Part shown: one piece after another, positions 1 to 64,000 of the stretch | Layout of the letters: each line of letters starts with the position of its first letter | Numbering within the stretch: position 1 is the stretch's first letter | Origin: Podarcis melisellensis | Taxonomy: Eukaryota | Reading direction: 5' to 3' (one strand) | Assembly (NCBI GenBank): GCA_964234715.1 | Contig: OZ174285.1 | Length of the DNA: 64,000 nt | The notes under the pieces: generated by a model | What the model saw: the letters and a program-made list of their open reading frames with translations, nothing else | Databases searched by the model: none | Told to the model about the DNA's origin: nothing | Position numbers and translations under genes: made by a program

Positions 1-150
1 TTTCTCTTCTGCCCCTGCTCTCCTGTCATCTCCTTGCTCTGCTGAAGTGCAGCTGGTGGGAGTTGTTTTCTTTCCACCAAATACCATGTGCTGGCAAGGA
101 GGAGTTTGAGACACTTACCCTCAGGTGAAACAACTCTGCTTTCTCTCTAG

Positions 151-250
151 ATAAATTCAATACGTATGTGACCCTGAAGGTGCAAAATGTGAAGAGCACC
201 ACTGTTGCCGTCCGAGGGGACCAGCCATGCTGGGAACAAGACTTCCTCTT
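151..250 (+). CDS. UNC13B: UNC13B (Munc13-2) coding exon, C2A domain: (D)[33 protein letters not shown]
   Basis: Acceptor ttctctctag| and donor |gtaagt. 100 nt, phase 1 to phase 2. Translation is the recognisable Munc13 C2A sequence. Confidence 0.97.
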
Positions 251-1599
251 GTAAGTGAATGCTGTGGGTCAAGACCACACCTGAAATGGGAGTGCTGTGT
301 TGCCAGGTGTTAATTCTGTCCCCCAACTAGCTGGGGGTAGTGAAGTTCCACCAACTGAGTTACGGGAAAGCGAGTATTTATTTTAAATTCCATACAGGGA
401 GGATAAGATGGGAGAAATTGGGAAATTAGGAACTTTAAAGATGTTTTTTATCTTGGGAAAGAGACAAGAGAGGAAACACCATATTGTTAGGTTAAATTGA
501 TAATTGATCACTGTATTGGAAAAGTAATGCTGGTGGTGGGGTTCCAAGCAAAAGATTGGATAGGATTGTATTTATGGTATATGGTGTCCCTTGTAAGTAT
601 TGTATTTCTTTTGAATGTTAATATTGTTGGTACTCTGAAGACTTTTACTTTCCTTTGAGATTTAAATGCATATTAAATTGTTGATATTAGTAATTTATAA
701 TTAAAAAAACCAAAAACACTGAAAACAGAAGCATTCGCCTTTCTCTGCCTGTTTGTTGGGAAGTTGCAAAGGTGTTGCTTGAAAACACATGTTGCTCTTT
801 GTAATACCTTGCCTGGGACTCTCCACATGGACATCATCCCCTTCCCAACAGCACATGCTCTTAGGGAGGTATCCAGTGAAACAGATCTGCTAGCGTAGGG
901 CATTTGGGCTGTGCAACAAAACTGCCCCTCCCTCCCTCGCCTCCCCCCCCCCACGCTGTAAATCTATTCTGGAGCAGATGGGTGTGTGTGTGTGGGGGGG
1001 TGTAGAGTGATGAGAGGTGGTAGAAGGTGCATTGAGCAAGCAGAAATTCTTGCAGCAGCGGATCTGCTTCTTTGGATGCAGTCCTTGGTCTACTTAAAGG
1101 GGTGGTGATTCCTTGCAAATGTGAAAGCTTAGGTACAAAATAAGGTGCAGGGATGATCACAGGGGGAGAAAGGGGTCTGTCAGGACTGTGAACTTGGGTT
1201 TTAAAAGAAGTGGAGCAATCTACTGTGGCTCAGGCTACCATGTAGTGGTGTCCTTTGTCAGAGGTAACTTTAAGTTGTGCCTTGAGATTTGGCTGGAGGA
1301 GCATCTTGCAGTCAAGCCCAGCAGGCTTTGACTTGTGGTCCTGAATAGACCTCTAGTGGCTGAAATGCATCTCTGCAGTTGTCTGTGCTGGTCATCCTCT
1401 TCCTGTCTGGGGGATCCCAGGAGATCCTCCTCTTGGTCTGGCTTGACCTGCAGCTGAAAGATGGTTGCAATTCAGATCAAAACAGGGACAAGGCAGTCAG
1501 TTGGGAAGCAATCAGAATGGACATTTTAAAAAAGGCGAAGGTGTGGGTCCAGTTTCCCCGCAGCTGCTTATGTGTTGTGTCTCTTTTCCTCCTTTGCAG

Positions 1600-1717
1600 C
1601 GAGATCAGCCGCCTGGATCTGGGCTTGATTGTGGAAGTATGGAACAAAGGGCTGATCTGGGACACAATGGTTGGGACAGTGTGGATCGAGCTGAAGGCCA
1701 TCCGGCAGTCGGATGAG
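1600..1717 (+). CDS. UNC13B: UNC13B coding exon, C2A domain: [39 protein letters not shown]
   Basis: Acceptor ctttgcag| and donor |gtcagt. 118 nt, phase 2 to phase 0, joins the previous exon (TT|C = Phe). Lies within ORF 1379..1882. Confidence 0.97.
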
Positions 1718-2863
1718 GTCAGTAGACCTTCAGAGCCGAGAGTAGACCTCTTCAGCTCCCCTGGGACTTCTGGGGTGTTTGGGGTGGCGGTGAAGAAATG
1801 GCGAAGAGCTTTCCTTGTGCCGTTTGGTTGCGTCTGTCTAGTATCCAGCATGATGTTGGATCACAGTTGCCATCATCCCTGAGTGGCTGGGCTGGGCTGA
1901 TGGGAGTTGGAGTCCGGCAACATGTGAAGTCTTTCTGGCCTCTCTCTCCTTCCTCATCTGTACTGCAGCAAAGGCTAGCATGGACTGCTCATGCGACCCA
2001 GCCAGGAGATGGAGATGTTGCATACTTCTTCCACACAGCATTGTTGCCAGACCCAGAAATTATGGAATCCTTTTCTAAAGCTCCCCTCACCCCTTGACTT
2101 CAGTCACAACTGATCCAGGCACAATGACCGTTTAAGGCATGCAAGGAAAAGTAATCTTACACCACACTCTGAACTGTCTTCTAAGGCTATAAGTAGAAAC
2201 GCTGCTGTTCATTTATTTTTTTAAAAAAAGAAAGGCCCGTGAATTGAAGCAGACCTCATGGTTCTTCTTCTCAGAGCCCATTTAGGCCAAGGGGGTTTCT
2301 GTTGACTGCAGAGGATGGTTTGTCTCAAGCTCTGAGTCTGCAGGTGAAAGCCGTTTTGTAATTCTGCCACAGCAAATGAGCAGGATTTTGTTCAGCGGCA
2401 CACGGCTTGTTCTCTACAGTGTACATATTTTGTTTTTAATAGATGATTTACTGCTTTGGGGGTATTTGGACTTCCAAAAAGCAGCAGTAAATAAATTGTA
2501 GCAGCAACAGCACTCCGGTGGTCTCTTTGACGTATTCTGTAGATGCTTGAATTCCTCCAAAAGTTCAGACCATTTCAATTGCCATATCAATTCCCTCTTG
2601 CAAGGGTCGGGGGACCTAGTCAGACGGTTTTGCAAATTGATTTGATGTATTTTTAAAGTTTTTAATTTTACATTTATTTTTTGTATGTGGCCACAGTTTT
2701 TTGTGATGTGTGTTTTATAAATTATCTAAATGCATGTTGTTGTGCCTTTCAGCACTTTGGGGCCTGCTGCATATGGGGCGATAAAATAACAGACGTGAGA
2801 AAAGTGGGAAGATGGATGGGGAGATGTTTCTGGTGAAGTTGCTGATGCCCTTTCTCTTTCCAG

Positions 2864-2987
2864 GAGGGCCCTGGGGAGTGGTCTACCCTGGAAGCCGAGG
2901 TCTTGATGAAGGGCCATGAGGTCTGTGGCACCAAAAACCCAACACCTCACCAGATTTTGTTGGATACAAGATTTGAGTTGCCTTTCG
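2864..2987 (+). CDS. UNC13B: UNC13B coding exon, end of C2A: [41 protein letters not shown]
   Basis: Acceptor tttctctttccag| and donor |gtgagt. 124 nt, phase 0 to phase 1. Munc13 sequence. Confidence 0.97.
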
Positions 2988-5720
2988 GTGAGTGCAAATG
3001 ACTTTCTGCCGTCCCCCATCATCCTCTGTGAAACTCAAAGACTCGTCTTCCCTCTTGCTGCCCTGATGTGGGTCCACCGTGAGGGTTTTTTCTTAGTGGT
3101 GGTTTCCTTCCAGGAGTTCGCTCCAATTAAATCAGGTTTACGGTGCTGTATATGGGAGGACAATTTTGGAGCCCTGAGGTTTTCTTGCAACACAGCATTT
3201 TCCATAAGTGGGGAAGGGGGGAGTGCTTATTTCACATTGCCTAGCAACCAGTAATCTTTATCCAGAGTCATCAGACTGCTGAATGCAACTAAGGAAACTT
3301 GAAGGTCCTTTAGTCCAGCCCCTATTATACAGTTTCTGAATTTCTTCGTAAAGTATTATTGGTAATTCTGAACGGAGAATTTTGCAAATAATGCAAGTAA
3401 CAGTAGTATCCTTTTTGAGGAGGGCCAGTCCACTCTCTTCCTATTTGGGGGTTTGTCTGTGTCTGTGGAGGGGGGATGGGGCCTTTCAGGCAAACTTTGA
3501 GAGGGAGAGAGGGCACAAATTTGGCTTGTGTTGCTTCTGGGGAGGAGTCCTCTCTGCGGCCATTGTAGCCCCCCCCCAAACCCACTTCTGGGCCCAAACT
3601 GCAGGCCAAGAAATGCACCCCCCAAAGCAGCTCGCTGAGGCTGCCACCTGGGATGTCTGTTTTACTGGACTATTTCTTTGTACAGTGTAATGGCTGTTGC
3701 CACACAGGCTTTAGCTGGCATAGTTTGGCTCAAAAATGATTCCTTTAGTGGGACATTCCTCGCCCTCTTAGCTGTTCAGAATGGTGCACAAGTTGTAAAT
3801 GGTCTGAGTTGTGTGCCTCCCCCTCCAGGAAAGGTTTCTGCTGTTGCAGGGGAGCCATATCTTCCAAGAACGTGCAATGATGCTTTTCAGATACTATTAT
3901 AATTTCATACTTGAAGAAATAGGAGAAGGCTACTCCTGCTTAAGGAGTTTGAGAACCTGTGAATGTCGTGGTGGGCTCTCCGGGACAAAAAGCAGGACCC
4001 TTTCCAGCCTCAGCATCCCAGGGCCATGTGCCTTCCGTGGTTCCTGGAAGTGCAGGAATGATGTGCTCTCAGGATAAAGATTGCATCAGTGTCGAAGGAG
4101 CTTTAGCGTTGTGGATCCCACCTTGGTCACTGTCCTTCATTTTAACTTTGAGTATGAGATCACTTCTCTCTCTGCAGCAATATCCCACCACTCCCCCCCC
4201 AGGGGGAGATATATTTAGAAATCTTGTGTTTCATTTCCCAGGTGAAAGCGCTCCTCTCCTATGTGATAAAATGGACTTGGAAGAAGCGGTATACCTGTGT
4301 GTTTGGTTCAGCATGTTTATATTCACGGAGCAAGCTTTGGGTTCAGATGGCTTAAAAAGCTCTCCCACAAGCCATTTCCAAAGTTGCTCAAGGCTTTCAT
4401 TGATGACAGAGAGAATATAATGACCTGGTGTGGAGCTGTTGCATGTTTGTGGTGGTGTTTGCGAAACGAATCGTCTTATCTCGGATAAGATGCCCAGAAG
4501 CATGCTATGAGAATGGCTCCCTGAAGCCAGGATGTGACAGGCTCTTGGCAGTCCCCTGCCGCTCTGCCTGGGACACGTCTGAGGACGAGGTTTCCATCCC
4601 TTTTTTGAAGCAGAGTTCTTGACTGTGTCGTTGGGCATGTCAGAAGCTAGCTCTGTTCTGGCTGGGGCTGGTGGGAGTTGTAGTCCGACGGATCTGGAGA
4701 CCTCCATGTTGGGGACGACTGAGTTAGAGGCGCTTTGGTTAATGGGGGCGGGGTGACGTTTCGGAGCTCTGCACAGTCCCAAACCTCCTTGGGGTACCTG
4801 CAGAGTGCAAGAGGTCTCTCCTGGCCCAGCACTCTGCTTCCAACTTAACCTGCCAGAGTTTTCTGGGAGATTTTCCAGGCACGCATGGTTCCATCACCTG
4901 CTTTTGAGGCACAGGCATGCTTCCCCTTGGGCCATGGATTTTGTGTTCTCCTCTTTTCAACTCCAGCCTCCCTGCCTTTCCTTTCCCCCCTTAATCAGAG
5001 TTCCAAACATTCTGGAATTGGGAAAGCCAGCAAGAGACTTAACTTTTATGTCACTGGATTTGTGATGTTTTCCGGGGTTTCCATTCAAGGAGACCTCTGG
5101 GCCACAGCTGTTTTTCTGCCGTGCCTCTGCAGTCGGTTGTGCTTTGCCGCCTCCTGTTTCTCAGTCTGATCTGAAAAGTGGGGAAAGTATGAAACATTAA
5201 TTGAACCTAATTAGCGCTTGTTGACACTGTGCCTGCTGTTGCTGCCGCCCTCATTGTTCTGACCCTCCTCTGCCTCCACCCTTGGCCAGGAAGTCATGCT
5301 CCTCCTTCCCCTTGGCTCTTGGCAGTGTGCACCTGCCTCACCTGCTGACACAGTTCCGTTTCTGTAATCTGACTGTGCAGCTCGCAAGGGTCTGTCCACC
5401 ATTCCTTCTCTTCTCAACGAGCCCAAGAAAGCCGTGTTGTTTTTACTGCTGTGTGTGTGGTTTTTGTTTCTATTCTGAATTGAACCAGCATCCCTGGTCA
5501 TGTGCTGTTCTGCGTAAGCATGCTCTGAATTTAAAAGTACATGCCTGGCCCTATGGATGTTCTGGGACGCCCGATGCTGTGGCATTGTTGAGGCTGGCAG
5601 CTGTGGAATTGGGTGGGAAGCTTCTGGGGCCCCCATGTCGGAGCAGAATATGCATATAATAAAATATATTTTGGGGAACGGGGATGGGAGCAGACGCCTG
5701 CTTATTCTGCTGTCTTGCAG

Positions 5721-5794
5721 ACATCCCTGAAGAGGAAGCCAAATACTGGACTCAGAAGTTAAAGCAGATAAACTCCTTGGAGGAAGATGAGGAG
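5721..5794 (+). CDS. UNC13B: UNC13B coding exon: DIPEEEAKYWTQKLKQINSLEEDEE (helix following C2A)
   Basis: Acceptor tcttgcag| and donor |gtgggt. 74 nt, phase 1 to phase 0. Confidence 0.95.
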
Positions 5795-6121
5795 GTGGGT
5801 ACGCTTTGCTCTGCTCTGCTCCATGCACACTCCTGCCTTGGGACCTCTTGCTGGAGTCTGACGAAATGCCCATAGGGGGCTTCTGGGGATCTGGAGGTGA
5901 GATGGTATACCCTGTATACCCGGCTCTGGATTGTACGATTCGCGATTTCAGCTGGGTGCCCATTGAACAGACATTCCTACAGGCAGGAGGAAGGCTAGTC
6001 TAGGACTGTTCTCCCCCATGCATAGCAGGTCAGGTGCAAGGGAGAATTGGCTGCCCTTTCTGGTGGGAGGTGAGAGCATTTGTTCATTTACAGGAGAGGA
6101 TATCGGACGTGGCAAGTGAGT

Positions 6122-6290
6122 GGCCTCAGTCCAGCATACCTGAAGGAGTGTCTCCACCCCCAGCCTGGACACTAAGGCCCATCTCCCGAGGGCCTTCTGG
6201 CGGTTCCCTCCTTGTGAGAAGGGAGGTTGCAGGGAACCAGGCAGAGGGCCTTCTCGGTGGTGGCACCTGCCCTGTGGAAACCCTCCCACC
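6122..6290 (+). mobile_element. L2-type LINE 3' ORF2 fragment
   Basis: Closely similar to 57687-57860 of the L2 copy in this window (ggccttctggcggttccctc...cagggaaccaggcagagggc...ccctgtggaa). Confidence 0.8.
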
Positions 6291-7210
6291 CTGCCAGCTG
6301 TGCAGGCTGACTTTCCATTGCACCATCGGATAATGCAAGACGAGCCACCACTTTTGAAAGCGACAGGCTAACTGAAGGCGTTCTTTGGTTCTCCAGTTAT
6401 TTATTAGAAATACAGGGGAAGAATGGGGGTGGGGAGGTAACCACGACCAAGACCCCAAGGGAAACTCTGTTTAGCAACCAAACAAAAGCCCACTGGATCC
6501 TGGGGCCGTGTTGGCTAAAAAGAAATCTCAAGGTGGTGCTTCATCTCTGCAGAGTGCATGCATGCAGGTGGGAGAGGTGGGGGCAGGATTTCTGCCTGTT
6601 GTACAGCTTTCCAGGCCACTGGTCTTCTATTGGTGGGTTGGGACCCATTGCCAAGAAGTGGCCTGATCTAAGGTGGGGCCCAGCAAATGCAGAAGGAAAT
6701 GGCTCCCCCGATGCACCTGTGGGTTTAAGGTTGGTCCCTGGGTCTGAGAAGGCGGAAGACCACTGTTCTAGCGCTACCCTGCACCCTCAATACTTCCTTG
6801 CATTTTTATTTAATTTAAACCATTTATGTTCTGCCTACCCAAAGCACAGGGCGGTTCACAGCAAAGATTAAAACAGTGTAAAAACTGTACAACAAAGTTT
6901 GGCACCACCAGAGTCCCAGTTCCTGCTCATTCATTTCTGTTTCTTATCCAGTCCTGTTCCAAATCTAGGCAGGGCTGCACAGGAGAAATCAAACTCAGAT
7001 TGTAAACACTTTGGGGGGGGAGTGTTTGGGGCTTTGTAGCAACCAAGGGGGACTCTGGAGCAGGTGGCGTGAAACAGGGCAAATGTTTCTTTGGGAGAGG
7101 GGAGTCTTTGATGTCATGGAAGAGGAGAAAAGTGCCCCTAAATGAGATAGCCCCTGTCTGCTGAAAATCGTTCTACTGCATTCCTCATCTCTCCTCATTT
7201 CCCCCCTTAG

Positions 7211-7268
7211 CATTCCTTTGCGGAAGAGGTCCAGAAGCAGCCGCTGCCCACTGCTGCCTCCCAGTGTT
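7211..7268 (+). CDS. UNC13B: UNC13B coding exon: HSFAEEVQKQPLPTAASQC
   Basis: Long pyrimidine tract with ttag| acceptor, donor |gtaagt. 58 nt, phase 0 to phase 1. PLPTAAxQC is the Munc13-2 linker motif. Confidence 0.93.
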
Positions 7269-9124
7269 GTAAGTGAGAAATGTTCAGTCGCTTCGTATTT
7301 CCGTCCTTCAGCAGGTTGTCGTGCTTTGCTTTCTTTCTGCAGTAGAACAAAGTGTGTTTGCTGAGCTGTCAGTACTTCAGAACCCTGGCAGTAAGGATCC
7401 CTGTGCCAGCCCTGTCTGTCTGGGTCTCTCTTGGTCCTTGCATTCAGACATGGTGTTCGCCTGTCCTTCGTTCTGTGGTTTGGAGAGTGCCATGTCTTTG
7501 GGTTCAAGGGGGCCTGTGGGGCCGAGGCAGAAGCCTCCCTTGCCAAGCCCTTTCTTGGCCTTGCAAGTCTGGTCAGGCTTGAAGCCTCTGCTGGCCACTG
7601 CAGGGCCCCCCTGTGTCGCATGGCAATGGGAGCCGAAGTGGGCTGCCTCCAAGAACGGCCGCTCTCTTGCTCAAAAAACGGGACCCCTTGGGCCAGGTGT
7701 CTTTCAGTGTGTGGACAAGACTGAGTTTTCTGGTGGAAATGGGAGCATAACATCCAAAATAAATAACCACCTTCTGCATGCAAAGCGGGAAGCGTTCTAG
7801 GGGCCTTGATTCTGCATCAGCAAAAGTGGCCGGGTTCATGCTTCTCTGTAGCCCAGCATGGAATAAACGATGGTTTGCCATGACTGAGAACCCATGCTCA
7901 GCCCTGCCTGCTTCACTCTGCCCCCAACTGGAGCGCAGAAGCGAGGCCGCCTGTCTTACCATTGATGTGTGAAGCAGCACTTGCGGGATATTTTCCTCCA
8001 AATCACAACTGTAAGCCAAGCTTTGCTTGCTGCTCATTTGAGATAAGCCGCCGTTTGTTTCTAGCTGTGGGTCACTGTCAGATGCTTCCATTGTCAAATC
8101 TGGAGCTCCAGGTGTCAACGACGGCTCCTTCTGTAGGCCAGGGTGCCCCTATTCCCAGCCCCTCCCCATGCCCTGGGGAGATGTGGGGCTGGGGGGATCT
8201 CAGCTGCAACTCCTGCCAAGAGCTGCAACTCCTGCCAAGTGGTGCTGATATTTGGATGCAGGGCGTAGGAAGGGGCGAGGGCAGTTTTGTTAAACGCTAG
8301 CAAAGAAAACGGAACAGATCCAGCTTTCTCTTGCTAAGTGGTGTGCCAATCTCCAAGGCTTTGCATATCTGAACTGCTCTCCTCCTTTGAAACCTGGTAA
8401 GACTTGGTATTCAGAGTATTACATGTTGCCGGTTGCTTATCCACTAGGCTGATTAGAGGCTCTCTTCAAGAAGGTTAACATTAGGAATTGTTAATTACCC
8501 TGTTGCTGGACAAGCAAATTAAATATCTAGTAGCTTAATTACTTTTCTAATATCACTGAGTGGCATTGTATAAACTCATTATTCAAGTATTTATTAAATT
8601 TTTATACCACTTAATAGGAATGAAAAATTCTAAGTTGTTTACATAGAAACTTTACAAAAGCAAGTATTTGTGTGGGGAGACCCCCCCCCCTTTAACTGAC
8701 TTGGATTGCACAGGATTTGGAGAAGGACATTGACTTAATTGCATATTAAAGCCCATGTGTGACTGAGCAGAAGAGACAAAGGGCTTGCAGTTCACTGCAT
8801 TAGTGCAACTGAGCTGCACAGCTCTAAGCCCTGCAGGGCTGGAGATCATCCTCACTAGGCCTAAGGATGGCAAGCGGGCACAGGACCAAGCTTCGCAGCT
8901 CATTACAAAGGCCCATCCAGTTGTGCGCCGGGCTCTCCGCCGCCGCCGCGAAAGGCCGGCATGATGGAACAGGGAGTCGGGGGAGATGCCTTGCCCTTCA
9001 GCTGTGGTTGACTGCAACTTCCATCATTCCTTGGCTGAGACTGATGGAGAAGCCCAGACTAAGAGGGGTGTATGTCTTTTAGTTGCTTTATATTAAAAGC
9101 CATGGTCACAAAATGTTCCCTATA

Positions 9125-9370
9125 CAGTCAGACCTCGGGTTGAAGTTGCTTCAGGTTGATCGCTTTCGGGTTGCACTCAGTGGCGACCCGGAAGTAACGG
9201 AATGTGTTACTTCCAGGTTTTGCCGCTTGCACATGCTCAAATGGTCAAAATGACGTCATGCGCATGCGCGGAAACGGCGAATCGTGACCCACGCAGACGC
9301 GGGCAGCGTTCGCTTCTGGATGCGAATGGGGCTCCGGAACGGATCCCATTTGTATCCAAAGCTACCACTG
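9125..9370. mobile_element. Tc1/mariner (Tigger-like) non-autonomous DNA transposon (MITE)
   Basis: Termini TA|cagt...actg|TA with imperfect inverted ends (cagtcagacctcggg ... ccaaagctaccactg). CpG-rich interior. Confidence 0.7.
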
Positions 9371-9419
9371 TATTTTTGAGCATGGGAACGCACCTCCTAA
9401 TGTCAGTAAATATCAAATT

Positions 9420-9768
9420 ATAGAATTATAGAGTTGGAAGGAACCCTGAGGGTCATCTAGTCAAAGCCCCTGCAATGCAGGAATCTCAAGTAGGTCATAC
9501 AAGCCCTTCCGTCACTTGGAAGATGGAGTAAGCTTGTTTTCTGCTGCCCTGGAGGGTAGGACTCGAACCCATGGCTTCAGGTTACTCTGACCGTAAGAGC
9601 TGCTAGAAGGGAGCCCCTCCAGAGGTGGTGTACTCTTCTTCCTTGGAGGTTTTTAAGCAGAAGTTAGATGCCCATTTGTCCTGGATGCTTTAGTTGAGAT
9701 TCCTGCATTGCAATGGGATAGACTGTATGACCTTTGGAAGTCCCTTCCAACGCCACGATTCTATGATT
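9420..9768. mobile_element. Two CR1 LINE 3' ends in inverted orientation (9420-9489 minus; ~9513-9768 plus)
   Basis: CR1 3' signature ccttggaggttttaagcag...cccttccaac...gattctatgatt on the plus strand, with its reverse complement at 9420-9489. Confidence 0.8.
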
Positions 9769-12700
9769 TTTCATTAGATATGATTAAATTGAATTCTTTT
9801 TCCCATTTTGGTTTTATCAAATGTCCGCCATTGTAATCTGCTTCTAGTAAAAAGTTAAATATTTTAAATAGCTGGCCTATTTGTTGCTTCGATGTTGGAA
9901 TTTTCTCAAATCGTTCAAATTTAATTTTTTTGAAAATGCACCACTCCGTGTGGGGGTCCTGCCAACGCTACAGTTCTATGGTTCTGTGATCTGGCACAAC
10001 CATTCCTTGAACTGTGAAGTCTTTGGACGTTGTCTGCTGCTTTTTCTCCAGGAGGAATCCTCAGGCTGAGGTCTTGAGGCCTCTCTTAGCACCCGGAAGA
10101 ATCTCCTCCCTAGCCAGTAGGAGCACATTGAGCAACTGCTCTGTCCACGCTGGCCGTTTGCAACATGATAAATGCATCGTGCAATGATAAGTGAAATGTC
10201 ATGCTTGTGCTTTCTCTAAATAAGCTTAGCAGAAGGCTTTGCGGGAGCAACAACAGGGGCAGGGCAGGAAGGAAGGGCAGCTCACTGCGGCTGCAGGAAA
10301 CGGGCAGGGCTGCTGCAGAGGAGCCGTGAGTGCCCAGGAAACTGACCTCACATGTCGCTTGGAAGGTCCGATGCTCTCTGAAGCGGCTAATGCGCAGGAT
10401 CTCTATTTTCGGTTTTGGAGCTGATTTTTTAAATAGCTGTTCAGTGGTAAAAAAAAAATATCCTGCTGTGTGAATAGTCTTAATCTTATATAAAAAGAAG
10501 AAGTTGGAAACATCTTGTTAGAAAATCGCTTCTGTTTGCCAGAGAGAGAAGAGGCCAACTGGCAGATTGCAAAGCAACTTCATGTTTTTTGCTCTAGGTT
10601 TAAAATACCTATTTTTGAAAGTTCTGTTGCTCACCGAAGCAGGTGCTGGCTTATGTGCAGAACGCTCCCAAGATCTTCCAGAGGGACTTGTGCATGTTGG
10701 GTTTCACCCTCAGAATTCAAGGGGCTTCCTCCCTCCTCGAATGGGAAAGGTGCAGGCAGCCACAGCCTCTGCTAACCCACAACCCAGGGTGCCCTCACCT
10801 GTTTGAGTGTACAGCACACATCTCAACATATTCTGTTCATGGACTGATCAGACCAGGAGCAATGGCAGCACATGTTTGAGGCCTTTATTATTATAATTAC
10901 TATATATTTATTTATACACCTCCTTTTTCTCTGACTCAAGGTGGCTTCCTGATAAAAATAAGAGCAGCTAAAATCATAGGGAAGAAAGCATTTAAAAACA
11001 ATGCCACACTGGTAAAATTAAAACTATATATATTGCTGCATGCCACCCCAATCTCCAAGCAGCGCCAGATTCCGGGGGTTCCAGGTGCTTCCCCAGGGTT
11101 TGGTTTCCTCCGAATGAGGGACAGCAGAGACTGTGGGGGGGAGTGTCTTTAGGATATATGGTTTATTTGCACATATGTTCAACTTGAGGCTACGATGATG
11201 GGGCTTGCAGCATTAGTAGAATCATAGAATTGTAGATCCAAGAGGGTCCAGCTTCTCCCGTAGACACAGACTTGGATTCCAGCAGAAATCAAGCATGTCT
11301 CTCTCTCCCAGGCTTCAGCCTCCAGCCTCTCCCAGCTTTGAGCTCACATGCACCTCAACTCTGGCTTTTGTCCTCCTAACTACCGGCGAGTTTGGGAGGG
11401 GCCCCCACGCATTTGTGCTCTGGCACAGAGCCACTTCCTTTGTTACCTTTATGATCCATACTTAGGGGATCCTTAACTGGAAGCTGGCCTGGCTACTTCA
11501 GTTGAATCCTTCCTGGATCCAGGAATCCAAAGGGACTCAGGCATACGCTCCCCCCATAACATTATATATAAAGCATATGGAAGCAGTCCTTTCCCCCAAA
11601 GCCTGTTGGAAGAAGAAAATCTACACTTGCTGGTGGAAGGAAAAGGAGGGAACCAGTTTAATGTCTCTAGGGAGGGAATTCCAAAGTCTTTGCAGATTTA
11701 CCCCAGTGGAGGAGCCTGAGAGGGATGTGGAAGGGCTAAGGAAAAACGGGGGGTCTTCCTCCCCCTGCCCCATGTCATTTCCTAGAGGTTCTTGCAAGTG
11801 ACCCTTCTTGAATCTAATGGGATGAACAGTTCTAGCAGCTTGAATCCCTCTGCAGCTCATATTGCTTTGTTAATTTGCTACTAGGCTTCTGTTTGCAGTG
11901 GCTCAGCCGATTTGCCTTTGCATCCAAGCTCACCATCCATGTGTCAGAGAACTGGCAAACTTCTGTTTGCTGGGTGAAAGGTTTTTTGTATCTCAAGAGT
12001 GTGCAGGCTCCCTGCACTAGTGGAAGTTGGTCCAAGGAACGGTCTTCAGGAGCACCATGAAGCACATGGCCTTTACTAAATTAAATATACATGTATACAC
12101 TTTGGACAGCGGTAACATGTGAGTGTTCTTGGTGCTTGCCTCAGGAAAAGCTGTTTACACAGGGGCTTGTCCATGATCTTCGGTTGCTCTGAGTTTGCCA
12201 ATGCACTGGCTGTCAGAACCGCTTAGCATTTTTGAAGGCTGGGATTTCCAATCCGTGCTTGTTTCTGGAGGTGTCAACTTCCATTATAATCTGCAGTGAG
12301 TCATCTTCCCACTCTTGCAGGCTTGTCTTCTCCACTCAGTTATTCACAACACAAAAATGGTGCAGAAAGATGCTCAGAGCCTCTGAACTTCGTTTCTGTG
12401 CTCCTGACTTTTGAGACTCCAGATAGTGGCTGCGTTGAAACTGCCTTTTGAAAACTGGGTGGCCAGTGGCATGGCATGGAGTTGCCACCATCTGTACCTG
12501 CTGTGGCCAGGAAGTGCTCTGATCCTTGTTCAACAGCACAGATGTAGCAGCTGGAAGACCACCTGGTGTGGAACATATCAGAATTTGACGGACGAAACCT
12601 CCTGCTTCTGACGTTAGGAAAATGTGATATCCCAGTATTGAAGGCCAATATTTAGACTGTGCTCAGCAAAGGATTTGTCATCTGCGGGAATGCATCTTTG

Positions 12701-13420
12701 CACAAACCGTGAATCTTCAGATTCCAACACAGAGAGCCAAAGACGCTGCCGCTGAGTGATTTTCCATGGTCCCAAATGGTGTAACTGTTTGGAGAAGAAT
12801 ATATAGAACAAATAAGTGCCACTCCCCCCACATCCGTGTGCCAAATGAAGTCTCTGTGGTTGGATAATTAAGTGGAGAGTCCAATATTTGTAGAGACAGA
12901 TGGCAGCTCCGTTCTTGTTATGAAAGACACAGCCATCTGGTTGCCATGGAGAAGGCTAACAATGCCTGCTGCACTCAGATACCGTTTGCCCGGGGGCTCC
13001 CATGGCAGCCAGGTGATGCCTTTCACTTCCAGGAGCACATCAATAGTTCAGGTGTCGCCCAACCCAGCCTTGGGAAGTCTGGGCTGGATGCAGTCCATCA
13101 CTGGAGAATCCTTGGCAGGTCCTCTCCCAGCCGCCTTTCGTCCAGGGAAAAAGGGTTTCTGAAGCAGCCCATTTTATTGCAGTGGGATAGATAGGCAATA
13201 TTGGCCACGGTGGTTTGTTTCTTGGCTGTTTCTTCAGTTCTTCCAGTGAGAGGTAGGAATTCTTCCACATCTGCAGACAGATGGTAGATTTCTTGTTACT
13301 TTGCTGCTCCTTATTAGATTTTTACCCCACCCTCCCTTCCAAAAGAGCCCAGGGAAGCAGACAACAAAAAAGGCAAAAATAATACAGATGTTTGGAAGTT
13401 TTTTAAATCATCAAGTATCC

Positions 13421-13621
13421 CCGTGGAACACCCTTCCATCAGATGTCAAGGAGATGAGTAGCTATGTAGCATGTAGGAAACACCTGAAGGCAGCCCTGTA
13501 TAGGGAAGCTTTCTAAGGTTTAATGTTTTATTATGTTTTTATATATGCTGGAATCCGCCCTGAGTGACTGGGGCAACCCATTCAGATAGGCAGGGTGCAA
13601 ATAATAATATTATCATTATTA
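13421..13621 (+). mobile_element. L2 LINE 3' end fragment
   Basis: Encodes WNTLPSDVKE...HLKAALYREAF*. The 3' UTR and (TAT)-type tail match the copy at 57840-58045. Confidence 0.8.
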
Positions 13622-13654
13622 GAACATCCTTCTTAAAAACATCAAATATTATAA

Positions 13655-13900
13655 AGGGCCTGGAAACCAAGGCCTTATGAGGAATGGTTGAGGGAACTGG
13701 GAACCTTTAGCTTGGGGAAGAGATAGCCGAGGGGTGATCAGATAGCCACCTTCCAATATCTGAAGGTCTGTTACATGGAAGATGGAACAAGCTTGTTTTC
13801 TGCTGCTCCAGAGGGGAGGACCTGAACCAATGGATTCAAATGACAAGACAGGATATCCTAACTAAACCTTTTGAAGAACTTTCTGACAGTAAGAGCCGTT
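13655..13900 (+). mobile_element. CR1 LINE ORF2 3' fragment
   Basis: ccttatgaggaatggttgagggaactggg...tttagcttggggaagag...gaagatggaacaagcttgttttctgctgctcc. Shares sequence with the CR1 at 9513-9600. Confidence 0.75.
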
Positions 13901-14992
13901 CCACAGGAGCCACTGCTGAGAAGGCCCTGCAGTGCTTCCGAATACCAGTGGCTAGAGGAGGGCTCTTGCGCTCAGGTCTTGATTGTGCATTTTGCGCAGG
14001 GCAGGCCTGATCCAGCAGGCTCTTCTTCTGTTCTTGTGGCTTGTTGCCACATTGCTAATTTGTGGGTCCTGCCCATAAGTCCCTCAGCCCCACACTGGAG
14101 GCAGCACCAAAGGCATCGTAGTGGATGTGGCATTTTCTGTGGGTGCTTGAAATGCACTTATTATTGTTGCTTATTAAATAATAATGTGTATTTTGCTTTT
14201 TCTGCTTCTCCTGAGTATATCACTTTGCCCTGTGTTTTGGAGAGGAATGGAAGCAGGTGAATGGCATGACAGATGTAGGTTAATACACTGCCAAGTCAGC
14301 AAGATACTTGTTCTGCTGTAGGCTATACACTCTCTCCTGCAGTGTGGCAGAAGCTGAGGTAGGGAGACAAAAAAAGCCGGTACCAAGTGCTGAACTTCTC
14401 TTTCAAATCAGTCTTGACGAGGGCAGATGCTTCTGTGTAGTATGACGGCTGCTAACATGATTCACGGAATAATCCAGATCAGCACAGTGTCTGAATTGGG
14501 ATCTGGCTGAGAGGTGCACCGATGCCCCCTGAGCTTTCCTGATGGCCAGGTGAATCATTTTCAGCCTAGCAGAATCCCCAAACTCTCTTTGTTGCAGAGC
14601 TCTTCAGGCACCCAGCATAGAGGTCCTTTTAAAGACATAAGACCTTTTTTGTAAGTCACAGAGTTTTGGGCATTCTCACCATCAGTTTTACAAACTCCAA
14701 GGCTTAACTATTTTAACCTTAAAAGGTATTTAAAAGAAGAAGAAAAGTATCTCTGCATAGAAGATGAAAAGAGACATGAAAGAGATTACTTTGCTCCTGA
14801 AATTGGCATATAAGTGTAGGAGGCATATACCTTGAGTTACAGTATTAGGAAAATGCCAAAATTTGATCTACAGTTTCACCATAATGCTTTCTTAGAGAGA
14901 TATAAAGTGGCCATTTTGATCACCAAGTCTCTTATGTAGAGTTATTTGGGCCAGGCTAGGCCCACCTTCAAATCTCTGATTCTTTCCTGAAC

Positions 14993-15355
14993 TGGTAAAG
15001 CTAAAGGACCCCTGGATGATTAAGTCTAGTCAAAGGTGACTATGGGGTGTGGCACTCATCTTGCTTCAGGCCAAGGGAGCCGACATTTGTCCACAGACAG
15101 CTTTTCAGGTCATCTGGCCAGCATGACTAAACCACTTCTGGCGCAACGGGACACCATGATGGAAGCCAGAGTGCACGGAAATGCCATTTACCTCCCCGTT
15201 GCAGTGGTACCTATTTATCTACTTGAACTGGTGTGCTTTCAAACTGCCAGGTTGGCAGAAGCTGGGACACAGCAATGGGAGCTCACCCTGTTGTGGGGAT
15301 TTGAAACGCCAACCTGATTGGCAAGCCCAAGAGGCTCAGCGCCAACCATGTCCCC
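14993..15355 (-). mobile_element. Sauria SINE, near full length
   Basis: (ACCTTT)-type tail at the left end (ggtaaagctaaagg), typical core (ggtacctatttatctacttg...gggagctcaccc), and an 11-bp target-site duplication ctttcctgaac at 14982-14992 and 15356-15366. Confidence 0.88.
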
Positions 15356-18300
15356 CTTTCCTGAACCCGTGAACCTTTAAGCCAGTGATGGAGAACTAAA
15401 CTCTTGTGTTTGTCAATTTCCCATAGGAATAGCTGGTGGACCACGGAGAATCAATTTCCTAAAGCAGGTAGATTAATTGGGCAAAAGCTCTGAGCTAATG
15501 TGAATTACAAAAAGCAGTTAACAGGCTTAGCTGAATCGGTTGCCCAAGAGATGACTGACACCAACTCATTGAGAGCTCTAGCCGTGGCCCAACGGTTTGA
15601 GAAGGAGGAGGGCAACAGAGATGGCAAGAAAAAGATAGACGAAGGTGCAGAATTGCTTTTGTTGCCCCACCAGCTGGATTTCAACTAAATACTAGGATGA
15701 GCTGGTGGCATGAGCTGCTTTGAGTGAGAGAGGCTGCCTTGGAAGGAAGGTGATGGACTCTCCTTGGCCAGGAGCTGCCAGGAAGCAAGGCCTCTGCCTT
15801 ACGAAGAACATCTGCCCTGGCAAAGATTAAACCTGCTTGCTGTTTGTTAGGTGAAACGATGAACATCCCTGATAACTCCAATGCTTGTAGCTACTGTTTA
15901 TTTACATGGATACCTGGCTTTTCTTCCCTCCTGGAAGGCACCGTGCTTTGGTGGAAAATTTCACAGATGGTCTCCCCTCCAGATGCTGGCCAGACTCAGA
16001 CCTACGTCAGCTATAAACTCCCCCAGGAGCCCAGGCGACGAGTGATTGATGAAGGGCCCAAAAGCAGAAATGCAACCTAGGTGTGCTCAGAGACCACTAA
16101 TCTCCGTGGAAAAAAGGGAGTGGGAAGCCTCCCGCTGCTTGTCGGATTAAACGGGTATTCTTGCAGCCGTGATGAGGCAAGGTGCTGAAGCTCATTTGGG
16201 AAGGCTGTGTGCCTTCTCTACCTGAGTTGTCTCCAGACCTGCTATGCTGTGTTCCTGTGAGCAGGTTTTGCTTGTTAAGTTTGATTAGGGGCTGCCTGCA
16301 CTCTGCCTGCGGCTCCAACAGACCCACCTCGGCTGCCAGAGAGGAATGACTAATCGGCGCAGCTTCAAGACAGAAAGGGAGATGATAGTTTTCTGAGAGT
16401 CCCTCTCTGGGAACATGGCAGCAGCATTCAGCCCTTTGGATTCCACACAGCCTCCAGCCTTTGCTGTGGTCTCTCCCAGCTCCCCTCCCGATCCTGGCAC
16501 CATTGAGCCTTCTTTGTAGCATTAATTGGAAGGTGTTGGTCTCTCCAGAAGATCTGAGTCATTTTACAAGGGGGCCTTAGCCAAGCGGGAGGGGGAAGCA
16601 AGAAGTATTTCTTGCAAGCTGGACTAGCGACAGAGATGCTTTGGGGCATTTCTCTGCAGAGGTTTGTGTGGCTGGTTTGTAGCTTTTAAACTCAAAGGAA
16701 CATCGTGTCTTCAGGCTCCTCTCGCTGGCGTGTGGGTGGGTGGCTGGAACAAAACAGCCCTGGGTGCTTTGAAGACCCTTATTTCAAAGGTCTCCTCTTT
16801 GCTTTCTTCACAACCCGTTATAAAAGTGTAGATGTGGGATCAATGGCAGTCCAGCTGGCTTCCTGTGCTGCTGGGATGTCGTGCTATGCGATAACTTTTT
16901 AGTTTTAGTCACAGGGTTTTGGGAAATAAGCCAACACAAGGCTTTGGAGGAGAGCAGCAAAGATGAGAAATGTTTTCTGTGCCTGACTAGGATGGGGAAA
17001 GTCCAGCTAGGTGCATCCCGGAGGGTGGGGAAGCTGCTGCTGACCAGAGTCAAGGCGTTTAAAGTTCTGGATTCAAACTCGGGCTTGAGCTGGGGCACAG
17101 CTGAGTGGCAGGTCCCAAGTTTGATGCCTGGCACTTCAGTTGAAAAGGATTTTGGGTGGCAGTGCTGTGAAAGGCCTTGGGGAGCTGAGCAGCCTGACTT
17201 TGCCTAAGGAGGCTTTGTGCGTTCAGCTGACTCACAGAAGGTGGGATCTCGTTCCCCATGAGATGCTTTGAAGAAGAGACTAGCAATTCCATGGTTCATT
17301 TTTTGAGACTGAGGAATCCAGCCATTGCAGGCCTGGCAGGACCTTACAGACCCAACAGATGCATTCCCTCTTCAGACTGTTGAAAACCAGGAGCTCAGTT
17401 TTAGTAAGCCAATAACCAATTTAATAGCGCCTGGGCTGTCAGATATTTGCTCATAGAAGCTCCCCAGCCTTGTTTTGTTAAATGTTTTGTGATGGCTCTT
17501 TCGGGTGTTGGCAAACGTATTACTAAAATGTGACATGGCTGAGATGAAAGACTCCGTGTTGGTGAAGGACTTGTCAAACAATTTACTATCGTTGTGTGAA
17601 TTTATGTGACCTATAAAAAGCTCAAGCAAGCATTTTTTTTAAACCTCTCCTTCCCCTTTCCTAAAGAAACCCCCAAACCAAACAAACCTGCTATTAATAT
17701 TTGCTGCTGATCTAGCCCAGTAATATGAAATGCTCATGCCCCAGTTGTGTGCTAAGTCATTAGTTTCCTGCACTGTGGATCCTGTAAAGCCTCTCCCAAC
17801 CCAGGTTTGTTGCTCCAGATCCGCACATGCCAGGAGTCTGGGAGTAGGAGGACCATCCACCTCTCCTCCGCCACTGCCGAAATACTGCCCTGCCAGTTCC
17901 TGGAATGGTCTTCCAGTTGTCCATTTTTGCCAAATCTCGAAAAGCACATCATATAAAAACAGCTGGGCCATAGGAAAGACAAGAGAAGCAGCTGCTCTTT
18001 CAAGAGAGCATCAGAAATACTTGCAACTATTCCCTGGGAAAGGGAGCCCATGAGTGGAGGGTCCCTAATGCCTGGGTCTGTGTTGGGAAGCAGGGAATGG
18101 AAGTGAGGTGGCAGTTCTGTAATTTTTCATGCTGTTTTGATTTTAAATTGTATCTGGTTTTTAATCTGTATTTCTGTTCCGGGAAACGACTTTGAGACCC
18201 TTGGTGAGAAATCTAAATTTTAAATAAGTATTGGAGATGGTGTCTTTGCAAACAAAAACAGTAGACTATTACAAGTAGTAAATAGTGGTGGTAATTGGAG

Positions 18301-19358
18301 TAATAAAAGGTTCACACTGTGATAACATTCAGTCATAGGTTTTATTTTCACTTCTGTAAGGTTATTTTGGCACGAAGAAAAAAAATATGAAAGAACCACC
18401 TCCCTCTTTATTTTAGGGTTCACCCCAATTGAAAATTGTTTATGAATAGGTTTAAACTGTGTCGGGAGACCTCCCTGAAGGCAGAGCTAGAAATTAAGGG
18501 CCAGTTTTCACAATGGAGATACACAGAGCAGATTCCTCCCAGGATCTGTATTTTGATTTGTCTAATTTACTCCTAAAAGGAACTGTCATCATTTGGTGTT
18601 TGGTGGTGGGCTTGGGACGAAGAGAAGAAAAGCGCTGCACACAAATCGCGGCTGAATTTTGGAGTTCCCCCCCACCACATGAGCAATAGCTCTGAAGGCT
18701 TTGGCAGTAGATCAGACAAATGCGTAGAGAATAGGTTTATCATGACTTTTCAATTAACTTCAAGCCCTCCTGGCGAGTTTCCAAGGGGCTCCGGCTGGCC
18801 ATTGCTGAATGTTTTGAGCTTCCCCACAAAGGCAATGCTCATGTAGGGATGGCAACAGAAAGGTCATGAGTTGGCGGGAGAATGAAAAGCGAGGACTTGG
18901 GGGGGGGGGGCTGAGGTGAAGGGATCAGGGTGGGGAGATGAAATGAGAGCAAGGGGTGTTGCACTGGGGCAGAAGGGGCTTCCTTAAGATGGTGACACTG
19001 GACAAGTGGATTTGCCATTTCAACACTTCACTAAAAAAAATGTTTTCTGCTGAATGAATGGCTGTACAGTGACCTGCCTAATGTGGGCAGGGTCTGCTTA
19101 AGGGATGGGCTGTCCATTAATTCAAAGATTGACTTGGCAATCTTCAATATTCATGTACAATTTTCCATCTTCTCACAAGTTAAGAAGTCCTCAACAGGTG
19201 GTACGTTGCTGGAAAATGTAGGATATTGTCATGGCAAAAATAAACATGTTTTAAATTTTAAGCTTCTGCCCAGCAAACATATCATCAAACCCTTCTCGCT
19301 TGTCATATTTATCTATACTTTTCCATTCCTATTTTTTGCTTCCATTTGTTGCATGCAG

Positions 19359-19394
19359 GCAGCTGGAGTTATTTCGGATGGGGAGAAGAGCAGA
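19359..19394 (+). CDS. UNC13B: UNC13B 36-nt cassette microexon: (C)SWSYFGWGEEQ
   Basis: Long pyrimidine tract with tgcatgcag| acceptor, donor |gtatgt. Symmetric phase 1-1, in frame between the 7268 and 25118 exons. Resembles the NWNYFGWGEQ microexon of the paralog UNC13A (recalled). Confidence 0.85.
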
Positions 19395-21856
19395 GTATGT
19401 AACACTTTAATAATAATTTCTTTCTAGTTCTCCGGTTCAGAATTGCTTCCCCATGCTCCAGGCTGAGGATATCTCGGGTATTCATGCACAAGAGTGAAAT
19501 GCAATCGACCTTCTGCTATTTTTTACTTTGTTGAATTCTGTTATTGTGTGTGCCCATCCTACCATGCCTCTCCCTTGCAATGTGAACTAATGAATGGTAC
19601 CTTAGAATAGGGATGTTCTCTTGCCTGGTGCCTTTGTGGGCCATGGGGTGTCCCCGATAACCAGCAACACAGCAGCTGCTATGGGTCTGAGAAGCAGAAG
19701 CTGCTCTGTTGCTTTTGTTCCCAATTGCGAAAAACAAAAATGACTATTGAGCATAATATGACAGGCTGCTAATCCACCAGGAAAGGTCTAGAGTGTTTCC
19801 TGTTTCTCAGGATCAGGAAAACTGCTGCTCTCCACCCTGGGGGACCTGGACTCTGCTCTGGACCTCCTTCATGTGTCCAGTGTTTGTATGCATTTCTCCT
19901 TCTGTTTGTCATGTGCCCCTCCTCATTAACTCTAGACCCCTATCCCCCCCCTTTTCAGATAGATAAGACACCTGTCCATGTTGCAAATTTTTGGTGAAGC
20001 TTCAGTTTCCCAGTGTTGCCCAATTGCACCATGAAGAGTGTCTGGGGCCAGGGTTGGGGGGGACGAAGCTTTGCTTTCTTGCCCTGACACCTTCCTCCGA
20101 GTAGGAACTTGTGCCTTTCCCACCAGATGGGTCTGCAAATGCCAGGGTGGGGGGAGGAAGCCAGCAGGCTCAGCCTTCCCTGCCTCCCGCTTGCTCTTTT
20201 GAAAGTCAGATCGGTGTGTGGCATTCGCCAAAGTGACAGGCATACCCTCCTCCTACCCGTATACCTTGCAGAGCAGTGAGAGGTTTTCACAAAGAATAAC
20301 AATCTCGCAGTCGAGGAGTCCCCCCCCCCCCCGAGATCACATAATCCCAACCTCGCCCTCTGGGCTGATTAACTCGGTGCCGTGGGCAGATTGTGGAGGC
20401 CACTCTGATGCGAAGCCCTGTGAGTGGTGACATTTGCCGGTGCTGAGGAGCCTGTGCCTGTCTCCTCTACACTGCCTGGCACCGGTGTCCCCATTAATAC
20501 AGACCGTTGGCCCTTTGGGAGTTTCCCGAGGAACCTGCTCTGCTGAGTTGAGGAGGATTAATTCTCTAACAGGTTGTTGTCAACTGGTGATCTCAAAGCA
20601 AGAGGCTTGCGGAGTTGAAACCTCCCCTTGCCAGGTGTGTGCACCTTGGGGGTCCCGGGTGGCACGAGGCTTGGCCAGTGGGCCTCTTCTGCGCAAGGCT
20701 TTAATGCAGGGTGTGCCCATCTGCACCTTCGCTTTTGTTTCTGCCCTTCTCTTCCACCCTCTGGGATCAGAAGTGCCCCTGCTTGCGGGAGAGAAGGCAG
20801 CGGAGCCCCAGCAGTGTCCGTGATGGGAGAGGATGCCCCCATCTTCCTCTCTGGCAGCAACAGACCCCTCTCCGCTGCCAAGCGTGGGGTGCAGAGCCAC
20901 TCTGTTCATCTCCCCGGGGAGCAGCAGGGAAGCAAAGCATTCGGAGGTGCTGTGAGTTTAGCGTTGGTTCCCTGGAGCTGCTGGGGATTTCTCCCAGCTA
21001 GTGTTTCCTCAGTACAATGGGGGGACATGTGCAAAATGTAGCCTCTGTCGCTGCAGAGCAGATTTCCCCCCAAGTGGTGGCAGCAGCAGCAGCAGCAGTG
21101 GGAAGGTACAGGGCTGGCTGCTTCTGTTTTTCCAACAAACATCAGATGAGGAATGGGCAAGCCCTCTATTTCTGGGTAAGCTCTTATCTTTTTTGACAGG
21201 ATCTACTTTTGTGGACTGCCACGTTGAGACAAGGCTTTTGGCGTGGAGTCGCACTCATCTTGAATGCCTGCTGTTCTCTTGTGGAAGAGAAGATGCTTAA
21301 AACTCACATTCACACTGCAGCTCTCCCACTCATCCCACCTTGACATTCAGTTGCCTGGATTTCAGGAGGGAATTTTTTTAAAAAGAAAACCTTTCTTAAA
21401 GGCTAATGGGGGAGTAATTAGGTTTTCAGTCTCCTTTTCCATGTGAAAGGCAGCCTTCCCTTGCTTTGGAGAGAAGCAGTGGGAGAAGACGTAAATGTCT
21501 GGCCATAGAATTCTCACAAACCCTTTAACAACAACAACAACAACAACAACTACAATAATAATATAAATAAATAAATAGGGCAGTCATAGCCAGAGACCCA
21601 CCCTCTCTTTTCACTCAGCGCCTTTTGCCCTTTTAATATGAGCAGAAGACTGTCTTTCCACGTAAACCTTTTAAAGATCTCGCTGCATTGTGCCTCTGTG
21701 TTGTGAAATGTGTTTCAAAGATTTGTTGTTCATGAGACATTTGGACCTTTTAAAGAGAAGATGTTCCACCAGCCCCTCTCACAAGAAGTGCTGTTCCAGT
21801 GCTTGCTGGCAAGGTTCCAGGATCAATAAACTGTTGGACTGTAGAAAAGCTTGCAT

Positions 21857-21896
<40 letters not shown>
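21857..21896. repeat. (CA)n microsatellite
   Basis: About 20 CA units. Confidence 0.95.
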
Positions 21897-21897
<1 letters not shown>

Positions 21898-22212
21898 GTC
21901 GATTTGTCAGTTATTTTGAGAACACATTGCCTGTAAGTTTTGTCTCCTCTGCCTGGCTCCTCATCCTCCTCATGCAAACATTAGCTGGGCAGTCAGGCCT
22001 GTGGTAGTGGCAAGGGACCCCACGCTAGACACAAACTCAAGCACAACAAATCAAAGGGCTTGTGAAAATGGACAATATTTTGAGACTAGAGCCATGCTTT
22101 GTGCTTAGAAAATTACTTGGGATTCCCTCTCCCTCCAGCTCTCATTTCCTTCCTTTAGTTGCTACTCTAACCTCTTCATCCCTCTTTCTCTTTGCTTCCT
22201 CTCTTCCCCCAG

Positions 22213-22224
22213 CCCAGACTCTAG
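22213..22224 (+). CDS. UNC13B: Candidate 12-nt (or 15-nt) UNC13B microexon, xQTL(A)
   Basis: Branch point ctctaac (~22166), about 40 nt of pyrimidine tract and cccag|. Frame-preserving in this phase-1 intron, but the donors are weak (AG|gtggta or TG|gtagta). Confidence 0.4.
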   Translation, partial: PRL

Positions 22225-22618
22225 GTGGTAGTAGCACCCTGGTGAACATGCCGCTGTGGGATGTGAGCCTCTGAGCCCTTCTTCGTTCTAGACTGTGCAT
22301 GAATACCACGTGGTCTCGCAAAATGGAGCATGCCTCTCTCCCCTCCCCAGACCTGGTTCATTCTTCAGAGCTGCTTGTGTGAAACTGTTCATCCAGGTTG
22401 GGGTGAGGGCAGAAAAAGTCTTTGCCTGGCCCGAGATGCTGGTGGAGACAGGGGCTTGAGCGTCAGACAATTCAGTGATTCTTCTATTGGGGGAGACTGT
22501 TTTGAAGCCAGAATGGAGGCACTTGTAAAATACAAAGCATCCAGATTGGTTTCTGCTCTATTCTTTTCGTAAACCGCTTTGAGGTTTTCTACAGTTAAGC
22601 GGTACATACTTTTTTATG

Positions 22619-22619
22619 A

Positions 22620-22653
<34 letters not shown>
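22619..22653. repeat. (AATC)n microsatellite
   Basis: About 8 AATC units. Confidence 0.95.
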
Positions 22654-22654
<1 letters not shown>

Positions 22655-25117
22655 GCAGCACACCCAGAGCTGGTTGGGGAAGTTGTTGTCACTCTGCCTT
22701 GTCTGTGGAATGAAAATGCAATTGGCTTGTGCGTGGGGTTTCTCATTCACTGCCCTCCACCCTCCTCCTCCTCCTCCTCCTGCCCCTCAGGGTAGTGCCT
22801 GAAATGCTCTTTTTGACACCTGCATCTCCCTCCCATGTAGGAGACCCCCCAACACCACAGACATTAGATTCTTTTTCTTGGAACAGGGGGGCCCTTCTTG
22901 GTGAAGCCTCCCTCCACCTCCTCTCCCTGCAGCTATGGTGATGTGTTTTCACCTATTCTCAAACATTTGCTTATGTAATTAAAATACTCATACTAGTGTT
23001 TCTTTACAAGTAAACTTATACATTAGTTGACTGTTTTAAAATCCCAAAACAGTATACTCAAGAATTAAAAAAGAAAACCTCCATACAGTACGTAATAAAA
23101 CAACATAGCCTCCTAATAAAAAAAACAAATCTGTGGTTGCTCAGGGGTCAGTACCGCTCATCTGAAAATGCTTAGGGGAAAAAACACGGAAAGAATTAAC
23201 ATTATTGACACAGGCCTTGTTTCCAGGGGCAGAGGGCTTGCTCCACATGGCATGGCAGATGCCACCATGCTCAAAGACCCTTCTGATGGAAGCCACACTT
23301 TAAATCAGATCAGGGTTAGCAATGAAAATCACCCCCTTGAGGTGACACATCAAATGATGGAGATGGCCTCCTAGAAAACCTGCTGAAGGCACAGTCCTTT
23401 TAAAATAACTCCCATGGGACCCCATGAGCGGGAGCTCTTGTTCACTCCCCTGTGGCGATGGGCCCAGGAGGAGGACGTTCCCCTGGGATGATGTTCTAGA
23501 GCTGTAACTGAGCACTCAGACCAAGACCCCCAGGCTCAGTCTCACCAGGAAATCAAGGTGGAGAGCCATGGCTCACCTGCTGCAGCTTCTCTCTCAGTCT
23601 CACAAACCTTCTCAAGCACAACATGGAGCAAAACCAGGAACATTTCGGGCTTTCAGGTGGTGGTCTCATTGTGGGATACTGCCCCTTCCTTCGCACATCA
23701 AGAAACATCCTCAAGGGTACTTTGTTCTGCCACATTGGTTGCCTGCTCAGATACAGATTTACTTTTGAAATGGACTTCGTCTCTCCTTTGAAGAAAGAGA
23801 GAGAAATTGATAATTGCTCTTCATTTATATTTATATTCCACCAAACAGCCAAGATAAGCACCTTCATGTGAATCCAGAAATTTCAGTGTACTGAAATTAG
23901 CCCTTTCCCCTAGCAGATGAGCAAGACTGCTTCCACCCAAGGCAGCTTAAAAAGCAGGAGATGGTGTCATTTCCAGCATGGACAATCAAATTACTCCAGA
24001 GAAGTTGAAAGCCTGTTTGAAGTTGTTCTTGGCTAAGGATGCTTCATATTCTGTTTTTTCTTCCTTATTAAGATGCATGTTGCAATTCCACTTTATGTCG
24101 GGGGGAGGAGCAGGCTGGCTGGGCGGGGGGCAAGGAACAGCTTGTTTCTGTAGAAACTAGCCCTTATATTGAATAAGTGGAAGAGAGTCTGGAACCAAAA
24201 GGGTTGTAAGAAGCAAGCCCTGTTCCATTTCTGGTGGGCAGTTTTGCCTGGGCTCTCCAGACCACAAATTCAAGTGAGGCAGAGGAGCTGCCAACTATAC
24301 CATGCAGATGCTGGAAGAGGCGTCCGGCATCCTGGCTCAGATCTGCCCTCTTCAGACAGTGCTTCTGTTAGATTGTCCTCTCTCTGTTGCTCGGTGGTGG
24401 TTGTAGCTTGTGCGTCGATGTTGTGTAGTGACTTTCCTGCAGTCCCTCCTTTGAGCTCCGCAAAAGTTGCTGGTCCTCCTTACCATTCCTACTTCATCAA
24501 CCAAAATAGAAATACTTAAGCTTGTGATCACCCTAGGCAGAGAATGAGCACTTGCAAGAACAATCTGCCAGCACATCCTGCCAGTTTGTTCCTGCTCCCC
24601 TTCCCTCTGCCCCCCAGCCCTGGGCAACTTCCTGGGAGGGACGGAGCTGCCATTCAAGCTAGAGCTTTAGTGTCCTTCCTTTCCCCTTGGGCAATGTTTA
24701 CTTGTTGTTTGTTTCAGTGGCCACCTTTTAAAATACTCCTAAATGGAAATGTTGGCAATTGTGCACACAAGGTATTTCTCAATGCACCATCGCAGATGCT
24801 TTCTCCTTCCTGGCTCCCAAATGTGCCACGACTGTCCTTTCCACTAATGTTTCCTCCCCATTCCTGGCTGGAGAGATGCTGCTTAGCTGAGGGCTCCTTG
24901 GAAGAGGTCTAGGAAGAGAGGGGAGAAGCAGGGCAGTGCTGCCTCCTGCAACCCTGCATCTCCAGTGAGCAGCTTTCCTGGGAGCCAAGAAACTCTTCCT
25001 TTAGGCTGCCCTTTACTTTGTCTCGTAAGACAAACAAGCTCGCTTGAAAGGTGCTTTTGTCTGAAGTGTCCCGATCTTGGACTGGGAGACGCTGCTCAAC
25101 CTTCTCCTGTCTTCTAG

Positions 25118-25340
25118 CTTTTGAAGACCACGATAGTGCTGTGGATGACAGAGACAGCGACTACCGCAGCGAGACCAGCAACAGCATTCCTCCCCAGTAC
25201 CACACCACCTTGCAGCCCAATGCTTCGGTGCACCAGTTCCCCGTGGCTTCCCGCCTGCAGCAGCAGGGGGTCCCCCGAGAGTGCTGTGTGGAGTCCCTGC
25301 ACGGCTATGATTTGGATTACCACGAACGAGCAGCCATCAG
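25118..25340 (+). CDS. UNC13B: UNC13B coding exon: [30 protein letters not shown]...[11 protein letters not shown]
   Basis: Acceptor ctgtcttctag| and donor |gtaggt. 223 nt, phase 1 to phase 2. [18 protein letters not shown] is diagnostic for Munc13-1/ubMunc13-2. Confidence 0.96.
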
Positions 25341-26664
25341 GTAGGTACCCCCTTGGAACCAGGGCGTTTTCTTCCCCCAACCACAAATTTATTGGCAGGA
25401 GAAACTCACCGTAAGCTACCAAGACTGGGGCTGGCTGCTTCAGACTATCTTGTGGTCAGGTTCTTAAAAGAAAAGCCATTCTGCTGCTTCAGGGGTGACA
25501 GAAGAGCAGTGAGCAACAGCTGCCAGACACGGGTCCCCCCCCCAGAATAGCCCAATGGGAGCAAAGAGAGCTTTGCAGTTGAGCCTCCTCCTTGCGAAGC
25601 AGAGCTGGTGGTAAGCAGTTCTTTTTGCTGTGGAATTTTGGGATCCCCAGGTTGTCGCCCTGAGTGACCAAGAGTGACTGACGATATGTGGATCAATTTC
25701 ACTTGAGATTGCAAGTCGTGCTGACCCTCAGGATGCCCCTCTTGCTGAGATTTGGCTTCCGTTGCCTCGCACCCATCCAGACTCCTGGCATGATTGCGCA
25801 ACCACCAGTCCCACACGCCACACACTTGCTTTCACTTTCCATTTTACGATACTAAGCTGTTTGAACCTTCTGTGTTGCTCTTGTCCTTCACGTCTCCCAA
25901 CGTCTCCTTGCCTTTTTGAAGAAGGCGCCATAGCTTAGACTCCACTGTGAGTGGCCGAACTGACCTGGAATCTGCATCACAGTCAAGTCAAATGACAAGC
26001 CGCCAGCTGTCATTAGAGAGCCGCCACTCACTAGAGGTGTCTGATAGGTGGGTGACCCTCTCCGAAGCCTCTGTGTCCGTGTCTCGTGACGTGGCTTTGG
26101 TCTGCTGGGGTTCCTGGGCTGGCTATCAGTGTTTGCATGAATACATCCTCTTCCAGGCATAGTTGCCGGCTGGCTGTTTTCTGTTGCTTCTCTTGTTTCA
26201 ACTGGGTTTTTGTTTCTCTTGAACATTTGTACCAGCCCTCTAAAGAGAGAACTGATGCAAATCATTACCTTTCCTCCATACTAGGCCTTTAGAACCTTAG
26301 ATCTATCTAATTTATCCTCATATAATTACTTTGGTTTCTAATTGTCCTGTCAATACTGTAGCTGGAGTTTTTAGGATTCATGTTTTCAACTCTGACTTGC
26401 CCATCATATCTTGTTTGTGCTGTCCACATGGTTAATGGAAGTAACCCCAAATAATAATTGGAACAGTTCCTCATTTTGCGCCTTATCAACATGATTGTTG
26501 TTTTTAATTTATTTACCTCTAGCGATAAACCACAAGTAAGATAATGGGTTTTTCCTGTTTTGTTGTTTTGTCACATTGCAAATTTAATTAATTGATGCAC
26601 TTTATTGTGTGCTTAGTGTAATAACTTATTATTAGTCTGTTGCAAATGCCCCTTCTTAAAATCA

Positions 26665-26975
26665 GGAGGTAAGAGTCCTGCTGGATCAGGCCAGTGGCCC
26701 TCCTTCTCCAGCATCCTGTTCTTACAGAGACTGACCAGATGCCTGGGAGAAGCTCAGAAGGAGGACCTGAGCTCCAGAGCCCTCCTCTCCTCTCCTCTCC
26801 TCTCCTGCAGTTTCCAGCAACTGGGGCTCAGAAGCATCTCTGCCTGTGACCGCGGAGGCAGAGCAGAGCCATCATGGCTAGTAGACTTTGATAGCCCTTC
26901 TCCCCCATGGATTTGTCTAATCCTCTCTTAATCCAAGTTGGTGGCCATCATTGCTTTCTGTGGGATAAACTCCGT
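26665..26975 (-). mobile_element. CR1-family LINE 3' end fragment
   Basis: Reverse strand of a squamate CR1 3' UTR (ctgctggatcaggccagtggccc...ccagcatcctgttc...gttggtggccatca). Similar to 58150-58339. Confidence 0.65.
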
Positions 26976-27384
26976 TGAGACGCTCCAGAAAGTGACTTGT
27001 AACATTTTAGGTAGCTGCTCATTGACATTTTTAATCCGCAATTCCTGTTCTTAACAAAAGCTTATAAATAACATACCATACATCACTTGATAGTATACAT
27101 AACACTGGTATACATGTTTCGTTCTCTCCTACCCCTACAACCCTACTATTTAGCTGCTGCAGTAATAATAAAAGAGAGATTCCTAACTTTTCATGTTAAT
27201 AAATGGATTCATTGTTATGATATTTTAATATAGTTTTTGCATGTGATTCACGATATCATTTGGTCTTTATGAAATGCTCCTTTGCAAGTTTTGTGTTTAA
27301 AGCTCTTTTTTCACCCCTCCTGCTCTTTCCTTTTTTTCTTTGCCCTTCTGTCCTTCTTATATTTTCCCCCTCCACACATATCAG

Positions 27385-30300
27385 ACCAGGATCTTTAGTT
27401 AGCAATGGGAAAGTCAGGATCATTCCATTTGATTACGAAGTTGGCCAAGAACAGGAAGAGTGTGAAGAGAACTATGAGGAATTAGGCAAACAGTTAATAG
27501 AAGATTTTTTAGAAAAAAGTCACAGGACTAGAAGTTCACAGGGACGAAGGAGCCCGAGACTCTCGAAAAGGGAGAACTTTGGCCATCCTGAAAGAGGAAG
27601 ATACTCACGGAAGGCTTGCCCAGAATCGGGAAATCCCGATGTTCCTTGCTATCCAGAGGAATATGACACAATAGACAGGAGAAGAAAGAAGAAGCTGCGA
27701 TATAACAATTTTGAAGAATGCGACCGAACTATATTGCAAAGCAGTGGTAACCGGAAATTTTCATCAGGCAGCATTAAAGCAAGAACTGAACATAACCTAT
27801 ATCCTGATTATGATGAAACTGAGAAATGGGGCAGCAGCCCCATTGAAAGTGAAGAACAGTTACCGGAATATCCAGTTCTGCGTCCATACAAGAATGGCCT
27901 TCTAGTCAAGAGTGGCAAGTTGTCCGCTAACCAACGTGCAAAGCATGACTTGGGATCAGTCCATTTTGATGGTGAAAATGAGATCCATTCAGAACAGCCA
28001 GCTCACTCTTTTGTGCCATTGGGTGCCCTTAAAGAGTTTGGCAGCTGTTCGTCCAGTGTACTCCTGTACTCCCCAGTTTCGGATGATGATGATGATGAAA
28101 TGGAAGAAATAGCAATACTTTCCCAAGCATGGCGTGAATCCAGTGTTCGCCATGTTGGAGACCTTACTGACGCCCGTACTGGAAGTGCCATATCCCTGTT
28201 ACCAAGGGACAAAAACTCACATAGGATGAGAGGAGGAAAGCACGGCTTTCTTAAGCAAGACTTGACCCTCTCTCCTGTTGAAGAGCCAACGGAAGAATAC
28301 GTGGACACAATGGATGAACTGCAGTGCTTAGTTGAAACTGTGTCTGAATACTTAGCTGAAAAAGAGGAGGAGATTAGCAAATTTGAAACCCTTCCTGCGA
28401 GCAAAAACGCAAGCGATTGTGCCTCTCCCAAACTGGCCGGTGCTGATAAGTTGGCGGAGGAAAGTGCCCCTTTGGAGCAGGCAAAGCCAGCCGCTTCTGC
28501 CACAGAGGAGAGCGAGGGCAGCAAAGGCATAACAGAGGCATTGCCAGACTTGTCTGGGGTGAAGAACACGGTCAGCTCCTTGTTTAGTTCTTTCACTGAA
28601 AAGGTGGGCTCAGGAACAAAGCACTTAACAGCCTCAGTTGAAAAACTTGTATCCCCCACACCAGAGAAATCTGAAGCCCCTGGTCAACCTGAGGGAGGCA
28701 TCACAAGTCTGTTTTCAAGTAAGCCTAAGTCTGAGGGTGCCTCTCCAGAACTGAAAGCAGAAAACAAATTGGATGCCAAGCTGTCCACTGCAACTTCTCC
28801 TTCTGTGACCCAGAGCAGCCGTGAGCGAGAAGCCGGTGATGCCAAGGCCAGCATCCCAGAAAAGACAACAGGAGATGACAAGGCTCCTCCAAGTGTCCAG
28901 GATGCTTCAGCAAACGCTGCTCCGCCCCCTTCCCTGGACCCCAGCTCAGTCGTGAACTCCGTCTTAGGCATCTTCAACCCTTTGAAAATCTTCTCCGAAA
29001 AGGAAGCACTGAAAAAAGAGACTGCAAAACAGGAGGAGGCTGTGAAGGTGGAAGCCACGCATGCCAGTGCTTCTGAAGCCAAGGCAAGTGCAAAGGCAGC
29101 TGAAGGCAACGCGACAAAACCCACCAACATTGCGCCTCCCGAAACGAGCAAGAGCGAGGCAGAAGCGAGCGCAAGCAGCGGCCCCGTCTCCTCCATCTTT
29201 GGCAAGCTGTCGAGCTCCATTAGTTCTTTTAGCTTGAAAGCCAGTTTTGAGAGTTTGGCTGTTCCCAAGCAGCCAAGTGGGCCGCAGAAGGCTCCTGATG
29301 CGCCGCCGCAGGCCACAAGTCAGCCAGATAAAGTTGTTAAAGAACACCCAGACATGCCAAGAAATCCACAACCTGCAGGGAAAGTGCCAGAAAACAAGCC
29401 AAGTGAAGCCAAGAAGGAGGCTGGTACCGCTCCGCCGTTGGAGCAGGGGGAACCATCTGAGAGCTTTTTCAGTCCACTTAAGAAATCCTTCAGCCAGATG
29501 CTGCTCCCTTCTTCTGCTACCGAAACTGTGCCAAAGGAGCCACCACCGGGCTTGGGGAAAAGTCACCGTTCTGAAGATGATGTCAGGAAAACGAGCTCCG
29601 CAAGCAGCGAACCCAATTTCCCTTTCACCGGTAAACTCCAGATTCCCTTTTTGAGCGGTTTTGGCTTTTCAGACAAACCACCGCAGGACAACAAAGAGAA
29701 GCCAGGAATTTTCACTTCCTTCTTGAAAGCTGCTTCTGTGGAAAACCTGACAGCTTCAAAAGATCAAACTGCCCCACCAAGTTTTAGTGGCAAGCCACCA
29801 AAGGCTGAAGAGGGTCACAAAAGCAGCAACGCGGAAGCTGCCAAAACAGAGTCGTCAAAGTCTCAGGCAGTTCCCGAGGCACCGCAGAGAAAAGAGGAGC
29901 CGGCGAGGAAGAAAGAAACCAGTAAAGAAGATGGTCTGGGTGCACCAAAAAGTGGAGATAAAAAGCAGGGTGCCTCAGACACTTCAAGAATTGCGCACAT
30001 GGATCATGATACCAAAGGCATGGGTGCTCTGGACCACAAAGATTCCAAATGCAGGGGGGAGCTGGCAGCCCCCACAAAAGAACCTGACTTAAATACGACA
30101 GCAGGAAAGCCAGTGCTTCCTGGTGGAATCAGAGAGGACCAGGCAATGGATGATACGCCGAATAAGGCCCCACAGCCAGGGCAGGGGTTGCTCTCGGGCC
30201 TCTTCCGGCGGCCGTCTTCAGACCACATAACCCACAGCGAAGAGTCGAATGCTAAAAATGAAACGGACAGCCAGAAGAGCAGATCAGCTGGCTTACTTTC

Positions 30301-33300
30301 TGGATTATTTAGGTTTGCTTCAAGTGAAAACCTGACCGAAAGTATGCCAGATAAGGCAAAATCAGGCTCTCTGGGCATAATGAAGTTTTTTGAGAGGAGC
30401 GAAGAGCCTAGTTCTGGTGACAAGTCCGTTGGCTCACATGTGACTCCCGGTCCCCAAGAAAGCACTGGGGGGAAACCGGAGACAGGCAGCTTCATAAAGA
30501 ACTTCATGCAGAGGCCAAAAGAAAAAGTGGAGGAGGCAGTGACCGAGACTGCGAAGGCGAATGGTCATTTGCCTCACCCAGAACTGAGCAAGATGGAGAA
30601 CGGACATGGTGTCGTCCCTTGGCATCCCCCCTCTCAGAATGCTTTAAGCTCACAGCCAAAGATACAAGACTTATCGGGGCAGCGAACTCTTTATAGACAA
30701 CCTATGGATTCCAATATTTATCAAGCAGTTCTCAACGAAAGGTCAAATGAATTTCTCAATTCCTCTTTGCTGAATGCTAAATTGCGTGGCCACTCAGAGC
30801 AGCATCTTGCTCTTGAGGAAACAAGGAGCAGCCCCTCTAGCTTTGACTGGGAATATGATGCAGGAGCATTTTCTCTTAACGCCCACCAGGTTTCCTTGCC
30901 AGTTTACTACGTCTTGCAGCAGAATTCTGTCCCACTGGCTGAGTTTCTGGAATGGCCAGACTCCAGTGACGCTGCAGTGAACTTGTGTAAAAAAGATGGC
31001 AATGCCAATGTCGTGGATTGGAGGTCAAATGCAAATTTTGATGCTCTGAGCATGGATTTCAGTGTCATGTCCCACGAATCGTTTGATCAGTTAGACTTAC
31101 AAGATTTAGGTCTAGAAGAAACTGAAATGTGGACAACGCATTCTCTGAATGGAAACTTTCCTCCATTTGATGACTGCAGCTATATTTTGGAAGAGATGCC
31201 CATGGACTTAAGCTATTCGTCAGCATGTGATGGCAATATGTGGACCTTAATTGATCAGGAGTCCTTGAGCCTGGATGGCAGTTTTGTCTATTCATCTTAT
31301 AGCCAGGAGTACCAGGACTGGCTGACGCTGCTTGAGAAGGGCGTGTGGTGGCCATCGGAAGATGGCGATTGTGGATATTACATGTACAGGGACGGTCAGT
31401 TTGTTTATTCTCTGCTCACCGACCCCACTGGGCAGTATGTCTACATTTGCACTCCTGACACTTACACCTACCCAGACTACTGGGATTATAATTATCCGCA
31501 GAGCATTTTGCAGAGCTCTGTCTTGGAAGATGACATGATTGCCGTTTGCGGTTTCAAAGTGCCTCTTGGTAATGAAGACGAGTTATTCTGGTTTGCTGAA
31601 GAGGAGCAATTGGATAATTACTCTGTAAACAAACCACTTGATTTGTCTGTAGCTCTGCAGAGAAGTGATCAACTTATGAACATGAATTTAGAGACCTTTT
31701 CGCAGATGTTTGAGGAGTCCATTTATTACCAGAGAGAGCAGCCTTTAGACTTTTCAGGGTACAAACTTCAAAAACTCAAAGTAGACTTTAGGCCTGAGAA
31801 TGACATGGAGTGGCGCTCAGAAGAGCCTCCCCTGACCCTTGACCTTAGAGTTCACTCCAGGGTGGCTTCCAGCGGGAGGCTAAAAGATGATGCTCTACCC
31901 AAACATCTGGACAGGACTCCTGCTGTGACAGTTTCCGAAAGTGCACAGTCAAGACGGTTTGGTTTCCATATATTCCAGTCTTCTGCCAAGCCGGAGCCTT
32001 CATCGGCGTCTCAGAGTGTTACAGAAGTCAAAACCACTGAAGAAGATAAAAAGCCACCTCTGAATAAAGTTGCATCTTTATTCTCTGCTTTGGGTGGCCT
32101 GATGGGTAAGGGTTTGGAAGCACATGAGACAGTGGAAGACGCGGCTGTGAAGAAAGGAGAACCGGTGGTGTTGGGACACAAAAACGATGCTCTTCCAGCT
32201 ACGCCACCCAGGAAAACAGGAGAGGATATCCAGCAGCATACTGAGCATGAACAAGAGAGAAATGAGAGAGGCAGATTAGTTAAGTCTGTTAGGGATGAAA
32301 AGCCAGTGATTTCTCAGAAAAAGCCTCAGCTAGTGAGGTCTTCCTCTCAGCTCAGCCAGGGTCCCGTGGACAGCAAGACCAGTCAGCTGGATCAAAGTGT
32401 TAAGCCTGCTCCCCTCCCAAGTCAACAGAAACCCAAAGTGGGTGTGGATGAACCCAAGAAAACCCAGCCAGCCCCCAGCCAAGCGCCCACAGAGGCTGAG
32501 GGCACGTTGTTTAAAAGTGCTCTCAAGATTCTCAGCCTGGGAGAAGACTCCTCCACAACTGCAGCACCCAATAAAAGTCAAGGCCCCGGGTTCTTTGATT
32601 TCTTTAAAACGCAGGTCAACAAAGCCCCACAGCCACCACCAGCACCCCAACCAAATCTGCCGAAAAATGAAGCCGAGAAGAAAATGCCTCAGGAGAAAGT
32701 GGAGCCCCCAGGCATTTCATCATTCTTTGGTTCCATAGGGGATCTTTTCAAAGTCGATGCCGCCCCTGCCCCACCAAGTGCCGCTGCTCCACCAAAGAGT
32801 GGAACCCACACCTCCCTGAAACCGAATGACAACGCAGACCAGCGTAGCAGAGAGCCAAGTAAGAGCAGCGCTCCTGCTCCTCAAATCCCCGTGGAGCAGG
32901 CTCGTGGGGAAGCTGCCCAGAAGCCCGCAGTCCCTAAGGAAGAACAGCATGGGAAAGTAAGCAAGGAAACTGCTCCAGCGAAGAAGGAGGACATCCCCAC
33001 TGCAGGGAATGCAGAACCCAAGCCTCCCGTGCAGGCAGGCCCTCGAATGGACCAAGCAAATCGCTCTCCAGGGCAGCATGGCCACGGACCAGCTGTTGCA
33101 CCGGGACCGCAAGGCCATGCAGGAGCCATACCTGGTAAAACTCAGCCAGGAAAAGCCAGTCAGCCACCCAGGGAGTCTGGGTTTAGCCTGCCTTTTGGCT
33201 TGTCGCAGGCAGCACCTTCTAAGCCTCCGCAGGCACCACAGCCGGCTGGCAAGAGCATCTTCTCCTCCTTCTTTGGTGCCCCAGAGAAAGCCCCTGCCCC

Positions 33301-36229
33301 AGCTCCAGCAGCTCCTAATGCCAAGCCCCCGGAAGCAGAGGGTCTGTTCAAGATGCCTTCTTTCTTTTCTGGAGGGCCCACCGCAAAGAAGAACATGCCT
33401 CAGAGCAGCTCCAGCTTCAGCTTTTTCAACCTGACCTCCTTCCTGGATGACAAACCACCAGCAGCTGCTCCTGACAAGGGGAATATTGCAAAGCCACCTC
33501 AGCAGCAAGCAAGCAACCTGGGAAGGCCGCCTCAACAGCAAGCAGACGCAAAGCCATCTATGAAGCAGTGTGTTTCTGTTGACTCTGGCATTGGACTTGC
33601 CAGACAGCAGGGCTTGAAGGATAAAGAGGCAGCGGAGGGTGTTATAGAAGCAGTACTTGGAAAGCAAGAGGCTGTTGGCCCGGAGCACAAGGCAAGTGAG
33701 TTAAAAACTCCTGCGGCTGAGCATGCTGCGGCAAGTGCTTCAGAAGTAAAAAATGAGGTAGAGATACCTTTTGTGGCCAGTAAACCTCCTGATGATGGTA
33801 CAGATAGAGAAGACCACTCAGTCTATCCTGATCCTGGCTCTCAGGTCCCTACGCTGCAGGAAGACATTGCACCTTCCCTTCCGGAGATTCCACAACCAGA
33901 GGAGCAGCTGCAAGACAATGCAGAAAAGAGTGGTGGTATTGTGGTGTCCTCTGAGAAGGAATTTGTTCCTTTAGTTGGGAACGAGACTTTTGAAAAGGCA
34001 GAGCCCGGTCCAGTTTGTGATGAGACCTCTGTGGCTCTTGAGCCATCTCTTGCTCCTGGAGACCTTTCACAGGAGGTTGTACCTGAAGAAAAACCAAGCG
34101 CCCCTGAAGTCAAGCCCCCGGAGCCCAAGCAACCTGATAGGACCCCAAATACTGCAGGAGAGCAGCAGGCTCAGGGCCAGAGGCCTCTCCCTCAAATGGC
34201 AGCAGCAACACCTAACCTGCAGGAGAAACCTAAAGAACCTGAGGCTGACAAATCAGTTCTAGATTCCTCAGTTGAAATGTTTTCCAGCTTCATGACGAAG
34301 ATGAAACCAACCAAAACATTATCTGGCTTCTTTTCCCAGCCTCAGACTCCAGCAGCTCCTAGTGCCCAAAAGAAGAGCACTTCGTTTTTCGGCCTTTCCT
34401 CCCTGCCCACTGGGCCTCCTCCAGCATTCACAAGTGATCTCTTTGGCATTTTTAAAGGAGCAGCAGATGAGACCCTTTCAAAGCCTGCAGGGAAGACCGC
34501 AGGCACTTCAAAAGCCCAGGAAATGAGCTCCAGGGCAAAGGAGGCTGTGGGCCCAGTTCTTGGTAAAGGTCTCGCAAAACAAGATAAAGCCTCTAGGGAT
34601 CAACTTTTAGGGACAAATGCCGGCAGCGTTTTGAAACAACCCGACCAAACCTCTAGGGCTGAACCTACAGAGAAAGAAGCTAGCAGTGACTTGAAACAAG
34701 ATGCCTCTTCTGCTTTAGCAGGTGAGAGTTTGGGGAAAGAATGTAGGGCAGAATTGGAAGCTGAAAGCAGTGGAAGACCTGAACATGGTCTGGAACCCTC
34801 CCTGAATGCTTCAGAAACTTTAGACTCAAGTAGGGATCAGGGCCCTGAAGTGGTACAGCTGGACACAAACTTACTGGCATCTGATGAAGCAGGGAAGGCT
34901 GCCCCGTATAGTCAAGAGGTACATGATGCAGCTGAGACGGTGGTGCTGCAGGAGAAGAGTGAAGTGCCTGTGGAGCCCTTAGAAAATGATGCTGTCCCTG
35001 CTGTTGAAGAAGAGCAAGTGAGCCCAGCAGGAGAAACAGACGTTGGCCAAATGGATTTGGACAGTACACATGAGCTGGAACCCAAGGTTGGTGAGGAAGA
35101 GGAACACCTGAAACTGCCAGAACTGACGGATACTTCACTAACCACTGAAGAAGTAACTATAAAGAATGAGGCAGATATTGATATTTGCCCACCAGACACG
35201 TTTGAGACCCTGGAGATGGAACCCAAAGCTGCTGCAGATGAGGCCCATGACTTGCCCCATCAGGATATAGAAAAGGTCCCTGAAATAAAATCTGATCTTC
35301 CTCCTGAGCAGAAGGAGCCTCTAACCATCAGCGAAGCAGCCCCAGAAGCTGCTCCCTTGAAAAGCAGTTTGGCTGGTAAGAGCAAGCCAGCCAGTGCTCC
35401 TGCAGAGGCCAGCAGCACCAAGCCCATGTTTGAAATTCCAAGCATGCCCACTTTGCCCAAATTCGGCTTCATGTCTTCTGCAGACAGCAGCAAGCCATTT
35501 GGCTCCTTCTTCTCTGCACAGCCGCCTTCGGCAAGCAAGCCTGCGCCTGAGCCAGGCCTCGTCTCCAGCTTCAACAAGTTTTCCTCAAGTCTGTTTGGTG
35601 GAGGAAGTGATGAGAAAGCAGGTAAAGTAGAGGGCACTCCGGGTGCTGTCTTTGGAAAGAAGCTGGACTTCTCATTTCCGTGGCAGAAAGATGCCAAGGA
35701 GGCAAGTCTCAAGAAGGAACCAGATGTGCCAACACCAAAAGCTCCCTCCAAACAGGAGGCGGCCCCAATTGCTTCATCCAAACTAGATTTGAAGGCACCA
35801 GAAGTTCTCTCGAAAGCCGAGGAACAAGCAGTGGATGTGGCCGGGGCTGACGGGAGCCCAAACCTCTCTGCCTCTGACCAGCCAGCCGACAGTGCTGCTG
35901 ACTCAGACCTTTCTTCTAAGCAGCCTGACAGCAAGAGCAACGAATGCTTCGATGGTCCCACACCTGACATTCCGCTTGCGCCCAGCAAGGAGCTGGAGCT
36001 TGAGGTCCCCAGAGAAACGGAAGATGAGCCAAGCACCATTTCCAGTGAGCCTCCTGGGCTCCCTTTGGAGGAACCAGCAGAAGGCGCCACACAGGTTCTG
36101 GATGAAGTAGAGCAGAAGGAAAGTGTCCCTTGTCCAGAAACGGAAACACTTGCCACTGGACTGCAGCCGGCGGAGCAGAGTAGCCCTGAGCCACTCAGGA
36201 AGAAAAGGCCAGTAGCCAAAACAGCATGA
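27385..36229 (+). CDS. UNC13B: UNC13B giant exon (~2,940 codons, mostly disordered). It ends either at a GC donor after 36207 (internal cassette) or at TGA 36227-36229 (terminal).
   Basis: Uninterrupted ORF 27260..36229. A long pyrimidine tract and tcag| acceptor at 27384 give phase 2, matching the upstream donor (AG|A = Arg). An 8.8 kb stop-free frame is not expected by chance. Confidence 0.92.
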
Positions 36230-36729
36230 TAAATGGTGCCAACTTGTGAGCCATTTATAATGCAAGTGCCGTAACAGTAGATGCCTGACCTCGTAGATCA
36301 GACTCCTCTAGGCTGTGTTTGGCATTAGTAGTACCCAGTGGTAGGTAGAGTTGTGAACACTAGTTGCTAGACTGCCCACCCAGCGCCTCTCTTGCCCTTC
36401 TCCTTCTCAACTTCTGGCTTCCTTTGTTCCAAAAGGCTGCGATGACTCTTCCCCTTTGCTCTCCTTTGTGCTGTGTCCTTGTGAGTGAGCTGCTTTGAGT
36501 ATTAGTTTCATTAACCTTCTGTAGCCTGATTGTGTGCGTGAGAAAACAACTTGCACCTCTAGATGACATGGTGGGAGGGAGGAAATTGGGGGCTCTCTTG
36601 GTTTGCAGAAAGCTTAGTTAGACAACATACAAGGCATTCACGTTTTAAGGTGGGAGAGAGACCCAGATGGCAGCAAAAGCTGTTTCAGTGGTTGCAGTTC
36701 AGTCACCTGCAGCATAACTTTTCTAACAC

Positions 36730-36937
36730 CCAGAAGGGGATTCTGACTAAACATCAGGAAAAACTGTTGAACAGACTCCCTAGGGAGTTGGTGGATTCTC
36801 CTTTCTTGGAGGTTTTTAAGCAGAGGTTGCCTGGCCATCTGTCATGGATTCTTGAGCTGTGATTCTTGCATTTAGGGGGTTGGACTGGATGACCCCTGGG
36901 AGTCCCTTCCAACTCTGCCATGCTAAGATTCTGTGAT
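36730..36937 (+). mobile_element. CR1 LINE 3' end fragment
   Basis: NRLPRELVDSPFLEVFKQRL C-terminus, followed by cccttccaac...gattctgtgatt. Confidence 0.8.
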
Positions 36938-38212
36938 TAAAGCCTCCTCCCTCCCACCAGGAGGAGTTAAACATGGCTGTTGACTATTAAAGGTACCAAT
37001 GCAGAAACATCTAGTTCTTGCTGCTCGGAAGCCGTTACTGCCCAGCTAACATGATTCAGTTTTTCTCTACTTTTACCAGCTGTATTCAGCGGCATTAGCT
37101 GAATGTGCTTTTCTGTGTTAGGCTGCAGGTCTCCAAGCAAGCTGATAACTGGTTTTCTGGTTTACCATATCTCAAAAACATGTTTTTTTAATTCCATATT
37201 GAAGAGAATTGCAGTGATTTCATGTTACAGCTATCAGTATATTAGTGACTTTTGCTCCCTGTTTACCCCTGTCCAGGGGATGATTGGGGCCGGTGTTCTT
37301 GCTGCCCCTCCCTAGTTACAGAACTGCTCGTCACTAAAATCATTGCTAAATCTGCACTCCTCACCCGCCACCTCTAGACAATTGGCCCAGCAGGGATCCT
37401 GCTTCAAGCATTTCCCTTTCTGCCCAGCCTGTTTTCCAAGGAATAGATGGGATTTTCGCAGTGTAGCTGCCTTGGGTCCTCTTGCAGCTGTCTCTGCCTA
37501 TGTGGGCTGCCAAAAGCCAGGCGGCACTTAAATAGCGGCCCAAAAGCATTTGTGCCCCTTCCCTCTTAGAATTCCACAATGGAGAGAGTGTGTGTGGGTG
37601 TCTTGTTGAATTAACTCCAACCTTATAATAATCAGTCACTCCCAAGCAGCAACAGCAATGGGCCCTTGTTGTGCTGGAAGAGAGGGCTGATTTTTCTAAA
37701 CGGCAGCTACAACAGGATCCATTCTCAGCCACTGGAGAAACTTAAGAATGTGTTAATGAAATGGGAGTGAAGATGAAACCCTCATGTCCTAGAATCCACG
37801 CGCAGTTGACATGCTAGGGGCAAACATTGTTGTAAGAAGGTGTTGAGCTTAGCAGCTTAGAAGTTCAATGTGCATGAAACTTTTGCTGCCATTCTTAATT
37901 TTCCTATGGCCTGTAAACAATTTACAGGATGCGCAGCAGATGATGCTATCTGTTTCTGATTGATATATCAATAGGGTCCAGAGGCTTAGGCCCAGCACAA
38001 AAATTGCAAACACAAATTTGGAAGTGGCGGGCGACTGAGAACAGTGGCTGCAATGTGCAAGAGACATTTGCTTGGCTAGAGTTTCCATTTGATGCTTTGG
38101 CCAGGTGTAGTTAGGATTTGCGCTCTCTCTCTCTCTCTGTGTGTGTGCATGCATTGTGCTGTTTCCTGGTTGCCAAGACCTTTTGACTTACTAATGCTTT
38201 GCTCTCTCACAG

Positions 38213-38509
38213 TCCTGCCAGCAGTAGTAAGTTTGGTTCCTCCTGTAACATCAGTCAGGGAAGCTCTCAGCTGAGTGAGCTGGACCAATATCACGGGAGT
38301 GTGCCCTGCTCCGAACACGAGGACGAGCTCACAGAAGGAGTGCCTGCTGCTGCTGCTCCTCACCCAACAGAGGGCCCTGCACCATCTAGTGAGCAGCACG
38401 AGCCCCAGGAAGTGCACAGGGAAGGAGAGGGGAAGGTGAAAGAACATGCCACACCTCAACTACCTCCTGAAGTGGACGAGCCCAAAGAAGCCACAAAGAC
38501 ACCGGGCAG
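38213..38509 (+). CDS. UNC13B: UNC13B coding exon: (S)[27 protein letters not shown]...KTPG
   Basis: Branch point tactaat, acceptor ctctctcacag|, donor |gtaggt. 297 nt, phase 2-2. [20 protein letters not shown] matches ubMunc13-2. Confidence 0.93.
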
Positions 38510-38965
38510 GTAGGTGGTGCACGTTGGCCATGGATTCCTTGGAGTTGAACTTGAGGCCACTTTTCTGGTAGATCTTGGGAGAGACAAACAGGATATGGGT
38601 GTAGTGCCATAGCTGGTTTTGAGTGCCCACTGCTGTCTAGGGTCAGAAAGGGGGGGGGGACAAACTTCATTAAATAAATCTTCATTAATCCTCTTCATCA
38701 TCATCATCATCATTTTACACCCATCCAGTGACTAATGGGGCGCATTCCTTACAGGGTTCTCTACCACAGTCCCTGTTGGCCACACTTTCTGTTCTTTCCA
38801 TGCCATTCTCTGTCTTTTGCTGGCCATCCCAGTTCTCTTGGGGCCAACTGTTCTCAGCGTTTGTTCCCACCATTACAATAAAAGGTTCTTTTCATGTGTT
38901 GAGTTTCATGAGACTGCTCTTGAGTTTCCAGCACTCATTTTCCCCTTGTTTTTCCTTTTTGCAAG

Positions 38966-39056
38966 TCACCTTGATGAAAATGAACTTCTCCTTCTTCCCG
39001 CTGCAAGAGCCCGCTGGATCCGAGCCATTACTAAAGTGCGGCTTCAGTTTGAAGAG
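38966..39056 (+). CDS. UNC13B: UNC13B exon with the ubMunc13-2 calmodulin-binding helix: (S)HLDENELLLLPAARARWIRAITKVRLQFEE
   Basis: Pyrimidine tract with gcaag| acceptor, donor |gtaggg. 91 nt, phase 2 to phase 0. ARAxWIRAxTKVRLQ is the Munc13-1/ubMunc13-2 CaM site. Confidence 0.94.
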
Positions 39057-42000
39057 GTAGGGCCCGCGAAATGTCTCTTCCCCCATCCTTCCACCCGTGT
39101 CTGCGCTTGTAAACCTTGCCGTGACTTTTGTCTGAAGGTTGCTTTGCTTGTCTAAGGGAGACACCATTCTGGGGCAACTGCACAAACGGTGCATGTGCCT
39201 CTCTGGTACCAACAACTTGCTGAAGTTGACTGTGGTGGGCTTAATTTGTTGACCCCATGGCAGAGGGGTGCAGAACTTGTGCCCCACCAGATTTTGTTGG
39301 ACTCTCTCCTCAGCCCCAACAGCCAACAGGGCTGGGATTGGGGCGAAGTTGGAGCTCAGCGACATCTTGGGGCACCAAGTTGGCTACCTGTGTTGTGTAG
39401 GAAAACCAGGATTATTTATGGAAGTGTTGCGTTGACACCACTGTTCCGTTGTGCCTGTAGTTTGTCTTCTGAGGCCCTTCTCTATGTTCCCTCTCCCCAA
39501 AAGGTTTGGAGGGTGACAACACAAGAAAGGGCCTTTTTAGTCGTGGGTCCCCCTCTGTGGAATGCTCTCCCCAGATACTTTCCCAACCCGTTGTGGGTGT
39601 GTGGGAGAGGAGACCCTTCCATGAACTACTGTGCTGCTCCTGGCTGCCTCCCGATTTCACCCCAGAGAGCACCCAGAAGCCGAGTGTTGTCTGAACAGGC
39701 CGGAGCAGAGAGTGGCAGCAGGTTCCCTCTCTGCGCCATGTTGGATGCTGCCCTGGCCAGCGGAAGGCCATTGATGTACCCCGGATCAAAATAGGCTCAT
39801 GTTTGCAACCTTGTCGTTATAGATGGATCAGAATTCACACAATGTCACTGGGCTCTTCCGAGGGTGGGCTTAGCACTGCAACTGTGTTGTTGAGGTATCA
39901 CAAAAGGGTCCTTAGCAGCAATGATATTTTTCATGGAAAGGGGAAATCTGAGCTAAATGTGGGGGAAATACAGGGTGGCAGTTTTAGGGGATTCTGCAAA
40001 ATAAGAGCATGCAAAAGGAGCAGCTATCTGACACTGATGTCAGGCTTTCTTAGCAGTTTCTCACGCAGGGCAGAAACTGTGTTTTGCTACACAGAGTATC
40101 AAAACACTTTTGTAATTCTTAAGCAGGTCAGCAGCCTGTTGAGTTGAATTAAAAGATCCTGACGGGTGTAAGAAATGTGAGATATTTTCAAAAAGCCGTC
40201 AACCCAAGAGCTTTAACAGAACAACCTGGCGAGTTTGTCTGTCTTCTGAAAAATGCTGCTTTGAATCATTTAGTGAATTGTTTTGAAAAGTAAAACTCTC
40301 AAGAGCGCTGAAGGCTTCTGCACACAAAGAGAATTGGTGGTGTGTGAACGACAAGCGGCTCCTGATGGCTGCAAGCAGACCCCTCCTGCCTTCACGTCCC
40401 CCCCTCCGTCTGCTTTCTTGTGGGGCAGAGAAACTGGCAGGATGCGCCGTGGAAAGCTTTTGCCACTGCAAGATGCTGCACTGGCGTTTCTCCAGAAGCA
40501 CCAAGGTTTTCTCTTGATGCATCTCCTGGGAGTGGGAGATAGGAGTACAAACTTGTCTGCTGTGAGCAGGAAGGTTCCTTGCGCGCCTGTCAAGATTGGT
40601 ACATTAACTCTTTTTCGTTATTCTGGCTTGTGCTTGTGTCGTGTTTCACTGTTCACGGAAGAGAGTTGTATTCAGTAGCATCAACAATAAGTTGGGTATC
40701 CCCCTTTGCATCTTCTATAACCTTTTTTGGAAACTCTTATAGTTGCAATACTCATCCTCAGTTGCACCCATTTCAGAGCTGTTCAGGATAGCAAACTATC
40801 GTCCCAACTGGAATTTGGTTCCAGTGGAAATAGCATTTTTCAATAATGGACCTGGTGGAGTAGGCTCCATTCCTGAAATCATTTGACCCAAACTGGAGCC
40901 TGGCAATTCAGTCATGCCCTCACACACGTGTGCAACCCACATGGTCCGAGTCATCAGGCAAATCAAAGGTTTGGAAGGTGGGTGCCCTCTTTCGCTTTGG
41001 GCGGAGTCTGACTCCCCTGTGTGGGACACTCTTTAAATGCAAAGGTGCACACTGGTTAAAGGGTGAATTTTCCACATTTTGGGGTTCTCCTCTGTTGCAA
41101 ATGAACCTTAACCAGTCCTGGATCAAATCGGGACTTGAAAGCTGTGAACGTTTGGCTGAAATCTTAATCCTTTCACACCAGATACGCTTGGAGTTCAGGC
41201 AAGCAAGCCAGACTGAATTTTGCTCTGCTGCGTTTGTCAGCAGCTGGTACCGCAGCTGTTGTGTGTGGAAAGCAAAACGGAGAAGGAGAGCCTTGTGTGT
41301 CTTGTAGATTTAAGTACTATGAAGCGAAAGACTGGTCAGAGACACCTGTCTGTCTTGGAGTTGCAGGTTCCTGTGCGGGGCTACTGGTGTGGAAACATTA
41401 CATCTGGGGTGCAAAATAATAAATATGTTTCACATAGCGTAGAAAAGACTATACATATGTAGTATTATTCTAAAAGTGTCATGTGGCATATACTTTTGAC
41501 TTCCCTTTAAAAAAGCTGTTTACATTTCCATAAGAGATTATAGTCCTTTTTGTGTGTGTGTGTGTGGGGGGGGGGGTATTTACACGCATTAACTCCTGGC
41601 GTAGTAGCTTGAATATTGGCAAAGTCTGCATGTTGTCCTTAATAAAGTTTTTGACACTTATATCCAGGTTGATGAATATTCATAGGGCTTTCTGGGTAAA
41701 TTGAAAGTGAATCCATCTGGAATGAGAGTCAGGAGAGAATTATATGTCAATAGCCAGGCTTATTAAATTGATACAAATGAATGTGTCTTACCTTCTTGTT
41801 GTTGGCAAAGGAGGACCATTTTGGAAATCCTTGTAATGTTACGTGGAGGTAGCAATGGGTATTCTCTGAGGAACTGATGGGGATCTTCTGATCTGGATTG
41901 CAGTGAGGGGCCAGGTCACATTTTACTAGAAGTTGCAGAAGGGGAGCTGCAAGTGCCCCCTTGGATTTGCAGAGGGCTCCTTCCCTAGAAACCCTCCCGT

Positions 42001-42750
42001 CTTGGCAGACAAGATAAACATACACATACTGGTTCTTTGTTAGTTTTCCTTCTTGTGGTTTTTTTTTTGCGGTTTTATAAAATACAGCCCGTTTAAGCTT
42101 CACATTCTTTGTTACGGGGCTGCGGACTGTGCTGCCTGTTTCCCGATAGCAGACTTCTACTGAGTCAAAAGGTTCATGCAACAAAGAGCCTTGTTCTTAC
42201 GAGCACTCAAATGTGAAATTGCTGATCTCTTAACAGAAACGTGGAACTTGTCCCTAAGACCCCAAGGACTGGAACATGTCCAATGTGACACAAATATGTT
42301 TAAAAGGGTTTCAGGTGTGGGGGGGGGGGAACCTGGAAATTACAGGTCGCTTAGCTTAACATCTGTCCTGGGAAAATGGGTGAAAAATATTGTCAAATAA
42401 AAATAACCAAGCATATAGAAGAAGAAGCCTTTGCTGAAGCAGAGTCTCACTAACCTATTTAGAGTTCTTTGAGAGTTTAAGCAGCATATAGATAGAGGTG
42501 TTCTGGCTGACATTGTGTTCTTGGACTTTCAAAAAGCTTTTGGCAAAGTACCTTGCCAGAGACTCTCCAGTATGCTTAGCAGTCGTGATATAAGTGGAGA
42601 GGTCCTCTTGTGGACCAGGAATTGGTTCAGTAACAAGAGGCAGAGTGTAGAAATAAATGAGCAGTTCTGTTGGAGGGAGGGAAGGAAGGAAGGAAGGAAG
42701 GAAGGAAGGGAGCCCTCCAGCTTTTAAACTTGTTCATAAATGATCTAGAG

Positions 42751-42888
42751 CAGCCTTTCTCAACCTGTGGGTCCCCAGATGTTGTTGAAGTACAACTCCC
42801 ATCAACCCTAGCTAGCAAGGCCAGAGTTCAGGGATGATGGGAATTGTAGTCCAACAACATCTGGGGACCCACAGGTTGAGAACCGCTG
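42751..42888. mobile_element. hAT (Charlie-like) palindromic MITE, 138 bp
   Basis: Long terminal inverted repeats (cagcctttctcaacctgtgggtccccagatgttgttg / caacaacatctggggacccacaggttgagaaccgctg) and 8-bp target-site duplication atctagag. Confidence 0.9.
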
Positions 42889-42896
42889 ATCTAGAG

Positions 42897-43143
42897 CATG
42901 GGTAGGCAACCTAAGGCCCGGGGGCTGGATCCGGCCCAATCGCCTTCTAAATCCGGCCCTCGGACGGTCCAGGAATCAGTGTGTTTTTACATGAGTAGAA
43001 TGTGTGCTTTTATTTAAAATGCATCTCTGGGTTGTTTGTGGGGCATAGGAATTCGTTTTTTGTTTTCAAATTATAGTCCGGCCCTCCACAAGGTCTGGGC
43101 GACAGTGGACCGGCCCCCTGCTGAAAAAGTTTGCTGACCCCTG
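42897..43143. mobile_element. hAT (Charlie-like) MITE, 247 bp
   Basis: Terminal inverted repeats catgggtaggcaacct / agtttgctgacccctg. 8-bp duplication atctagag at 42889-42896 and 43144-43151. Confidence 0.9.
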
Positions 43144-46100
43144 ATCTAGAGTTAGGGGTGTGGCCAAGTTTGCTGCTGATTCTAAGTCGTTTAGGTTGCT
43201 AAAACAAAAAACGGATTCTGAGGAGCCCAAAAAGAACCTCTGCATACTGAGTGAATGGGTCATAAAATGGCAGTTGAGAGGAATTGAAAATAAAACTTAC
43301 CAACATCATACTTCTGTTTTACACATCTGTGGGGTGTCTTCTTTTGGAATGCTTTGTACAGTTCTGGTCACCTTGCCTGAAAAAAGGATGCTGTACAGTT
43401 GGAAAAGGCTCAGAAAAGGGCAGCCCTTTAAATGATGCCTGACATGGAGACAGTGAATAGAGGAAAGATTTTCTCCCTCTCTCATAACCCTGGAACTTGT
43501 GGGCATCCAGCATAGCTGCATCTTGGAGTATTCAGGACAAAGAGAAAGAAAGCACTTCTCCAGCCTTCCCCTGTGTTGGGGCCATGCAGGTGTTATCACT
43601 ACAACTCCCATCAGCACCGTCCCCATGGAGCTGCATGGATGGGAGTTGTAGTTCAAAACTTCCAGAGGGCACCAGGTTGGGGAAGGTTGCTGCAGAGGTT
43701 TTGTCCAGTCAGATACTTTATGAAGCTCCAGGTGCTTCCTGGACTGTGGATTTCCAGCCAGTGGTCTAACAGGTCCATTCGCAAGTGGAATGAATCTGTG
43801 TTCTGTTTCCATAGGAAAATGCAGCTTGGATGTGTTCCTTCACTGGATGAGCCAGTCGGCGTTGGGAAAAATTGGACTGTGACCCCATTTTTTAAGGAGT
43901 TTGTTTAAGATGTGCTTTTACACAACAGCCGGGCCAATCCTCCTTCAGTCAACTGTAATGGAAGTTGCTGGTTATTCTTAGTGACTGTAGTAGTGAATGC
44001 ACAAATGCCAGAAAGCATCTTGACTTCCCTTTGCAACTCACTGGTCTGAAAATAATAGCACACCGAATCAAAGAGCCCAAACAGGCACCCAAGAATGTTT
44101 TGCATTTGGGCCATTCTGGGAAGGTTGACCTGCTAGCAGGTTGCCCAGGGGGGTGAACCTGCCACTTCATGTGTTTTTAAATCAGTCCATCACCTTCAGG
44201 AGCAAAGGAGGCTGCCGTATAGTGAGTCAGAGCCATGACCCATCATCAGCGTCTACTTTGATTTGGCCAGGCCTCTCTGGGATTTCAGGCAGAGAGGCAT
44301 TGAACCTGGAACCTTCTGCAGGCACAGCAGATGCTATAGCCCTCCCCCTAGCACAGAAGCAGGCAGGTGCACAGGTAAGTTGCAGCTCCTTCTTCAGACA
44401 TGGTCAGCTTAGGATGTGGATGCATTTTTTCTTTCCTTATTCTCTTTGCCTCGTTTTTGAAAAGTGTCCAATAATCTCATAAACGGGGCTCATCTGTCAC
44501 GGCCTTATGGTTTAGTATGCTTTTCTGGTGGTGTTTTGGAGACCCATTATGATGCATCAAGGGGCATTTTTGTGGTCAGGGTGCCATCTGGACAACCCGT
44601 TTGGCGTGGAGGCAGAACGCAGGAGTTGTGGGCACTTTGGTAAACACCAGCAGCTGCTTTTCTGTTTAAATAACGAGCGAGGGCTGTCATTAGGACACAG
44701 AAGTCCTTCCCAAGCAGAAGGGATACTGAATGTTAAGCCAAAGCAAATATGTGAAACAGAATTCTGGGGAATAAATTATGCAGATGAAGTCCAAACCGTT
44801 TGTGCACAGGAAGCATTTGCTTTTGGGAGAAAGAAAGCCCTGCAAACATCGTCTTCTCCCATTTGGAACCTTCTCTAGCTGAAGACATAATCATCTGGGA
44901 ATATCCCTCTTTTGAGCCCCATAGAAATAAACAGGAGATGCGCAGGGCACAGTTTTTCTATTATTTATCTATCTAACAAATGAGGTTAAGCGGACAGGGC
45001 ACCCCAGGAAATATGTCAAAGCTGATAATATTGAGAAAGAGCAAATGGTTAGAGCTGTTGAGAGGTGCAAAGGTGGCACCTTGATAAGAGCATCAGGAGA
45101 GCTCTGAAGCTGGAGAGACCACAGGGGGCCCATCTGGTCTGGCATCCTGTTCATGCCGTGGCCAAGAGAAGCCCAAGAGCAGGACACAGGATCACCAGCA
45201 GCTGGTGTTCAGAGGCACTTGGATGGCACTGAAGGGCTTGGGAGATGTTGTGCAATTCCCCAGCAACAAAAATTATCCAGGAGCTGCATATTGAAGGGGT
45301 TAAGTTTAAATCAGTGCTAAAATGCCAGCAGTAACCCTGGGTTTCCAAACGCACGAAGGGGTGAAGCTCCTGCAGTTCCCATCTGTTGGCTGGGAGACTT
45401 ATTGGCAGAAATGAAACCAAGAGAGCAGGCTAGAGAGCTTGATCCGCCTAATCCTTCTGCTGCAAACACTGGCTGGCTGCTGCCTTTGGGCAAACGGGTA
45501 TCCGTTGCTTGACTTCGCCCCATCCTTCAGCCTTGCCTTCTTCTCAGGTGGGGCTTCACAGCCCTTTCTTCAAACAGAGCTTATCCTCGCCCTGGGCTTT
45601 TGAGAGCTATCTCATCTCAGCAGCTTTAATTGGAGGGTCCCGCTTTTTGTGGCGGGTGCAGTGGAGAGATTTAAAGCATCTGCCTAAAGTACCATTGTTG
45701 TGTCAGTTCTGGTTCAGTGCAGTGGGAAGCTCCCTTCTTGCAATGAGGCGCAATTTGTAAGGACCAACAGCAGAGGGTATCTTCTCTGCAGCAAATACAG
45801 CCTTTCTGTTGTGGGTTGACTGTGGATGTGTTTGGAGGGGTGATGGGTCAGTTTACAGCAGGGGTGCCTCCCCCCCCCCGGCCCTCCAGACCACATTGGA
45901 CTCCCAATTCCCACCATCCCTGCTCATTGGCCATGCTGGATACTGGAGCTGGTAAGAGCTGGGAGTCCAGCAACATCTGGAGGACCACAGGTGTTCCCCA
46001 TCTGTGGCTTAAAGGGCAGTGTGGTGCACGTGATAGGAGGTGGCAGGTGTTGCTTTTTGCTCTTCAGGAGGATTGCATAATGTTTACATTGCTTGCATAT

Positions 46101-46843
46101 ATGAGATCCCTCATAGAACGAATTGTCTTAACAGTTGTGCAAAGGCTAGAACAATAAAACCCCTTACTGGGATTAAAAATCACAACGACAGGAATCTCTG
46201 GAACAGGAATAGCAACAACCTCTGGCTTATAGGGCAGTATATAAATTCAATTATTATTATTAAACAATTATCCTAACTTTGTCAGTACTGCCAGCTTGTG
46301 CTTCCAAGACTTTCTCCCAGGAAAAGAGCTGAGAATATCCTGAGGTCACTCTCTCTTTCTATCAAGGAATCACCGAGACACAGTTTTGGGCCATGTTCTC
46401 CTTCTCATTTGCCCTCTTACCTATTCCTTTTGTGAATTGCTTCTCATGACATATCTTGAATCGATTTCACAGTAAAATCGTCAAGAATAAAAACAATTGC
46501 ATATATGCAAACTATCCTATATATGCAGTTTAAAACAGCTGCATATACAAAAACAATTTCAAATAGAGACGCAGACTGGGGCAACCTGAGTTATATTCAC
46601 TGGAAAGGTTCTTTGTGTGCGTTTTCAGAGAGAGGCAGCCTGCCAGGGAGGAGGCGCAGGAGATGTTCCTGTTGTCATTCAAGCTAAGATACAGAGCTAG
46701 CCGTGTTAGTGGACAAGGTGGTGAAACAAGAGGAACAAGCTGAGATGCCCTTCAGCACCATGGTCAGCAGCACCAGCTGCTGTCTGATTCCGCATTGGGA
46801 TGTGCCAAAGCGCTACCTGCCCCTCCTTGCTTGTGTCTTGTGC

Positions 46844-47197
46844 CCTCGGTCCTGTATACCTGAAGGAGCATCTCCACCCCATCGTTCAGCCTAGACACTG
46901 AGGTCCAGCTCCAAGGGCCTTCTGGTTTCCTCCCTGTGAGAAGTTGAGGTTACAGGGAACCAGGCAGAGAGCCTTATCAGTGGTGGTGCCCTCCCTGTGG
47001 AATACCCTCCCATCAGATGTCAAGGAAATAAGCAACTATCTTACTTTTAAAAGACATCTGAAGGCAGCCCTGTTTAGAGAAGTATTTAATATTTAATGCT
47101 GTATTGTTTTAACACTTGATTGGGAGCCGCCCAGAGTGGCTGGGGAAACCCAGCCAGATGGGCGGGGTATAAATAATACATAATTATTACAAATTAT
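46844..47197 (+). mobile_element. 5'-truncated L2 LINE 3' end
   Basis: Colinear with 57689-58045, including the gccgcccagagtggctgggg...ggcggggtataaataa tail. Confidence 0.85.
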
Positions 47198-48855
47198 TGT
47201 TATGTATTTCTTATTGTGGGAATGCATTGCGAAAGAGAGGCTGTTTTGTTATTTAAAGAGGGCCCGTTTGTGTAGGAAATGAGCTTGCAGTTGTTAGGCA
47301 GAGTCTGCTTGACATGTTTGTGCAGTGTTCTTAACCCTTTTCCATGCTGAGGCCTCTGCTCTGACGCAGCCCAGGATTTTATCACCTCTCCGGTAAGAGG
47401 TGCATATCCCAGTTAATATCTGCCGCTAAACATTTCACGGGCCACAATCCTTAACATGGTGTTTTGTTCAGGGCTGGAGGAAGGTGATTGGTGGTTTGAG
47501 GAATTTGGTCTAGTTCCCTTGCTATGGTCAGATGGTTCCCTAGTTTAGACTCCATGGGGCAGCGGGGTGTGTGGATGTGGTCTGCCTCCAGAGACCAATG
47601 GATCTGGGAAGTTTATTGTAGATGAGGCCAGTCTCTGAAATCAGAAGTTGGTCAGGGTTGTTGACACAATTTCTTTCTATCTAGACACTTGAGGGGAGCC
47701 TCTTCTGCTCTGTGGTTTATGCTGAGCTGGGGCTGAGAAGGTGGGTGAGATTTGAGCTCAAGCCCCTCTTGTCTAGCGTCTGATGGATGTTACCCACCCC
47801 GCCTCGCCTCTCCCAGAGCATTGGTCTTCCTCTCCCTGTACAGTCAGTCACTAATGCATTTGCACCCTTCTCCAGAGCAGGAGCCTTTGTGTGTGGGGGG
47901 GGGGGGGAGAGTGCTCTGGCATGCATTTGATGGGCCATTTTCTGCTAGAGGCTCAGCTGCATCTTCTGTGGTTTATCCACCCACATGCTTAGGGAAGAAT
48001 TGCTTACCATACAGTTTATCTGGAGTTCAGAGCTTTACTCTTCAGGAAGTTGGAATGAAGTAGAGAGATAACTAGGATTTTTTAAATATAGAATTATGTA
48101 TACCTCATAGACATCAAAGCACTTGGCCTACATTGCCAAACTCTTTCTTTATCAGTTTTAATAATTCCTCACTGATTCAGCCCCAAATTAAGTCTTAGCA
48201 GTGAATTAAAACTCCAAGCCCCCACAGTGCAGAATGTTTAAACTCCTAACTGGAAGTGGAACCCCAGGGAAAGGCTGTCGCTTTGCCTGCAGAAGCTTCC
48301 AGGTTCCTTCTCCAGCTTCATCCGAATAAAGCTTTCTTGGAGAGCTGCTGCAGCTCAGAGTGGACCTCTTCCAACCCCTTCCTCTGTGGATTGTCTTTGG
48401 CTACCTTAAATTCCTTGGTATCTAGACTGAAGCCCTATTCTGCCTCCACGAGGAATGCATCCAGAGAGCTTCTGTGTGGCGGCAGCTTGTTCTGAGGAGG
48501 CGCTGCTATTAGAAAGCGGCTTCCCTGGTGGGGTTGACACAACTGCTTGGAGAGCCTCCCTGTTGGTGCCCAGCATTCCTGGCAGGAGGCTCCTGGAGTC
48601 TCTCACGGGTTGTGGCTGTCAGGCCTTTGAACCTGGCCTTGGACCATCGGGAGGTTCTCCAGGTTAGGTCTGGAGGTGATCTCTTTTTCTTCCTTCCGCT
48701 CTCTGGTCTGGGAGTGAGCTTCATGTTGGATGACCTGCCCTGGTGTGGCTTGTCTTTTGAGCTGTCACAGTCCGGTTCACGGGCGATCAAAGTCCTGGCA
48801 GGGGACATCAGGGCCGGGGGCAAGAAGGCGGGGTGGGAGCAGGAAGGAGGGTCCA

Positions 48856-49080
48856 GGAGCCAAGAGTCCGAGGGTCAGAGAGCCGGGAGTCAAGAAGCCA
48901 AGGGTCCGAGGGTTAGGAGCAGGGAGTCAAGAAGTCAGGGGTTTCAGGCACAAGATGCAAGGAGTCAAGAAGTCAAGGGTCCGAGAATCAAGAAGCAAGG
49001 AGTCAAGAAGTCAGGGGTTTGAGGCACAAGATGCAAGGAGTCAAGAAGCAGAGGTTCAAGGATCAGGAAGTAAGAAGTCA
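48856..49080. repeat. Purine-rich minisatellite with a ~38-bp period (core ggagtcaagaag)
   Basis: The core recurs at 48886, 48923, 48961, 48999 and 49037. Confidence 0.85.
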
Positions 49081-50374
49081 AACGCAGCAAGGCAGGAAAC
49101 GTGTTGCTGCGGCAAAAAGCCAAAGGGAAATGCTGACCTTATATCCCTTCCCAGCTCTAGCCACCAGGTGCTGTGAGTTACCAGTCAGCCTCACCTGTGT
49201 GGCCATGCCTTGCCTCTTCAGAACAAACTTAGGAAGGCCCCAGTCCTGCAAAGTCCTATTGGTCACAGGGCCTGGCTCCTGCACGCACACCTGACACAAG
49301 CTGCCACACACTCACCTGAGAGAACCAGGGCTTATTTTGGCTTCTCCAGACCCTTCCCTTTCCCAATAAACTTTGGCAACTCCCATCATTCGCCCTCCGC
49401 TAAAGCATTTTGGTCATTTATTTCTATCGAATTCTTCTGTGGCCTTTTGAAAATAGCCACACAATCTCTTCATCTCGCTCTCACTCAGAAGGCAGATCAG
49501 AAAAAAAAAGATGTGTTGATGACAGGTACATGCTCAGAAACAAGGAAGTATAATTGAAACAGCAGGCCAATGTAAACCAAAATAACAGCAGTTACTATGC
49601 TGTGACTAATTAATTAATTAAAATGCCTTTTCCCAAACACAACGTACCATAAAAATGGCTAAAAATAGGTTTAAAAAACAAACTCACGGTGGGTTTAAAA
49701 ACAATTCAGAATAAGCACTGAAAGCAGAGACCTCTTCATCCAACTGGAAAAGCCTTTTCAAACAAAAACGTATTTAATTGTTAATGAAAGTACAGATAGT
49801 TGGCCCCTATTGTATCTCGGCAAGGATTCTGTTCCACAAAACAGGGGCTGCCACATGGAAAGCCCTGCTCTGAGTTACTGCTTTTGTTTTATGGACTTTA
49901 AGGTGAAAAACTCCCATGGAAAGCAGTGACCTGCTGATTGTAGCAGATCTAAAGGCTGCCAGTGAACTTATCCCCAGTGAATTTTCTCTAAACCTTTTAA
50001 AGCCATCTAAGCTAGTTGCCATAATCACATATTCCGGCAGCAAGTTCTGTAAGTTAATTAAAAATGTGAAGTGGAATTTTCTCTTGTGTCCTGAATCTGC
50101 TATTAGTTAGTTTCACTAGGTGATCGAAAGAGAGAGGGGAAAATCTGATGGGAAATTAAACCTTTGCTTCTCATATACTGTGTGTAACCTCTGCCCCAAG
50201 CTCCCCCCTCCACACTTCATACACACAACTTCTGTCGGTCTAAAAATCTCCAAAAGTCAGCATTTCCTCTTCTTGGTGGTGCTCCAGTTCCCTGATCATT
50301 TTGAACCATGAACATCACTTTTGTGATGTTCTTTTTTGAGATGAGACAACCAGAAGTGTCTGTGATATTCCAGA

Positions 50375-50490
50375 CTCAGGTCGGTAGCCGTGTTGGTCTG
50401 GTAGAAATATGTATATAAAATAAATTGTCCAGTAGCACCTTAGAGACCAAGTAAGTTTGTTCTTGGTATGAGCGTCAGGTATCTGTGAAG
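50375..50490. mobile_element. Penelope-like element terminal fragment abutting the assembly gap
   Basis: gtagccgtgttggtctg...cagtagcaccttagagaccaa...tttgttcttggtatgagc resembles reptile Penelope termini (recalled). Confidence 0.55.
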
Positions 50491-50690
50491 NNNNNNNNNN
50501 NNNNNNNNNNNNNNNNNNNNNNNNNNNNNNNNNNNNNNNNNNNNNNNNNNNNNNNNNNNNNNNNNNNNNNNNNNNNNNNNNNNNNNNNNNNNNNNNNNNN
50601 NNNNNNNNNNNNNNNNNNNNNNNNNNNNNNNNNNNNNNNNNNNNNNNNNNNNNNNNNNNNNNNNNNNNNNNNNNNNNNNNNNNNNNNNNN
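50491..50690. other. Assembly gap (200 N)
   Basis: Run of N. Confidence 1.
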
Positions 50691-51179
50691 GAGGAGGAGG
50701 AGGAGTTGAAGTAACAGGAGCTGCTCAGCGGTGGTGGCAGCAGCAGCAGCAGCAGCGGTGGCGGCTTTCCTTTTCTTTCCCAGCACAATGCTGAAGAGAA
50801 GGACGAAGTTGAGCTGCTCCTCTGGCTGTCTGGGAAACCGAACGCAGGCTGGAGAGCCAAGCTGTGCCTGGGGAAGGGCCCTTCTAGAGCAGCGCTTCCA
50901 GAGTGACCTCGCCGCTCCTTCGGCTTCTCTGTTTCTCCTGCAGGCTCAGGGCAGCTGTGGATTTTTTTGATTTAAAAAGTCTTCCACTTTACACTTCCTG
51001 CCGCCTGGATGCTGTGGAGCCTGATGCCTTTCCCACCACGACCCGTGAAAGACCCCACCCTTGCCCGGGGCTGCTCCTTCTGGGAAAGGGAGCTTTCGTA
51101 GTCTTTCGCTTTCCTTTGATTTCCCCAAGTTTCTTTTCTGTTTGCATTTCCTTGTGCTTTTGTGTGTTTTAGCCGCAAG
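50691..51179 (+). promoter_or_regulatory. Candidate alternative first (5' UTR) exon or promoter-proximal region for bMunc13-2
   Basis: GGA, CAG and GCG triplet runs next to the gap, locally more CpG, ending in a perfect AAG|gtaagt donor at 51179/51180 upstream of the b exon. Confidence 0.35.
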
Positions 51180-54100
51180 GTAAGTTCTAAGACTACAAGC
51201 GTGAAGTTTGAGGCAGCTCTCAAGAGGTGGGGGGAGATGGACGCCTCTGTGTGAGTGTTTGTGTGTGTGTCTGAGAGAGAGGTCCTGACCTGCTGGCTCC
51301 CCTTAAATGCTTAGCAGCCTTCAACTGGAGTATTTTGGCATGCTCTGTCTCTGCAGTTTGTCTTTCATGCTCACAAATCAGAGCGCTTCCTTTTAGGACT
51401 GGTAGACTCCTACATGTCAATTGTTTCAACTGGATTGAGCATTGAGGGATTCACTGGGGGGACGACGACACAGAACCACTTACTCTATGGTGAAGAATCT
51501 TATTTGAAGGGCACATGGTTAGGGAGCCTGTTGAATTATTTTGTTCAGCAGCGACTTCACCAAATTGAAGCACACAAAGCTGAAAATATTTCTGCCCTTG
51601 AACTCTTTCCCCCCGTCTGGGGCTTGAGACAGGCTAGAGGGAGGCAGAGCAGTAAGTGCCGAGCGCCTTCGGATTCCTTCTTCTGCCCTCCTGCCTCATC
51701 CAAAGAGAACCCTGGTATCTCTCCCGGCTGAAGCCAGCTCTGGCTTGGGGGTTGGGAGTATCCCTGGCTGGGATTCTGCTTTGCACGAGAGGCAGAAATA
51801 GGAAAAGCTTCTTGCTGCCTCACATAATTGTTGTGTGAACCCACTTGTGAAGCTGACAAGGAAGAACGAGTGACGGAGAGTCGCTCCTCAGGGAGGAATG
51901 GGAGTGCTGAAATTCACTCTTGTTTGACATCTTGCTTTGCCATTCTAAGTCCCAGGCTGGGCACTTGGGTCCCGGTTTTGCCGAAGCCCCGTTTGCCAGG
52001 CCCTGGAGTTTAACTGGGAGTGAAAAAGGCAGCCTTCCTCTCAGGGGTGCACATTGCTGCCCCTGTTAGAGTCCCATGTTAATGATGACCCACAGTCTTG
52101 GAAAGGGGCGTGAACTTTCACAGTCAGCTGCCTGGAAATGGCAATCTAGCACAGATTCACCAGAGTTCATTTCTTTTATGGAGATAGTTCAGAAACATAA
52201 AATCAGTGACACAGGAGGCTTGCAGGTGGTTTGCTTTTCTTTTTGGGTGTCACCAGGACAGTTTTTAGCGGGCAGCCCCCGTTGTCCAAGACATCACATA
52301 CCCAAGTTCCCCGTGCAAACAACTGGCATGCTTCAAATTTCCTTGCAGAGGAGTCTGGAGGGAAAGAGATCTGAGGAGCCTGGCATGGGCCGCGGCCGGC
52401 CTGCAACTCTCCCAGGGGCCCTGGCGTCACCCTTGGATACAGAAGCTGCCTTGCCTCTTGCCGCTTCATGTCTGCCTGGCTAAAAACCTGCTTTGAATCC
52501 TCGTGCCGAGCAGAGACAAAATACCTCGTCGTGCTGTCAGAAACCAAACTTCATTCTCGCCAACAAGAAACATGTTTCTTAGCATATAGATCAAATAGTG
52601 GCCAGTCCACTGCCCCCCTTGGGCATCTGTGCCCCCAGTTTCATTTTTCCCCAGAAGACTTTCCAAGCACATTTCAAGTGTTTGCACTTTGCACTCAGTT
52701 GGTCAAATGTCTTCTGAATCTCGCATTTTTCTGGCTGCAATGTATCTGCTATTCCTTGATCTATGGAGAATGTTACTGGAATTTTCATACCTTGTTCCTA
52801 AGAGTAGGTTTCCATATCTGTTGACTTTTGCTTCTAGATTGTTCAAAGAGTAGGCTAGTCTGTGTAGGCTTACTTTCGCTTACCCTTTCGCTTACTTACC
52901 TTTCTGAAGCACAATTGTCACCTGCCAATTGTTGAAATGCTTCTAACGTTAACTAAAATTAATGGGTGCCTCAGTTTTGTTCATAGAGCTTATCTTGATG
53001 AGGCATTAATGATAAGCTTTCTTAGCAAGTAGGAGAATGGGAAGGTCTTTCAAGGTGGCTTCTCTCCCTTCCGTAGGAGGAAGTGGTTAGGATGACAGAG
53101 CCTTGTAGCAATCAGCACTGGTTACTCAAGGCTGAGTGACTTGACAAGTTCTATCACCGGCTTTTTGTACCAATCAGTTTGTGTTCTGTTCTTGTCATTC
53201 ATCCCCCAGAAAGCTTTGTTGCTTTCTGCCACATGTGTCCCCTCTGACTGCCATGTAACTAGGATGTCATGGGACCTGTAGCTTGGCTTGGGATGCCTGA
53301 GTCCCTTTACATTCCCAAATGCATTCCTTGGCACAAGAGGCTGTGCCAGTCTGAGCCTCTGCAATGGCCCCCATGAATCTTGTGAAATTGGCAACAAGTG
53401 AGAGGGATGTAGGAAGCTAGGAGTCAGGCCCATTGAGCTCAGCATTGTCTGCCCTGATCAGCAGCTGTAGCATCTCCACATCTGTTTATTTTGCATCCTT
53501 CTCTTTGCTTCCCGTTTTCTTCTATAAACATTTTGATCTGAGTCTCTATTCCCTTCTGAGCTTGGTGAGCGACTTGCTAGCGCATGTTCTTGCTCTGGCT
53601 GGAGTTTAGAATATTTCCCCTTTGATAAGTGTTCTCATTCGGCTCTCTGCCTTCCGAAACGTGATTCATCCAGCCGCGTAGTGCCTGCTTCAGCTCTCGC
53701 TGAGATTAGCAGCTTGCTTATTGGCAGATCTGGCTTTAGAAAATAAACAGTTTGGGAAGCAAGCGACGGGGACAGAAACTGTCGTCCTGAAGTGTCATCA
53801 AACTGCAATTGTAATCTTTGCCTGCCAGCCTCCGGGATGATGGAGCCAAGAAAGCAGCATCATCCCGGCAGGTTGGCCAGGCCCCCTTTGAAGCAGGCGT
53901 AGTTCTCCCTTGGCCATAAAAGGTGCCGTGTAAGAATTCCCAGCAAGTGTCAGAATTGCCGCATGTCGAGAAGGGCTGCCATAGCAACCTTTCCTTTGGC
54001 ACTCAGCTGTGAGTTTTCATTCTCCGGCTTCTGCTGTAGCCTTGCAAGCCTAACCCAAAGCAAGGCGGCCAGGTTTGACTCACAGGATTAGGCCCACCCA

Positions 54101-56700
54101 GCCCATGCTCTCCAGGCTTATGAGCCGGGCATGAGAGAGGAGCCCGGAGGCCTTGTTGCTGATCCCTGGCCTCAGGTTCTCCAGAGCGAGACGGCTGCCA
54201 AAGACAGATGGAAAACCTACATTAGCCCATCTTCCATGGCTAATAGCTTTGCCCGTGTCTATCAGTCAGATTCGTGTCCGCCTTGAAAAAAGCTTCCCCA
54301 GCCATTTCCCCACATGGTGCCTTGCGGTGGTGAATTTTGTGTGTGAGCTCTGTGTTGTGATTTCAGTCAGTTTACTTGAGTGATCCTTAGCATTAGGAGA
54401 CAAGGAGTGTCTTGCTGTTTAACTCTTGTTGATCGATGTTTCCAACTTGATTGGCTTTCCCAGGAGCTACAATTAGCTATTTCAACATCTTAATGGCTGC
54501 ATTATTGCAAGGCAACAGTATCTTTGACTGGATCAGCTTATCTTCAAATGAGTTTTTCTGGGCCCTTAATACCAAAGGAGCATCCTTTATCACCTGAAAG
54601 CTGGTTAGCAGGCTTGCAAGGCTAGCTAGGCAGATACACATTTTCACATTGTGCAGCCTTCTTGAATGCTATTTTGAGAGTCTACTGGAGGAAGATCTCA
54701 GCAGAAGAGAGACTCTTTCCTTCTCCCACCCTAGATGTGCTGCTGCTATCCATCAGCCCCCCACAGGTGGGGTTGGAGTTTGGAGTGCTTTTATAAAAAC
54801 TCCCCTTCTCTGCCCCTTGTTGCTGTGGTGGTTGCTCAGGGTATCTGATCAGCTGTATGCTGCAGCCACAAGATCCAGTTTGATTGCTGCTGAGATGAGT
54901 TTAGGACCAGAAGAAATCCTAAGGTCAAATCCTGACACTGCCCTCCATGTTCCCTCCCTGCCCACTGTTGGACTGGCAGAGAGCTGAAAGCTATAAATCC
55001 CCTCCTCCACCTGCCATTTCCTAAACTTTGTTGCTTTGGCCACGATTCTCCTTCTCCAAGCTTTTGTCTTCTCCAGGAACACAAATATCCTTGGGGTGTC
55101 ATAGAATTCCAGACTCAAAAAAGGTATTTTTTTAAAAAAGAGTAATTGGTTTGTTGTGATTCCATGATGCCCAGAAGTTTATGCCCCCAGATAGGACCCC
55201 CCCCCATTTTCTCAATTTTTATTTTTTTATTATTGACTGCTTTCCGTAGGTCCCCTGCTGTAATACCATGCTGCCAAGAGGTGGGGGTTTTTCATAGCTC
55301 CTCAAGACCCGCCCATCCATGTGCCCTTTTGAAAGATGCCCATGGTGTGCTCTGCTCCCCCCTTTGATATGCTACCCCCCGAGGGCCAATGTGGTTCTCA
55401 GCCTGCACACAATTTAGCCACCCTGATACAGAGCATGTGATGGCACCCAAAGGGGCTGCACCTTGTTTTCCCTTGTGCTCCCTGCTAGGTCTCTGCCACC
55501 TCCTTGGCAGCAATTTGGGGTTTTGCTTGCTGACTCCCTTGTGGCTCATTACAAATGATGTGGCTGCTGGACGGTGCCCTCTGCCTGTCAGGCCAGCTTT
55601 GAATAGCAGGGGCTTGTAGGCGGGGGCTCTTGTGGGGTGCCCCACAGCTAAGGAGCTGCCTTTCTCTGCTGACTGCAAAGCTTAAACATGAAAAAATAAA
55701 GTATTTCCTTTCTGGGACTGATCTTAGTGCTTTTAACAACTTAGAATGTTTTTATTGCATGTTTTCATAAACTGCTTATCCAGCCTGAGCTTCTGGGGAT
55801 AAGCTTTTTTTTGCACCCGTTCCCATTATGGTCCTTAACGGTTTCCGTGGAAGTTGCAAGCCCAGCAAACTTCAAACAAGGTTTCTAGCGATAAATGCCT
55901 CTCTTCCTGCCCCCCACTCCCAAAGCAGTGCATCTCCTCTAGGGAGATTGTTCCTGTACTTGGGCTGAGGTGTGAAACTTCATCTAGGAGGCAGCCATCT
56001 CTTTCCAATGCCTGTGTCTCCAGGCCTGCCCCCTCTGCTCCAATGTGCTTAGTCACTTAGAGATAGTTAGTCTTCTTTGACACTGGAAATGAATGGCTGC
56101 TTACTCTGTGGGCTGAAACGGTGTCACTGTCATTGATGTGTCCTCAGAAGAAACGAGATTTTGCAGGGCAATGCCGCTCGCCCTCAAGAGAAGAACACAC
56201 AGCTGAGTAGCAGGCCGATCCTGCAGACACCTTCTAAACAGTCCGGCGGCTTTTTCTCTTAGACAAAATTGAAGCTTTTTCCATCAGAAAAAAAGTTGTC
56301 TTCTTAATTATTAAGATTTCCGCCCCAGCCTTCCAGTCCGTAGTCAGAAAAGTAAGCAGAAAAGCAGACAGCTTTCAGTAGAACTGGGAAAGAGACGGTG
56401 CTTCACACATTACGCTGCTCTGGGATTCTGAATACCGTGCATGGAAAAGTGGGTTTTGTTTCGCTGCTCCAGCAGTTTCTGAATGGAGCTGAGTGTCGGC
56501 GACCCCCTGTGCTGAGCCAGGCTGGGGGGCTTGCTGGAACAGAGAGACCCCTCTTTGAGGAGGGTCCTTGAGCATCTGAAGCTGAGGAATGCAAATCCAC
56601 ATAGGAAATACCGCCTGCAAGGGTTTCTACCTTGGGCAGGGTGAAAAGTAGTGTAGGAGCCGGAATAATGTCGAAGGGGTGCATTTAAATGCTTGTGTAA

Positions 56701-58045
56701 GGGACCATTTGGATCCTTTCCAGTCGGGATTCAGGCCTCATCATGGGACTGAAACTGCCTTGGTCGCACTGGTTGATGATCTCCGGCGGGCTAGGGACAA
56801 AGGTGAGAGCTGTTTCCTAGTTCTGCTGGATCTCTCAGCGGCGTTTGATACCATCGACCATAACATCCTTCTGGACAGTCTTGAGGGGCTGGGAGCTGGG
56901 GGCACTGTCCTACAGTGGTTCCGCTCCTTCCTCCTGGGCCGTGTTCAGAAAGTGGTGGGGGGGGATGAGTGTTCAGACCCCTGGGCTCTCACTTGTGGGG
57001 TGCCTCAGGGTTCTGTCCTCTCCCCCATGCTTTTCAACATTTACATGCAGCCACTGGGAGAGATCATCAGGAGGTTTGGGCTGGGTGTTCATCAGTATGC
57101 AGATGATAACCAGCTCTACCTCTCTTTTAAATCAGAACCAGTGAGGGCAGTGAAGGTCCTGTGTGAGTGTCTGGAGGCGGTTGGAGGATGGATGGCGGCT
57201 AACAGATTGAGGCTGAATCCTGACAAGACAGAAGTACTGTTTCTGGGGGACAGGAGGCGGGCAGGTGTGGAGGATTCCCTGGTCCTGAATGGGGTAACTG
57301 TGCCCCTGAAGGACCAGGTGCGCAGCCTGGGAGTCATTTTGGACTCACAGCTGTCCATGGAGGCACAGGTCAAATCTGTGTCCAGGGCAGCTGTTTACCA
57401 GCTCCATCTGGTACGTAGGCTGAGACCCTATCTGCCTGCGGACTGTCTCGCCAGAGTGGTGCATGCTCTGGTTATCTCCCGCTTGGACTACTGCAATGCA
57501 CTCTACGTGGGGCTACCTTTGAAGGTGACTCGGAAACTACAACTAATCCAGAATGCGGCAGCTAGACTGGTGACTGGGAGCGGCCGCCGAGACCATATGA
57601 CACCGGTCTTGAAAGACCTACATTGGCTCCCAGTATGTTTCCGAGCACAATTCAAAGTGTTGGTGCTGACCTTTCAAGCCCTAAACGGCCTCGGTCCAGT
57701 ATACCTGAAGGAGCGTCTCCACCCCCATCATTCTGCCCGGACGCTGAGGTCCAGCGCCGAGGGCCTTCTGGCGGTTCCCTCATTGTGAGAAGCAAAGCTA
57801 CAGGGAACCAGGCAGAGGGCTTTCTCAGTAGTGGCGCCCACCCTGTGGAACGCCCTTCCAGCAGATGTCAAAGCAATAAACAACTACCTGACATTTAGAA
57901 GACATCTTAAGGCAGCCCTGTTCAGGGAAGTTTTTAACGTGTGATTTTACTGTATTTTTGGTTTTTATGGAAGCCGCCCAGAGTGGCTGGGGAGGCCCAG
58001 CCAGATGGGCGGGGTATAAATAATAAATTATTATTATTATTATTA
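56701..58045 (+). mobile_element. 5'-truncated L2-clade LINE (RT domain plus 3' UTR), relatively young
   Basis: RT motifs QSGFRPHHGTETAL, LLDLSAAFDTIDH, GVPQGSVLSP, YADD. One premature TGA at 57786-57788, after which the frame continues to RAFSVVAPTLWNALP...LKAALFREVFNV* (57944). (TAT)n tail and 8-bp duplication ttgtgtaa at 56693-56700 and 58046-58053. Confidence 0.93.
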
Positions 58046-58149
58046 TTGTGTAAATACTGTCCCCCAAGTTGTGAGCCACTGTATGGAGATGAGGCTGTTC
58101 TGTGTCCTGCTCAGAACTCTCCCTTGACTTTGCAGTTGCCCCGAAGGGC

Positions 58150-58339
58150 CCTGAGCACAAGAGCCCTCTCCCCTCCTGTGTCTCTGGCAACTGGCATTCA
58201 GAAGCATCTCTGTCATCTCCAACTGCAGAGGCAGAGCATAGCCATCATGACCCATAGCCATCGATCGCTGTCTTCCCCATGAGTTTGTCCCATCCTAGTT
58301 GGTGGCCCTCACTGCCTCCTGTGGGAGGGAGTCCCACAG
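58150..58339 (-). mobile_element. CR1-family 3' fragment
   Basis: Similar to 26765-26965 (gaagcatctctg...gcagagcatagccatcatg...gttggtggccctcactgcctcctgtggg). Confidence 0.6.
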
Positions 58340-58380
<41 letters not shown>

Positions 58381-58480
58381 TAATAATTAATAATAGTTAA
58401 TAATAATAATTTATTTATACCCCACCCATCTGACTGGGTTTCTCCAGCCACTCTGGGCGGCTTCCAACAGAATATTAAAA
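58340..58480 (-). mobile_element. L2 LINE 3' tail with (TAA)n run, minus strand
   Basis: Reverse complement reads ggaagccgcccagagtggctggagaaacccagtcagatgggtggggtataaataa(att)n, matching 57969-58045. Confidence 0.88.
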
Positions 58481-58496
58481 TACAATTCCCCCCCCC

Positions 58497-58821
58497 AAAA
58501 ACTTTTATTTAGCATTTACACCAACAGTCCAGCAGTTACTTAAACTTTTATTTACCTTACAATATTAAGACATTAAACAGCTACAGTGAAAACAAATGCT
58601 ATTGGCAACTTGCAAATAAAGAGTTCCGTTAACACCTAAAAGTCACCCCTCAGACGCAGCACAAGATGGAGGGTGGATTCCTTCTGGATGTTGTAGTCGG
58701 AGAGCATGCGGCCATCTTCCAGCTGCTTCCCAGCAAGGACCAGCCTCTGCTGCTCAAGGGGAATGCCTGCTTTGTCCTGGATCCTAGCTTTCACGGTCTC
58801 AGTGGTGTCACTGGGTTTAAC
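58497..58821 (-). pseudogene. 5'-truncated processed pseudogene of a polyubiquitin (UBB/UBC-type) mRNA: last monomer plus 3' UTR
   Basis: Minus strand reads [61 protein letters not shown], i.e. ubiquitin residues ~17-76 plus one extra residue. Followed by an AT-rich UTR with two AATAAA. Several substitutions, including G76D. Confidence 0.93.
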
Positions 58822-60283
58822 TGGACTTCCTGGCTCTGCTCCGAGTGCCTGTTCCTCTCCTCCTCCTCCTCCTCCTCCTCCTCCTCCTCCAGGACCCTTC
58901 ATCACCCACTATTTTACCCCTATTTATTTTTAAGGAACAACTGCAAATGTTAACTCTCGCCAGGTTTATGGTAAATCTTTCTTACCGATGCAAGATAATA
59001 GTTACAGAAACTGGCTGAGTTTCTTGCTCACTAGGCCAGTCACAGTTGGTGTAGAATTATGTAATTGTCCAAGGTTTCAATTCTGTGAAACCTTGAATAT
59101 TTCTCAGTTGCGAGGAGGTGGCCCAATAAAAATGTCTTCTGTATTATATGCGTATCTCATGCCACTCGTGCCCACTGGAGGAACAGCAAGGAAAGAGGCA
59201 CCCATCTTCTTCCAAACCGCTTAAGTTTTTTTGCGCAATGAAGAGGCATGCAAATTTTGTTAAAGTCATAAAAAGAAGTGCATTCCTGCCGCCAAGGAGA
59301 TTGCAATCTAACCTTCAGCATGGGGGGGAGGGGGAGAATGTTCTGTTCACTTGCCTGTATCTTCATTAAGGGATGAGGACTAAGTGGTTGTGCTGAGCCT
59401 TCCCTTAACTGATTTTAGGATATTAGCAGATGACCTTAAAGCTATAAAAAGAAAGCTTCTGTGTGCAGGCAAGGCCTTATCTGTCTGTTCTTTCATCATT
59501 TTTCTTGTGAAAATGATAGCTGCACACAGACAAATCTGTGCCCATACAAAGACGTACCTTGAAGCTGGAACTGGCTTGTGCCTGCGCCTCTTAGGGAGCA
59601 GGGCAGAGCTGCTGGCTGCATGCCAAGGAGCACTTTGGGCAGGTAATGGATAGGCCAGGATATGGTACCTGAGGGGATAAATAGAGAGGGCTCTGCTGCT
59701 AAGACTTCAGTTTTCATAAAATTCCGGTCTCCGTGGTGGAAAAGGAAACCATTCTCATAAAGCAAATTTGGGGGGAGGTGAAGGGATCCTTTACTTGTTG
59801 CAAGAGTCAGGGAGACCTTCCTGCTCACCACTTGGCCCCAGGACCTTCATTCAGTTGGAAGGCTGAAATGGAACAGCAGGTTATACCGGCATGCTTGCAA
59901 AAATAGATTTGTCCTGCTGCACGGGTGCAATTTTGTTGGATTACGTGGCCCAAGTTAGTGTGTGTGTGTGTGTATGTGTGCGTTGCTTTTTTTCCCACTG
60001 ACTCCGATACACAGCGTCTCTGTCCCTTCTCTAGACAGCAGCTTCTGATGAGTCTTAATCCTTGGCCGAGAGAGCCTTGCTGGGCGGGCAGCAAGGGGCA
60101 CAGGCCTCTGCCACTTTGTGGCATGATGAGAGGGCGCCAACACGGCCACTGAGGATGTGTGCGAGCAGAGGCACCCTAAGGCTAGAAGATGACATTGCTT
60201 CTGTGCTTAGAACGTCTGCTGTGAAACTCCTAACTGGGCAGCCCTCTCAGAAGCAGAAGGCCCTGCTGTTTCTGGAGGAGAAG

Positions 60284-62630
60284 ATGAAGAAGCTTCTGCA
60301 AGGGCCAGCGAGCGAGCTCTCCCTGAGCCAGAATCACCACCAGCAGCTTTCCCTCGTTGAAATAGAAACGGACGCCTTTGTCTGTGGCGTCAATAGGAAA
60401 TCTGCAAGCAGTGACTTTTCCGCTGCTCAGGGGAGGAGCCCTGGGACCAGGGAGGCCAGTAATGGTGGGCTGGACTGGGATGGATACATCGAAGCCCCAC
60501 GGGCGTTAGTTCCAAGCCAGTGTGACTTAGGGGGCGTCTCCGGCCGCCTGGCCTCAGAGAGCCTTCTGGAGCAAATGGAGAGCCCCGAGGAGCAAGCCGA
60601 TCTCGCTGCCCTGAGCCTTGGCACCAACTGGAGGGGAGTTGCTGGGGAAAGAGAAGGGGAAGGGCCCTGCCCTCCAAGCAAGCCCCTCGCCTACACTCCC
60701 TGCAGCCCTGGGCCCAGAGACCGCTCTGCCGATGTCATTGAGTACATCGTGAAAGAGCTCCAAGGGATAAGTCGCATCCAGACCGAGATTGCTGAGCTCC
60801 AGCAGCACCTCACCTTGATCAAAGGCTCCGTGGACGAAGTCTCCAGCTGCGTGGACACTGTTCTGAGCGAGATTGAGGGCCTGCAGAGCAGCTCTGGCCC
60901 CACCAGCAAAAACTCCCCGTTGCCAAAGGCCAAGGCCAGGGAGCCCCTCCTGGGAGGGCCCATCAGAGAGCCAGTGTTGTATTTTTATGGCATCCCAGAG
61001 CAGGAGGGGGAGAACACCAAGGAGCTAGTCCACCGTTTCTTGTCAGAGTACCACTGTTTCAATGGCATTCAGCGTAGCAAGTACATCAAGGATGCTTACA
61101 GATCTGGTGCAGCAACAGGCAAGCAGCTGGCCCCACGACCCGCTGTTGTAAAGCTTGCTAACGCTGAGCAGCGAGACTTCATTCTCCAGAAATCGATTCT
61201 TTTGCAAAGTGCAGGAGTTACCATTGTGGCCAGCAGTGAGCAAAGCCAGCAGAACGGCCAGGTGGGTCCTGGGGCACAGCTGGGCACCTTGCCCTCGCCA
61301 GGCCAGAGTGGGAACCACTGGGGCTCCTTGCACATTCGTGGGGAAGTGGTCAGGACAGATGGAGATGGGCAGCTCCAGGTGGACTCTTGCCAGGCTCAGC
61401 AGGAAAACGCTTGCCAAGAGGTTCACCACCGCGTAGGGGAGAGGCTTAACTTTCAACCGAAATCCACCCTACCTAGGAAGAGCAACTTAATTGCTGAACT
61501 TGAAGAAAAAGTGGGGAGAGTTGTACAAATAATGGGCACTAGTGAGCAGACTTTGCACAGAAGCAGCTCTTCCAGTGGAGTCCTTGATGCGTCCCACAAG
61601 AAGCTGGAAGGCCCTGGGCATGAGAACAAAGGCAGGGATTCCTTGCCATCCCCGGAGTGCTTGGGCAAGGTGCCCGCCTTGTGTGAGGGAGGAGGGGGAC
61701 GTGCTTCAGATGCTGAAAATGCCACCAAGGGCAGCTCCTCTCCTGTGGAAGAGGACCAAGCAGGAGGGCTGACTCCAGGGGAAAGCGAGACGGACTGTGA
61801 TGCCACCACGCTGGAGTTTCTCAGTCCTGAGCAAGTCAGTCTCCTGGAGGAGGCACCGGTGGCCATGACCACTCCCGGCTGTGATGGTGCTCTGCGCAAA
61901 TTGGTTGACAGCAGTGAGACGCTCAAAGACATGATCCAGATTGACCTGAACGAGCAGGACCCAACCGATCAGGTCTTCAGGGATGTCCTAGAAAATTCCC
62001 AGTACTTCCTTGAGCACTCTCGGGACAGCATTGATCTCGTGGACATGAGGTTTTACACTAACAAACTGGGCAAAGCACTGAATCACTTCCGGTCTGCGCT
62101 GCAGGTGGTGTTCCACAAACTGGAGACCGGGGACCCAGAAGTCCTCCTTGAAGGGGAAAAGAGCTTCCATATGAACAGTGAGCCAGCTCCTGCCCTCCGT
62201 AGCCCAAGTGTGCACGGCAGCTTGGATACCTTTGCTGAAACGCCCCCTAGTCAGTCTTCTGAGAGCCAGGCTAACACGACTGTGAGCAGTGACAGTGTGG
62301 GCCTGATGCAGAGGGCTCTTCCCAGTGCTTCATTGCCTCTTGATGAAGCTCCAGTCCCTGACCTGGTGCCCCCACCGGATTCTGAGAGCTGTGTGGAGCA
62401 GCCCTTCCCCTCTGGAGAGGCCCAGCAGGATCCGGGTTCTGCGCCTGTGCAGCCCGGCGGGTGCCGACCTATGAGCCTCGAGAAGGTGTGTGCCGAGACC
62501 ATCTACCTGAACAAGTGCATCAACAACTTCAAGAATGTCCTGAGGGAAAAGAGGCAGATGCGTCGGAGGCTCTTGAAGGAAGTGGCCCAGGAGGCAAGCT
62601 GGACTTCCTCGGCTGAAGAGATTCATTCAG
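60284..62630 (+). CDS. UNC13B: UNC13B large exon encoding the brain-type bMunc13-2 N-terminus (MKKLLQ...; coiled coil; two CaM-binding helices)
   Basis: ORF 60062..62662. MKKLL start, DVIEYIVKELQGISRIQTEIAELQQHL, KLGKALNHFRSALQVVFHKLE and SLEKVCAETIYLNKCINNFKNVLREKR match rodent bMunc13-2 as recalled. Phase-1 donor CAG|gtactc at 62630. An in-frame upstream ATG exists at 60155. Confidence 0.9.
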
Positions 62631-64000
62631 GTACTCCCAAAGTTCTTGAGATTTGCTGGTGAAATGCTTGCTCGTTTTTTGTCAGAAAGTTTAGCAGCTG
62701 CAGGCAGAATGATTAAATAGAAATGGTTTATTGAAGTTTGGTCAGAGATAGCAGATGATAAGAGCCAAAGACAAAGGCTGCCCTATCTCTGCACCCTTAA
62801 CAAATGCAAAAAAACACACAAAACCCCAGTTTCTGGAGGTCTGCCAAATGATTTGTGATGTTCTATCTCCAAGGAAGCAGACATTGACTTCAGATCTGCT
62901 TCTTGGCAAACTGAAAGCATGTTGGGAAAGTGTTTCCAATACCATCCACTTGGAAGCACGAGCTTTTCCATGTCTCTTTACTTTCACAGGAAATATTGAA
63001 CCAGGAGCCAGTTGCCATTTCCCATATAAATTTGCCAGGGAAGCTGAAATCGCCTGAAATGTTTAAATAACCACCCCCAAGGAAGAGCTCCGCTAGAACA
63101 CTGTTTTCCTCCATGTAATAATGCCCCTTGAGAAATCCACATAAGAGGTGTTCTGTTGGAGTGCAGAATTCATGTGGATCGTACCCTCCATTATGTTTGT
63201 CATGTGCCTTACTTCAAGAGCCCTCTTCTGTGGAGTTTATATTGAGGACTGTTCAGATGATAATCAGTTGTGGGGTCCACGTGAGCTGCTTCCTAGCGAT
63301 TGTAGGCACTTGAGATTCCAATTGGGTTAGGCTTCGTGTTTTACCTTTGTGGGTTTGTGAAAATCAAACTTCAGAACAGTGGAGCTTGACTTTAGGTAGC
63401 AATAAGGAGACTTGAAGGAGAGCAAAGGGGAAGAGCAGAAGCAAAATTCATCAGAAGCGTCACCCAGCGATATTCAGGGAGCTGCTTTGGTCCTTATGTA
63501 CTACTGAGCTGCAAAAGGACCATGTCTTGGGGGCGGGGGGGGGGCACCACCTGCTCACTCGCTAAAATAAGCAAAAGATTTGCACATATTTGAAATTGCA
63601 CCTCTGGAGCTGACCCTTAGGTATAGTGGCAAAGGCGCTTTCAGCTCCCCCCTAAGGAATGCCCCACCTGATTCCAGACTCTCATGTGTGATGCATGTTT
63701 CCTGAAATTGCGTCCAAGTGGGCCCACAGTAGCCCCCTCCACCACACCGGACAGCAGCGCCTGTCTCCAAGGATAAAGATGAGGCTCTCTCTCCCCTCTT
63801 CCTTCTGCTGTGTGCATTATACAAAGACAGAACATCATGCCTAGGACAGTTTGACACATTGCCCCGTGTGGGAGAATGACTTCTCTCAGAACCCTGCAGT
63901 CCATGCGCCCAGGCCAGAACCACAGTGGCTTCCCACAGCGGCAACATCAAGTCGTAGTGTACTCTGCATGCGCATCTCCCACATTTATGGGGCATGCCAC

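Follow-up and report, generated by a model that had tools for sequence, protein, structure and literature searches.

The giant alternative exon of UNC13B (Munc13-2) in the lacertid lizard Podarcis melisellensis carries about 25–30 low-charge Ser/Gly/Phe islands, spread over some 2,500 disordered residues, which tentatively are best read as mini-helices that each adsorb weakly to membranes and together make up a multivalent string. In the original prediction, made from the letters of a 64,000-nucleotide stretch of DNA (the window), more than 20 dispersed motifs of this kind were described along the exon and likened to ALPS, the amphipathic lipid packing sensors. All 15 motifs quoted there were recovered in the translation of the plus-strand frame (ORF residues 438–2810, nucleotides 28571–35689), and their presence is confirmed and their pattern exceeds chance expectation. 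The ALPS identity of the string is partly supported by sequence analysis.

The exon is contained in a reading frame of 2,989 codons (27260–36229, plus strand). On its 5' side there is a splice acceptor AG at 27383–27384, preceded by a pyrimidine tract, and it ends with TGA followed by TAA (36227–36232). The translation is 91% identical to Zootoca 'protein unc-13 homolog B isoform X1', and orthologues occur in squamates, turtles, birds, marsupials and placentals. C2A exons are found upstream and further UNC13B exons downstream, and in full-length isoforms of bird, turtle and mammal the corresponding segment is flanked by C2, C1 and Munc13 domains. Its orthology, and its place after the C2A exons and ahead of the rest of UNC13B, identify it as a giant alternative exon of this gene. 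Among 1.84 billion representatives, a profile search matched 71 proteins; all of those looked up are either UNC13B-type by name or unnamed fish and frog proteins. A literature search found no paper on the giant exon; this long and ancient portion of a familiar synaptic gene has apparently escaped study.

To define islands, Phe residues no more than 10 positions apart were grouped, and the central Tyr/Trp-rich island (Table 1) was left out of the motif statistics. This gives 32 islands within 28560–35690, 24 of them with at least two Phe, and 42 across all disordered sequence of the exon, 25 with at least two. Another Phe within four residues was found for 53 Phe, against 20.6 ± 5.1 in 2000 shuffles (maximum 37) and 33.9 ± 4.8 under 30-residue block shuffling. 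Likewise, a rough scan for segments at or below −2 kcal/mol on the Wimley-White scale of interfacial free energy gave 24 (7.3 ± 2.1 in shuffles), and there are 16 eleven-residue amphipathic windows (1.5 ± 1.2 expected) and 5 eighteen-residue ALPS-like windows (0.35 ± 0.54 expected). Within three positions of Phe, enrichment is seen for Phe itself (3.4-fold), Ile and Met (1.9-fold), Ser (1.8-fold) and Gly (1.5-fold), and depletion for Ala and Val (0.33-fold), Gln (0.40-fold), Glu (0.53-fold), Pro (0.61-fold) and Asp (0.68-fold). The main dipeptides among the 75 Phe are Ser-Phe (19), Phe-Ser (18), Phe-Gly (12; 5.2 expected) and Phe-Phe (11; 2.8 expected, a fourfold over-representation). Longer sub-patterns recur as well, with about eight occurrences of Ser-Phe-Phe-Ser/Gly, four to five of the hydrophobic-Phe-Ser-Ser-Phe type, and a twin Gly-Leu-Leu-Ser-Gly-Leu-Phe. 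Since no DNA tandem repeats were found in the giant exon, recent duplication is not the source of this recurrence.

The arrangement of the bulky residues is helical. Spacings of i+3 and i+4 occur 59 and 61 times, each against 35 ± 5, i+2 is at chance and i+7 is not enriched. The hydrophobic moment peaks at 90–100°, with a mean z of 0.95 at 100° (t = 4.2), and is negative at 150–170°; the 100° moment is individually significant (z > 1.64) in only 12 of 28 islands, so that the predicted amphipathicity is borne out in aggregate. The islands contain 32% Ser/Thr/Gly and 17% charged residues (net +1.8 per 100 residues), as compared to 22% and 28% in the spacers (net −3.8). Classical ALPS combine bulky hydrophobics with a Ser/Thr/Gly polar face and few charges, are unfolded in solution, and span 20–40 residues; each turn bears roughly one bulky residue, a sparseness that gives curvature selectivity (PMC6164224). 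The α-helical amphipathic arrangement and the polar face with few charges are both found in the islands, and by this definition the occurrence of Ser and Gly beside Phe, together with depletion of Ala, Glu and Gln, which favour helices, is an ALPS signature and not that of a soluble docking helix (PMC6164224).

The ALPS label does less well on length. With a test for 18-residue, Pro-free, low-charge, Ser/Thr/Gly-rich windows, a helix-capable length of about 18–40 residues was found in only five of the 32 islands, whereas the others have Pro-free spans of 2–15 residues; about 20 islands are 5–14 residues long, bounded by Pro and frequently supplied with Phe-Phe doublets. Because of these short spans and the unenriched i+7 spacing, most islands cannot form classical 20–40-residue ALPS helices. 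Bulky residues are roughly sparse in the long windows, but many short islands carry Phe-Phe doublets, and over-representation of the latter should lower curvature selectivity (PMC6164224). Thus, amphipathicity, low charge, Ser/Thr/Gly richness and conservation speak for the label, and length, i+7 spacing and doublets against it.

Four of the five long windows are widely conserved. The test is passed at the same position in all 28 amniote orthologues for window 1, in 25 of 28 for window 3, and in 27 of 28 for both windows 4 and 5; window 3 is recognisable in frog and sturgeon, and window 4 is nearly identical there. Window 2 is a reptile and bird feature only, passing in 15 of 16 sauropsids and 1 of 12 mammals. 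AlphaFold2 predicts the motif region to be disordered, with slightly higher confidence at the islands. Short helices are drawn in a few of them, including a low-confidence helix at residues 435–446 in window 1; their scarcity speaks against a string of mini-helices.

Table 1 Giant UNC13B exon and the islands within it (window coordinates; residues of the reading frame; moment, hydrophobic moment)
Feature	Position	Strand	Residues	Properties
Giant alternative UNC13B (Munc13-2) exon	27385–36229	+		About 2,947 codons; splice acceptor, ORF, orthology
Long ALPS-like window 1	28547–28633	+	430–458	18-residue moment 0.47; Pro-free span 36 aa
Short Phe island	28961–29005	+	568–582	Identity 0.76 overall; bulky residues retained in all clades
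Long ALPS-like window 2	29183–29245	+	642–662	Moment 0.41; 10/18 Ser/Thr/Gly
Short Phe island with Phe-Phe doublet	29453–29503	+	732–748	Identity 0.66; 100° moment z 2.5; split by Pro
Two Pro-interrupted Phe islands	29606–29734	+	783–807, 814–825	Wimley-White −4.3, −2.9 kcal/mol
Twin Gly-Leu-Leu-Ser-Gly-Leu-Phe islands	30191–30328	+	978–986, 1013–1023	11-residue moments 0.53–0.54
Two short Phe islands	30374–30517	+	1039–1048, 1074–1086	Placental conservation weaker
Central Tyr/Trp-rich conserved island, outside motif string	30827–31849	+	1190–1530	Conservation 0.5–0.75 per 50-aa bin
Long ALPS-like window 3	32057–32134	+	1600–1625	Moment 0.51; Pro-free span 34 aa
Two islands	32498–32617	+	1747–1755, 1774–1786	Second with two Phe-Phe doublets; identity 0.86, 0.73
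Long ALPS-like window 4	32708–32767	+	1817–1836	Moment 0.45 (18 aa), 0.71 (11 aa)
Three close islands	33248–33454	+	1997–2009, 2026–2040, 2049–2065	Phe retention 0.81–0.97
Four close islands	34268–34465	+	2337–2348, 2353–2362, 2372–2381, 2386–2402	Identity 0.58–0.80
Islands	35417–35524	+	2720–2728, 2731–2755	Phe retention 0.83–0.96
Long ALPS-like window 5	35552–35614	+	2765–2785	Moment 0.46; 9 Ser/Thr/Gly; Pro-free span 28 aa
Last island, Phe and Trp	35639–35689	+	2794–2810	Identity 0.76; Wimley-White −3.5 kcal/mol

Conservation of the motifs across orthologues, originally proposed as a check, is evident from an identity to 27 amniote orthologues of 0.54 in the Phe islands versus 0.31 in the spacers, about 1.8-fold. 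Phe ranks second among the exon residues in conservation and is unchanged in 71% of cells, and within islands identity is 0.66 for Ser, 0.58 for Gly and 0.76 for Lys. Mammals retain the bulky residues in 22 of 32 islands, fully so in the four close islands, and both twin islands retain them in all clades. In the pair at 32498–32617 the placental alignment shows Phe-to-Leu and Asp-to-Asn changes; the pair is present in frog and sturgeon. The order of the islands is constant and spacer lengths are conserved at a spacer identity of only 0.23–0.39; for example, the 16- and 8-residue spacers of the three close islands, which sturgeon has too, are constant in length. Several islands are recognisable in frog and sturgeon, whole blocks are nearly identical between sturgeon and lizard, and islands also persist in teleosts; the motif string in part predates the split between fish and land animals, going back to the bony-vertebrate ancestor. 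The central Tyr/Trp-rich island is the conservation maximum of the exon and the core of the fish-protein matches, and it has no Pfam family.

As a membrane-adsorbing string, each island would be unfolded in solution and turn into an amphipathic helix of 1.5 to 5 turns on a hydrophobic interface, most likely packing defects in the membrane of small vesicles, where curvature is high. A contact would contribute some −2 to −5 kcal/mol on the interfacial scale; since such single contacts are weak, useful binding would need avidity along the string, which could be anchored at the active zone by the C2A domain that binds RIM and is encoded immediately upstream. Four or five islands are long enough to count as strictly ALPS-like, and the remaining shorter, denser hydrophobic patches would show little curvature selectivity. 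Vesicle capture is a reasonable idea because a Ser/Gly/Phe ALPS motif of Piccolino binds vesicle-like 30-nm liposomes (PMC13394108).

Residue-level conservation exceeds what bulk physical chemistry needs, and would suit specific protein partners too. The islands could be short linear motifs or molecular recognition features that dock as helices, each folding into a groove of one protein partner or a few repeated partners, so that the isoform would scaffold proteins and not lipids; we consider this possible, if on the unlikely side. Island-specific sequences have been kept nearly residue for residue, polar and charged flanks included, over 300–430 million years, most islands are of motif-like length (5–14 residues), recurrent sub-patterns suggest one site recognised repeatedly, and i+3/i+4 spacing suits a groove-binding helix equally well. 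However, pre-structured docking helices do not usually have polar positions that are rich in Ser and Gly with little Ala, Glu or Gln, the islands match neither a Pfam family nor a solved complex, the sole Phe-x-Asp-x-Phe (AP-2 type) is missing in placentals, and reading the translation by eye gave just two Asp-Leu-Phe and no Asp-Pro-Phe/Trp.

It is improbable that the islands instead are cohesive aromatic stickers between charged and Pro-rich spacers. As such they would cause or modulate phase separation of the giant isoform, much as FG nucleoporins or aromatic-rich kinked segments do, and vesicles or other active-zone proteins might co-condense with it. The length-conserved but divergent spacers, the retention of Phe, the excess of Phe-Gly and the predicted disorder all suit a sticker-and-spacer layout, but helical periodicity with no beta-type moment is not expected of FG-type or kinked segments, Gly follows Phe in only 12 of 75 cases, the aromatics are grouped in blocks and not evenly spread, and block-wise conservation goes beyond the needs of generic stickers. 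Even though Ser is the most frequent residue of the exon (348 of 2,946), a functionless compositional by-product of Ser-rich disorder is hardly tenable, given values beyond every shuffle test, the better conserved islands and Phe, and island retention in frog, sturgeon and teleosts.

Two further classes were considered and rejected. An AP-2/clathrin endocytic adaptor string does not agree with the depletion of Asp and Glu near Phe and loss of the single Phe-x-Asp-x-Phe in placentals (the Asp-Leu-Leu/Phe, Asp-Pro-Phe/Trp and Asn-Pro-Phe motifs that such strings repeat in acidic context were checked by eye in the translation), nor do 12 Phe-Gly among 75 Phe make FG-nucleoporin repeats with FG, GLFG or FxFG cores.

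The ALPS motif of Piccolo/Piccolino was reportedly predicted by Drin et al. in 2007. Piccolino, the closest precedent, has a single Ser/Gly/Phe motif of 19–22 residues that binds liposomes best at 30 nm and is necessary for ectopic vesicle recruitment (Gierke et al., J Cell Biol 2026, PMC13394108). In both proteins a low-charge amphipathic segment lies in a disordered part of a giant active-zone protein, and weak lipid contact with avidity is proposed to hold synaptic vesicles; as compared to the one tested motif of Piccolino, UNC13B has a predicted five of comparable length and about 20 shorter ones. The classical ALPS of ArfGAP1, GMAP-210 (residues 1–38), synapsin I and Vps41 share the bulky hydrophobics, Ser/Thr/Gly face and few charges, but not the shortness, Pro boundaries and frequent Phe-Phe pairs of most UNC13B islands. 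With FG nucleoporins there is a likeness in Phe-centred patches along a long disordered chain, where Phe is kept and hydrophilic spacers drift, yet the UNC13B islands are individually distinct, helically spaced, dominated by Ser and Phe as neighbours, and placed in a vesicle-priming factor. Large alternative N-terminal exons of Unc13 (Drosophila Unc13A/B, mammalian bMunc13-2) encode isoform-specific disordered regions that set the anchoring of the priming module (PMC5379939). Unlike these, the present exon encodes some 2,950 residues, placed behind C2A in the ubiquitous-type isoform.

The string bears on how vesicles are held at distances from release sites that range from tens to hundreds of nanometres. 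A bolder and rather doubtful extension of the membrane-adsorbing string is that the giant Munc13-2 isoform serves as a long-range vesicle tether, in which C2A would be fixed by RIM, the 25–30 or so ALPS-like islands on a flexible chain of about 2,500 residues with length-conserved spacers would catch small vesicles via lipid packing defects, and the priming module of the same molecule would receive them; in the stop-terminated form, which lacks this module, the string would only hold vesicles. If this holds, no multivalent ALPS array would have been known before it, and a single gene would combine tethering with priming. The motif string would also supply a set of precisely located, testable peptides. 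A lipid-based ALPS tether was reported in Piccolino only in 2026, and similar, mostly shorter motifs in a Munc13-2 isoform would suggest a priming factor with its own vesicle-capturing arm.

The three orthologue proteins aligned onto the window, together with the relatives of the giant-exon protein, place the motif string in a giant alternative exon of UNC13B (Munc13-2), the features of which are collected in the table. A word-based protein search returned 256 relatives, the best of which, at 91% identity along the entire length, is 'protein unc-13 homolog B isoform X1' of the lizard Zootoca vivipara, followed by proteins of squamates, turtles, birds, marsupials and placentals. Many of these, predicted isoforms of 4,100–4,600 residues, include C2, C1 and Munc13-homology domains as well. 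By the exon map, the giant exon is inserted behind the RIM-binding C2A domain. Other database isoforms, of about 3,200 amino acids, end with the giant exon and consist of C2A plus the giant exon, without the priming module. In the 4,100–4,600-residue isoforms the giant exon is followed by C1, C2B and the Munc13 domain, and full-length bird isoforms diverge from the alignment about five residues ahead of the stop. A run of 200 N, either an assembly gap or a masked stretch, occupies positions 50491–50690. Large alternative N-terminal exons of Unc13 genes have been treated before (PMC5379939), the giant exon of UNC13B not being among them, and our literature searches on this exon returned no paper describing it. 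A Pfam scan of the whole giant exon gave no family, and a search of solved structures by sequence gave a single match at chance level.

Features of the UNC13B region (nucleotide positions in the window; aa, residues of the open frame)
Feature	Position	Strand	Remark
Open frame	27260-36229	+	2,989 codons; single very long frame in the window
Giant exon start	27385	+	pyrimidine tract, then AG at 27383-27384
Stops closing the open frame	36227-36232	+	TGA, then TAA
C2A-domain exons	150-251, 1487-1717, 2861-2986, 5720-5794, 7211-7285, 25120-25341		orthologue mapping
Further UNC13B exons	38214-38411, 38964-39116		orthologue mapping
ALPS-like windows	aa 430-458, 642-662, 1600-1625, 1817-1836, 2765-2785	+	18-residue operational test

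The original prediction described more than 20 dispersed Ser/Gly/Phe motifs between positions 28560 and 35690, and all 15 that it quoted were recovered when every Phe was listed with its context (residues 438–2810, nt 28571–35689). Statistics on Phe were obtained for the disordered part of the giant exon, with the central Tyr/Trp-rich island (aa 1140–1545) set aside. Here, 53 Phe residues have another Phe at most four residues away, as compared to 20.6±5.1 in 2,000 shuffled sequences (maximum 37) and 33.9±4.8 when shuffling is confined to blocks of 30 residues. Within three positions of a Phe, further Phe (3.4-fold), Ile and Met (1.9-fold), Ser (1.8-fold) and Gly (1.5-fold) are enriched, whereas Ala and Val (0.33-fold), Gln (0.40-fold), Glu (0.53-fold) and Pro (0.61-fold) are depleted. 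Grouping of Phe residues that lie at most 10 apart yields 42 islands, of which 32 fall between positions 28560 and 35690, and 24 of these 32 contain at least two Phe. Since the DNA of the giant exon contains no tandem repeats, and its dispersed repeats are weak and short, the recurrence of the motifs does not stem from recent duplication. One direct repeat of 21 nt (81%; 29731–29751 and 30316–30336) encodes in both copies an Ala/Ser-Ser-x-Glu-Asn-Leu-Thr tail directly behind two different Phe islands, from which it appears that an extended motif, roughly 16 residues long, was duplicated internally in the distant past.

Conservation of the motifs is clear from an alignment of the giant exon with 28 orthologues. 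Among the 27 other than Zootoca, identity is 0.54 within islands versus 0.31 outside, and among mammals alone it is 0.41 versus 0.21. Phe (identity 0.65) is the best conserved residue after Trp, with columns that consist of 71% Phe, 19% other bulky residues (mostly Leu) and 2% gaps, and 22 of the 32 islands keep at least 70% of their bulky residues in mammals. Polar residues are also about twice better conserved within islands than outside, as illustrated by Ser (0.66 versus 0.33), Gly (0.58 versus 0.23) and Lys (0.76 versus 0.45). Alignment A1 has the appearance of near-identical, sharply bounded blocks between unalignable spacers, the length of which is kept while their sequence is not. The spacer at 32768–33247, for example, has 162 residues against an amniote median of 164 (range 141–202) at an identity of 0.23, which suggests that selection acts on the spacing provided by these stretches and not on their sequence. 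A profile of the central island and the following motif region, run against 1.84 billion representatives, found just 71 proteins, every one of them large; the named ones among them come from a frog, a sturgeon and teleosts and are of the UNC13B type. Six islands can be made out in frog and sturgeon (aa 1600–1625, 1774–1786, 1817–1836, 1997–2009, 2026–2040 and 2049–2065), one of them almost unchanged, and the fish proteins likewise display Phe clustering and a surplus of amphipathic windows. The motif string is therefore older than the split between ray-finned fish and tetrapods.

Two blocks of a different character share the exon. The Tyr/Trp-rich block at 30827–31849 (aa 1190–1530) is its best conserved part, in which numerous Trp, Tyr, Gly and Asp residues are invariant, and forms the core of all fish-protein matches; it matches no Pfam family, and its appearance is that of a small folded domain within the disordered exon. 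An acidic Leu/Glu-rich block at 28289–28438 (aa 344–393; conservation 0.67, in mammals 0.62) lacks Ser/Gly/Phe character and is an island of another kind, possibly a helix.

The amphipathic nature claimed for the motifs was borne out in aggregate. Bulky residues (Phe, Leu, Ile, Met, Trp, Tyr) occur 59 times at i+3 and 61 times at i+4, with 35±5 expected, and at chance level at i+2 and i+7. When the residues of each island were permuted in place, the mean z-score of the hydrophobic moment was highest at 90–100° (0.95, t=4.2) and negative at beta-type angles, with values above 1.64 in 12 of 28 islands. Spacing and moment together indicate that the islands are helically amphipathic in aggregate, over just one to three turns. 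A rough scan for interfacial hydrophobicity identified 24 segments with values between −2 and −4.8 kcal/mol, as compared to 7.3±2.1 in shuffled sequences. Two motif-rich segments, modelled with AlphaFold2 on alignments of 29 rows, were predicted to be disordered (mean pLDDT 47–49), with slightly higher confidence at islands and three or four short helices (aa 435–446, 564–568, 1750–1754, 1778–1780); this output fits folding only upon binding and discriminates between none of the hypotheses.

The designation as amphipathic lipid packing sensors (ALPS) holds only in part. Such sensors, for example residues 1–38 of GMAP-210, are defined by a polar face of Ser, Thr and Gly, by lack of charge and by sparse bulky residues, about one per turn, and their curvature selectivity is abolished once hydrophobic residues are paired (PMC6164224). 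Five segments pass our own test for ALPS-like character (18-residue stretches free of internal Pro, with a moment of 0.35 or more, no more than three charged, five or more Ser/Thr/Gly and four or more bulky residues), versus 0.35±0.54 in shuffled sequences. Four of them pass at the same position in 25–28 of the 28 orthologues, the fifth being restricted to reptiles and birds. The remaining islands share the chemistry but lack the length and apparently also the sparseness of ALPS: their Pro-free spans measure 2–15 residues, and Phe-Phe doublets (11 versus 2.8 expected) are often carried by short islands.

Tentatively, the islands may be membrane mini-helices, since their polar positions are rich in Ser and Gly and poor in Ala, Glu and Gln, a pattern typical of ALPS and unusual among soluble docking helices. 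A membrane interface is also favoured by their low charge (17% charged residues versus 28% in spacers; Ser/Thr/Gly make up 32%) and by their slightly basic character within an acidic chain. That they are protein-docking motifs is a less probable reading, to which the residue-specific conservation, an island length equal to that of such motifs and the recurrence of sub-patterns among islands lend weight, set against the same Ser/Gly-rich polar positions. Service purely as stickers is unlikely in view of the helical residue spacing and of the clustering in blocks, and a product of chance can essentially be dismissed. Membrane, docking and sticker functions are not mutually exclusive. FG-nucleoporin and endocytic-motif identities were rejected because of their composition.

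Regarding expression, the only candidate runs are labelled 'RNA?', and their contigs, from a related species (about 96–97% identity; a sister species some 3–4% diverged), cover the giant exon and cross the upstream intron (27100–27384) at equal depth. Because the contigs extend into this intron, the runs probably represent DNA, such as that of a capture or low-coverage genome experiment. In one older run the fragments are confined to the giant exon, a weak hint at its expression.

The closest precedent for the UNC13B islands, as judged from its published description, is a single Ser/Gly/Phe-type ALPS motif of 19–22 residues from the disordered N-terminal region of Piccolino. This motif binds vesicle-like liposomes, those of 30 nm best, and is required for vesicle recruitment to an ectopic site (Gierke et al. 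2026, J Cell Biol; PMC13394108). These authors argue that single contacts are weak and become effective through avidity. By this analogy, the proposal that the UNC13B string captures synaptic vesicles is plausible in kind. If it is true, what would be new relative to Piccolino is how many motifs there are, how old they are, and that a Munc13 isoform carries them.

Follow-up and report, generated by a model that had tools for sequence, protein, structure and literature searches.

In ankyrin-G and ankyrin-B, one huge, vertebrate-conserved, largely disordered alternative exon gives rise to long scaffold isoforms (480 and 440 kDa, respectively) with a distinct role. A composite exon at which splicing competes with polyadenylation underlies the switch between secreted and membrane immunoglobulin mu. 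At synapses, Piccolino, the ribbon-synapse isoform of PCLO, arises by non-splicing and early termination (PMC3735604); its ALPS motif, which binds to vesicle-like liposomes, keeps vesicles tethered to the ribbons (PMC13394108), and its multiple spaced PXDLS motifs bind the RIBEYE B domain (bioRxiv 10.64898/2026.04.28.721253; PMC10760060). The Munc13 isoform ubMunc13-2 has been regarded as globular, with a mass of about 180 kDa, and its immunoreactivity at photoreceptor active zones was obtained with an antibody to residues 182-408, which flank the insertion point of the exon analyzed here (PMC9286502). Our literature search found no paper describing this exon or its function, and an earlier note on this DNA likewise had no functional description for a very long UNC13B isoform.

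The host gene in the window, i.e., the whole stretch of 64,000 nucleotides that was analyzed, was confirmed to be lacertid UNC13B (Munc13-2). The giant exon follows the N-terminal, C2A-side exons of ubMunc13-2 and precedes the exon encoding ARARWIRAITKVRLQFEE, which we take to be the calmodulin-binding stretch of ubMunc13-2, and thus sits at the position previously assigned to it (Table 1). Positions 27260-36229 (+) read as 2,989 consecutive codons free of stops, and no other ORF listed for the region comes near this length; the odds of such a run of random codons are (61/64)^2989, or about 1e-62. Open frame and splice signals together confirmed the claimed giant exon of about 2,940 stop-free codons, but its end had to be moved from 36229, which is the end of a TGA reached only without use of the donor, to 36207 for the spliced cassette. 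The acceptor at 27384/27385 is preceded by a long polypyrimidine tract, and the frame stays open through it in phase with the upstream exon. The latter ends with ..GCC ATC AG/gtaggt and leaves two codon bases over, the giant exon has the form 1+3n+2, and the next exon opens with one base, so that the phases fit. The same acceptor is used in the Zootoca X1 and Ictidomys X7 models (..ERAAI-RPGSLVSNGK..).

We consider it probable, at roughly 0.6, that the ub (C2A-bearing) transcript of UNC13B has an ancient composite exon that is used alternatively, has two fates and codes for a tether or adaptor arm. Canonical ubMunc13-2 shares the gene, the promoter side and the C2A exons, and the giant exon falls into its C2A-CaM linker; in contrast, its mRNA runs directly from 25340 to 38213 and it comprises only about 1,600 residues, the gene call of Zootoca giving 1,593. 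With the ankyrins the locus has in common a single very large, largely disordered alternative exon. Whereas the ankyrin exons are pure cassettes, the UNC13B exon appears composite, its conserved GC donor being closely followed by a stop, and its conserved units are short linear motifs, not long repeats.

Table 1. Features of the UNC13B giant exon and its neighbourhood (positions in the window)
Feature	Position	Strand	Remarks
C2A-side exons	150-251, ~1600-1717, 2861-2986, 5720-5794, 7211-7285, 25120-25340		mapped with orthologous proteins, tblastn
Last ubMunc13-2-specific exon 5' of the giant exon	25120..25340	+	tblastn of orthologues and sequence
Giant cassette exon	27385..36207	+	8,823 nt = 2,941 codons; acceptor cag/A, GC donor AAAAG/GCCAGT
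About 22 scattered short motifs rich in Phe/Ser/Gly (array)	28007..35677	+	poorly conserved P/A/E/K/S/Q linkers between
Acidic amphipathic helix EEYVDTMDELQCLVETVSEYLAEKEEEISK	28292..28381	+	exon aa 303-332, invariant
Best conserved ALPS-like amphipathic motif DLSGVKNTVSSLFSSFTEKVGSGTKHLTASVEKLV	28547..28651	+	exon aa 388-422
Central aromatic conserved region	30668..31840	+	exon aa 1095-1485; core WWPSEDGDxGYY..TGQYVY; alignment
PxDL(S/T)-type motifs, invariant	PMDLS 31199-31213, PLDLS 31634-31648, PLDFS 31742-31756	+	alignment
Read-through tail (R)PVAKTA, then TGA TAA	36208..36232	+	conserved in catshark, sturgeon to mammals
Conserved non-coding stretch 3' of the donor, ~85 nt	36208..36300	+	alignment, sturgeon to mammals; ..GCAT[A/G/C]ATAAATGGT..CCATTTATAATGCAA..AGTAGAT
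Next constitutive exon, 3' of the giant exon	38213..38509	+	joined to 38966 by splicing in the RNA contigs
Exon encoding ARARWIRAITKVRLQFEE	38966..39056	+	sequence; joint seen in RNA contigs

The conservation of the giant exon and the selection acting on it were, like its gene structure, directly observed. UNC13B gene models of 4.1-4.55k residues are present in many vertebrates, which agrees with the very long models mentioned in the earlier note. Relatives of the exon numbered 255 and came from reptiles, birds, mammals and axolotl. A profile search with the central region returned 68 proteins among 1.84e9, and the matches were UNC13B-type giants only; the ten checked by name were all UNC13B or unnamed giant models, including those of sturgeon, bowfin, catshark and teleost unc13bb. 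The frame is intact from shark through mammals and contains 30-residue stretches that are invariant across more than 400 My. Judged from these sequences, the exon is ancient, about as old as jawed vertebrates, and predates the split between sharks and land animals. The checks proposed earlier, dN/dS and integrity of the frame, both came out in its favour: dN/dS against Zootoca was 0.334 (bootstrap 0.28-0.40), with 0.09 in the deeply conserved codons and islands and 0.52 in the linkers, the exon had no stops, and all of its eight indels were multiples of 3. The flanking intron (2.5 kb) showed 22 indels in the same comparison, mostly not multiples of 3. For a third species, the exon part 33300-36207 contained two indels of 3 nt each, and 16 of 40 substitutions were synonymous.

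Without use of the donor, seven codons (RPVAKTA) are followed by TGA TAA. In all seven species read as DNA (the window, Zootoca, turtle, pigeon, Tasmanian devil, camel, and sturgeon) we found the GC donor AAAAG/GC and a stop 4-6 codons on, and in four of them (sturgeon, turtle, pigeon, Tasmanian devil) an AATAAA overlaps TAA TAA; the hexamer after the stop in the window is GATAAA, not AATAAA. Because of this arrangement, exon 27385-36207 is probably a composite internal/terminal exon, which would yield either a giant isoform of full length or one that consists of C2A plus arm and lacks the priming domains. Models from shark, bowfin, salamander, marsupial and placental species have C-termini of the KRPV type, and the Zootoca isoform X1 model, the giant model of the closest relative, terminates at the read-through stop. 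The conservation of KRPV could partly be due to the donor sequence instead of a selected C-terminus.

RNA contigs from three runs of one close relative (X1-X3) were compared with a DNA run (X15). X1-X3 hold spliced UNC13B mRNA, as the joint 38213-38509/38966-39056 (reported as 38507->38964, cut +2) had a depth of 213-321 and was absent in X15. The main mRNA omits the giant exon and joins 25340 straight to 38213, read as a loose end before 38210. The exon was covered by RNA contigs of 3-5.6 kb at a depth of 8-25, and the 31-mer share of 0.30-0.33 corresponds to the full coverage expected at the observed divergence of 3.4%. In X1-X3 the contigs run unbroken over the donor out to 36500-36818, which is at least 270-590 nt past GATAAA, assembled contigs being unable to reveal RNA ends. 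The contig comparison covered the 3' side of the exon and showed directly neither a 25340->27385 nor a 36207->38213 junction; the 36207->38213 joint or a loose end at the donor was not among the loose ends listed for the three RNA runs. These data suggest read-through RNA past the GC donor. In X1 and X3, intron 36953-38239 had a depth of about 15, the same as the exon, and one RNA contig spans the next acceptor unspliced; the exon coverage could therefore partly or wholly represent unspliced pre-mRNA or DNA carry-over. In X2 the exon was covered and this intron was not, and intron 38510-38965 (456 nt) was uncovered in X1-X3, but such coverage holes prove nothing. In the lizard lineage of the window, the read-through form looks like the main exon-bearing RNA, with the bulk of UNC13B mRNA skipping the exon. 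The locus resembles immunoglobulin mu in an apparently weak 5' splice site with an immediate stop and poly(A) signal and in the predicted choice between a truncated and a full-length product; it differs by the GATAAA of the window and by RNA contigs extending beyond it.

The functional product might instead be a giant Munc13-2 of full length (about 4,500 residues) formed by use of the GC donor, so that a Munc13 still competent for priming would bear a long tether, the read-through RNA being only unspliced precursor. This would fit an exon that is exactly 3n and phase-matched on both sides, a donor-like AAAAG/GCCAGT kept for more than 400 My, the exon-like depth of the intron in X1 and X3, and models with C2, C1, and MUN in Anolis, Varanus, Terrapene, many birds and many mammals. 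We nevertheless regard it as unlikely, since neither the 36207->38213 joint nor a loose end at the donor was among the rows listed and contigs of three runs pass the donor, an in-frame stop follows 4-6 codons past the donor in all lineages checked, with AATAAA in 4/7, the giant model of the closest relative stops there, and C2-only giant models recur across birds, lizards, snakes and rodents. As the exon-bearing contigs pass the donor, the joint to 38213 was not seen, and the weak GC donor and the stop are conserved, a truncated isoform of C2A plus arm, lacking C1, MUN, C2B and C2C, appears at least as likely as the full-length giant. Of the earlier proposal that the exon turns Munc13-2 into a giant scaffold, the inserted exon stands, but the full-length giant as its product lost ground.

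Many annotations comprise the exon alone (2,700-2,950 residues, 'uncharacterized protein LOC...'), as would be expected for an independent gene nested within a UNC13B intron, equipped with a separate promoter and start codon and not belonging to Munc13-2. These models begin at non-homologous Met codons, however, several of them within the polypyrimidine tract or the exon, and the frame is open across a canonical acceptor in phase with the upstream exon. Moreover, C2A is joined to the exon in models of Zootoca, Pogona, zebra finch, guinea pig, hamster, squirrel and others, and the upstream DNA is without CpG-rich or promoter-like composition (GC 0.42 at 26-28 kb), which makes a nested gene very improbable. 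A chance or decaying frame, non-functional and visible only as intronic pre-mRNA, would agree with the skipping of the exon by the main mRNA and with a nucleotide divergence from Zootoca (5.6%) only slightly under that of the introns (6.3-6.7%). Its probability is close to nil in view of the odds given above and the invariant stretches, and the conservation data (intact frame from shark to mammals, dN/dS of 0.33 overall and 0.09 in islands, indels of 3n only) refute it.

The arm of 2,941 residues (about 324 kDa) is strongly acidic and looks largely disordered, and its composition (S 11.8, P 10.2, E 9.9, A 9.2, K 8.0, Q 5.0%) matches the P/A/S/E/K/Q richness noted before. A Pfam search of the exon gave nothing, no sequence relationship to Piccolo or Bassoon was found, and a search for tandem repeats in the exon detected none. 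Both ordered islands quoted earlier were located in the exon; conservation is moderate in the first (0.58), whereas no other stretch of the exon is conserved as well as the second, MDELQCLVETVSEYLAEKEEEI. The acidic helix has a mean identity of 0.90 in 17 tetrapod species, with a core identical in sturgeon and teleosts, and was predicted as a helix by AF2 (pLDDT 85-97); searches of PDB and Atlas revealed no relative of it. The best conserved ALPS-like motif (identity 0.85) was recovered by a strict amphipathic S/T/G-rich scan, and AF2 placed helices there at low confidence (pLDDT about 55-60). Strict ALPS-like 18-mers numbered 5 in the arm versus 0.2, and Phe/Ser/Gly clusters 22 versus 9.5 +/- 2.5 in 500 shuffles. 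Identity was 0.60 within the Phe/Ser/Gly motifs and 0.32 elsewhere, with Phe as the most conserved residue type (0.67). For the central aromatic region, AF2 gave no confident fold (pLDDT 29). Its three PxDL(S/T)-type motifs are retained in shark, bowfin, sturgeon and teleosts, and the spacing between motifs 2 and 3 is fixed at 36 residues. The central aromatic region, with these three motifs, and the Phe/Ser/Gly array tell most about the exon, and the earlier reading had left them out.

If UNC13B carries an alternatively used composite exon with two fates, inclusion would set the arm directly behind the RIM-binding C2A region. Use of the weak conserved GC donor would then create an in-frame insert before the CaM site, C1, C2B, MUN and C2C (about 4,500 residues). 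With the donor unused, translation would end at the stop seven codons on (..KK-RPVAKTA), and the product, about 3,200 residues long, would comprise C2A and arm, but no priming machinery. For the giant isoforms we infer both binding partners and tissue. C2A might anchor the giant forms at the release site by binding RIM, and the arm sequence would best be read as a multivalent scaffold or tether that also acts as an adaptor: the about 22 Phe/Ser/Gly amphipathic motifs may combine low affinity with high avidity in binding to vesicle membranes of high curvature, the three PxDL(S/T)-type motifs may dock CtBP1 or the RIBEYE B domain, and the acidic helix may bind a partner. As to the suggested likeness to Piccolo, a sequence relationship is not supported (Pfam); the closer parallel is Piccolino, formed by non-splicing (PMC3735604). 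Piccolino is likewise giant and mostly disordered, with splicing omitted after a huge exon, an early end and loss of C-terminal functional domains, and the Munc13-2 arm would, on paper, combine the same three ingredients (non-splicing stop, PXDLS-type and ALPS-like motifs). The two differ in that they share no sequence homology (Pfam, profile search), in that Piccolino has zinc fingers where the anchor of Munc13-2 is the RIM-binding C2A domain, and in their motifs: one described ALPS and seven PxDL(S/T) motifs in Piccolino versus about 22 amphipathic and three PxDL(S/T) motifs in the arm. The giant forms would weigh about 350 kDa (no MUN) or about 500 kDa.

UNC13B of the lacertid lizard Podarcis melisellensis contains an ancient coding exon that is under selection, is used optionally and may end in two different ways at its 3' side. 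The exon structure was drawn from orthologous proteins mapped onto the window, from the ORF listing and from the sequence itself (see table). The ORF listing of the window contains a stop-free frame on the + strand from 27260 to 36229 with 2,989 codons, a length that a random frame would reach with a probability of about 1e-62. According to the tblastn map and the translations, the giant exon has the same strand as UNC13B, follows the C2A-side exons and precedes the CaM-site exon, which confirms the placement proposed in the earlier note; the composition rich in S, P, E, A, K and Q and both peptides quoted there were likewise recovered in the translation. The stretch ..ARARWIRAITKVRLQFEE is the calmodulin-site stretch known from ubMunc13-2. 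The optional exon preceding the giant exon aligns with residues 261-308 of golden eagle isoform X10.

Exons of UNC13B in the window (a slash marks the splice site)
Feature	Position	Strand	Remarks
ubMunc13-2 exons	150-251, ~1600-1717, 2861-2986, 5720-5794, 7211-7285, 25120-25340	+	
Small optional exon, SGRTDLESASQSSQMTSRQLSLESRHSLEVSDR, donor ATAG/gtgggt	~25950-26050	+	precedes giant exon, follows last ub-specific exon
Giant exon	27385-36207	+	8,823 nt (3 x 2,941), 2,941 codons
Exon 3' of giant exon	38213-38509	+	starts with one base of a codon
CaM-site exon, ..ARARWIRAITKVRLQFEE	38966-39056	+	from translation

Since exon 25120-25340 ends with ..GCC ATC AG/gtaggt and the exon at 38213 opens with a single base, the giant exon has to supply one base first and two bases last. 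This requirement fits the 5' end at 27384/27385, where cag/A follows a long pyrimidine tract, and the sole fit at the 3' end is AAAAG/GCCAGT with a GC donor at 36208-36209. A GT donor at 36212 (CCA/GTAGCC) was discarded because it is out of frame with exon 38213. With the junction letters ..ATC AG/gt, cag/A.., ..AAA AG/gc and cag/T.., the phases are compatible with both neighbouring exons; the equivalents of the 25340/27385 and 36207/38213 junctions come so far from predicted models of other species. If this donor is skipped, translation runs on through RPVAKTA to TGA TAA (36227-36232). Within the giant exon, 88 codons from its start (27640-27652), is the site of an alternative acceptor just 5' of YP(E/Q)EYDTIDRRRKKK. 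Turtle, pigeon and Tasmanian devil (L003, L005, L006) possess an AG at this site, which is employed in models from Terrapene and pilot whale; the window and Zootoca read ..ccttgc/TAT, without AG.

In comparison with the Zootoca vivipara locus (L001), the giant exon showed a dN of 0.041, a dS of 0.122 and a dN/dS of 0.334 (bootstrap 0.28-0.40), whereby the 810 deeply conserved codons gave a ratio of 0.09 and the 1,199 poorly conserved ones a ratio of 0.52. Premature stops were absent, and all eight indels in the 8.8 kb were multiples of three, compared to 22 indels, mostly of other lengths, in 2.5 kb of flanking intron. In the RNA runs of a third species, the indels within the mapped part of the exon (33300-36207) were all 3 nt long and indels of 1, 2 and 18 nt occurred directly 3' of it; 16 of the first 40 substitutions were synonymous. 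A disrupted frame with neutral dN/dS in close relatives, which the earlier note had named as evidence against its proposal, was thus not observed.

The protein encoded by the Zootoca exon is 91% identical at a DNA divergence of 5.6%, and further relatives were found in lizards, snakes, turtles, birds, marsupials, placentals and axolotl. The sequences used for the comparisons were all non-human. Dozens of them are annotated as 'protein unc-13 homolog B isoform X..' with 3.0-4.55k residues. In one kind of model, UNC13B is full-length, has C2, C1 and MUN and comprises 4.1-4.55k residues, in agreement with the very long gene models mentioned in the earlier note. Another kind, to which isoform X1 of the closest relative belongs, consists of C2A plus the giant exon and ends at the read-through stop (3.0-3.3k residues), and a third comprises the giant exon by itself under the name 'uncharacterized LOC'. 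The existence of the giant exon is therefore not new, as these gene models are public. A profile of the central region retrieved 68 proteins from 1.84 billion representative proteins; all ten that were looked up by name were UNC13B or unnamed giant models, including models of up to 6,041 residues from sturgeon, bowfin, catshark and teleosts (unc13bb). The presence of relatives in catshark and bony vertebrates indicates that the exon is older than the split between cartilaginous and bony vertebrates, and by this profile search it is without relatives in other gene families. The relative lists examined contained no giant model named as mouse or rat. They included unnamed intact ORFs of 2,770-2,779 residues with 78-79% identity to the hamster exon (P0121, P0222, P0223, P0226, P0228), which probably come from other muroid rodents.

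The GC donor AAAAG/GC was present in all seven species read as DNA (the window, Zootoca, painted turtle, Nicobar pigeon, Tasmanian devil, camel and sterlet), each time with an in-frame stop 4-6 codons 3' of it. The double stop TAA TAA found in sterlet, turtle, pigeon and devil itself contains an AATAAA; lacertids carry GATAAA and the camel CATAAA. About 85 nt 3' of the donor are conserved, with invariant CCATTTAT and ATGCA runs in the alignment of this block, and the exon models of shark, bowfin, salamander, marsupial and placental end with KRPV-type C-termini. Judged by its sequence, this combination of a weak donor and an adjacent conserved stop, accompanied in most lineages by a poly(A) signal, marks an exon that can be either internal or terminal. 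In the C2-only models of guinea pig and hamster (P0211, P0229), the stop that usually follows KRPVLN is missing and translation extends into the conserved downstream block (..SSIINGFKKLTIYD..), indicating conservation of this block at the DNA or RNA level even in models in which it becomes coding. UAG-containing stretches occur in the conserved block 36208-36300, namely CCAGUAGCC at the donor and GCAGUAGAU about 75 nt downstream. Mouse Unc13b is reported to have a photoreceptor-specific, MSI1-dependent alternative exon, the paper naming no particular exon (PMC7948980), and Unc13b does not appear in the main text of PMC4991804. That the MSI1-dependent exon is linked to these UAG stretches is only a guess.

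None of the sequencing runs listed in the run search was registered as RNA. Four small assemblies from one study contained 0.30-0.33 of the giant-exon 31-mers, a share that corresponds to full coverage at the measured divergence of 3.4%. Contigs of the third species (X1-X3) and a DNA control run (X15) were mapped over 33300-39200. X1-X3 hold spliced UNC13B mRNA: a GT..AG joint from 38213-38509 to 38966-39056 (reported as 38507 to 38964, cut +2) had a depth of 213-321 and was absent from X15. The sequence joined 5' of 38210 matches the end of exon 25120-25340; the giant exon is therefore skipped in the dominant mRNA. Long contigs covered the giant exon with a depth of 8-25, all of which crossed the donor unbroken and reached 36500-36818, and a joint from 36207 to 38213 was not among the joints listed for X1-X3. 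This coverage could be explained by unspliced precursor or DNA carry-over, as the intron 36953-38239 was covered at about 15 in X1 and X3 and one contig passed the next acceptor unspliced. However, this intron was missing from X2, and the 456-nt intron 38510-38965 was uncovered in X1-X3, which is a mild argument for specific coverage. The contigs, which run beyond the GATAAA site and by their nature cannot reveal RNA ends, levels or tissue, suggest that the exon-bearing RNA in the lineage of the window is mainly of the read-through form. An interspersed repeat at 36649-37042, whose word depth in each of the four runs lay between the hundreds and the hundreds of thousands, interrupts the RNA contigs 3' of the giant exon. 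It contains ATTAAA hexamers at 36936 and 36986, which may provide a distal poly(A) site.

Conservation along the arm, i.e., the protein part encoded by the giant exon, was strongly bimodal among 17 tetrapods (Zootoca excluded). Disorder prediction with the charge-hydropathy line, a check suggested in the earlier note, classed about 70% of the 50-residue windows as disordered; the arm carries a net charge of -139. Residues 303-332 of the exon (EEYVDTMDELQCLVETVSEYLAEKEEEISK) showed an identity of 0.90, are the same in sturgeon and teleosts and were modelled by AF2 as a helix with a pLDDT of 85-97. An assignment of MDELQCLVETVSEYLAEK as AKAP-like RII-binding helix fails at one position of the consensus and is a weak lead only; PDB and Atlas searches found no relatives of this helix. 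Residues 388-422 (..GVKNTVSSLFSSFTEKVGSGTKHLTASVEKLV) showed an identity of 0.85 and form a putative amphipathic helix rich in S, T and G. The arm contains about 22 Phe/Ser/Gly clusters compared to 9.5 +/- 2.5 in shuffled sequences. These clusters are its conserved parts (0.60 versus 0.32), Phe being the best conserved residue type, and strict ALPS-like 18-mers numbered five versus 0.2 in shuffles. With thresholds for clusters and ALPS-like segments that are our own and not those of a published predictor, the arm resembles in sequence the ALPS-type amphipathic membrane sensors, which are characterized by an amphipathic helix of 18-40 residues with a Ser/Thr/Gly-rich polar face, few charges and bulky hydrophobics.

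An aromatic region (residues 1095-1485) holds the motifs PMDLS, PLDLS and PLDFS, all of them invariant in 19 tetrapods. The first two match PXDLS/T exactly and PLDFS is a one-residue variant. Catshark and bowfin possess all three motifs and sturgeon two. In pipefish (syngnathids) and stickleback the form is PVDLT/PVDFT, by sequence a concerted S-to-T change still within the PXDL[ST] consensus. From shark to mammals, the distance between motifs 2 and 3 is 36 residues, with 35 in axolotl. AF2 with the 19-sequence alignment gave a pLDDT of 29 without a fold, and a PDB profile search with the region yielded zero matches. The idea of a folded domain with a new fold was dropped on these grounds, and the region was taken as a motif-bearing segment, which is probably structured only upon binding. 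Its motifs, conserved within a stretch predicted to be accessible and unstructured, agree in sequence with the PXDLS/T motif of CtBP/RIBEYE ligands.

Munc13 proteins are essential vesicle-priming factors, and their C2A domains bind RIM. We propose that C2A would fix giant Munc13-2 to RIM and that the disordered arm, whose contour length is estimated at about 1 µm and which by polymer scaling would form a coil of tens of nm, might capture vesicles through many weak amphipathic contacts. The PxDL(S/T) triad would dock CtBP1 or RIBEYE, and the acidic helix (residues 303-332) may bind some partner. A protein without MUN would tether vesicles without priming them and could compete with priming-competent Munc13 for RIM. 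On this basis the read-through product might be a conserved, RIM-anchored giant Munc13-2 without priming domains, a 'Piccolino of the Munc13 family' acting as a second RIBEYE/CtBP-docking, vesicle-capturing tether at sensory ribbon and perhaps other synapses via three fixed-spacing PxDL(S/T) and about 22 ALPS-like motifs; we consider this rather unlikely, with a probability of roughly one in five.

Piccolino, the closest known design, is made through non-splicing and early termination (PMC3735604), binds RIBEYE with multiple spaced PXDLS motifs (bioRxiv 10.64898/2026.04.28.721253) and tethers vesicles by an ALPS motif (PMC13394108). In contrast to these parallels, homology between Piccolino and the arm is absent. 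A Pfam search of the 2,947-residue translation gave 0 families and the central-region profile found UNC13B-type proteins only, which does not support membership in the Piccolo/Bassoon family; the resemblance, as far as sequence tells, is functional and not one of homology. ubMunc13-2 has been described as globular with about 180 kDa, and an antibody against it was raised to amino acids 182-408, which span the insertion point of the giant exon (PMC9286502). If the proposal is true, the read-through tether could explain why ubMunc13-2 is immunodetected at the active zones of photoreceptors; a study cited in PMC9286502 (Cooper et al. 2012) reports in its title that vesicle priming there is Munc13-independent.

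A literature search found no paper describing the giant exon, consistent with the statement in the earlier note that a functional description of the long UNC13B isoform was lacking. A conserved and selected extra module of 2,941 residues, which can truncate the protein ahead of the priming domains, has thus apparently never been described, and current models of a well-studied synaptic gene would miss a major product. The motif content of the module suggests that it keeps vesicles close to the sites of release, possibly those of ribbon synapses, a role that can be tested, and giant Munc13-2 would offer a second natural case of the Piccolino design. For the interpretation of disease variants, about 8.8 kb of coding sequence are overlooked when the canonical transcript alone is used.

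The four longest minus-strand ORFs had no Pfam match, and tandem repeats and Rfam families numbered zero. A run of N at 50491-50690 represents an assembly gap or mask. The long intron carries a (CA)n/(TG)n microsatellite at 21840-21880, with HTHTHT/CVCVCV runs in the ORF listing.

Follow-up and report, generated by a model that had tools for sequence, protein, structure and literature searches.

Within a 64,000-nucleotide stretch of the Podarcis melisellensis genome (the window), a giant exon of UNC13B carries a cluster of short motifs that resemble the PxDLS ligands of CtBP proteins. The question that this locus raises is whether a Munc13 could dock directly onto CtBP1, CtBP2 or RIBEYE. Publications have shown that PxDLS motifs bind a cleft in CtBP and RIBEYE that persists on ribbons and stays accessible there, and that the effect of Piccolino on RIBEYE needs several such motifs (PMC10760060, bioRxiv 10.64898/2026.04.28.721253). 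At their ribbon synapses, photoreceptors and bipolar cells use an ubMunc13-2-type protein, epitopes of this type have been located at the base of the ribbon, and the Munc13 found at ribbon synapses in the retina is ubMunc13-2, which is described there as ribbon-specific (PMC7660176, PMC11536687). The initial annotation of this locus had drawn on the same background (PxDLS-cleft binding, the motifs of Piccolino and ubMunc13-2 at ribbons), and these four reports bear it out. How the protein is recruited is an open question in the field, since the Munc13-binding domain is missing from the RIM2 variant of photoreceptor ribbons (PMC11536687). In the literature that we searched, no Munc13 is tied to PxDLS motifs or CtBP, there are no reports on the giant exon or its motifs, and ubMunc13-2 and bMunc13-2 are the sole isoforms named for UNC13B.

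A giant alternative exon of UNC13B

As translated from the window, an open frame of 2989 codons runs from 27260 to 36229 on the plus strand, and within it lies a giant alternative exon of UNC13B (27385-36211, plus strand; 8.8 kb, about 2940 codons), with an acceptor (...atcag/A) at 27383-4 and a donor (CCA/gtagcc) at 36212. If the donor is left unused, the frame stops at 36227-36229, and this read-through stop at 36227 coincides with the C-terminal end of the X1 model from Zootoca. The best match of the frame is the unc-13 homolog B of Zootoca vivipara, with 94% identity, and tblastn searches with the UNC13B models of Zootoca, Anolis and Aquila mapped exons of the same gene both up- and downstream. 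The C2A exons lie upstream, with residues 18-262 of the Zootoca model encoded by exons at 150-25341, and further exons were found at 38211-38492 and 38964-39059. The N-terminus of the Zootoca model matches the Pfam C2 domain (E 2e-11), and the long orthologue models carry C2, C1 and MUN domains (PF00168, PF00130 and PF06292), the C1 and MUN exons falling outside the window. The gene is UNC13B (Munc13-2) and the exon a giant internal one, as had been proposed initially; both the orthologue match and the mapping of neighbouring exons confirm it. A Pfam search of the whole frame and of its core found no domain. Separately, a Logan contig (L001, from SRR9214508) with an uninterrupted frame of 4601 residues was rejected as a spliced mRNA because it contains no Pfam domain; it represents a longer giant exon from a fish.

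A conserved motif array around an orphan domain

Frame translation and a pattern scan located all seven of the motifs that had been listed initially, each at the position first given for it and all on the plus strand. These are the degenerate AVNLC (30974-30988), the lineage-restricted variant SMDFS (31049-31063), the two canonical PxDLS motifs PMDLS (motif #1, 31199-31213) and PLDLS (motif #2, 31634-31648), the near-canonical PLDFS (31742-31756), in which Phe replaces Leu at position 4, the weakly conserved variant KVDFR (31778-31792), and TLDLR (31835-31849), a degenerate motif of the form x-L/F-D-L-R/T/S. A Trp- and Tyr-rich island sits between them, at about 31295-31459. The ELM pattern LIG_CtBP_PxDLS_1, P-[LVIPME]-[DENS]-[LM]-[VASTRG], is matched by PMDLS and PLDLS and not by PLDFS, AVNLC or TLDLR, and neither AVNLC nor TLDLR has Pro at position 1. 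Compared with residue shuffles, P.DLS occurs three times in the 2989-codon frame versus 0.15 expected (P = 0.0006) and two times within the 306-residue motif cluster versus 0.02 expected (P = 1e-4), while the ELM-type pattern gives two matches in the same 306 residues versus 0.08 expected (P = 0.002). A looser pattern covering five variants was written after these had been seen, and its P value is discounted.

Conservation was followed in 32 jawed vertebrates and 40 further teleost sequences (72 in total), the alignments taking in named non-human orthologues and teleost-type sequences only. The motif array and the domain that it surrounds form the longest conserved block in the giant exon (30962-31864, plus strand; frame residues about 1235-1535), with an identity of 0.42-0.68 to ten distant orthologues over 300 residues and with orthologue matches from lizards to shark and teleosts at E values of 2.5e-259 to 1e-44. 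The site of motif #1 fits the ELM pattern in 30 of the 32 species (PMDLS in 14, PIDLS in 14, otherwise PVDLS and PLDLS) and has a conservation of 0.88 versus 0.48 and 0.55 in its flanks. One teleost group has no pattern match at this upstream site, and a second has PVDLT, PMDLT or PIDLT there, with the offset from the island unchanged at -42. Motif #2 stands out further from its surroundings (0.98 versus 0.43 and 0.62), being PLDLS in 29 species and PEDLS in one, so that 30 of 32 fit the pattern; two frogs have PLDLA once an alignment gap is taken out. In 38 of the 40 further teleost sequences the pattern is likewise matched there, by PLDLS, PVDLS, PMDLT, PINLT, PEDLT or PMNLT. Across all 72 sequences, substitutions in the canonical motifs stay inside the CtBP-ligand pattern (position 2, L/V/I/M/E; position 3, D/N; position 5, S/T/R), and these include Glu at position 2, which is a non-conservative change, yet one that the pattern allows.

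The remaining motifs fall into two classes. PLDFS is found in 26 of the 32 species, the others having PVDFS, PMDFS, PLNFS, PVNFS, PLDYS or LLDFS, and 21 of the 40 further teleost sequences have PVDFS/T; the site always begins 36 residues past motif #2, and its flanks are also conserved (0.71 and 0.69). At the TLDLR site, Asp and Leu are invariant across the 32 species (conservation 0.79 versus flanks of 0.39 and 0.32), and this is one of three motifs, the PMDLS site among them, in which these two residues are invariant in that alignment. The AVNLC site reads x-hydrophobic-N-L-C in tetrapods and x-x-N-L-S in fishes (ALNLS, VLNLS, VRNLS), with Asn identical in all ten distant orthologues and Leu in eight of them. 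SMDFS and KVDFR behave differently. The S-x-D-L/F-S form of the former is confined to sauropsids, placental mammals having an SVIWC-type sequence and frogs lacking the site, and its conservation of 0.45 is not above that of its flanks; at the KVDFR site, placental mammals have KGDFx, marsupials KVALE and fishes RMDLK, and a reading of it as a PP1 RVxF site was ruled out as not conserved. These two probably do not belong to the array. Of the proposed seven-motif cluster, five members are therefore conserved, two of them canonical, with NLC/NLS, PLDFS and xLDLR outside the canonical pattern. The five start at frame residues 1239, 1314, 1459, 1495 and 1526. Conservation in vertebrate orthologues had been suggested as a check, and motif #1, PLDLS, PLDFS and xLDLR are kept from a shark to mammals; a lack of conservation, which would have spoken against the initial proposal, is thus clearly not what the alignments show.

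The island (31295-31459, plus strand) is the core of an orphan alpha/beta mini-domain with a helix and four beta-strands. In an AF2 model from a 70-sequence alignment, its pLDDT is 84-92 over model residues 11-60, with the helix at 4-21 and strands at 25-28, 35-41, 44-50 and 57-60; all 70 sequences share an invariant W, G, L, T, D and Y. Downstream, IAVCGFKVPL (31541-31570, plus strand), whose C, F, K and L hardly vary across these sequences, is predicted to add a strand to the island sheet (residues 94-98, pLDDT about 73). A conserved helix is predicted between PLDLS and PLDFS (31676-31726, plus strand; model residues 174-190) at low confidence, with a pLDDT of about 50-56 and a column identity of 0.73-0.75. 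Motifs #1 and #2 and xLDLR lie in segments where pLDDT is below 50 (model residues 4-45, 98-174 and 200-246), and the surroundings of PLDFS also score low, with low pLDDT serving only as a proxy for disorder and accessibility. On these predictions, the motifs lie as conservation peaks within disordered segments.

The search for relatives of the island found none. Its profile of 70 sequences had no relative among PDB sequences (best E 0.4), Foldseek gave no PDB match at E <= 0.001, VIA-align against 48,161 chains reached a Z of at most 3.6, with single beta-propeller-blade-like sheets, and a search of the ESM Atlas by shape gave TM values <=0.43. Choline-binding or cell-wall-binding hairpin repeats (PF01473 and relatives) were rejected as kin, with a best Pfam E of 0.11 to unrelated families and an ESM Atlas feature score of 0.87, under the 0.9 threshold for a lead. 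A bacterial repeat protein (P0169) that shares WPxxDGxxGY...TDG at E 3.7e-4 through four repeats was likewise set aside as a convergent hairpin motif and not a homologue. The island had been described initially as a small folded beta domain of unknown family, and the AF2 fold and the lack of any relative agree with this, with a helix now added to the sheet. It points to a new, vertebrate-specific folded domain.

Candidate partners and sites of action

We consider it somewhat probable that residues 1235-1535 or so constitute a multivalent docking module for the CtBP family, that is, for CtBP1 and for CtBP2 or the RIBEYE B-domain. In such a module, the mini-domain of roughly 95 residues would be flanked by disordered linkers that carry the two canonical PxDLS/T sites, the near-canonical PLDFS and the two degenerate sites (NLC/S and xLDLR). 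Most likely, each motif would slot, as an extended strand, into the cleft in which CtBP1, CtBP2 or the RIBEYE B-domain binds PxDLS, and one giant Munc13-2 would thus contact more than one subunit within a CtBP tetramer or RIBEYE assembly, as has been shown for the motifs of Piccolino. The C2A-bearing, ubMunc13-2-type N-terminus would thereby be tied to CtBP-containing presynaptic structures, as would the C1-C2B-MUN priming machinery in the spliced isoform.

We think it very improbable that the matches are due to chance and the stretch non-functional or non-coding. Five-residue patterns do recur by chance, and the exon holds a third P.DLS, PGDLS (nt 34055), whose lack of conservation makes it an internal control. 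Nevertheless, the frame is open for 2989 codons, the segment has orthologues from shark to mammals, and residues in the motifs are invariant. Only 124 of the 2945 five-residue windows of the exon (the 4% most conserved) are at least 80% identical to the ten distant orthologues, and both P-type ELM matches are among them, compared with 0.054 expected by chance (P about 0.0014). As far as sequence evidence reaches, the chance explanation is already refuted. A different doubt concerns the partner. Short motifs are prone to false positives, only two of the five conserved copies fit the curated pattern, the Phe of PLDFS occupies a position that calls for Leu or Met, and NLC/S and xLDLR lack Pro, all of which counts against CtBP. 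The x-D-L/F-S elements might instead be parts of a larger interaction or folding unit, made up of the island and a PLDLS-helix-PLDFS cassette, that binds another presynaptic partner or packs back onto the island, in which case the PxDLS match would be coincidental. The near-invariant 36-residue register of this cassette and its conserved linker and helix would suit a composite module that folds on some partner, not necessarily CtBP; the conserved flanks of PLDFS, its invariant Phe where CtBP ligands have Leu, and the need for the orphan domain to have some function point the same way. On the other hand, AF2 leaves the motifs unpacked from the island at pLDDT below 50, the flanks of motifs #1 and #2 are poorly conserved, as in free linear motifs, and the Glu at position 2 and the D/N and S/T swaps follow the CtBP pattern and not generic hydrophobic packing. 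We regard a unit unrelated to CtBP as improbable.

Granting a CtBP-family partner, the site of action may be sought at the ribbon or away from it. The conservation of the array from shark to mammals raises the possibility of a direct tie between a vesicle-priming protein and synaptic ribbons or CtBP, and the array, in an undescribed giant Munc13-2 isoform, offers a testable candidate link between the priming machinery and RIBEYE/CtBP. The giant isoform could be a second multivalent PxDLS scaffold of the ribbon beside Piccolino, docking RIBEYE B-domains and being recruited to the ribbon base independently of RIM, a proposal that we hold as tentative and rather unlikely. If true, it would answer how an ubMunc13-2-type protein reaches photoreceptor ribbons despite the RIM2 variant found there; the read-through product ending at 36227, without C1 and MUN, would be a Piccolino-like structural isoform, and the orphan aromatic domain would contribute one more binding activity. 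Antibodies to the shared N-terminus may have detected an isoform of roughly 4500 residues. Counting against a ribbon role, photoreceptor transmission is only mildly affected when Munc13-2 is lost, and the ribbons of inner hair cells function without Munc13s (PMC7660176, PMC11536687).

The same motif evidence would serve a module that binds the CtBP family elsewhere, whether at conventional active zones or within secretory cells outside the nervous system, where it would retain CtBP1 (or CtBP2) as a scaffold or as a control on the amount of corepressor reaching the nucleus. The binding of Bassoon and Piccolo to CtBP1 is established, and they provide the model for such a role; should CtBP1 at ordinary synapses prove to be the partner, Munc13-2 would join them in anchoring a nuclear corepressor to the synapse. 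The exon comes after the N-terminus of the "ubiquitous" ubMunc13-2 type, and the module is kept in all of the jawed vertebrates sampled with no sensory specialisation seen, whereas the description of ubMunc13-2 as the ribbon-specific Munc13 of the retina argues against a site away from the ribbon. We consider this placement doubtful as well.

Comparison with known systems

The classical PxDLS ligands of CtBP include adenovirus E1A, ZEB1, RIP140, Ikaros and BKLF. The UNC13B module shares with them the core pattern, the disordered setting and the tolerated variants (PLDLS, PIDLS, PMDLS, PVDLT, PEDLS and PxNLS/T). In contrast, these ligands are mostly nuclear transcription regulators, while UNC13B is a cytoplasmic presynaptic vesicle-priming protein, and no RRT-type second CtBP motif occurs anywhere in the frame. 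With the C2A isoform, ubMunc13-2, the giant form shares the gene and the upstream C2A-coding exons found in the window, although ubMunc13-2 as described lacks the 8.8 kb exon.

A further parallel, in architecture, is Piccolino, the ribbon-specific short isoform of Piccolo (PCLO). Both are giant, largely disordered presynaptic scaffolds in which several conserved PxDLS/T-like motifs lie on one chain, tens of residues apart (spacers of about 25 and 45 residues in Piccolino and of 20, 45, 31 and 26, plus the domain, in UNC13B), and in both, degenerate copies stand beside a canonical one, as they act in Piccolino. The motif of Piccolo, PVDLT (PMC10760060), also occurs in teleost UNC13B sequences. 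A truncated UNC13B product may likewise arise when the 3′ splice is unused and the frame runs to its stop at 36227. Nevertheless, the genes and sequences are unrelated, a folded orphan domain interrupts the UNC13B array, which has only two canonical copies, and RIBEYE binding has been demonstrated for Piccolino, whereas for the UNC13B module it is a proposal. Furthermore, unlike Piccolino, the spliced UNC13B protein also bears the C1-C2B-MUN priming machinery.

The UNC13B locus and its giant internal exon

An open frame of 2989 codons occupies positions 27260-36229 of the window (+ strand), frame residue n starting at nucleotide 27260 + 3(n-1). Residues 1150-1560, searched against protein sequences, matched 144 proteins, headed by the Zootoca vivipara "protein unc-13 homolog B isoform X1" (94% identity, E 2.5e-259), with further matches from squamates, turtles, birds, marsupials, placental mammals, amphibians, sturgeon, gar, bowfin, teleosts and one catshark. 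The long orthologue models (4100-4900 residues), which are annotation-pipeline predictions, contain Pfam C2, C1 and PF06292 domains, and the N-terminus of the Zootoca model matches Pfam C2. Mapping of three UNC13B models onto the window by tblastn placed C2A-coding exons at 150-251, 2861-2986, 5720-5794, 7211-7285 and 25120-25341, and later exons at 38211-38492 and 38964-39059. The giant exon itself spans 27385-36211 (+), with an acceptor (...atcag) before 27385 and a weak donor (CCA/gtagcc) at 36212. Given these orthologue matches, mapped exons and exon boundaries, the window covers the UNC13B (Munc13-2) locus of a lacertid-like lizard, and the segment carrying the CtBP-type motifs belongs to its giant alternative exon, which is internal and follows a ubMunc13-2-type N-terminus.

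Read-through past the weak donor meets a frame stop five codons on (TGA, 36227-36229). This is precisely the end point of the X1 model of Zootoca, 3208 residues long with C2A and the giant region and without C1/MUN, and it points to a truncated UNC13B isoform analogous to Piccolino, the ribbon-specific isoform of Piccolo. A short exon at 25920-26063 (+), found in the Aquila UNC13B model (residues 261-308, 69% identity) and not in that of Zootoca, probably serves as an alternative cassette immediately before the giant exon. Around 17 short hydrophobic mini-motifs of the S-(L/F)-F-S or GLF type are scattered through this otherwise Pro/Ala/Ser/Lys-rich exon (for example, at 28577, 28706, 30302, 32075, 32720, 33254, 34382 and 35504), and conservation peaks again at frame residues 341-390 and 441-490; the mini-motifs may be repeats of an element that binds membranes, vesicles or a partner.

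A fish-type Logan contig (L001:1987-15792, SRR9214508) holds an uninterrupted frame of 4601 residues with the same aromatic island and motifs, and no Pfam domain was found in it. Because of this uninterrupted, domain-free frame, we rejected its reading as a spliced transcript and conclude that the giant exon is still longer (~13.8 kb) in some teleosts. For Nerophis, Astyanax and Megalobrama there are models 5000-6000 residues long. Elsewhere in the window, an open frame of 866 codons at 60062-62662 (+), with a coiled-coil-like stretch and no Pfam match, is by its position probably a bMunc13-2-type alternative N-terminal exon; a 369-codon frame at 56679-57785 (+) is an intronic LINE-type reverse transcriptase fragment (Pfam RVT_1, E 3e-31), and a run of 200 N at 50491-50690, also intronic, is an assembly gap or masked stretch.

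Conservation of the CtBP-type motifs

The initial annotation had proposed a cluster of seven PxDLS-like motifs, and a pattern scan recovered every one: AVNLC (30974), SMDFS (31049), PMDLS (31199), PLDLS (31634), PLDFS (31742), KVDFR (31778) and TLDLR (31835). Compared with shuffled sequences, P.DLS occurs three times in the whole frame (0.15 expected, P = 0.0006) and twice within the 306-residue motif segment (0.02 expected, P = 1e-4), where the ELM-type CtBP pattern also has two matches (0.08 expected, P = 0.002). A looser pattern that also catches the variants was given no weight because it was written after the fact. Only 124 of the 2945 five-residue windows of the giant exon reach at least 80% identity to ten distant orthologues, and both P-type matches are among them (0.054 expected, P about 0.0014). 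Frame residues 1241-1540 are the exon's longest conserved block; a third P.DLS, PGDLS at 34055, is not conserved.

We aligned the segment with 31 named non-human orthologues across jawed vertebrates. At the first canonical motif, P-[MIVL]-D-L-S, 30 of the 32 sequences fit the CtBP pattern, with column conservation of 0.88 vs 0.48 and 0.55 in the flanks. The second is PLDLS in 29/32 and PEDLS in one, and reads PLDLA in two frogs once an alignment gap is removed (columns 0.98 vs 0.43 and 0.62). PLDFS is found in 26 sequences, the remainder having PVDFS, PMDFS, PLNFS, PVNFS, PLDYS or LLDFS; in xLDLR, the D and L are invariant (0.79 vs 0.39 and 0.32), and the AVNLC site reads NLC in tetrapods and NLS in fishes. 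Conservation thus upholds these five members of the proposed cluster and not SMDFS or KVDFR, neither of which was conserved beyond sauropsids among the 32 sequences.

An exhaustive search added 40 teleost-type sequences, which are unc13bb or unc-13 homolog B by cluster names. The second motif site fits the CtBP pattern in 38 of them, its start always 85-97 residues beyond that of the island pattern, as PLDLS, PVDLS, PMDLT, PIDLT, PINLT, PMNLT, PEDLS or PEDLT. PVDFS/T, when present, begins exactly 36 residues after it, and one teleost group also retains PVDLT, PMDLT or PIDLT at -42 from the island. The substitutions seen are those that the curated CtBP-ligand pattern permits: position 2 takes a hydrophobic residue or Glu, position 3 D or N, position 4 L or M, and position 5 S, T or R. 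We regard this confinement to the ligand pattern as the most telling single result.

Fold and relatives of the aromatic island

AlphaFold2, run on a 246-residue segment with the 32-sequence alignment, placed all motifs in segments with pLDDT < 50, predicted the island as a moderately confident helix-plus-sheet and, at low confidence, a helix between PLDLS and PLDFS. With a 70-sequence alignment, the island core (model residues 11-60) reached pLDDT 84-92 as an N-terminal helix followed by four antiparallel strands, which a conserved CGFKVPL strand joins at about 73. No relatives were detected in Pfam, among PDB sequences, by Foldseek against the PDB, by VIA-align (best Z 3.6, likeness to one propeller blade) or in the ESM Atlas (TM no higher than 0.43). 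The exhaustive sequence search returned only 67 proteins, all UNC13B-like or fragments thereof except for two weak matches, a bacterial repeat protein (P0169) and a 114-residue fragment (P0170). The confident model and this lack of detectable relatives support the small folded beta domain without known family that had been suggested, with a predicted helix added. At 31320-31450, W-P-x-x-D-G-x-x-G-Y...T-D-x-x-G weakly resembles a bacterial fibre-like repeat (P0169, E 3.7e-4), and the language-model neighbours of the island are choline-binding repeats (0.87); the likeness is probably one of convergent aromatic hairpins, and an aromatic-cage ligand site is conceivable.

A candidate ligand of CtBP or RIBEYE

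On the likeliest reading, the motif segment serves in docking: flexible linkers on either side of an orphan folded domain would display five CtBP-type motifs, two of them canonical and three degenerate. Every motif would occupy the PxDLS cleft of a CtBP-family partner (CtBP1, CtBP2 or the B-domain of RIBEYE), and jointly they would confer avidity for a tetramer or a RIBEYE lattice. It is very probable that the conserved sites function as linear motifs. The main rival concerns their partner: PLDLS, the helix and PLDFS could form one composite element for another protein, which would account for the fixed 36-residue register and the conserved linker. We lean slightly towards a CtBP-family protein as the partner.

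PxDLS/T peptides are known to bind the CtBP cleft, which RIBEYE keeps in an accessible state within ribbons. At the ribbon synapses of photoreceptors and bipolar cells the Munc13 is ubMunc13-2, whose loss affects them mildly, and inner hair cells need no Munc13 (PMC7660176); the photoreceptor-ribbon RIM2 variant is without the Munc13-binding domain (PMC11536687). We consider the synaptic ribbon a rather unlikely site of action. For UNC13B, Kawabe et al. give only ubMunc13-2 and bMunc13-2. The literature searched, with most subscription journals outside it, yielded neither a Munc13 tie to PxDLS or CtBP nor a description of the vertebrate giant exon, an absence that is not proof of novelty. The motif cluster that the initial annotation described is confirmed and strengthened. 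Its proposal of a ribbon/CtBP-anchored giant Munc13-2 has partial support, being a hypothesis that is well founded and apparently undescribed, and the module is a new candidate among the PxDLS ligands of CtBP/RIBEYE.

In Piccolino, multiple motifs ~25 and ~45 disordered residues apart cross-link RIBEYE B-domain filaments, which a single motif does not (2026 preprint, 10.64898/2026.04.28.721253). The spacers between consecutive conserved motifs here, ~70 residues (20 + 45 if SMDFS is present), 140 (with the domain inside), 31 and 26, are on the same scale as those reported for Piccolino.

Follow-up and report, generated by a model that had tools for sequence, protein, structure and literature searches.

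On balance, we think it probable that the choice between a giant full-length Munc13-2 and a form lacking the MUN domain is set by splicing at a GC-type donor, found at the end of a giant optional exon of UNC13B, versus termination within the intron that follows. Munc13 proteins are essential synaptic vesicle-priming factors, in which MUN is the priming domain and C2A the RIM-binding domain, so that failed splicing at this donor would leave a long protein without its vesicle-priming part. The anatomy of the gene, the conservation of the donor and of an element beside it, a form that skips the giant exon, and read-through RNA in related lizards are all observed, and the isoform switch that an earlier note had proposed for this DNA is plausible and partly supported. 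In favor of that proposal are the ancient GC donor, the existence of models for both products, and the contigs of relatives that read through the donor; the 36207 to 38213 junction that it calls for was not found in lacertid data. The proposal also has to be narrowed, since the choice at the donor applies only to the minority of transcripts that include the giant exon, and the main choice of the gene is whether to skip or include that exon.

Anatomy of the giant optional exon

The window, which is the whole 64,000-nucleotide stretch of Podarcis melisellensis DNA analyzed here, holds the 5' half of the lacertid lizard UNC13B (Munc13-2) gene, and all features described below lie on its plus strand. 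When searched by tblastn with the Zootoca protein, exons located at 150-25340 matched UNC13B isoform X1 of Zootoca at 88-100%. The layout is that of UNC13B, with N-terminal C2A exons upstream of the giant exon and ubMunc13-2 linker exons (38213 and 38966) downstream of it. Further 3' is a large ORF at 60062-62662, which was counted as the expected first exon of bMunc13-2.

The upstream ubMunc13-2 exon at 25117-25340 was placed both from the sequence and by tblastn with the Zootoca protein; it ends in GCCATCAG, and its donor, CAG|GTAGGT, is strong. The main transcript joins this exon directly to the one at 38213, as seen in three sets of RNA-like contigs (X1, X3, and X5) whose loose ends before 38210 match the end of exon 25117-25340. 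By these contigs, the majority of transcripts skip the giant exon altogether.

The giant exon itself spans 27385-36207, beginning after the acceptor atcag|A, and comprises 8,823 nt or 2,941 codons; no Pfam domain was found within it. Both of its ends are in phase 2, and this is kept in all species compared. It is followed by 2,005 nt (36208-38212) that would be an intron when the donor is used and 3' UTR in the read-through form, ending in the acceptor ctctctcacag|T. The next ubMunc13-2 exon, 297 nt at 38213-38509, has the donor CAG|GTAGGT and continues to the exon at 38966. Its only open frame is the one that takes two bases from the previous exon, giving AG|T for Ser, while the other two frames meet stops within 5 and 19 codons. 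The length of the giant exon, its phase-2 end, and its in-frame AG|T join to 38213 had all been claimed from the outset, and each held when the coordinates were re-read.

A conserved GC donor and the element beside it

The donor of the giant exon, AAAAG|GCCAGT (36203-36213), has 36207 as its last exon base and GC at 36208-36209; together with the AG at 38211-38212, these fit a U2-type GC-AG intron. A U12-type intron was considered and rejected, as the intron starts with GCCAGTAG rather than /RTATCCTT. We compared the site at the DNA level in eight species: P. melisellensis, Zootoca, a turtle, a bird, Tasmanian devil, Xenopus, and two teleost-like contigs. Each of the eight has a GC donor at this position, and the pattern AAAAG|GC..GT does not vary among them. 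Protein models whose read-through tails begin KR[P/L]V imply a GC donor in many more species. Judged by sequence conservation, the GC donor is real and has been kept, from fish to mammals, since before the split of teleosts and tetrapods.

Relative to the consensus MAG|GYRAGU, the site matches at -3, -2, -1, +1, +4, +5, and +6. Position +3 is C or T in every one of the eight species, which creates two adjacent mismatches (the C at +2 and the pyrimidine at +3), and the Tasmanian devil donor has in addition a T at +4. GC donors are weaker than GT donors, are spliced more slowly, and are enriched in alternative introns (PMC3167603, PMC7242645); their C at +2 is usually offset by a stronger consensus in the rest of the donor (PMC3167603). 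Because of the pyrimidine at +3 in 8/8 species and the T at +4 in Tasmanian devil, the UNC13B donor is weak even for the GC class. It is nonetheless the best phase-2 candidate, with 6/9 consensus positions. Over the last 1.5 kb of the giant exon there is no phase-2 GT site that exceeds 5/9 positions or has G at -1, which bears out the original statement that no strong phase-2 GT donor lies at the end of the ORF.

Translation that continues past 36207 reads RPVAKTA, from an Arg codon starting at 36206, and ends at TGA (36227-36229) and TAA (36230-36232), so that the tail with its stops occupies 36208-36232 and the tandem stop lies seven codons past the donor, as claimed. The earlier note had asked whether orthologs have GT or GC here and keep the nearby stop: GC is present in all seven other species, and the tails across vertebrates are mostly 6-10 residues long. 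Those of Xenopus and vole, at 16-23 residues, extend to a later stop within the same conserved block. The tandem stop itself was therefore rejected as the selected feature, since Xenopus and vole read the same nucleotide block in another frame. The stops are present where the note placed them, but the conserved unit is an element comprising a hairpin and AAUAAA, whose nucleotide sequence is kept despite the change of frame.

This hairpin, at 36224-36263, has arms at 36224-36237 and 36250-36263 and a loop of 12 nt. The arms pair over 14 positions with one internal mismatch, and the loop varies between species. The structure is AU-rich, lies about 20 nt into the intron, carries stops in all three frames, and in P. 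melisellensis contains both of the stop codons together with GATAAA. This hexamer of the 5' arm is GATAAA in lacertids and the teleost-like contigs and AATAAA in bird, turtle, Tasmanian devil, and Xenopus, at intron position +21 or +22. A matching fold is found in five species and is absent from one of the two teleost-like contigs. In the alignment of the hairpin, 88% of cells are paired versus 25-49% when it is slid, and the identity of the element is 0.70 versus 0.28-0.43 in its flanks. Compensatory changes are limited to a single double change at each of two pairs, a score reached by 29/500 shuffles. The whole conserved block runs from the donor through an AGTAGAT motif at 36276-36282 (36196-36282 in all), and the 80 nt 3' of the donor are more conserved than the giant exon. 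A search of 36000-38300 against Rfam gave no family at E<=1.

Candidate poly(A) signals are located further into the intron. Two ATTAAA hexamers, at 36936-36941 and 36986-36991 (intron +729 and +779), were found where the earlier note had put them, and both are common to Zootoca. Both also fall within 36542-37022, a stretch missing from the contig of one relative (X8, with a joint from 36541 to 37023). The hexamer at +21 was rejected as the main lacertid poly(A) signal, as it is GATAAA there and the contigs pass 300-600 nt beyond it with depth unchanged.

Predicted spliced and read-through products

Three outcomes can be envisaged for the transcript. Skipping of the giant exon (25340 to 38213) would give classical ubMunc13-2, the main form. 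If the exon is kept and the GC donor is joined to 38213, the product would be a giant Munc13-2 that is full-length, at about 4,500 aa. If the exon is kept and the donor is unused, translation would end after seven codons and the RNA would terminate within the intron; in lacertids the probable point is past the ATTAAA hexamers that lie some 730-780 nt downstream. The resulting protein of about 3,200 aa would consist of C2A and a disordered tail, lacking C1, C2B, MUN, and C2C. We infer that splicing at the giant-exon donor competes with read-through, that the hairpin may tip the balance between them, and that the read-through form is probably a mature, translated mRNA. A more specific role for the hairpin is unlikely on what is in hand: that of a gate, in existence for over 400 million years, that sets the ratio of priming-competent giant to MUN-less protein by masking or exposing the AAUAAA/stop arm or through a cell-type-specific factor. 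On that view the MUN-less protein, which keeps C2A, might tether or compete at specialized synapses, ribbon synapses among them.

Both products are already among the NCBI/Ensembl predictions for UNC13B and unc13bb, which are automatic predictions rather than sequenced cDNAs; the evidence for the junction comes from natural database proteins. Full-length giant models having the same K|S junction occur in birds, a turtle, Anolis sagrei, voles, deer, stickleback, and medaka. Among the predictions for the two products are isoform X10 of Aquila (4,539 aa), isoform X1 of Arvicola (4,261 aa), and a medaka pair at 5,066 and 4,881 aa. Models that are cut short, with KR[P/L]V..stop at their end, are found in Zootoca, Pogona, turtles, birds, Tasmanian devil, axolotl, Xenopus, herring, and medaka. 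Medaka and voles have models of both kinds. Isoform X1 of Zootoca, at 3,208 aa, has a C2 domain only and stops just past the donor; among the recorded Zootoca proteins that we found, no other contains the giant exon, and we found no full-length giant model for this species. A literature search found no paper that describes the giant exon, the GC donor at its end, or the truncated protein. Several pipelines annotate the giant exon as its own single-exon "uncharacterized" gene or impose nearby GT donors, which the arrangement described here explains.

We also examined the joints around the giant exon in four sets of lacertid contigs, which were taken from relatives at 3-4% divergence, are presumed to be RNA, and carry no strand or poly(A)-end information. 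Contigs cross the donor without a break in sets X1 (33200-36500), X3 (35672-36818), and X8 (35909-36541). In X3, depth is 19-25 on the exon and zero from 36940 to 38061, as expected of RNA that ends in the intron. In X1, the intron is covered to 38102 at 16.5 versus 19 on the exon, which is more like retention than early termination and is equally compatible with a long 3' UTR and with pre-mRNA that is unspliced or detained.

The X1 coverage thus agrees with a somewhat unlikely alternative, in which the GC donor is used constitutively by transcripts having the giant exon, the intron is simply slow or detained, and read-through RNA is either unfinished nuclear RNA or an NMD substrate from which stable protein is not made. 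In that case the conserved element would be a splicing enhancer or a detention element for an 8.8-kb exon that is hard to define. The slow splicing of GC donors (PMC3167603) and the retention of phase 2 at both exon ends in all species, as for a true cassette exon, are in keeping with this. Against it are the loss of depth in X3, the short stop-ended tails retained in every lineage, and the truncated product modeled by NCBI pipelines in many species, Zootoca included.

The four contig sets contain no joint from 36207 to 38213 and none that starts inside the giant exon. Short database fragments recovered with a piece of a turkey model as query likewise include none that spans the junction; they are exon-skipping forms, ORFs of genomic type, and a single fragment that reads through. 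With the joint absent from lacertid data, it is conservation that argues for use of the donor in these lizards. The same absence, together with the lack of a full-length Zootoca model, could indicate that lacertids use the giant exon solely as an alternative terminal exon, with the GC site an unused relic kept for its overlap with the conserved C-terminal KRPV codons. We consider this quite unlikely, as the donor, phase, and acceptor are intact, Anolis sagrei, a neighboring squamate, has a model with the junction, and the missing joint is weak evidence because the contigs drop rare forms. Finally, there is a negligible chance that position 36209 reads C through a sequencing error or as a private variant of a normal GT donor, or that another donor is constitutive. 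Nothing was found in favor of this, and the same GC is shared at the homologous site by seven other species, Arg-Pro or Arg-Leu(CTA) read-through tails are found in dozens of models, and no competing phase-2 GT site or joint from within the exon was seen.

If the competition between donor splicing and intronic termination operates as we propose, a C2A protein of about 3,200 aa without MUN would exist beside the form of about 4,500 aa as an unstudied active-zone scaffold or competitor. In photoreceptor ribbon synapses, the arciform density is a reported site of ubMunc13-2. The GC donor and hairpin would also offer a clean, mutable test case for the regulation of very large exons and of weak non-canonical donors.

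Comparison with known systems

The earlier note likened the truncated form to Piccolino, and its description of Piccolino is accurate: this variant of Piccolo arises when Pclo intron 5/6 is left unspliced (Regus-Leidig et al. 2013, PMC3735604), and its RNA, protein, and ribbon-synapse specificity were demonstrated by RT-PCR and an antibody to an intron-encoded peptide (PMC3735604). Both are active-zone scaffold genes in which failure to splice an intron places a conserved in-frame stop soon after a very large exon, and in UNC13B, too, contigs cross the donor unspliced and the early in-frame stop is conserved. In each, the N-terminal part is kept and C-terminal functional domains are lost, in UNC13B as predicted from sequence, models, and RNA-like contigs. 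Unlike Piccolino, UNC13B has a non-canonical GC donor conserved to teleosts, a conserved hairpin beside it, and an exon that is itself optional.

Conserved GC-AG introns also have precedent, those of ABI3BP and NDUFAF6 being conserved from human to zebrafish (PMC7242645). As in these, UNC13B has a U2-type GC donor at the same intron position across vertebrates, in a class that is weaker and more often alternative. The UNC13B site differs from usual GC donors in also having a pyrimidine at +3 in 8/8 species.

In composite terminal exons, such as those of the IgM heavy chain (secreted versus membrane) and calcitonin/CGRP, splicing competes with polyadenylation to give differing C-terminal parts. 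UNC13B resembles these in its suboptimal 5' splice site and in the poly(A) signal hexamers downstream in the same intron, the latter seen at the level of DNA. It differs in that in most lineages the nearest AAUAAA, only 21 nt from the donor, lies within the paired arm of a hairpin, and in that lacertid RNA passes the equivalent GATAAA. A weak donor set against intronic termination is thus a kind of arrangement already known, and the conserved hairpin beside the donor is the new element of this analysis.

The giant exon and its GC donor

Over the end of the giant exon, the closest database protein, at 88% identity, was isoform X1 of UNC13B from the lacertid Zootoca vivipara. The N-terminal C2A exons of this protein mapped to 150-25340 of the window, and a large ORF at 60062-62662 fits the first exon of bMunc13-2; from these neighboring matches, the giant exon and its donor belong to the ubMunc13-2-specific 5' half of UNC13B. 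The intron upstream of the bMunc13-2 first exon contains a LINE-type insertion, an ORF in gene orientation with a reverse-transcriptase domain (56679-57788; RVT_1, E = 3e-31).

A strong donor, CAG|GTAGGT, closes the exon preceding the giant exon at 25340. The giant exon itself (27385-36207; 8,823 nt, or 2,941 codons) lies within an ORF spanning 27260-36229, follows the acceptor atcag|, and yielded no Pfam domains. Its final base, 36207, is followed by GC at 36208-36209 in the donor AAAAG|GCCAGT. Beyond the donor, the frame runs through the tail RPVAKTA to TGA (36227-36229) and TAA (36230-36232), with ATTAAA hexamers at 36936 and 36986. The next exon (38213-38509; 297 nt, acceptor cacag|T, donor CAG|GTAGGT) has an open frame only if the preceding exon supplies two bases, AG|T then encoding Ser. 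Re-reading of the window sequence confirmed all coordinates that an earlier note had assigned to these features, as well as its phase-2 joining and its stop seven codons beyond an unused donor. The same note had seen no strong phase-2 GT donor at the ORF end, and a scan of the final 1.5 kb of the giant exon agreed: the GC site matched 6/9 consensus positions, while no phase-2 GT site exceeded 5/9 or carried G at -1. A (CT)n(GT)n microsatellite at 38114-38156, about 60 nt upstream of the 38213 acceptor, is a point at which contigs break; its length could affect the polypyrimidine/branch region of the intron beginning at the GC donor.

Fate of the giant exon in RNA-like contigs

The locus was aligned with four sets of contigs whose RNA origin is a guess; they came from three studies, covering two close relatives 3-4% diverged from the window. 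They were RNA-like in that exon 38213-38509 was spliced at both ends, with zero coverage in the intron after 38509. The contig carrying this exon joined it upstream to the exon end at 25340 and downstream to 38966. Its depth was about 10-fold that of the giant-exon contigs; contig depth cannot rank gene parts and the ratio is only indicative, but on that reading the predominant form skips the giant exon.

The earlier note had envisaged both read-through and splicing at the donor. Read-through was found, as unbroken contigs crossed the donor in sets X1 (33200-36500), X3 (35672-36818), and X8 (35909-36541), but the joint from 36207 to 38213 appeared in none of the four sets, in which rare forms are dropped. 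For these samples, the contigs support the view that RNA including the exon most often reads through, and the spliced form is compatible with them. Coverage in X3 stopped near 36,940, beside the ATTAAA hexamers, which are common to the window and Zootoca, and X1 covered the intron up to 38,102 at approximately exon depth. Contigs cannot reveal poly(A) ends, and these fit a composite terminal exon as well as a retained or detained intron.

The main rival to a truncated mRNA is that RNA left unspliced represents only an intron that splices slowly or is detained, yielding no protein product. The intron coverage in X1 fits a retained or detained intron equally well, but the end of X3 coverage adjoining the hexamers speaks against this reading, which we consider unlikely. 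Still less probable is a loss of donor use specifically in lacertids; it would account for the missing joint in all four lacertid sets, but contigs lose rare forms, and the data accommodate the spliced form.

The stretch 36542-37022 contains a highly repeated element (core 36753-36939), where contig depth rises into the thousands in each of the four runs. Zootoca has this stretch, but one relative's contig lacks it (X8 joint from 36541 to 37023). Because both ATTAAA hexamers fall within the stretch, the candidate poly(A) signals in lacertids may be specific to the lineage and transposon-derived.

Conservation of the donor and of the sequence behind it

Homologous donor DNA carried GC in all seven other species. 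The site reads AAAAG|GCCAGT in Zootoca, painted turtle, and Xenopus laevis, AAAAG|GCTAGT in a bird contig and two teleost-like contigs, and AAAAG|GCCTGT in Tasmanian devil. With AAAAG|GC..GT unchanged throughout the alignment, the proposal that the C at 36209 is a sequencing error or a private variant of a normal GT is refuted. GC donors usually offset the +2 mismatch to U1 by a stronger remaining consensus (PMC3167603). Judged by its sequence, this donor would be weak even among GC donors, because a pyrimidine at +3 in every species adds a second, adjacent mismatch. As a class, GC donors are slower to splice and overrepresented in alternative introns (PMC3167603), and vertebrate-wide conserved examples are known in other genes (PMC7242645).

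Public models at the site fell into two classes, both automatic, with the junction evidence taken from database proteins by identifier. Full-length giant models join the exons as Lys|Ser exactly at the site in eagle, owl, falcon, crow, pigeon, box turtle, and Anolis sagrei, and likewise in voles, deer, muntjac, stickleback, and medaka. Truncated models pass through the site and stop a few codons later with tails KR[P/L]V... in squamates (Zootoca, Pogona, a skink, a gecko, a garter snake), turtles (painted, softshell), many birds, Tasmanian devil, amphibians (axolotl, Xenopus), and teleosts (herring, an eel, medaka); medaka and voles have both classes. Since the spliced form requires AG as the final two bases of the exon, Arg-Pro in read-through must be AGG CCN, which puts GC at the donor. 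The MUN-less product proposed earlier thus has counterparts in many vertebrates, including a 3,208-aa Zootoca protein with a C2 domain only, but as automatic models. A few models (Phrynosoma, Anolis carolinensis, bobwhite quail) run a few codons beyond the site and then splice nearby, and look like artefacts of pipelines requiring GT.

Annotation places the homologue of 27385-36232 in a single-exon "uncharacterized LOC" gene of its own, nested in UNC13B, in Tasmanian devil (L003, 4001-12274), painted turtle (L005, 3001-11145), and Xenopus laevis (L006, 2501-10072). Garter snake, softshell turtle, and axolotl appear, from names, to follow the same pattern. The GC donor and the exon size have probably led the annotation to split the gene here. 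Full-length models with part of the giant exon only (P0012, Patagioenas, 3,393 aa; P0082, Oreochromis, 3,468 aa; P0071, Leptodactylus, 2,996 aa) suggest internal alternative splice sites or partial inclusion in some species.

Pairwise identity across lacertid, turtle, bird, marsupial, and frog averaged 0.75 at the donor and 0.70 at intron +19 to +62, against 0.34-0.43 in the final 180 nt of the exon and 0.28-0.37 deeper in the intron. The same hairpin (arms 36224-36237 and 36250-36263, one internal mismatch, 12-nt loop) folded in five of five amniote species, with shuffle z-scores from -0.09 (Zootoca) to -2.4. The arms are nearly invariant and the loop varies freely between species. Three changes preserve pairing: turtle, bird, and Tasmanian devil have U-A as the top pair, lacertids U-G, and Xenopus C-G; the shorter Xenopus loop is closed by an extra A-U pair; and the internal mismatch becomes G-C in one teleost-like contig. 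On the alignment, 88% of cells were paired, compared with 25-49% when the partner was slid by 1-3 columns. Double changes occurred in only two pairs (the covariation score was reached by 29 of 500 shuffles) and the other teleost-like contig lacked the hairpin, so the predicted structure is likely but not proven. No Rfam family matched the conserved block (36000-38300 searched, E ≤ 1).

The 5' arm contains the stop codons and a hexamer. Bird, turtle, Tasmanian devil, and Xenopus have AATAAA there; lacertids and teleost-like contigs have GATAAA. The short tails keep the nearby stop about which the earlier note had asked, but Xenopus and voles read the same nucleotides in another frame (...IING...) and end at a later stop inside the block. 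This argues for selection on an RNA element, and the tandem stop as such was rejected as the selected feature. A GC-donor-like GCAAGT (36262-36267) lies where the 3' arm runs on, just before a second small invariant motif, AGTAGAT (36276-36282), which all amniotes and Xenopus carry 13-20 nt beyond the hairpin.

A proposed switch and its known counterparts

We favor, as the more probable account, a mechanism in which the pre-mRNA has three outcomes: the giant exon is skipped, included and spliced at the GC, or included and left unspliced. A weak GC donor ending an 8.8-kb exon would make the final splicing step slow or conditional. Failure to splice would bring the stop after seven codons, and an RNA ending inside the intron would be an mRNA for C2A plus a disordered tail without C1, C2B, MUN, and C2C. 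The best candidate for a control element is the hairpin, which could mask the arm bearing the AAUAAA and stop, or bind a factor helping or hindering U1 at the donor. Both products are already automatic models in public databases, and the isoforms are not new to annotation; we found no published literature that treats the giant exon or its GC donor, nor any on the truncated form or the hairpin.

The IgM heavy chain is a classical case of a composite exon, in which splicing competes with polyadenylation, and a UNC13B donor set against an RNA ending in the intron would follow similar logic. The parallel with Piccolino drawn in the earlier note holds as well: non-splicing of Pclo intron 5/6 leads to a conserved stop and a truncated ribbon-synapse scaffold (PMC3735604), and in UNC13B an unspliced intron likewise brings an early stop and would yield a truncated product, here a protein known from models.

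Follow-up and report, generated by a model that had tools for sequence, protein, structure and literature searches.

In the b isoform of UNC13B (bMunc13-2), the large first coding exon encodes a coiled coil followed by an RRM-like domain. We studied it in a 64,000-nucleotide stretch of Podarcis melisellensis DNA (contig OZ174285.1; hereafter the window). Together the two parts are probably the remains of a LINE ORF1 protein that an ancestral UNC13 took up in its N-terminal region before UNC13B and UNC13C were duplicated, and hence before sharks and tetrapods split. An initial annotation of the window had proposed a domesticated LINE ORF1 module of this kind in bMunc13-2, and a profile link to LINE proteins, matches to PDB structures and the predicted fold now support that proposal.

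The host exon

The exon is transcribed and spliced. Transcript contigs from a 97-98% identical relative cover exactly its span, depth outside it is zero, and foreign sequence is found at both ends of those contigs; raw RNA reads of a more distant relative (run X23) did not align, which has no bearing on the exon. An exon spliced at both ends implies at least one further exon upstream, therefore the argument in the initial annotation that a single intronless exon fits a retro-origin carries little weight. An in-frame TAA close to the acceptor means that translation of UNC13B-b must begin downstream of it, at ATG 60155 or ATG 60284 (MKKLLQG). The latter is the position of the protein start in the Anolis, kiwi and horse orthologues; one bird ORF reaches further, to about 60185, conserved residues included.

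The exon aligns with orthologues named unc-13 homolog B that have C1, C2 and MUN domains. The Anolis protein of 1901 aa named 'Unc-13 homolog B', which has MUN, C2 and C1, aligns from residue 1 to 60284 onwards, as do horse and opossum isoforms of the same name from their first residue. The exon is orthologous to the bMunc13-2-specific sequence that is joined to C1-C2B-MUN-C2C. Both the helix and the RRM-like stretch share the frame of one long ORF, of which they take up about 170 of the exon's approximately 780 codons. The module lies inside a spliced host exon at a position conserved from shark to mammals, and is therefore a domesticated derivative rather than a copy of an element; no ORF2 follows it.

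Table 1. Features of the UNC13B-b exon and the module that it hosts (positions in the window).
Feature	Position	Strand	Remarks
Large exon	60037..62630	+	First coding exon, bMunc13-2 (b) isoform of UNC13B
Splice sites of the exon	acceptor AG 60035-60036, donor GT 62631-62632	+	
In-frame TAA	60056..60058	+	Inside the exon; read from the sequence
Coiled coil	60731..60883	+	Seven heptads, Ile/Val/Leu at a and d; orthologue of the rodent bMunc13-2 ELKS1-binding motif, residues 145-187
Variable linker	60884..60958	+	Between coiled coil and RRM; probably disordered
ORF1p-type RRM-like domain	about 60959..61243	+	AF2 topology, structure matches, profile matches
beta1	60974-60988	+	RRM-like domain
alpha1	61016-61048	+	RRM-like domain
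beta2	61085-61102	+	RRM-like domain
beta3	61142-61156	+	RRM-like domain
alpha2	61163-61210	+	RRM-like domain
beta4	61220-61231	+	RRM-like domain
Poorly conserved stretch	61259..61933	+	Expected place of the ORF1p C-terminal domain; 0-45% identity outside squamates

Two conserved islands and a coiled coil

The two parts of the module are no chance pattern: they are islands of conservation, where identity to amniotes is 53-99%, while in the flanks it is 10-45%. Both are under strong purifying selection, as dN/dS is 0.02-0.04 in the coiled coil and 0.05-0.23 in the RRM, against 0.2-1.1 beside the two stretches. The coiled coil has exactly the span first proposed for it, and its identity is 80-99% across tetrapods and 52-60% to shark. 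The second stretch had been placed at 60968-61231, from the E of EPVLYFYG to the A of VTIVA; it is present, shifted by three codons, with LYFYG beginning at 60977 and GVTI running to 61225.

An AlphaFold2 (AF2) model of 60722-61258, made with 39 orthologues, has a helix over residues 2-56 at a pLDDT of about 90. This 55-residue helix sits 28 residues upstream of beta1, which puts the coil immediately N-terminal to the RRM. In the linker between them pLDDT falls below 50 (model residues 58-80), identity is 8-39% and dN/dS is 0.5-1.1. The linker appears to be the decayed C-terminal part of an ancestral ORF1p coiled coil; its counterpart in UNC13C is still collinear with LINE ORF1 coiled coils.

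Beta-branched residues at positions a and d of a coiled coil favour trimers. When three copies were folded with ESMFold2, with no use of the alignment, the score was 0.51 against 0.00 for the best control, on a mark calibrated on two copies (reached by 21 of 30 proteins whose solved structures are pairs of one chain and by 0 of 23 solved as single chains), and it may mirror a general tendency to zip helices. The predicted interface, from a run with three copies only, is parallel and in register over residues 5-55; contacts agree in at least 38% between runs and partner pLDDT is at least 61.

The initial annotation had stated that ELKS is bound by bMunc13-2's N-terminal coiled coil, and this holds for the orthologous motif in rodents. 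Residues 145-187 of rodent bMunc13-2 are necessary for ELKS1 binding and anchor the protein at active zones, and residues 70-204, which comprise the motif with its flanks and stop before the RRM, are enough for binding (Kawabe et al. 2017, J Cell Biol 216:1143; PMC5379939). In that work the motif is treated as a stand-alone host innovation and the other N-terminal parts of bMunc13-2 and Munc13-3 are called unrelated; neither an RRM-like domain nor a retrotransposon origin is described (PMC5379939). The helices of UNC13B and UNC13C are 52% identical by the same account, and that of UNC13C does not bind ELKS1 (PMC5379939).

The RRM-like domain and its fold

The AF2 model, built with the 39 orthologues, has the beta-alpha-beta-beta-alpha-beta topology on which the initial annotation had staked its case, with strand 85-89, helix 99-109, strands 122-127 and 141-145, helix 148-163 and strand 167-170 (model residues). 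The structural comparison that it had suggested also puts L1 ORF1p on top. The best six Foldseek matches of the domain are human L1 ORF1p (E 9e-4), as are the top five in VIA-align, with Z 8.8-9.7 and an rmsd of 2.6-2.9 over 82-90 residues; other RRMs there reach Z 7.9 at most. Among the nearest clusters in the ESM Atlas are those of Transposase_22 and Baculo_FP.

At the structural level the likeness to cellular RRMs is generic, so one may ask whether an ordinary RRM of cellular origin, or a ferredoxin-like fold, has come to resemble ORF1p by convergence or chance. Many generic RRMs score Z 7-8, just 1-2 units under ORF1p, and the Foldseek E-values of other RRMs lie within about tenfold of those of ORF1p. 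That single-sequence searches of the UNC13B domain found nothing also counts in favour of such a reading: Pfam and PDB searches with the exon (searched as one piece) and with the 167-aa and 88-aa stretches gave just weak coiled-coil or low-complexity matches, and the 39 orthologues scanned one by one against Pfam hit coiled-coil families alone. Yet cellular RRMs fare no better, as RRM_1 gave no Pfam match at E<=10 for the exon, the 167-aa stretch or the 39 orthologues, and canonical RNP1 and RNP2 are lacking. The motifs in common are specific to ORF1p, and coiled-coil and low-complexity matches aside, every match in every sequence search was ORF1-like or L1 ORF1p, with no cellular RRM family among them. 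The profile searches described below are hard to reconcile with chance. We regard this reading as largely refuted already and its truth as scarcely credible.

Profile links to LINE ORF1 proteins

The UNC13B RRM-like domain is homologous to the RRMs of bona fide ORF1p, and this is visible at the level of profiles. We searched 1.84e9 representative sequences with an RRM profile, A2, built from 39 tetrapod orthologues of UNC13B-b, and obtained 95 matches at E<=1e-3. Besides UNC13B and UNC13C proteins, about 85 of these are ORF1-like proteins of 150-450 aa (E 5e-7 to 1e-3), most of which cover nearly the whole profile; so many independent matches are not expected by chance. Once aligned, they carry the LINE ORF1 signature, with basic residues ahead of beta1 and the motifs G-x-x-E, H-R-x-G, P-R-P-I-x-V-K-F and L-K-G-S-G. 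In one of them (P0100), a 1373-aa ORF with Exo_endo_phos and RVT_1, that is, an endonuclease/reverse-transcriptase ORF2, starts 139 nt downstream on two contigs. Another (P0145) exceeds the gathering score of Pfam Transposase_22 with 26.9 bits, and a third (P0092) lies among retroelement fragments, with no LINE ORF2 adjoining. The surroundings of three more, on contigs of 1.2-1.4 kb where a record exists, were uninformative.

A joint profile of 68 ORF1-like A2 matches finds human L1 ORF1p at E 3e-10. Against the PDB, L1 ORF1p provides the sole credible matches of A2 and the top sequence match that is not a coiled coil, at a borderline E of 0.009-0.04. The hhalign comparison of A2 with the LINE set gives 99.6%, a value that is partly circular since the set had been chosen with A2. 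The initial annotation had also pointed to Pfam Transposase_22: the match stands between profiles, whereas detection from single sequences failed, with no match to PF02994 (gathering score 22.4 bits) for the exon, the 167-aa stretch or any of the 39 orthologues, even at E<=10.

In LINE-1 ORF1p (Transposase_22; PDB 2w7a, 2ykp, 2yko and 2ldy), as in the UNC13B module, a coiled coil precedes a non-canonical RRM with the same order of strands and helices, and the two have the motifs G-x-P-E, R-x-G and P-R-P-x-V-V-K in common. Unlike LINE-1 ORF1p, the UNC13B module lacks both a C-terminal domain and a following ORF2, sits in a host exon of 780 codons, is near-neutral in charge and remains below the Pfam gathering score.

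Loss of the C-terminal domain and of basic charge

The ORF1p C-terminal domain (Tnp_22_dsRBD) is absent after beta4. The sequence there is unconserved, the columns of this domain in the LINE profile are unmatched, and pLDDT in the AF2 model is below 50 from residue 174 onward. The alignments of UNC13B and UNC13C part immediately after beta4, and both copies are without the domain. Within this region, HWGSLHIRGEVVRTDGDGQL (61310-61370) was considered as a relic of the domain for its W...DG.I pattern, and was rejected because it is conserved within squamates only.

The domain carries a net charge of -1.2 +/- 1.9 in UNC13B (pI 6.4; 39 sequences), +6.0 in LINE proteins (pI 9.6; n=68) and +5.2 in UNC13C. 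Ahead of beta1, acidic residues in UNC13B replace the conserved basic ones. Without the basic charge, RNA binding by the UNC13B RRM is doubtful and may have been lost, judging from charge only. The suggestion that the module may bind RNA is thus the weakest part of the initial annotation, given the missing C-terminal domain and a UNC13B domain that is no longer basic. Two nearly invariant tyrosines on beta1 of UNC13B could still stack bases.

UNC13C and the age of the capture

UNC13B-b and UNC13C (Munc13-3) host the same two-part module in identical order. A2 matches a fish UNC13C protein at E 1.6e-5, and hhalign aligns the UNC13C RRM with A2 at 97.5% (E 8e-12) and with the LINE set, which was selected without UNC13C, at 99.6% (E 6e-24). 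The UNC13C RRM profile matches L1 ORF1p in the PDB at E 1.7e-4 and nothing else better than E 0.1, and gar UNC13C reaches 17.2 bits (E 0.006) against Transposase_22. In these ray-finned fish sequences the module looks more ORF1p-like than the UNC13B copy, which is more diverged, and besides its charge UNC13C keeps the ORF1p hallmarks A-H-R-L-G and K-L-K-G-T-G-I. The idea that a LINE ORF1 lies behind the b isoform therefore stands as to the ORF1 origin and fails as to being specific to that isoform of UNC13B, as UNC13C has the module too.

Part of this was anticipated by Kitao, Ichiyanagi and Nakagawa (2025, Genome Res 35:1287; PMC12129022), who note an ORF1p-like canonical exon in UNC13C in their Methods, detected at E<1e-10 when they searched directly with Dfam ORF1p as the reference, and do not pursue it. 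The term 'UNC13B' occurs zero times in that paper (PMC12129022), and we found no published mention of an ORF1p origin for UNC13B.

The presence of the module in UNC13C means that the capture predates the split of UNC13B and UNC13C, and its presence, with both parts, in a UNC13B-type exon of the basking shark means that the capture predates the gnathostome radiation. A rival reading is that UNC13B and UNC13C captured LINE ORF1 proteins separately, or that later gene conversion copied the module from one to the other. By profile E-value many LINE ORF1 proteins are at least as close to UNC13B as UNC13C (1.6e-5) is. In a tree of 100 columns UNC13B (98) and UNC13C (96) sit together on one side, where one long LINE branch joins them, with a support of 86 for the grouping, which is moderate. 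Nevertheless, the two helices have a specific motif in common that is absent from LINE proteins, with the identity reported by Kawabe et al., the module's relative position within the large N-terminal exon is the same in both paralogues, and the C-terminal domain is missing from both. Independent capture or conversion is for these reasons very unlikely.

A more serious question is whether the coiled coil came with the RRM. It could be an older, ELKS-binding host element beside which a retrotransposon fragment landed, and the LINE origin would then apply to the RRM only. The hhalign match of UNC13B to LINE ORF1 begins only at the RRM, without extension into the coiled coil, and the UNC13B-b-like exons of elopomorph teleosts keep the coiled coil with the RRM absent. 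Matches between coiled coils are inherently unspecific, and their similarity carries little information, so that the case for a joint capture rests mainly on UNC13C and on architecture. In UNC13C, however, the helix continues into the RRM at the spacing of LINE ORF1, collinear with the LINE coiled coil and RRM over 137 columns, and the 76 aa upstream agree well with a median of about 80 aa in the LINE matches. Both parts are found in ORF1p order in UNC13B of shark, frog, reptile, bird and mammal and in UNC13C of fish, and the coil-only state of the teleosts is more simply explained as a loss. We consider a host origin of the coiled coil unlikely, and favour the capture of both parts.

Discussion

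The history that we propose is as follows. A LINE ORF1 protein with coiled coil, RRM and C-terminal domain would have entered an ancestral UNC13 in its N-terminal region, with coiled coil and RRM probably arriving jointly. Duplication into UNC13B and UNC13C would have come after the capture, and the C-terminal domain would have gone. The helix may still self-associate, as a parallel and probably trimeric coiled coil that serves as the docking surface for ELKS1. In the UNC13B RRM the basic charge and the conserved basic residues ahead of beta1 have been replaced, and for this reason we propose that it exchanged RNA binding for a structural or protein-binding role; the UNC13C copy would have retained an ORF1p-like basic surface.

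Domesticated LINE ORF1 proteins are rare, and those described are L1TD1, the MYL4 isoform 'Lyosin' and a few other splice isoforms. L1TD1, which is eutherian, and Lyosin, which is sauropsid, are like the UNC13 module host sequences of LINE ORF1 descent under purifying selection (PMC4161310, PMC12129022). The UNC13 module is far older, as it is found in shark, ray-finned fish and tetrapods, and the capture is dated before the shark-tetrapod split, far earlier than the ages given for the other two. It also differs in that it consists of coiled coil and RRM alone and resides in a presynaptic priming factor, whereas L1TD1 and Lyosin are stem-cell or testis proteins.

UNC13B is a core synaptic vesicle priming factor, and the coil in question is the motif, defined by experiment, that binds ELKS1 and directs bMunc13-2 to a subset of active zones. 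Our results supply an evolutionary origin for this motif and reveal beside it an unrecognised, strongly conserved domain that is predicted to be folded. They also show a two-domain module common to bMunc13-2 and Munc13-3, whose N-termini had been described as unrelated except for a short helix. Predictions that can be put to the test are the oligomeric state of the module and a difference in RNA binding between the UNC13B and UNC13C paralogues.

A bolder reading, which we offer as a rather improbable one, is that bMunc13-2 and Munc13-3 are constitutive parallel trimers by virtue of the ORF1p-derived coiled coil. In that case both the ELKS1 docking that serves as an active-zone address and the pre-assembly of MUN domains in threes at release sites would come from a retrotransposon protein; the still-basic RRM of Munc13-3 would keep presynaptic RNA binding, and the UNC13B copy would have switched to a protein ligand. 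If true, this would be the oldest known domestication of a LINE ORF1p, and it would lie in a core component of neurotransmitter release in vertebrates.

The exon and its conserved module

In a protein search, the frame of the exon matches proteins named unc-13 homolog B, among them a 1901-aa protein of Anolis and isoforms of horse and opossum with C1, C2 and MUN domains, as well as many bird fragments labelled 'UN13C, partial'. Squamates are closest (77-80% identity to the exon region), followed by birds (~75%) and mammals (~60%), an order that points to a sauropsid and not a human source. Contigs from two sequencing runs of a 97-98% identical relative, presumed to be RNA, span exactly the exon, with the flanks at zero depth, and run on into unrelated sequence at both ends. 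These sharp ends fall on an AG acceptor and a GT donor, and the contigs are therefore spliced transcripts. Together with the orthologue matches, this identifies 60037-62630 as the first coding exon of the bMunc13-2 isoform of UNC13B, with at least one exon upstream. The exon was used as a single piece in our searches.

Some features of the surroundings were also recorded. The GT/CA dinucleotide repeat lies ~50 nt upstream of the acceptor and was skipped as a repeat in read mapping. The opposite strand has, some 1.1 kb before the exon, an ORF in which a glycine run precedes a ubiquitin sequence that lacks its N-terminal quarter (Pfam E 1.6e-20; positions 15-72 of the 72-position profile). It looks like a truncated retrocopy or pseudogene. 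The whole window contains 200 N, presumably an assembly gap or a masked stretch.

Features of the exon and its surroundings. dN/dS is from the Nei-Gojobori method against three squamate contigs; the ratios are approximate, as dS is close to saturation, and the same contrast is seen in dN alone
Feature	Position	Strand	dN/dS	Detail
Ubiquitin ORF	58639-58905	-
GT/CA repeat	59949-59988
Acceptor AG	60035-60036	+		coincides with sharp contig end
Exon	60037-62630	+
In-frame TAA	60056-60058	+		sequence reading
Open frame	60062-62662	+		866 codons
Further in-frame ATG	60155	+		sequence reading
ATG	60284			annotated protein start in Anolis, kiwi and horse
Coiled coil	60731-60883	+	0.02-0.04
Linker			0.5-1.1
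RRM-like domain	~60959-61243	+	0.05-0.23
In-frame 3-nt insertion (CAA)	61112			in the relative's transcript contigs
Conservation island	61934-62158	+	0.03-0.10
Conservation island	62459-62608	+	0.03-0.10
Other non-island stretches			0.2-0.5
Donor GT	62631-62632	+		coincides with sharp contig end

The initial annotation proposed that this exon contains a coiled coil followed by an RRM of the LINE ORF1 protein (ORF1p) type. Its coordinates for the helix motif are exact; the second stretch, placed at 60968-61231, is present but three codons off, with LYFYG starting at 60977 and GVTI ending at 61225. In an AlphaFold2 model of 60722-61258 with 39 tetrapod orthologues (mean pLDDT 76.5), a helix of 55 residues (pLDDT about 90) leads into a linker, disordered at residues 58-80. 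The part beyond the linker folds as beta-alpha-beta-beta-alpha-beta, the order anticipated for an RRM of this type.

Both parts are islands of conservation within the exon. Across tetrapods, identity in the coiled coil is 80-99%, and it is 52-60% against a basking-shark protein. For the RRM the values are 53-88% in amniotes and 28-40% against shark, compared with 0-45% for the linker and flanks. The insertion found in the close relative falls in the loop between beta2 and beta3 of the RRM-like domain, a variable site at which mammals lack 4 residues. Two further islands of the exon are 76-96% identical in squamates and birds, and a Pfam search matched neither. The first is also found in teleost exons without the RRM. 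The second, which is basic and amphipathic, may be the counterpart of a calmodulin-binding region that has been reported in bMunc13-2.

Similarity to LINE ORF1p

Single-sequence searches of Pfam and the PDB gave no match for the domain, but a profile of the RRM alone from 39 tetrapod UNC13B orthologues (A2) matched L1 ORF1p in the PDB. The human chains 2w7a, 2ykp, 2yko and 2ldy were its only credible matches (E 0.009-0.04), in the alignment register that had been proposed from the sequence. Structure comparison agrees: L1 ORF1p chains take Foldseek ranks 1-6 for the predicted domain (best E 9e-4, TM 0.61 by target), and VIA-align gives them Z 8.8-9.7 (rmsd 2.6-2.9 A over 82-90 residues), against 7.9 for the best other RRM. 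Among the nearest clusters of the ESM Atlas are Baculo_FP clusters and two in which Transposase_22 makes up 91-99%.

With HMMER, A2 recovered 95 proteins at E<=1e-3 from 1.84 billion representatives. In the first group are orthologues of UNC13B, among which a basking-shark exon scores E 1e-15, and one UNC13C protein from a fish (E 1.6e-5). The second consists of about 85 short proteins (150-450 aa) with E-values between 5e-7 and 1e-3, and most of these match nearly the whole profile. Aligned, these short proteins have in common basic residues before beta1, G-x-x-E, H-R-x-G, P-R-P-I-x-V-K-F and L-K-G-S-G, followed by a C-terminal domain with E-D-L-T ... W..DG. Several findings connect them to LINE ORF1. 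On two independent contigs, P0100 (307 aa; coiled coil, RRM and C-terminal domain) is followed after 139 nt by an ORF2 of 1373 aa, which has AP-endonuclease and reverse-transcriptase domains and weakly matches a PHD-like domain; the pair is a complete LINE, apparently intact (L001:296-5479 and L002:205-5388). Another of the short proteins, P0145, exceeds the Pfam gathering score for Transposase_22, and among short proteins at E<=0.01 Pfam matches Transposase_22 in 4 of 81 and Baculo_FP_2nd in 7. A profile of 68 of the short proteins (the LINE set) matches human L1 ORF1p from the RRM into the beginning of the C-terminal domain (E 3e-10); its profile-profile match to A2 (99.6% probability) is partly circular, the set having been chosen with A2. 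In two cases an ORF1-type RRM is fused to, or lies beside, other retroelement parts: a Pao peptidase and DUF5641 for P0102 (1165 aa), and an LTR-type RT/RNase H with a NADAR ORF for P0092 (context L005). Chimeric gene calls or nested insertions may account for both.

A second copy in UNC13C and the date of the probable capture

Fish UNC13C carries the same helix motif and, 76 residues on, an RRM with clearer ORF1p hallmarks. Its RRM profile matches L1 ORF1p in the PDB at E 1.7e-4 (next match E 0.11), A2 at 97.5% (E 8e-12) and the LINE set, which was chosen without it, at 99.6% (E 6e-24). The UNC13C coiled coil and RRM are collinear with those of LINEs over 137 columns. The alignment of UNC13B with LINEs begins only at the RRM, which fits a decayed linker in UNC13B. 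A retrotransposon origin of the coiled coil is suggested by architecture and UNC13C collinearity rather than by specific sequence similarity.

In a tree of 100 columns UNC13B and UNC13C are each monophyletic (SH-aLRT 98 and 96), and they group with each other, separate from all but one of the 68 LINE proteins, with moderate support. The helix motifs of the two paralogues share 52% identity (PMC5379939). Given this joint position, the common helix motif and the equivalent place in paralogous genes, the simplest reading is one capture preceding the UNC13B/UNC13C split. Because the module is present in a UNC13B-type sequence of shark, in UNC13C of ray-finned fish and in UNC13B of tetrapods, it is older than the gnathostome radiation. 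Three UNC13B-b-like exons of elopomorph teleosts (P0082, P0083 and P0084, Aldrovandia and Albula among them) keep the helix and a later conserved island without the RRM, which suggests a secondary, lineage-specific loss with the helix retained.

Changes after the probable capture

The C-terminal domain that follows the RRM in ORF1p is absent from both UNC13B and UNC13C. The UNC13B domain has a net charge of -1.2 +/- 1.9 (pI 6.4), compared with +6.0 for LINE proteins and +5.2 for UNC13C; judged from sequence, the basic character of ORF1p is gone from UNC13B. Here acidic residues replace the conserved basic pair before beta1, Y-R-x-G stands where ORF1p has H-R-x-G, and beta1 has two nearly invariant tyrosines.

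All a and d positions of the helix core but one are occupied by Ile, Val or Leu, mostly beta-branched. Under established coiled-coil rules beta-branched residues at these positions favour trimers, as the composition of the UNC13B core would. Three copies in ESMFold2 score 0.51, against 0.00 for the best control, with at least 38% of contacts shared between runs, a partner pLDDT of at least 61 and a parallel, in-register interface over residues 5-55. In a two-copy calibration the mark was reached by 21 of 30 solved one-chain pairs and 0 of 23 solved single chains. The prediction supports self-association of the helix and leaves its stoichiometry unfixed.

Relation to published work

In rodent bMunc13-2 deletion of the helix (residues 145-187) abolishes ELKS1 binding, residues 70-204, which include the helix and flanks and end before the RRM, suffice for it, and the helix controls active-zone anchoring; the Munc13-3 (UNC13C) helix does not bind ELKS1 (PMC5379939). 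The biochemical construct 1-305 of that study happens to stop at the position that marks the end of the RRM-like domain in orthologues from mammals. No function was assigned to the RRM-like part, and the N-termini of bMunc13-2 and Munc13-3 were called unrelated outside the short helix (PMC5379939).

The canonical exon of UNC13C has been described, in Methods, as homologous to L1 ORF1, with an AlphaFold view of its coiled coil and RRM and further analysis explicitly left aside (Kitao, Ichiyanagi and Nakagawa, Genome Res 2025, PMC12129022). 'UNC13B' is absent from the preprint text of that paper. A full-text search for Munc13-3 together with RRM yielded nothing relevant, and in the literature covered by this search and the papers cited here we found no published mention of the UNC13B case.

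We class the UNC13B module as a domesticated derivative of LINE ORF1p, and as a derived relative rather than a typical member, because the window sequence falls below the strict Pfam membership score for Transposase_22 and the module lacks the C-terminal domain and basic surface of ORF1p. We propose that the ORF1p coiled coil was retained as a helix for oligomerising and docking, and the RRM as a folded partner domain that would no longer bind nucleic acid in UNC13B, while that of UNC13C may still do so. What is new here is that the ELKS1-binding motif is part of an ORF1p-type module, that its capture predates the gnathostome radiation, and that the UNC13B and UNC13C copies differ sharply in charge.
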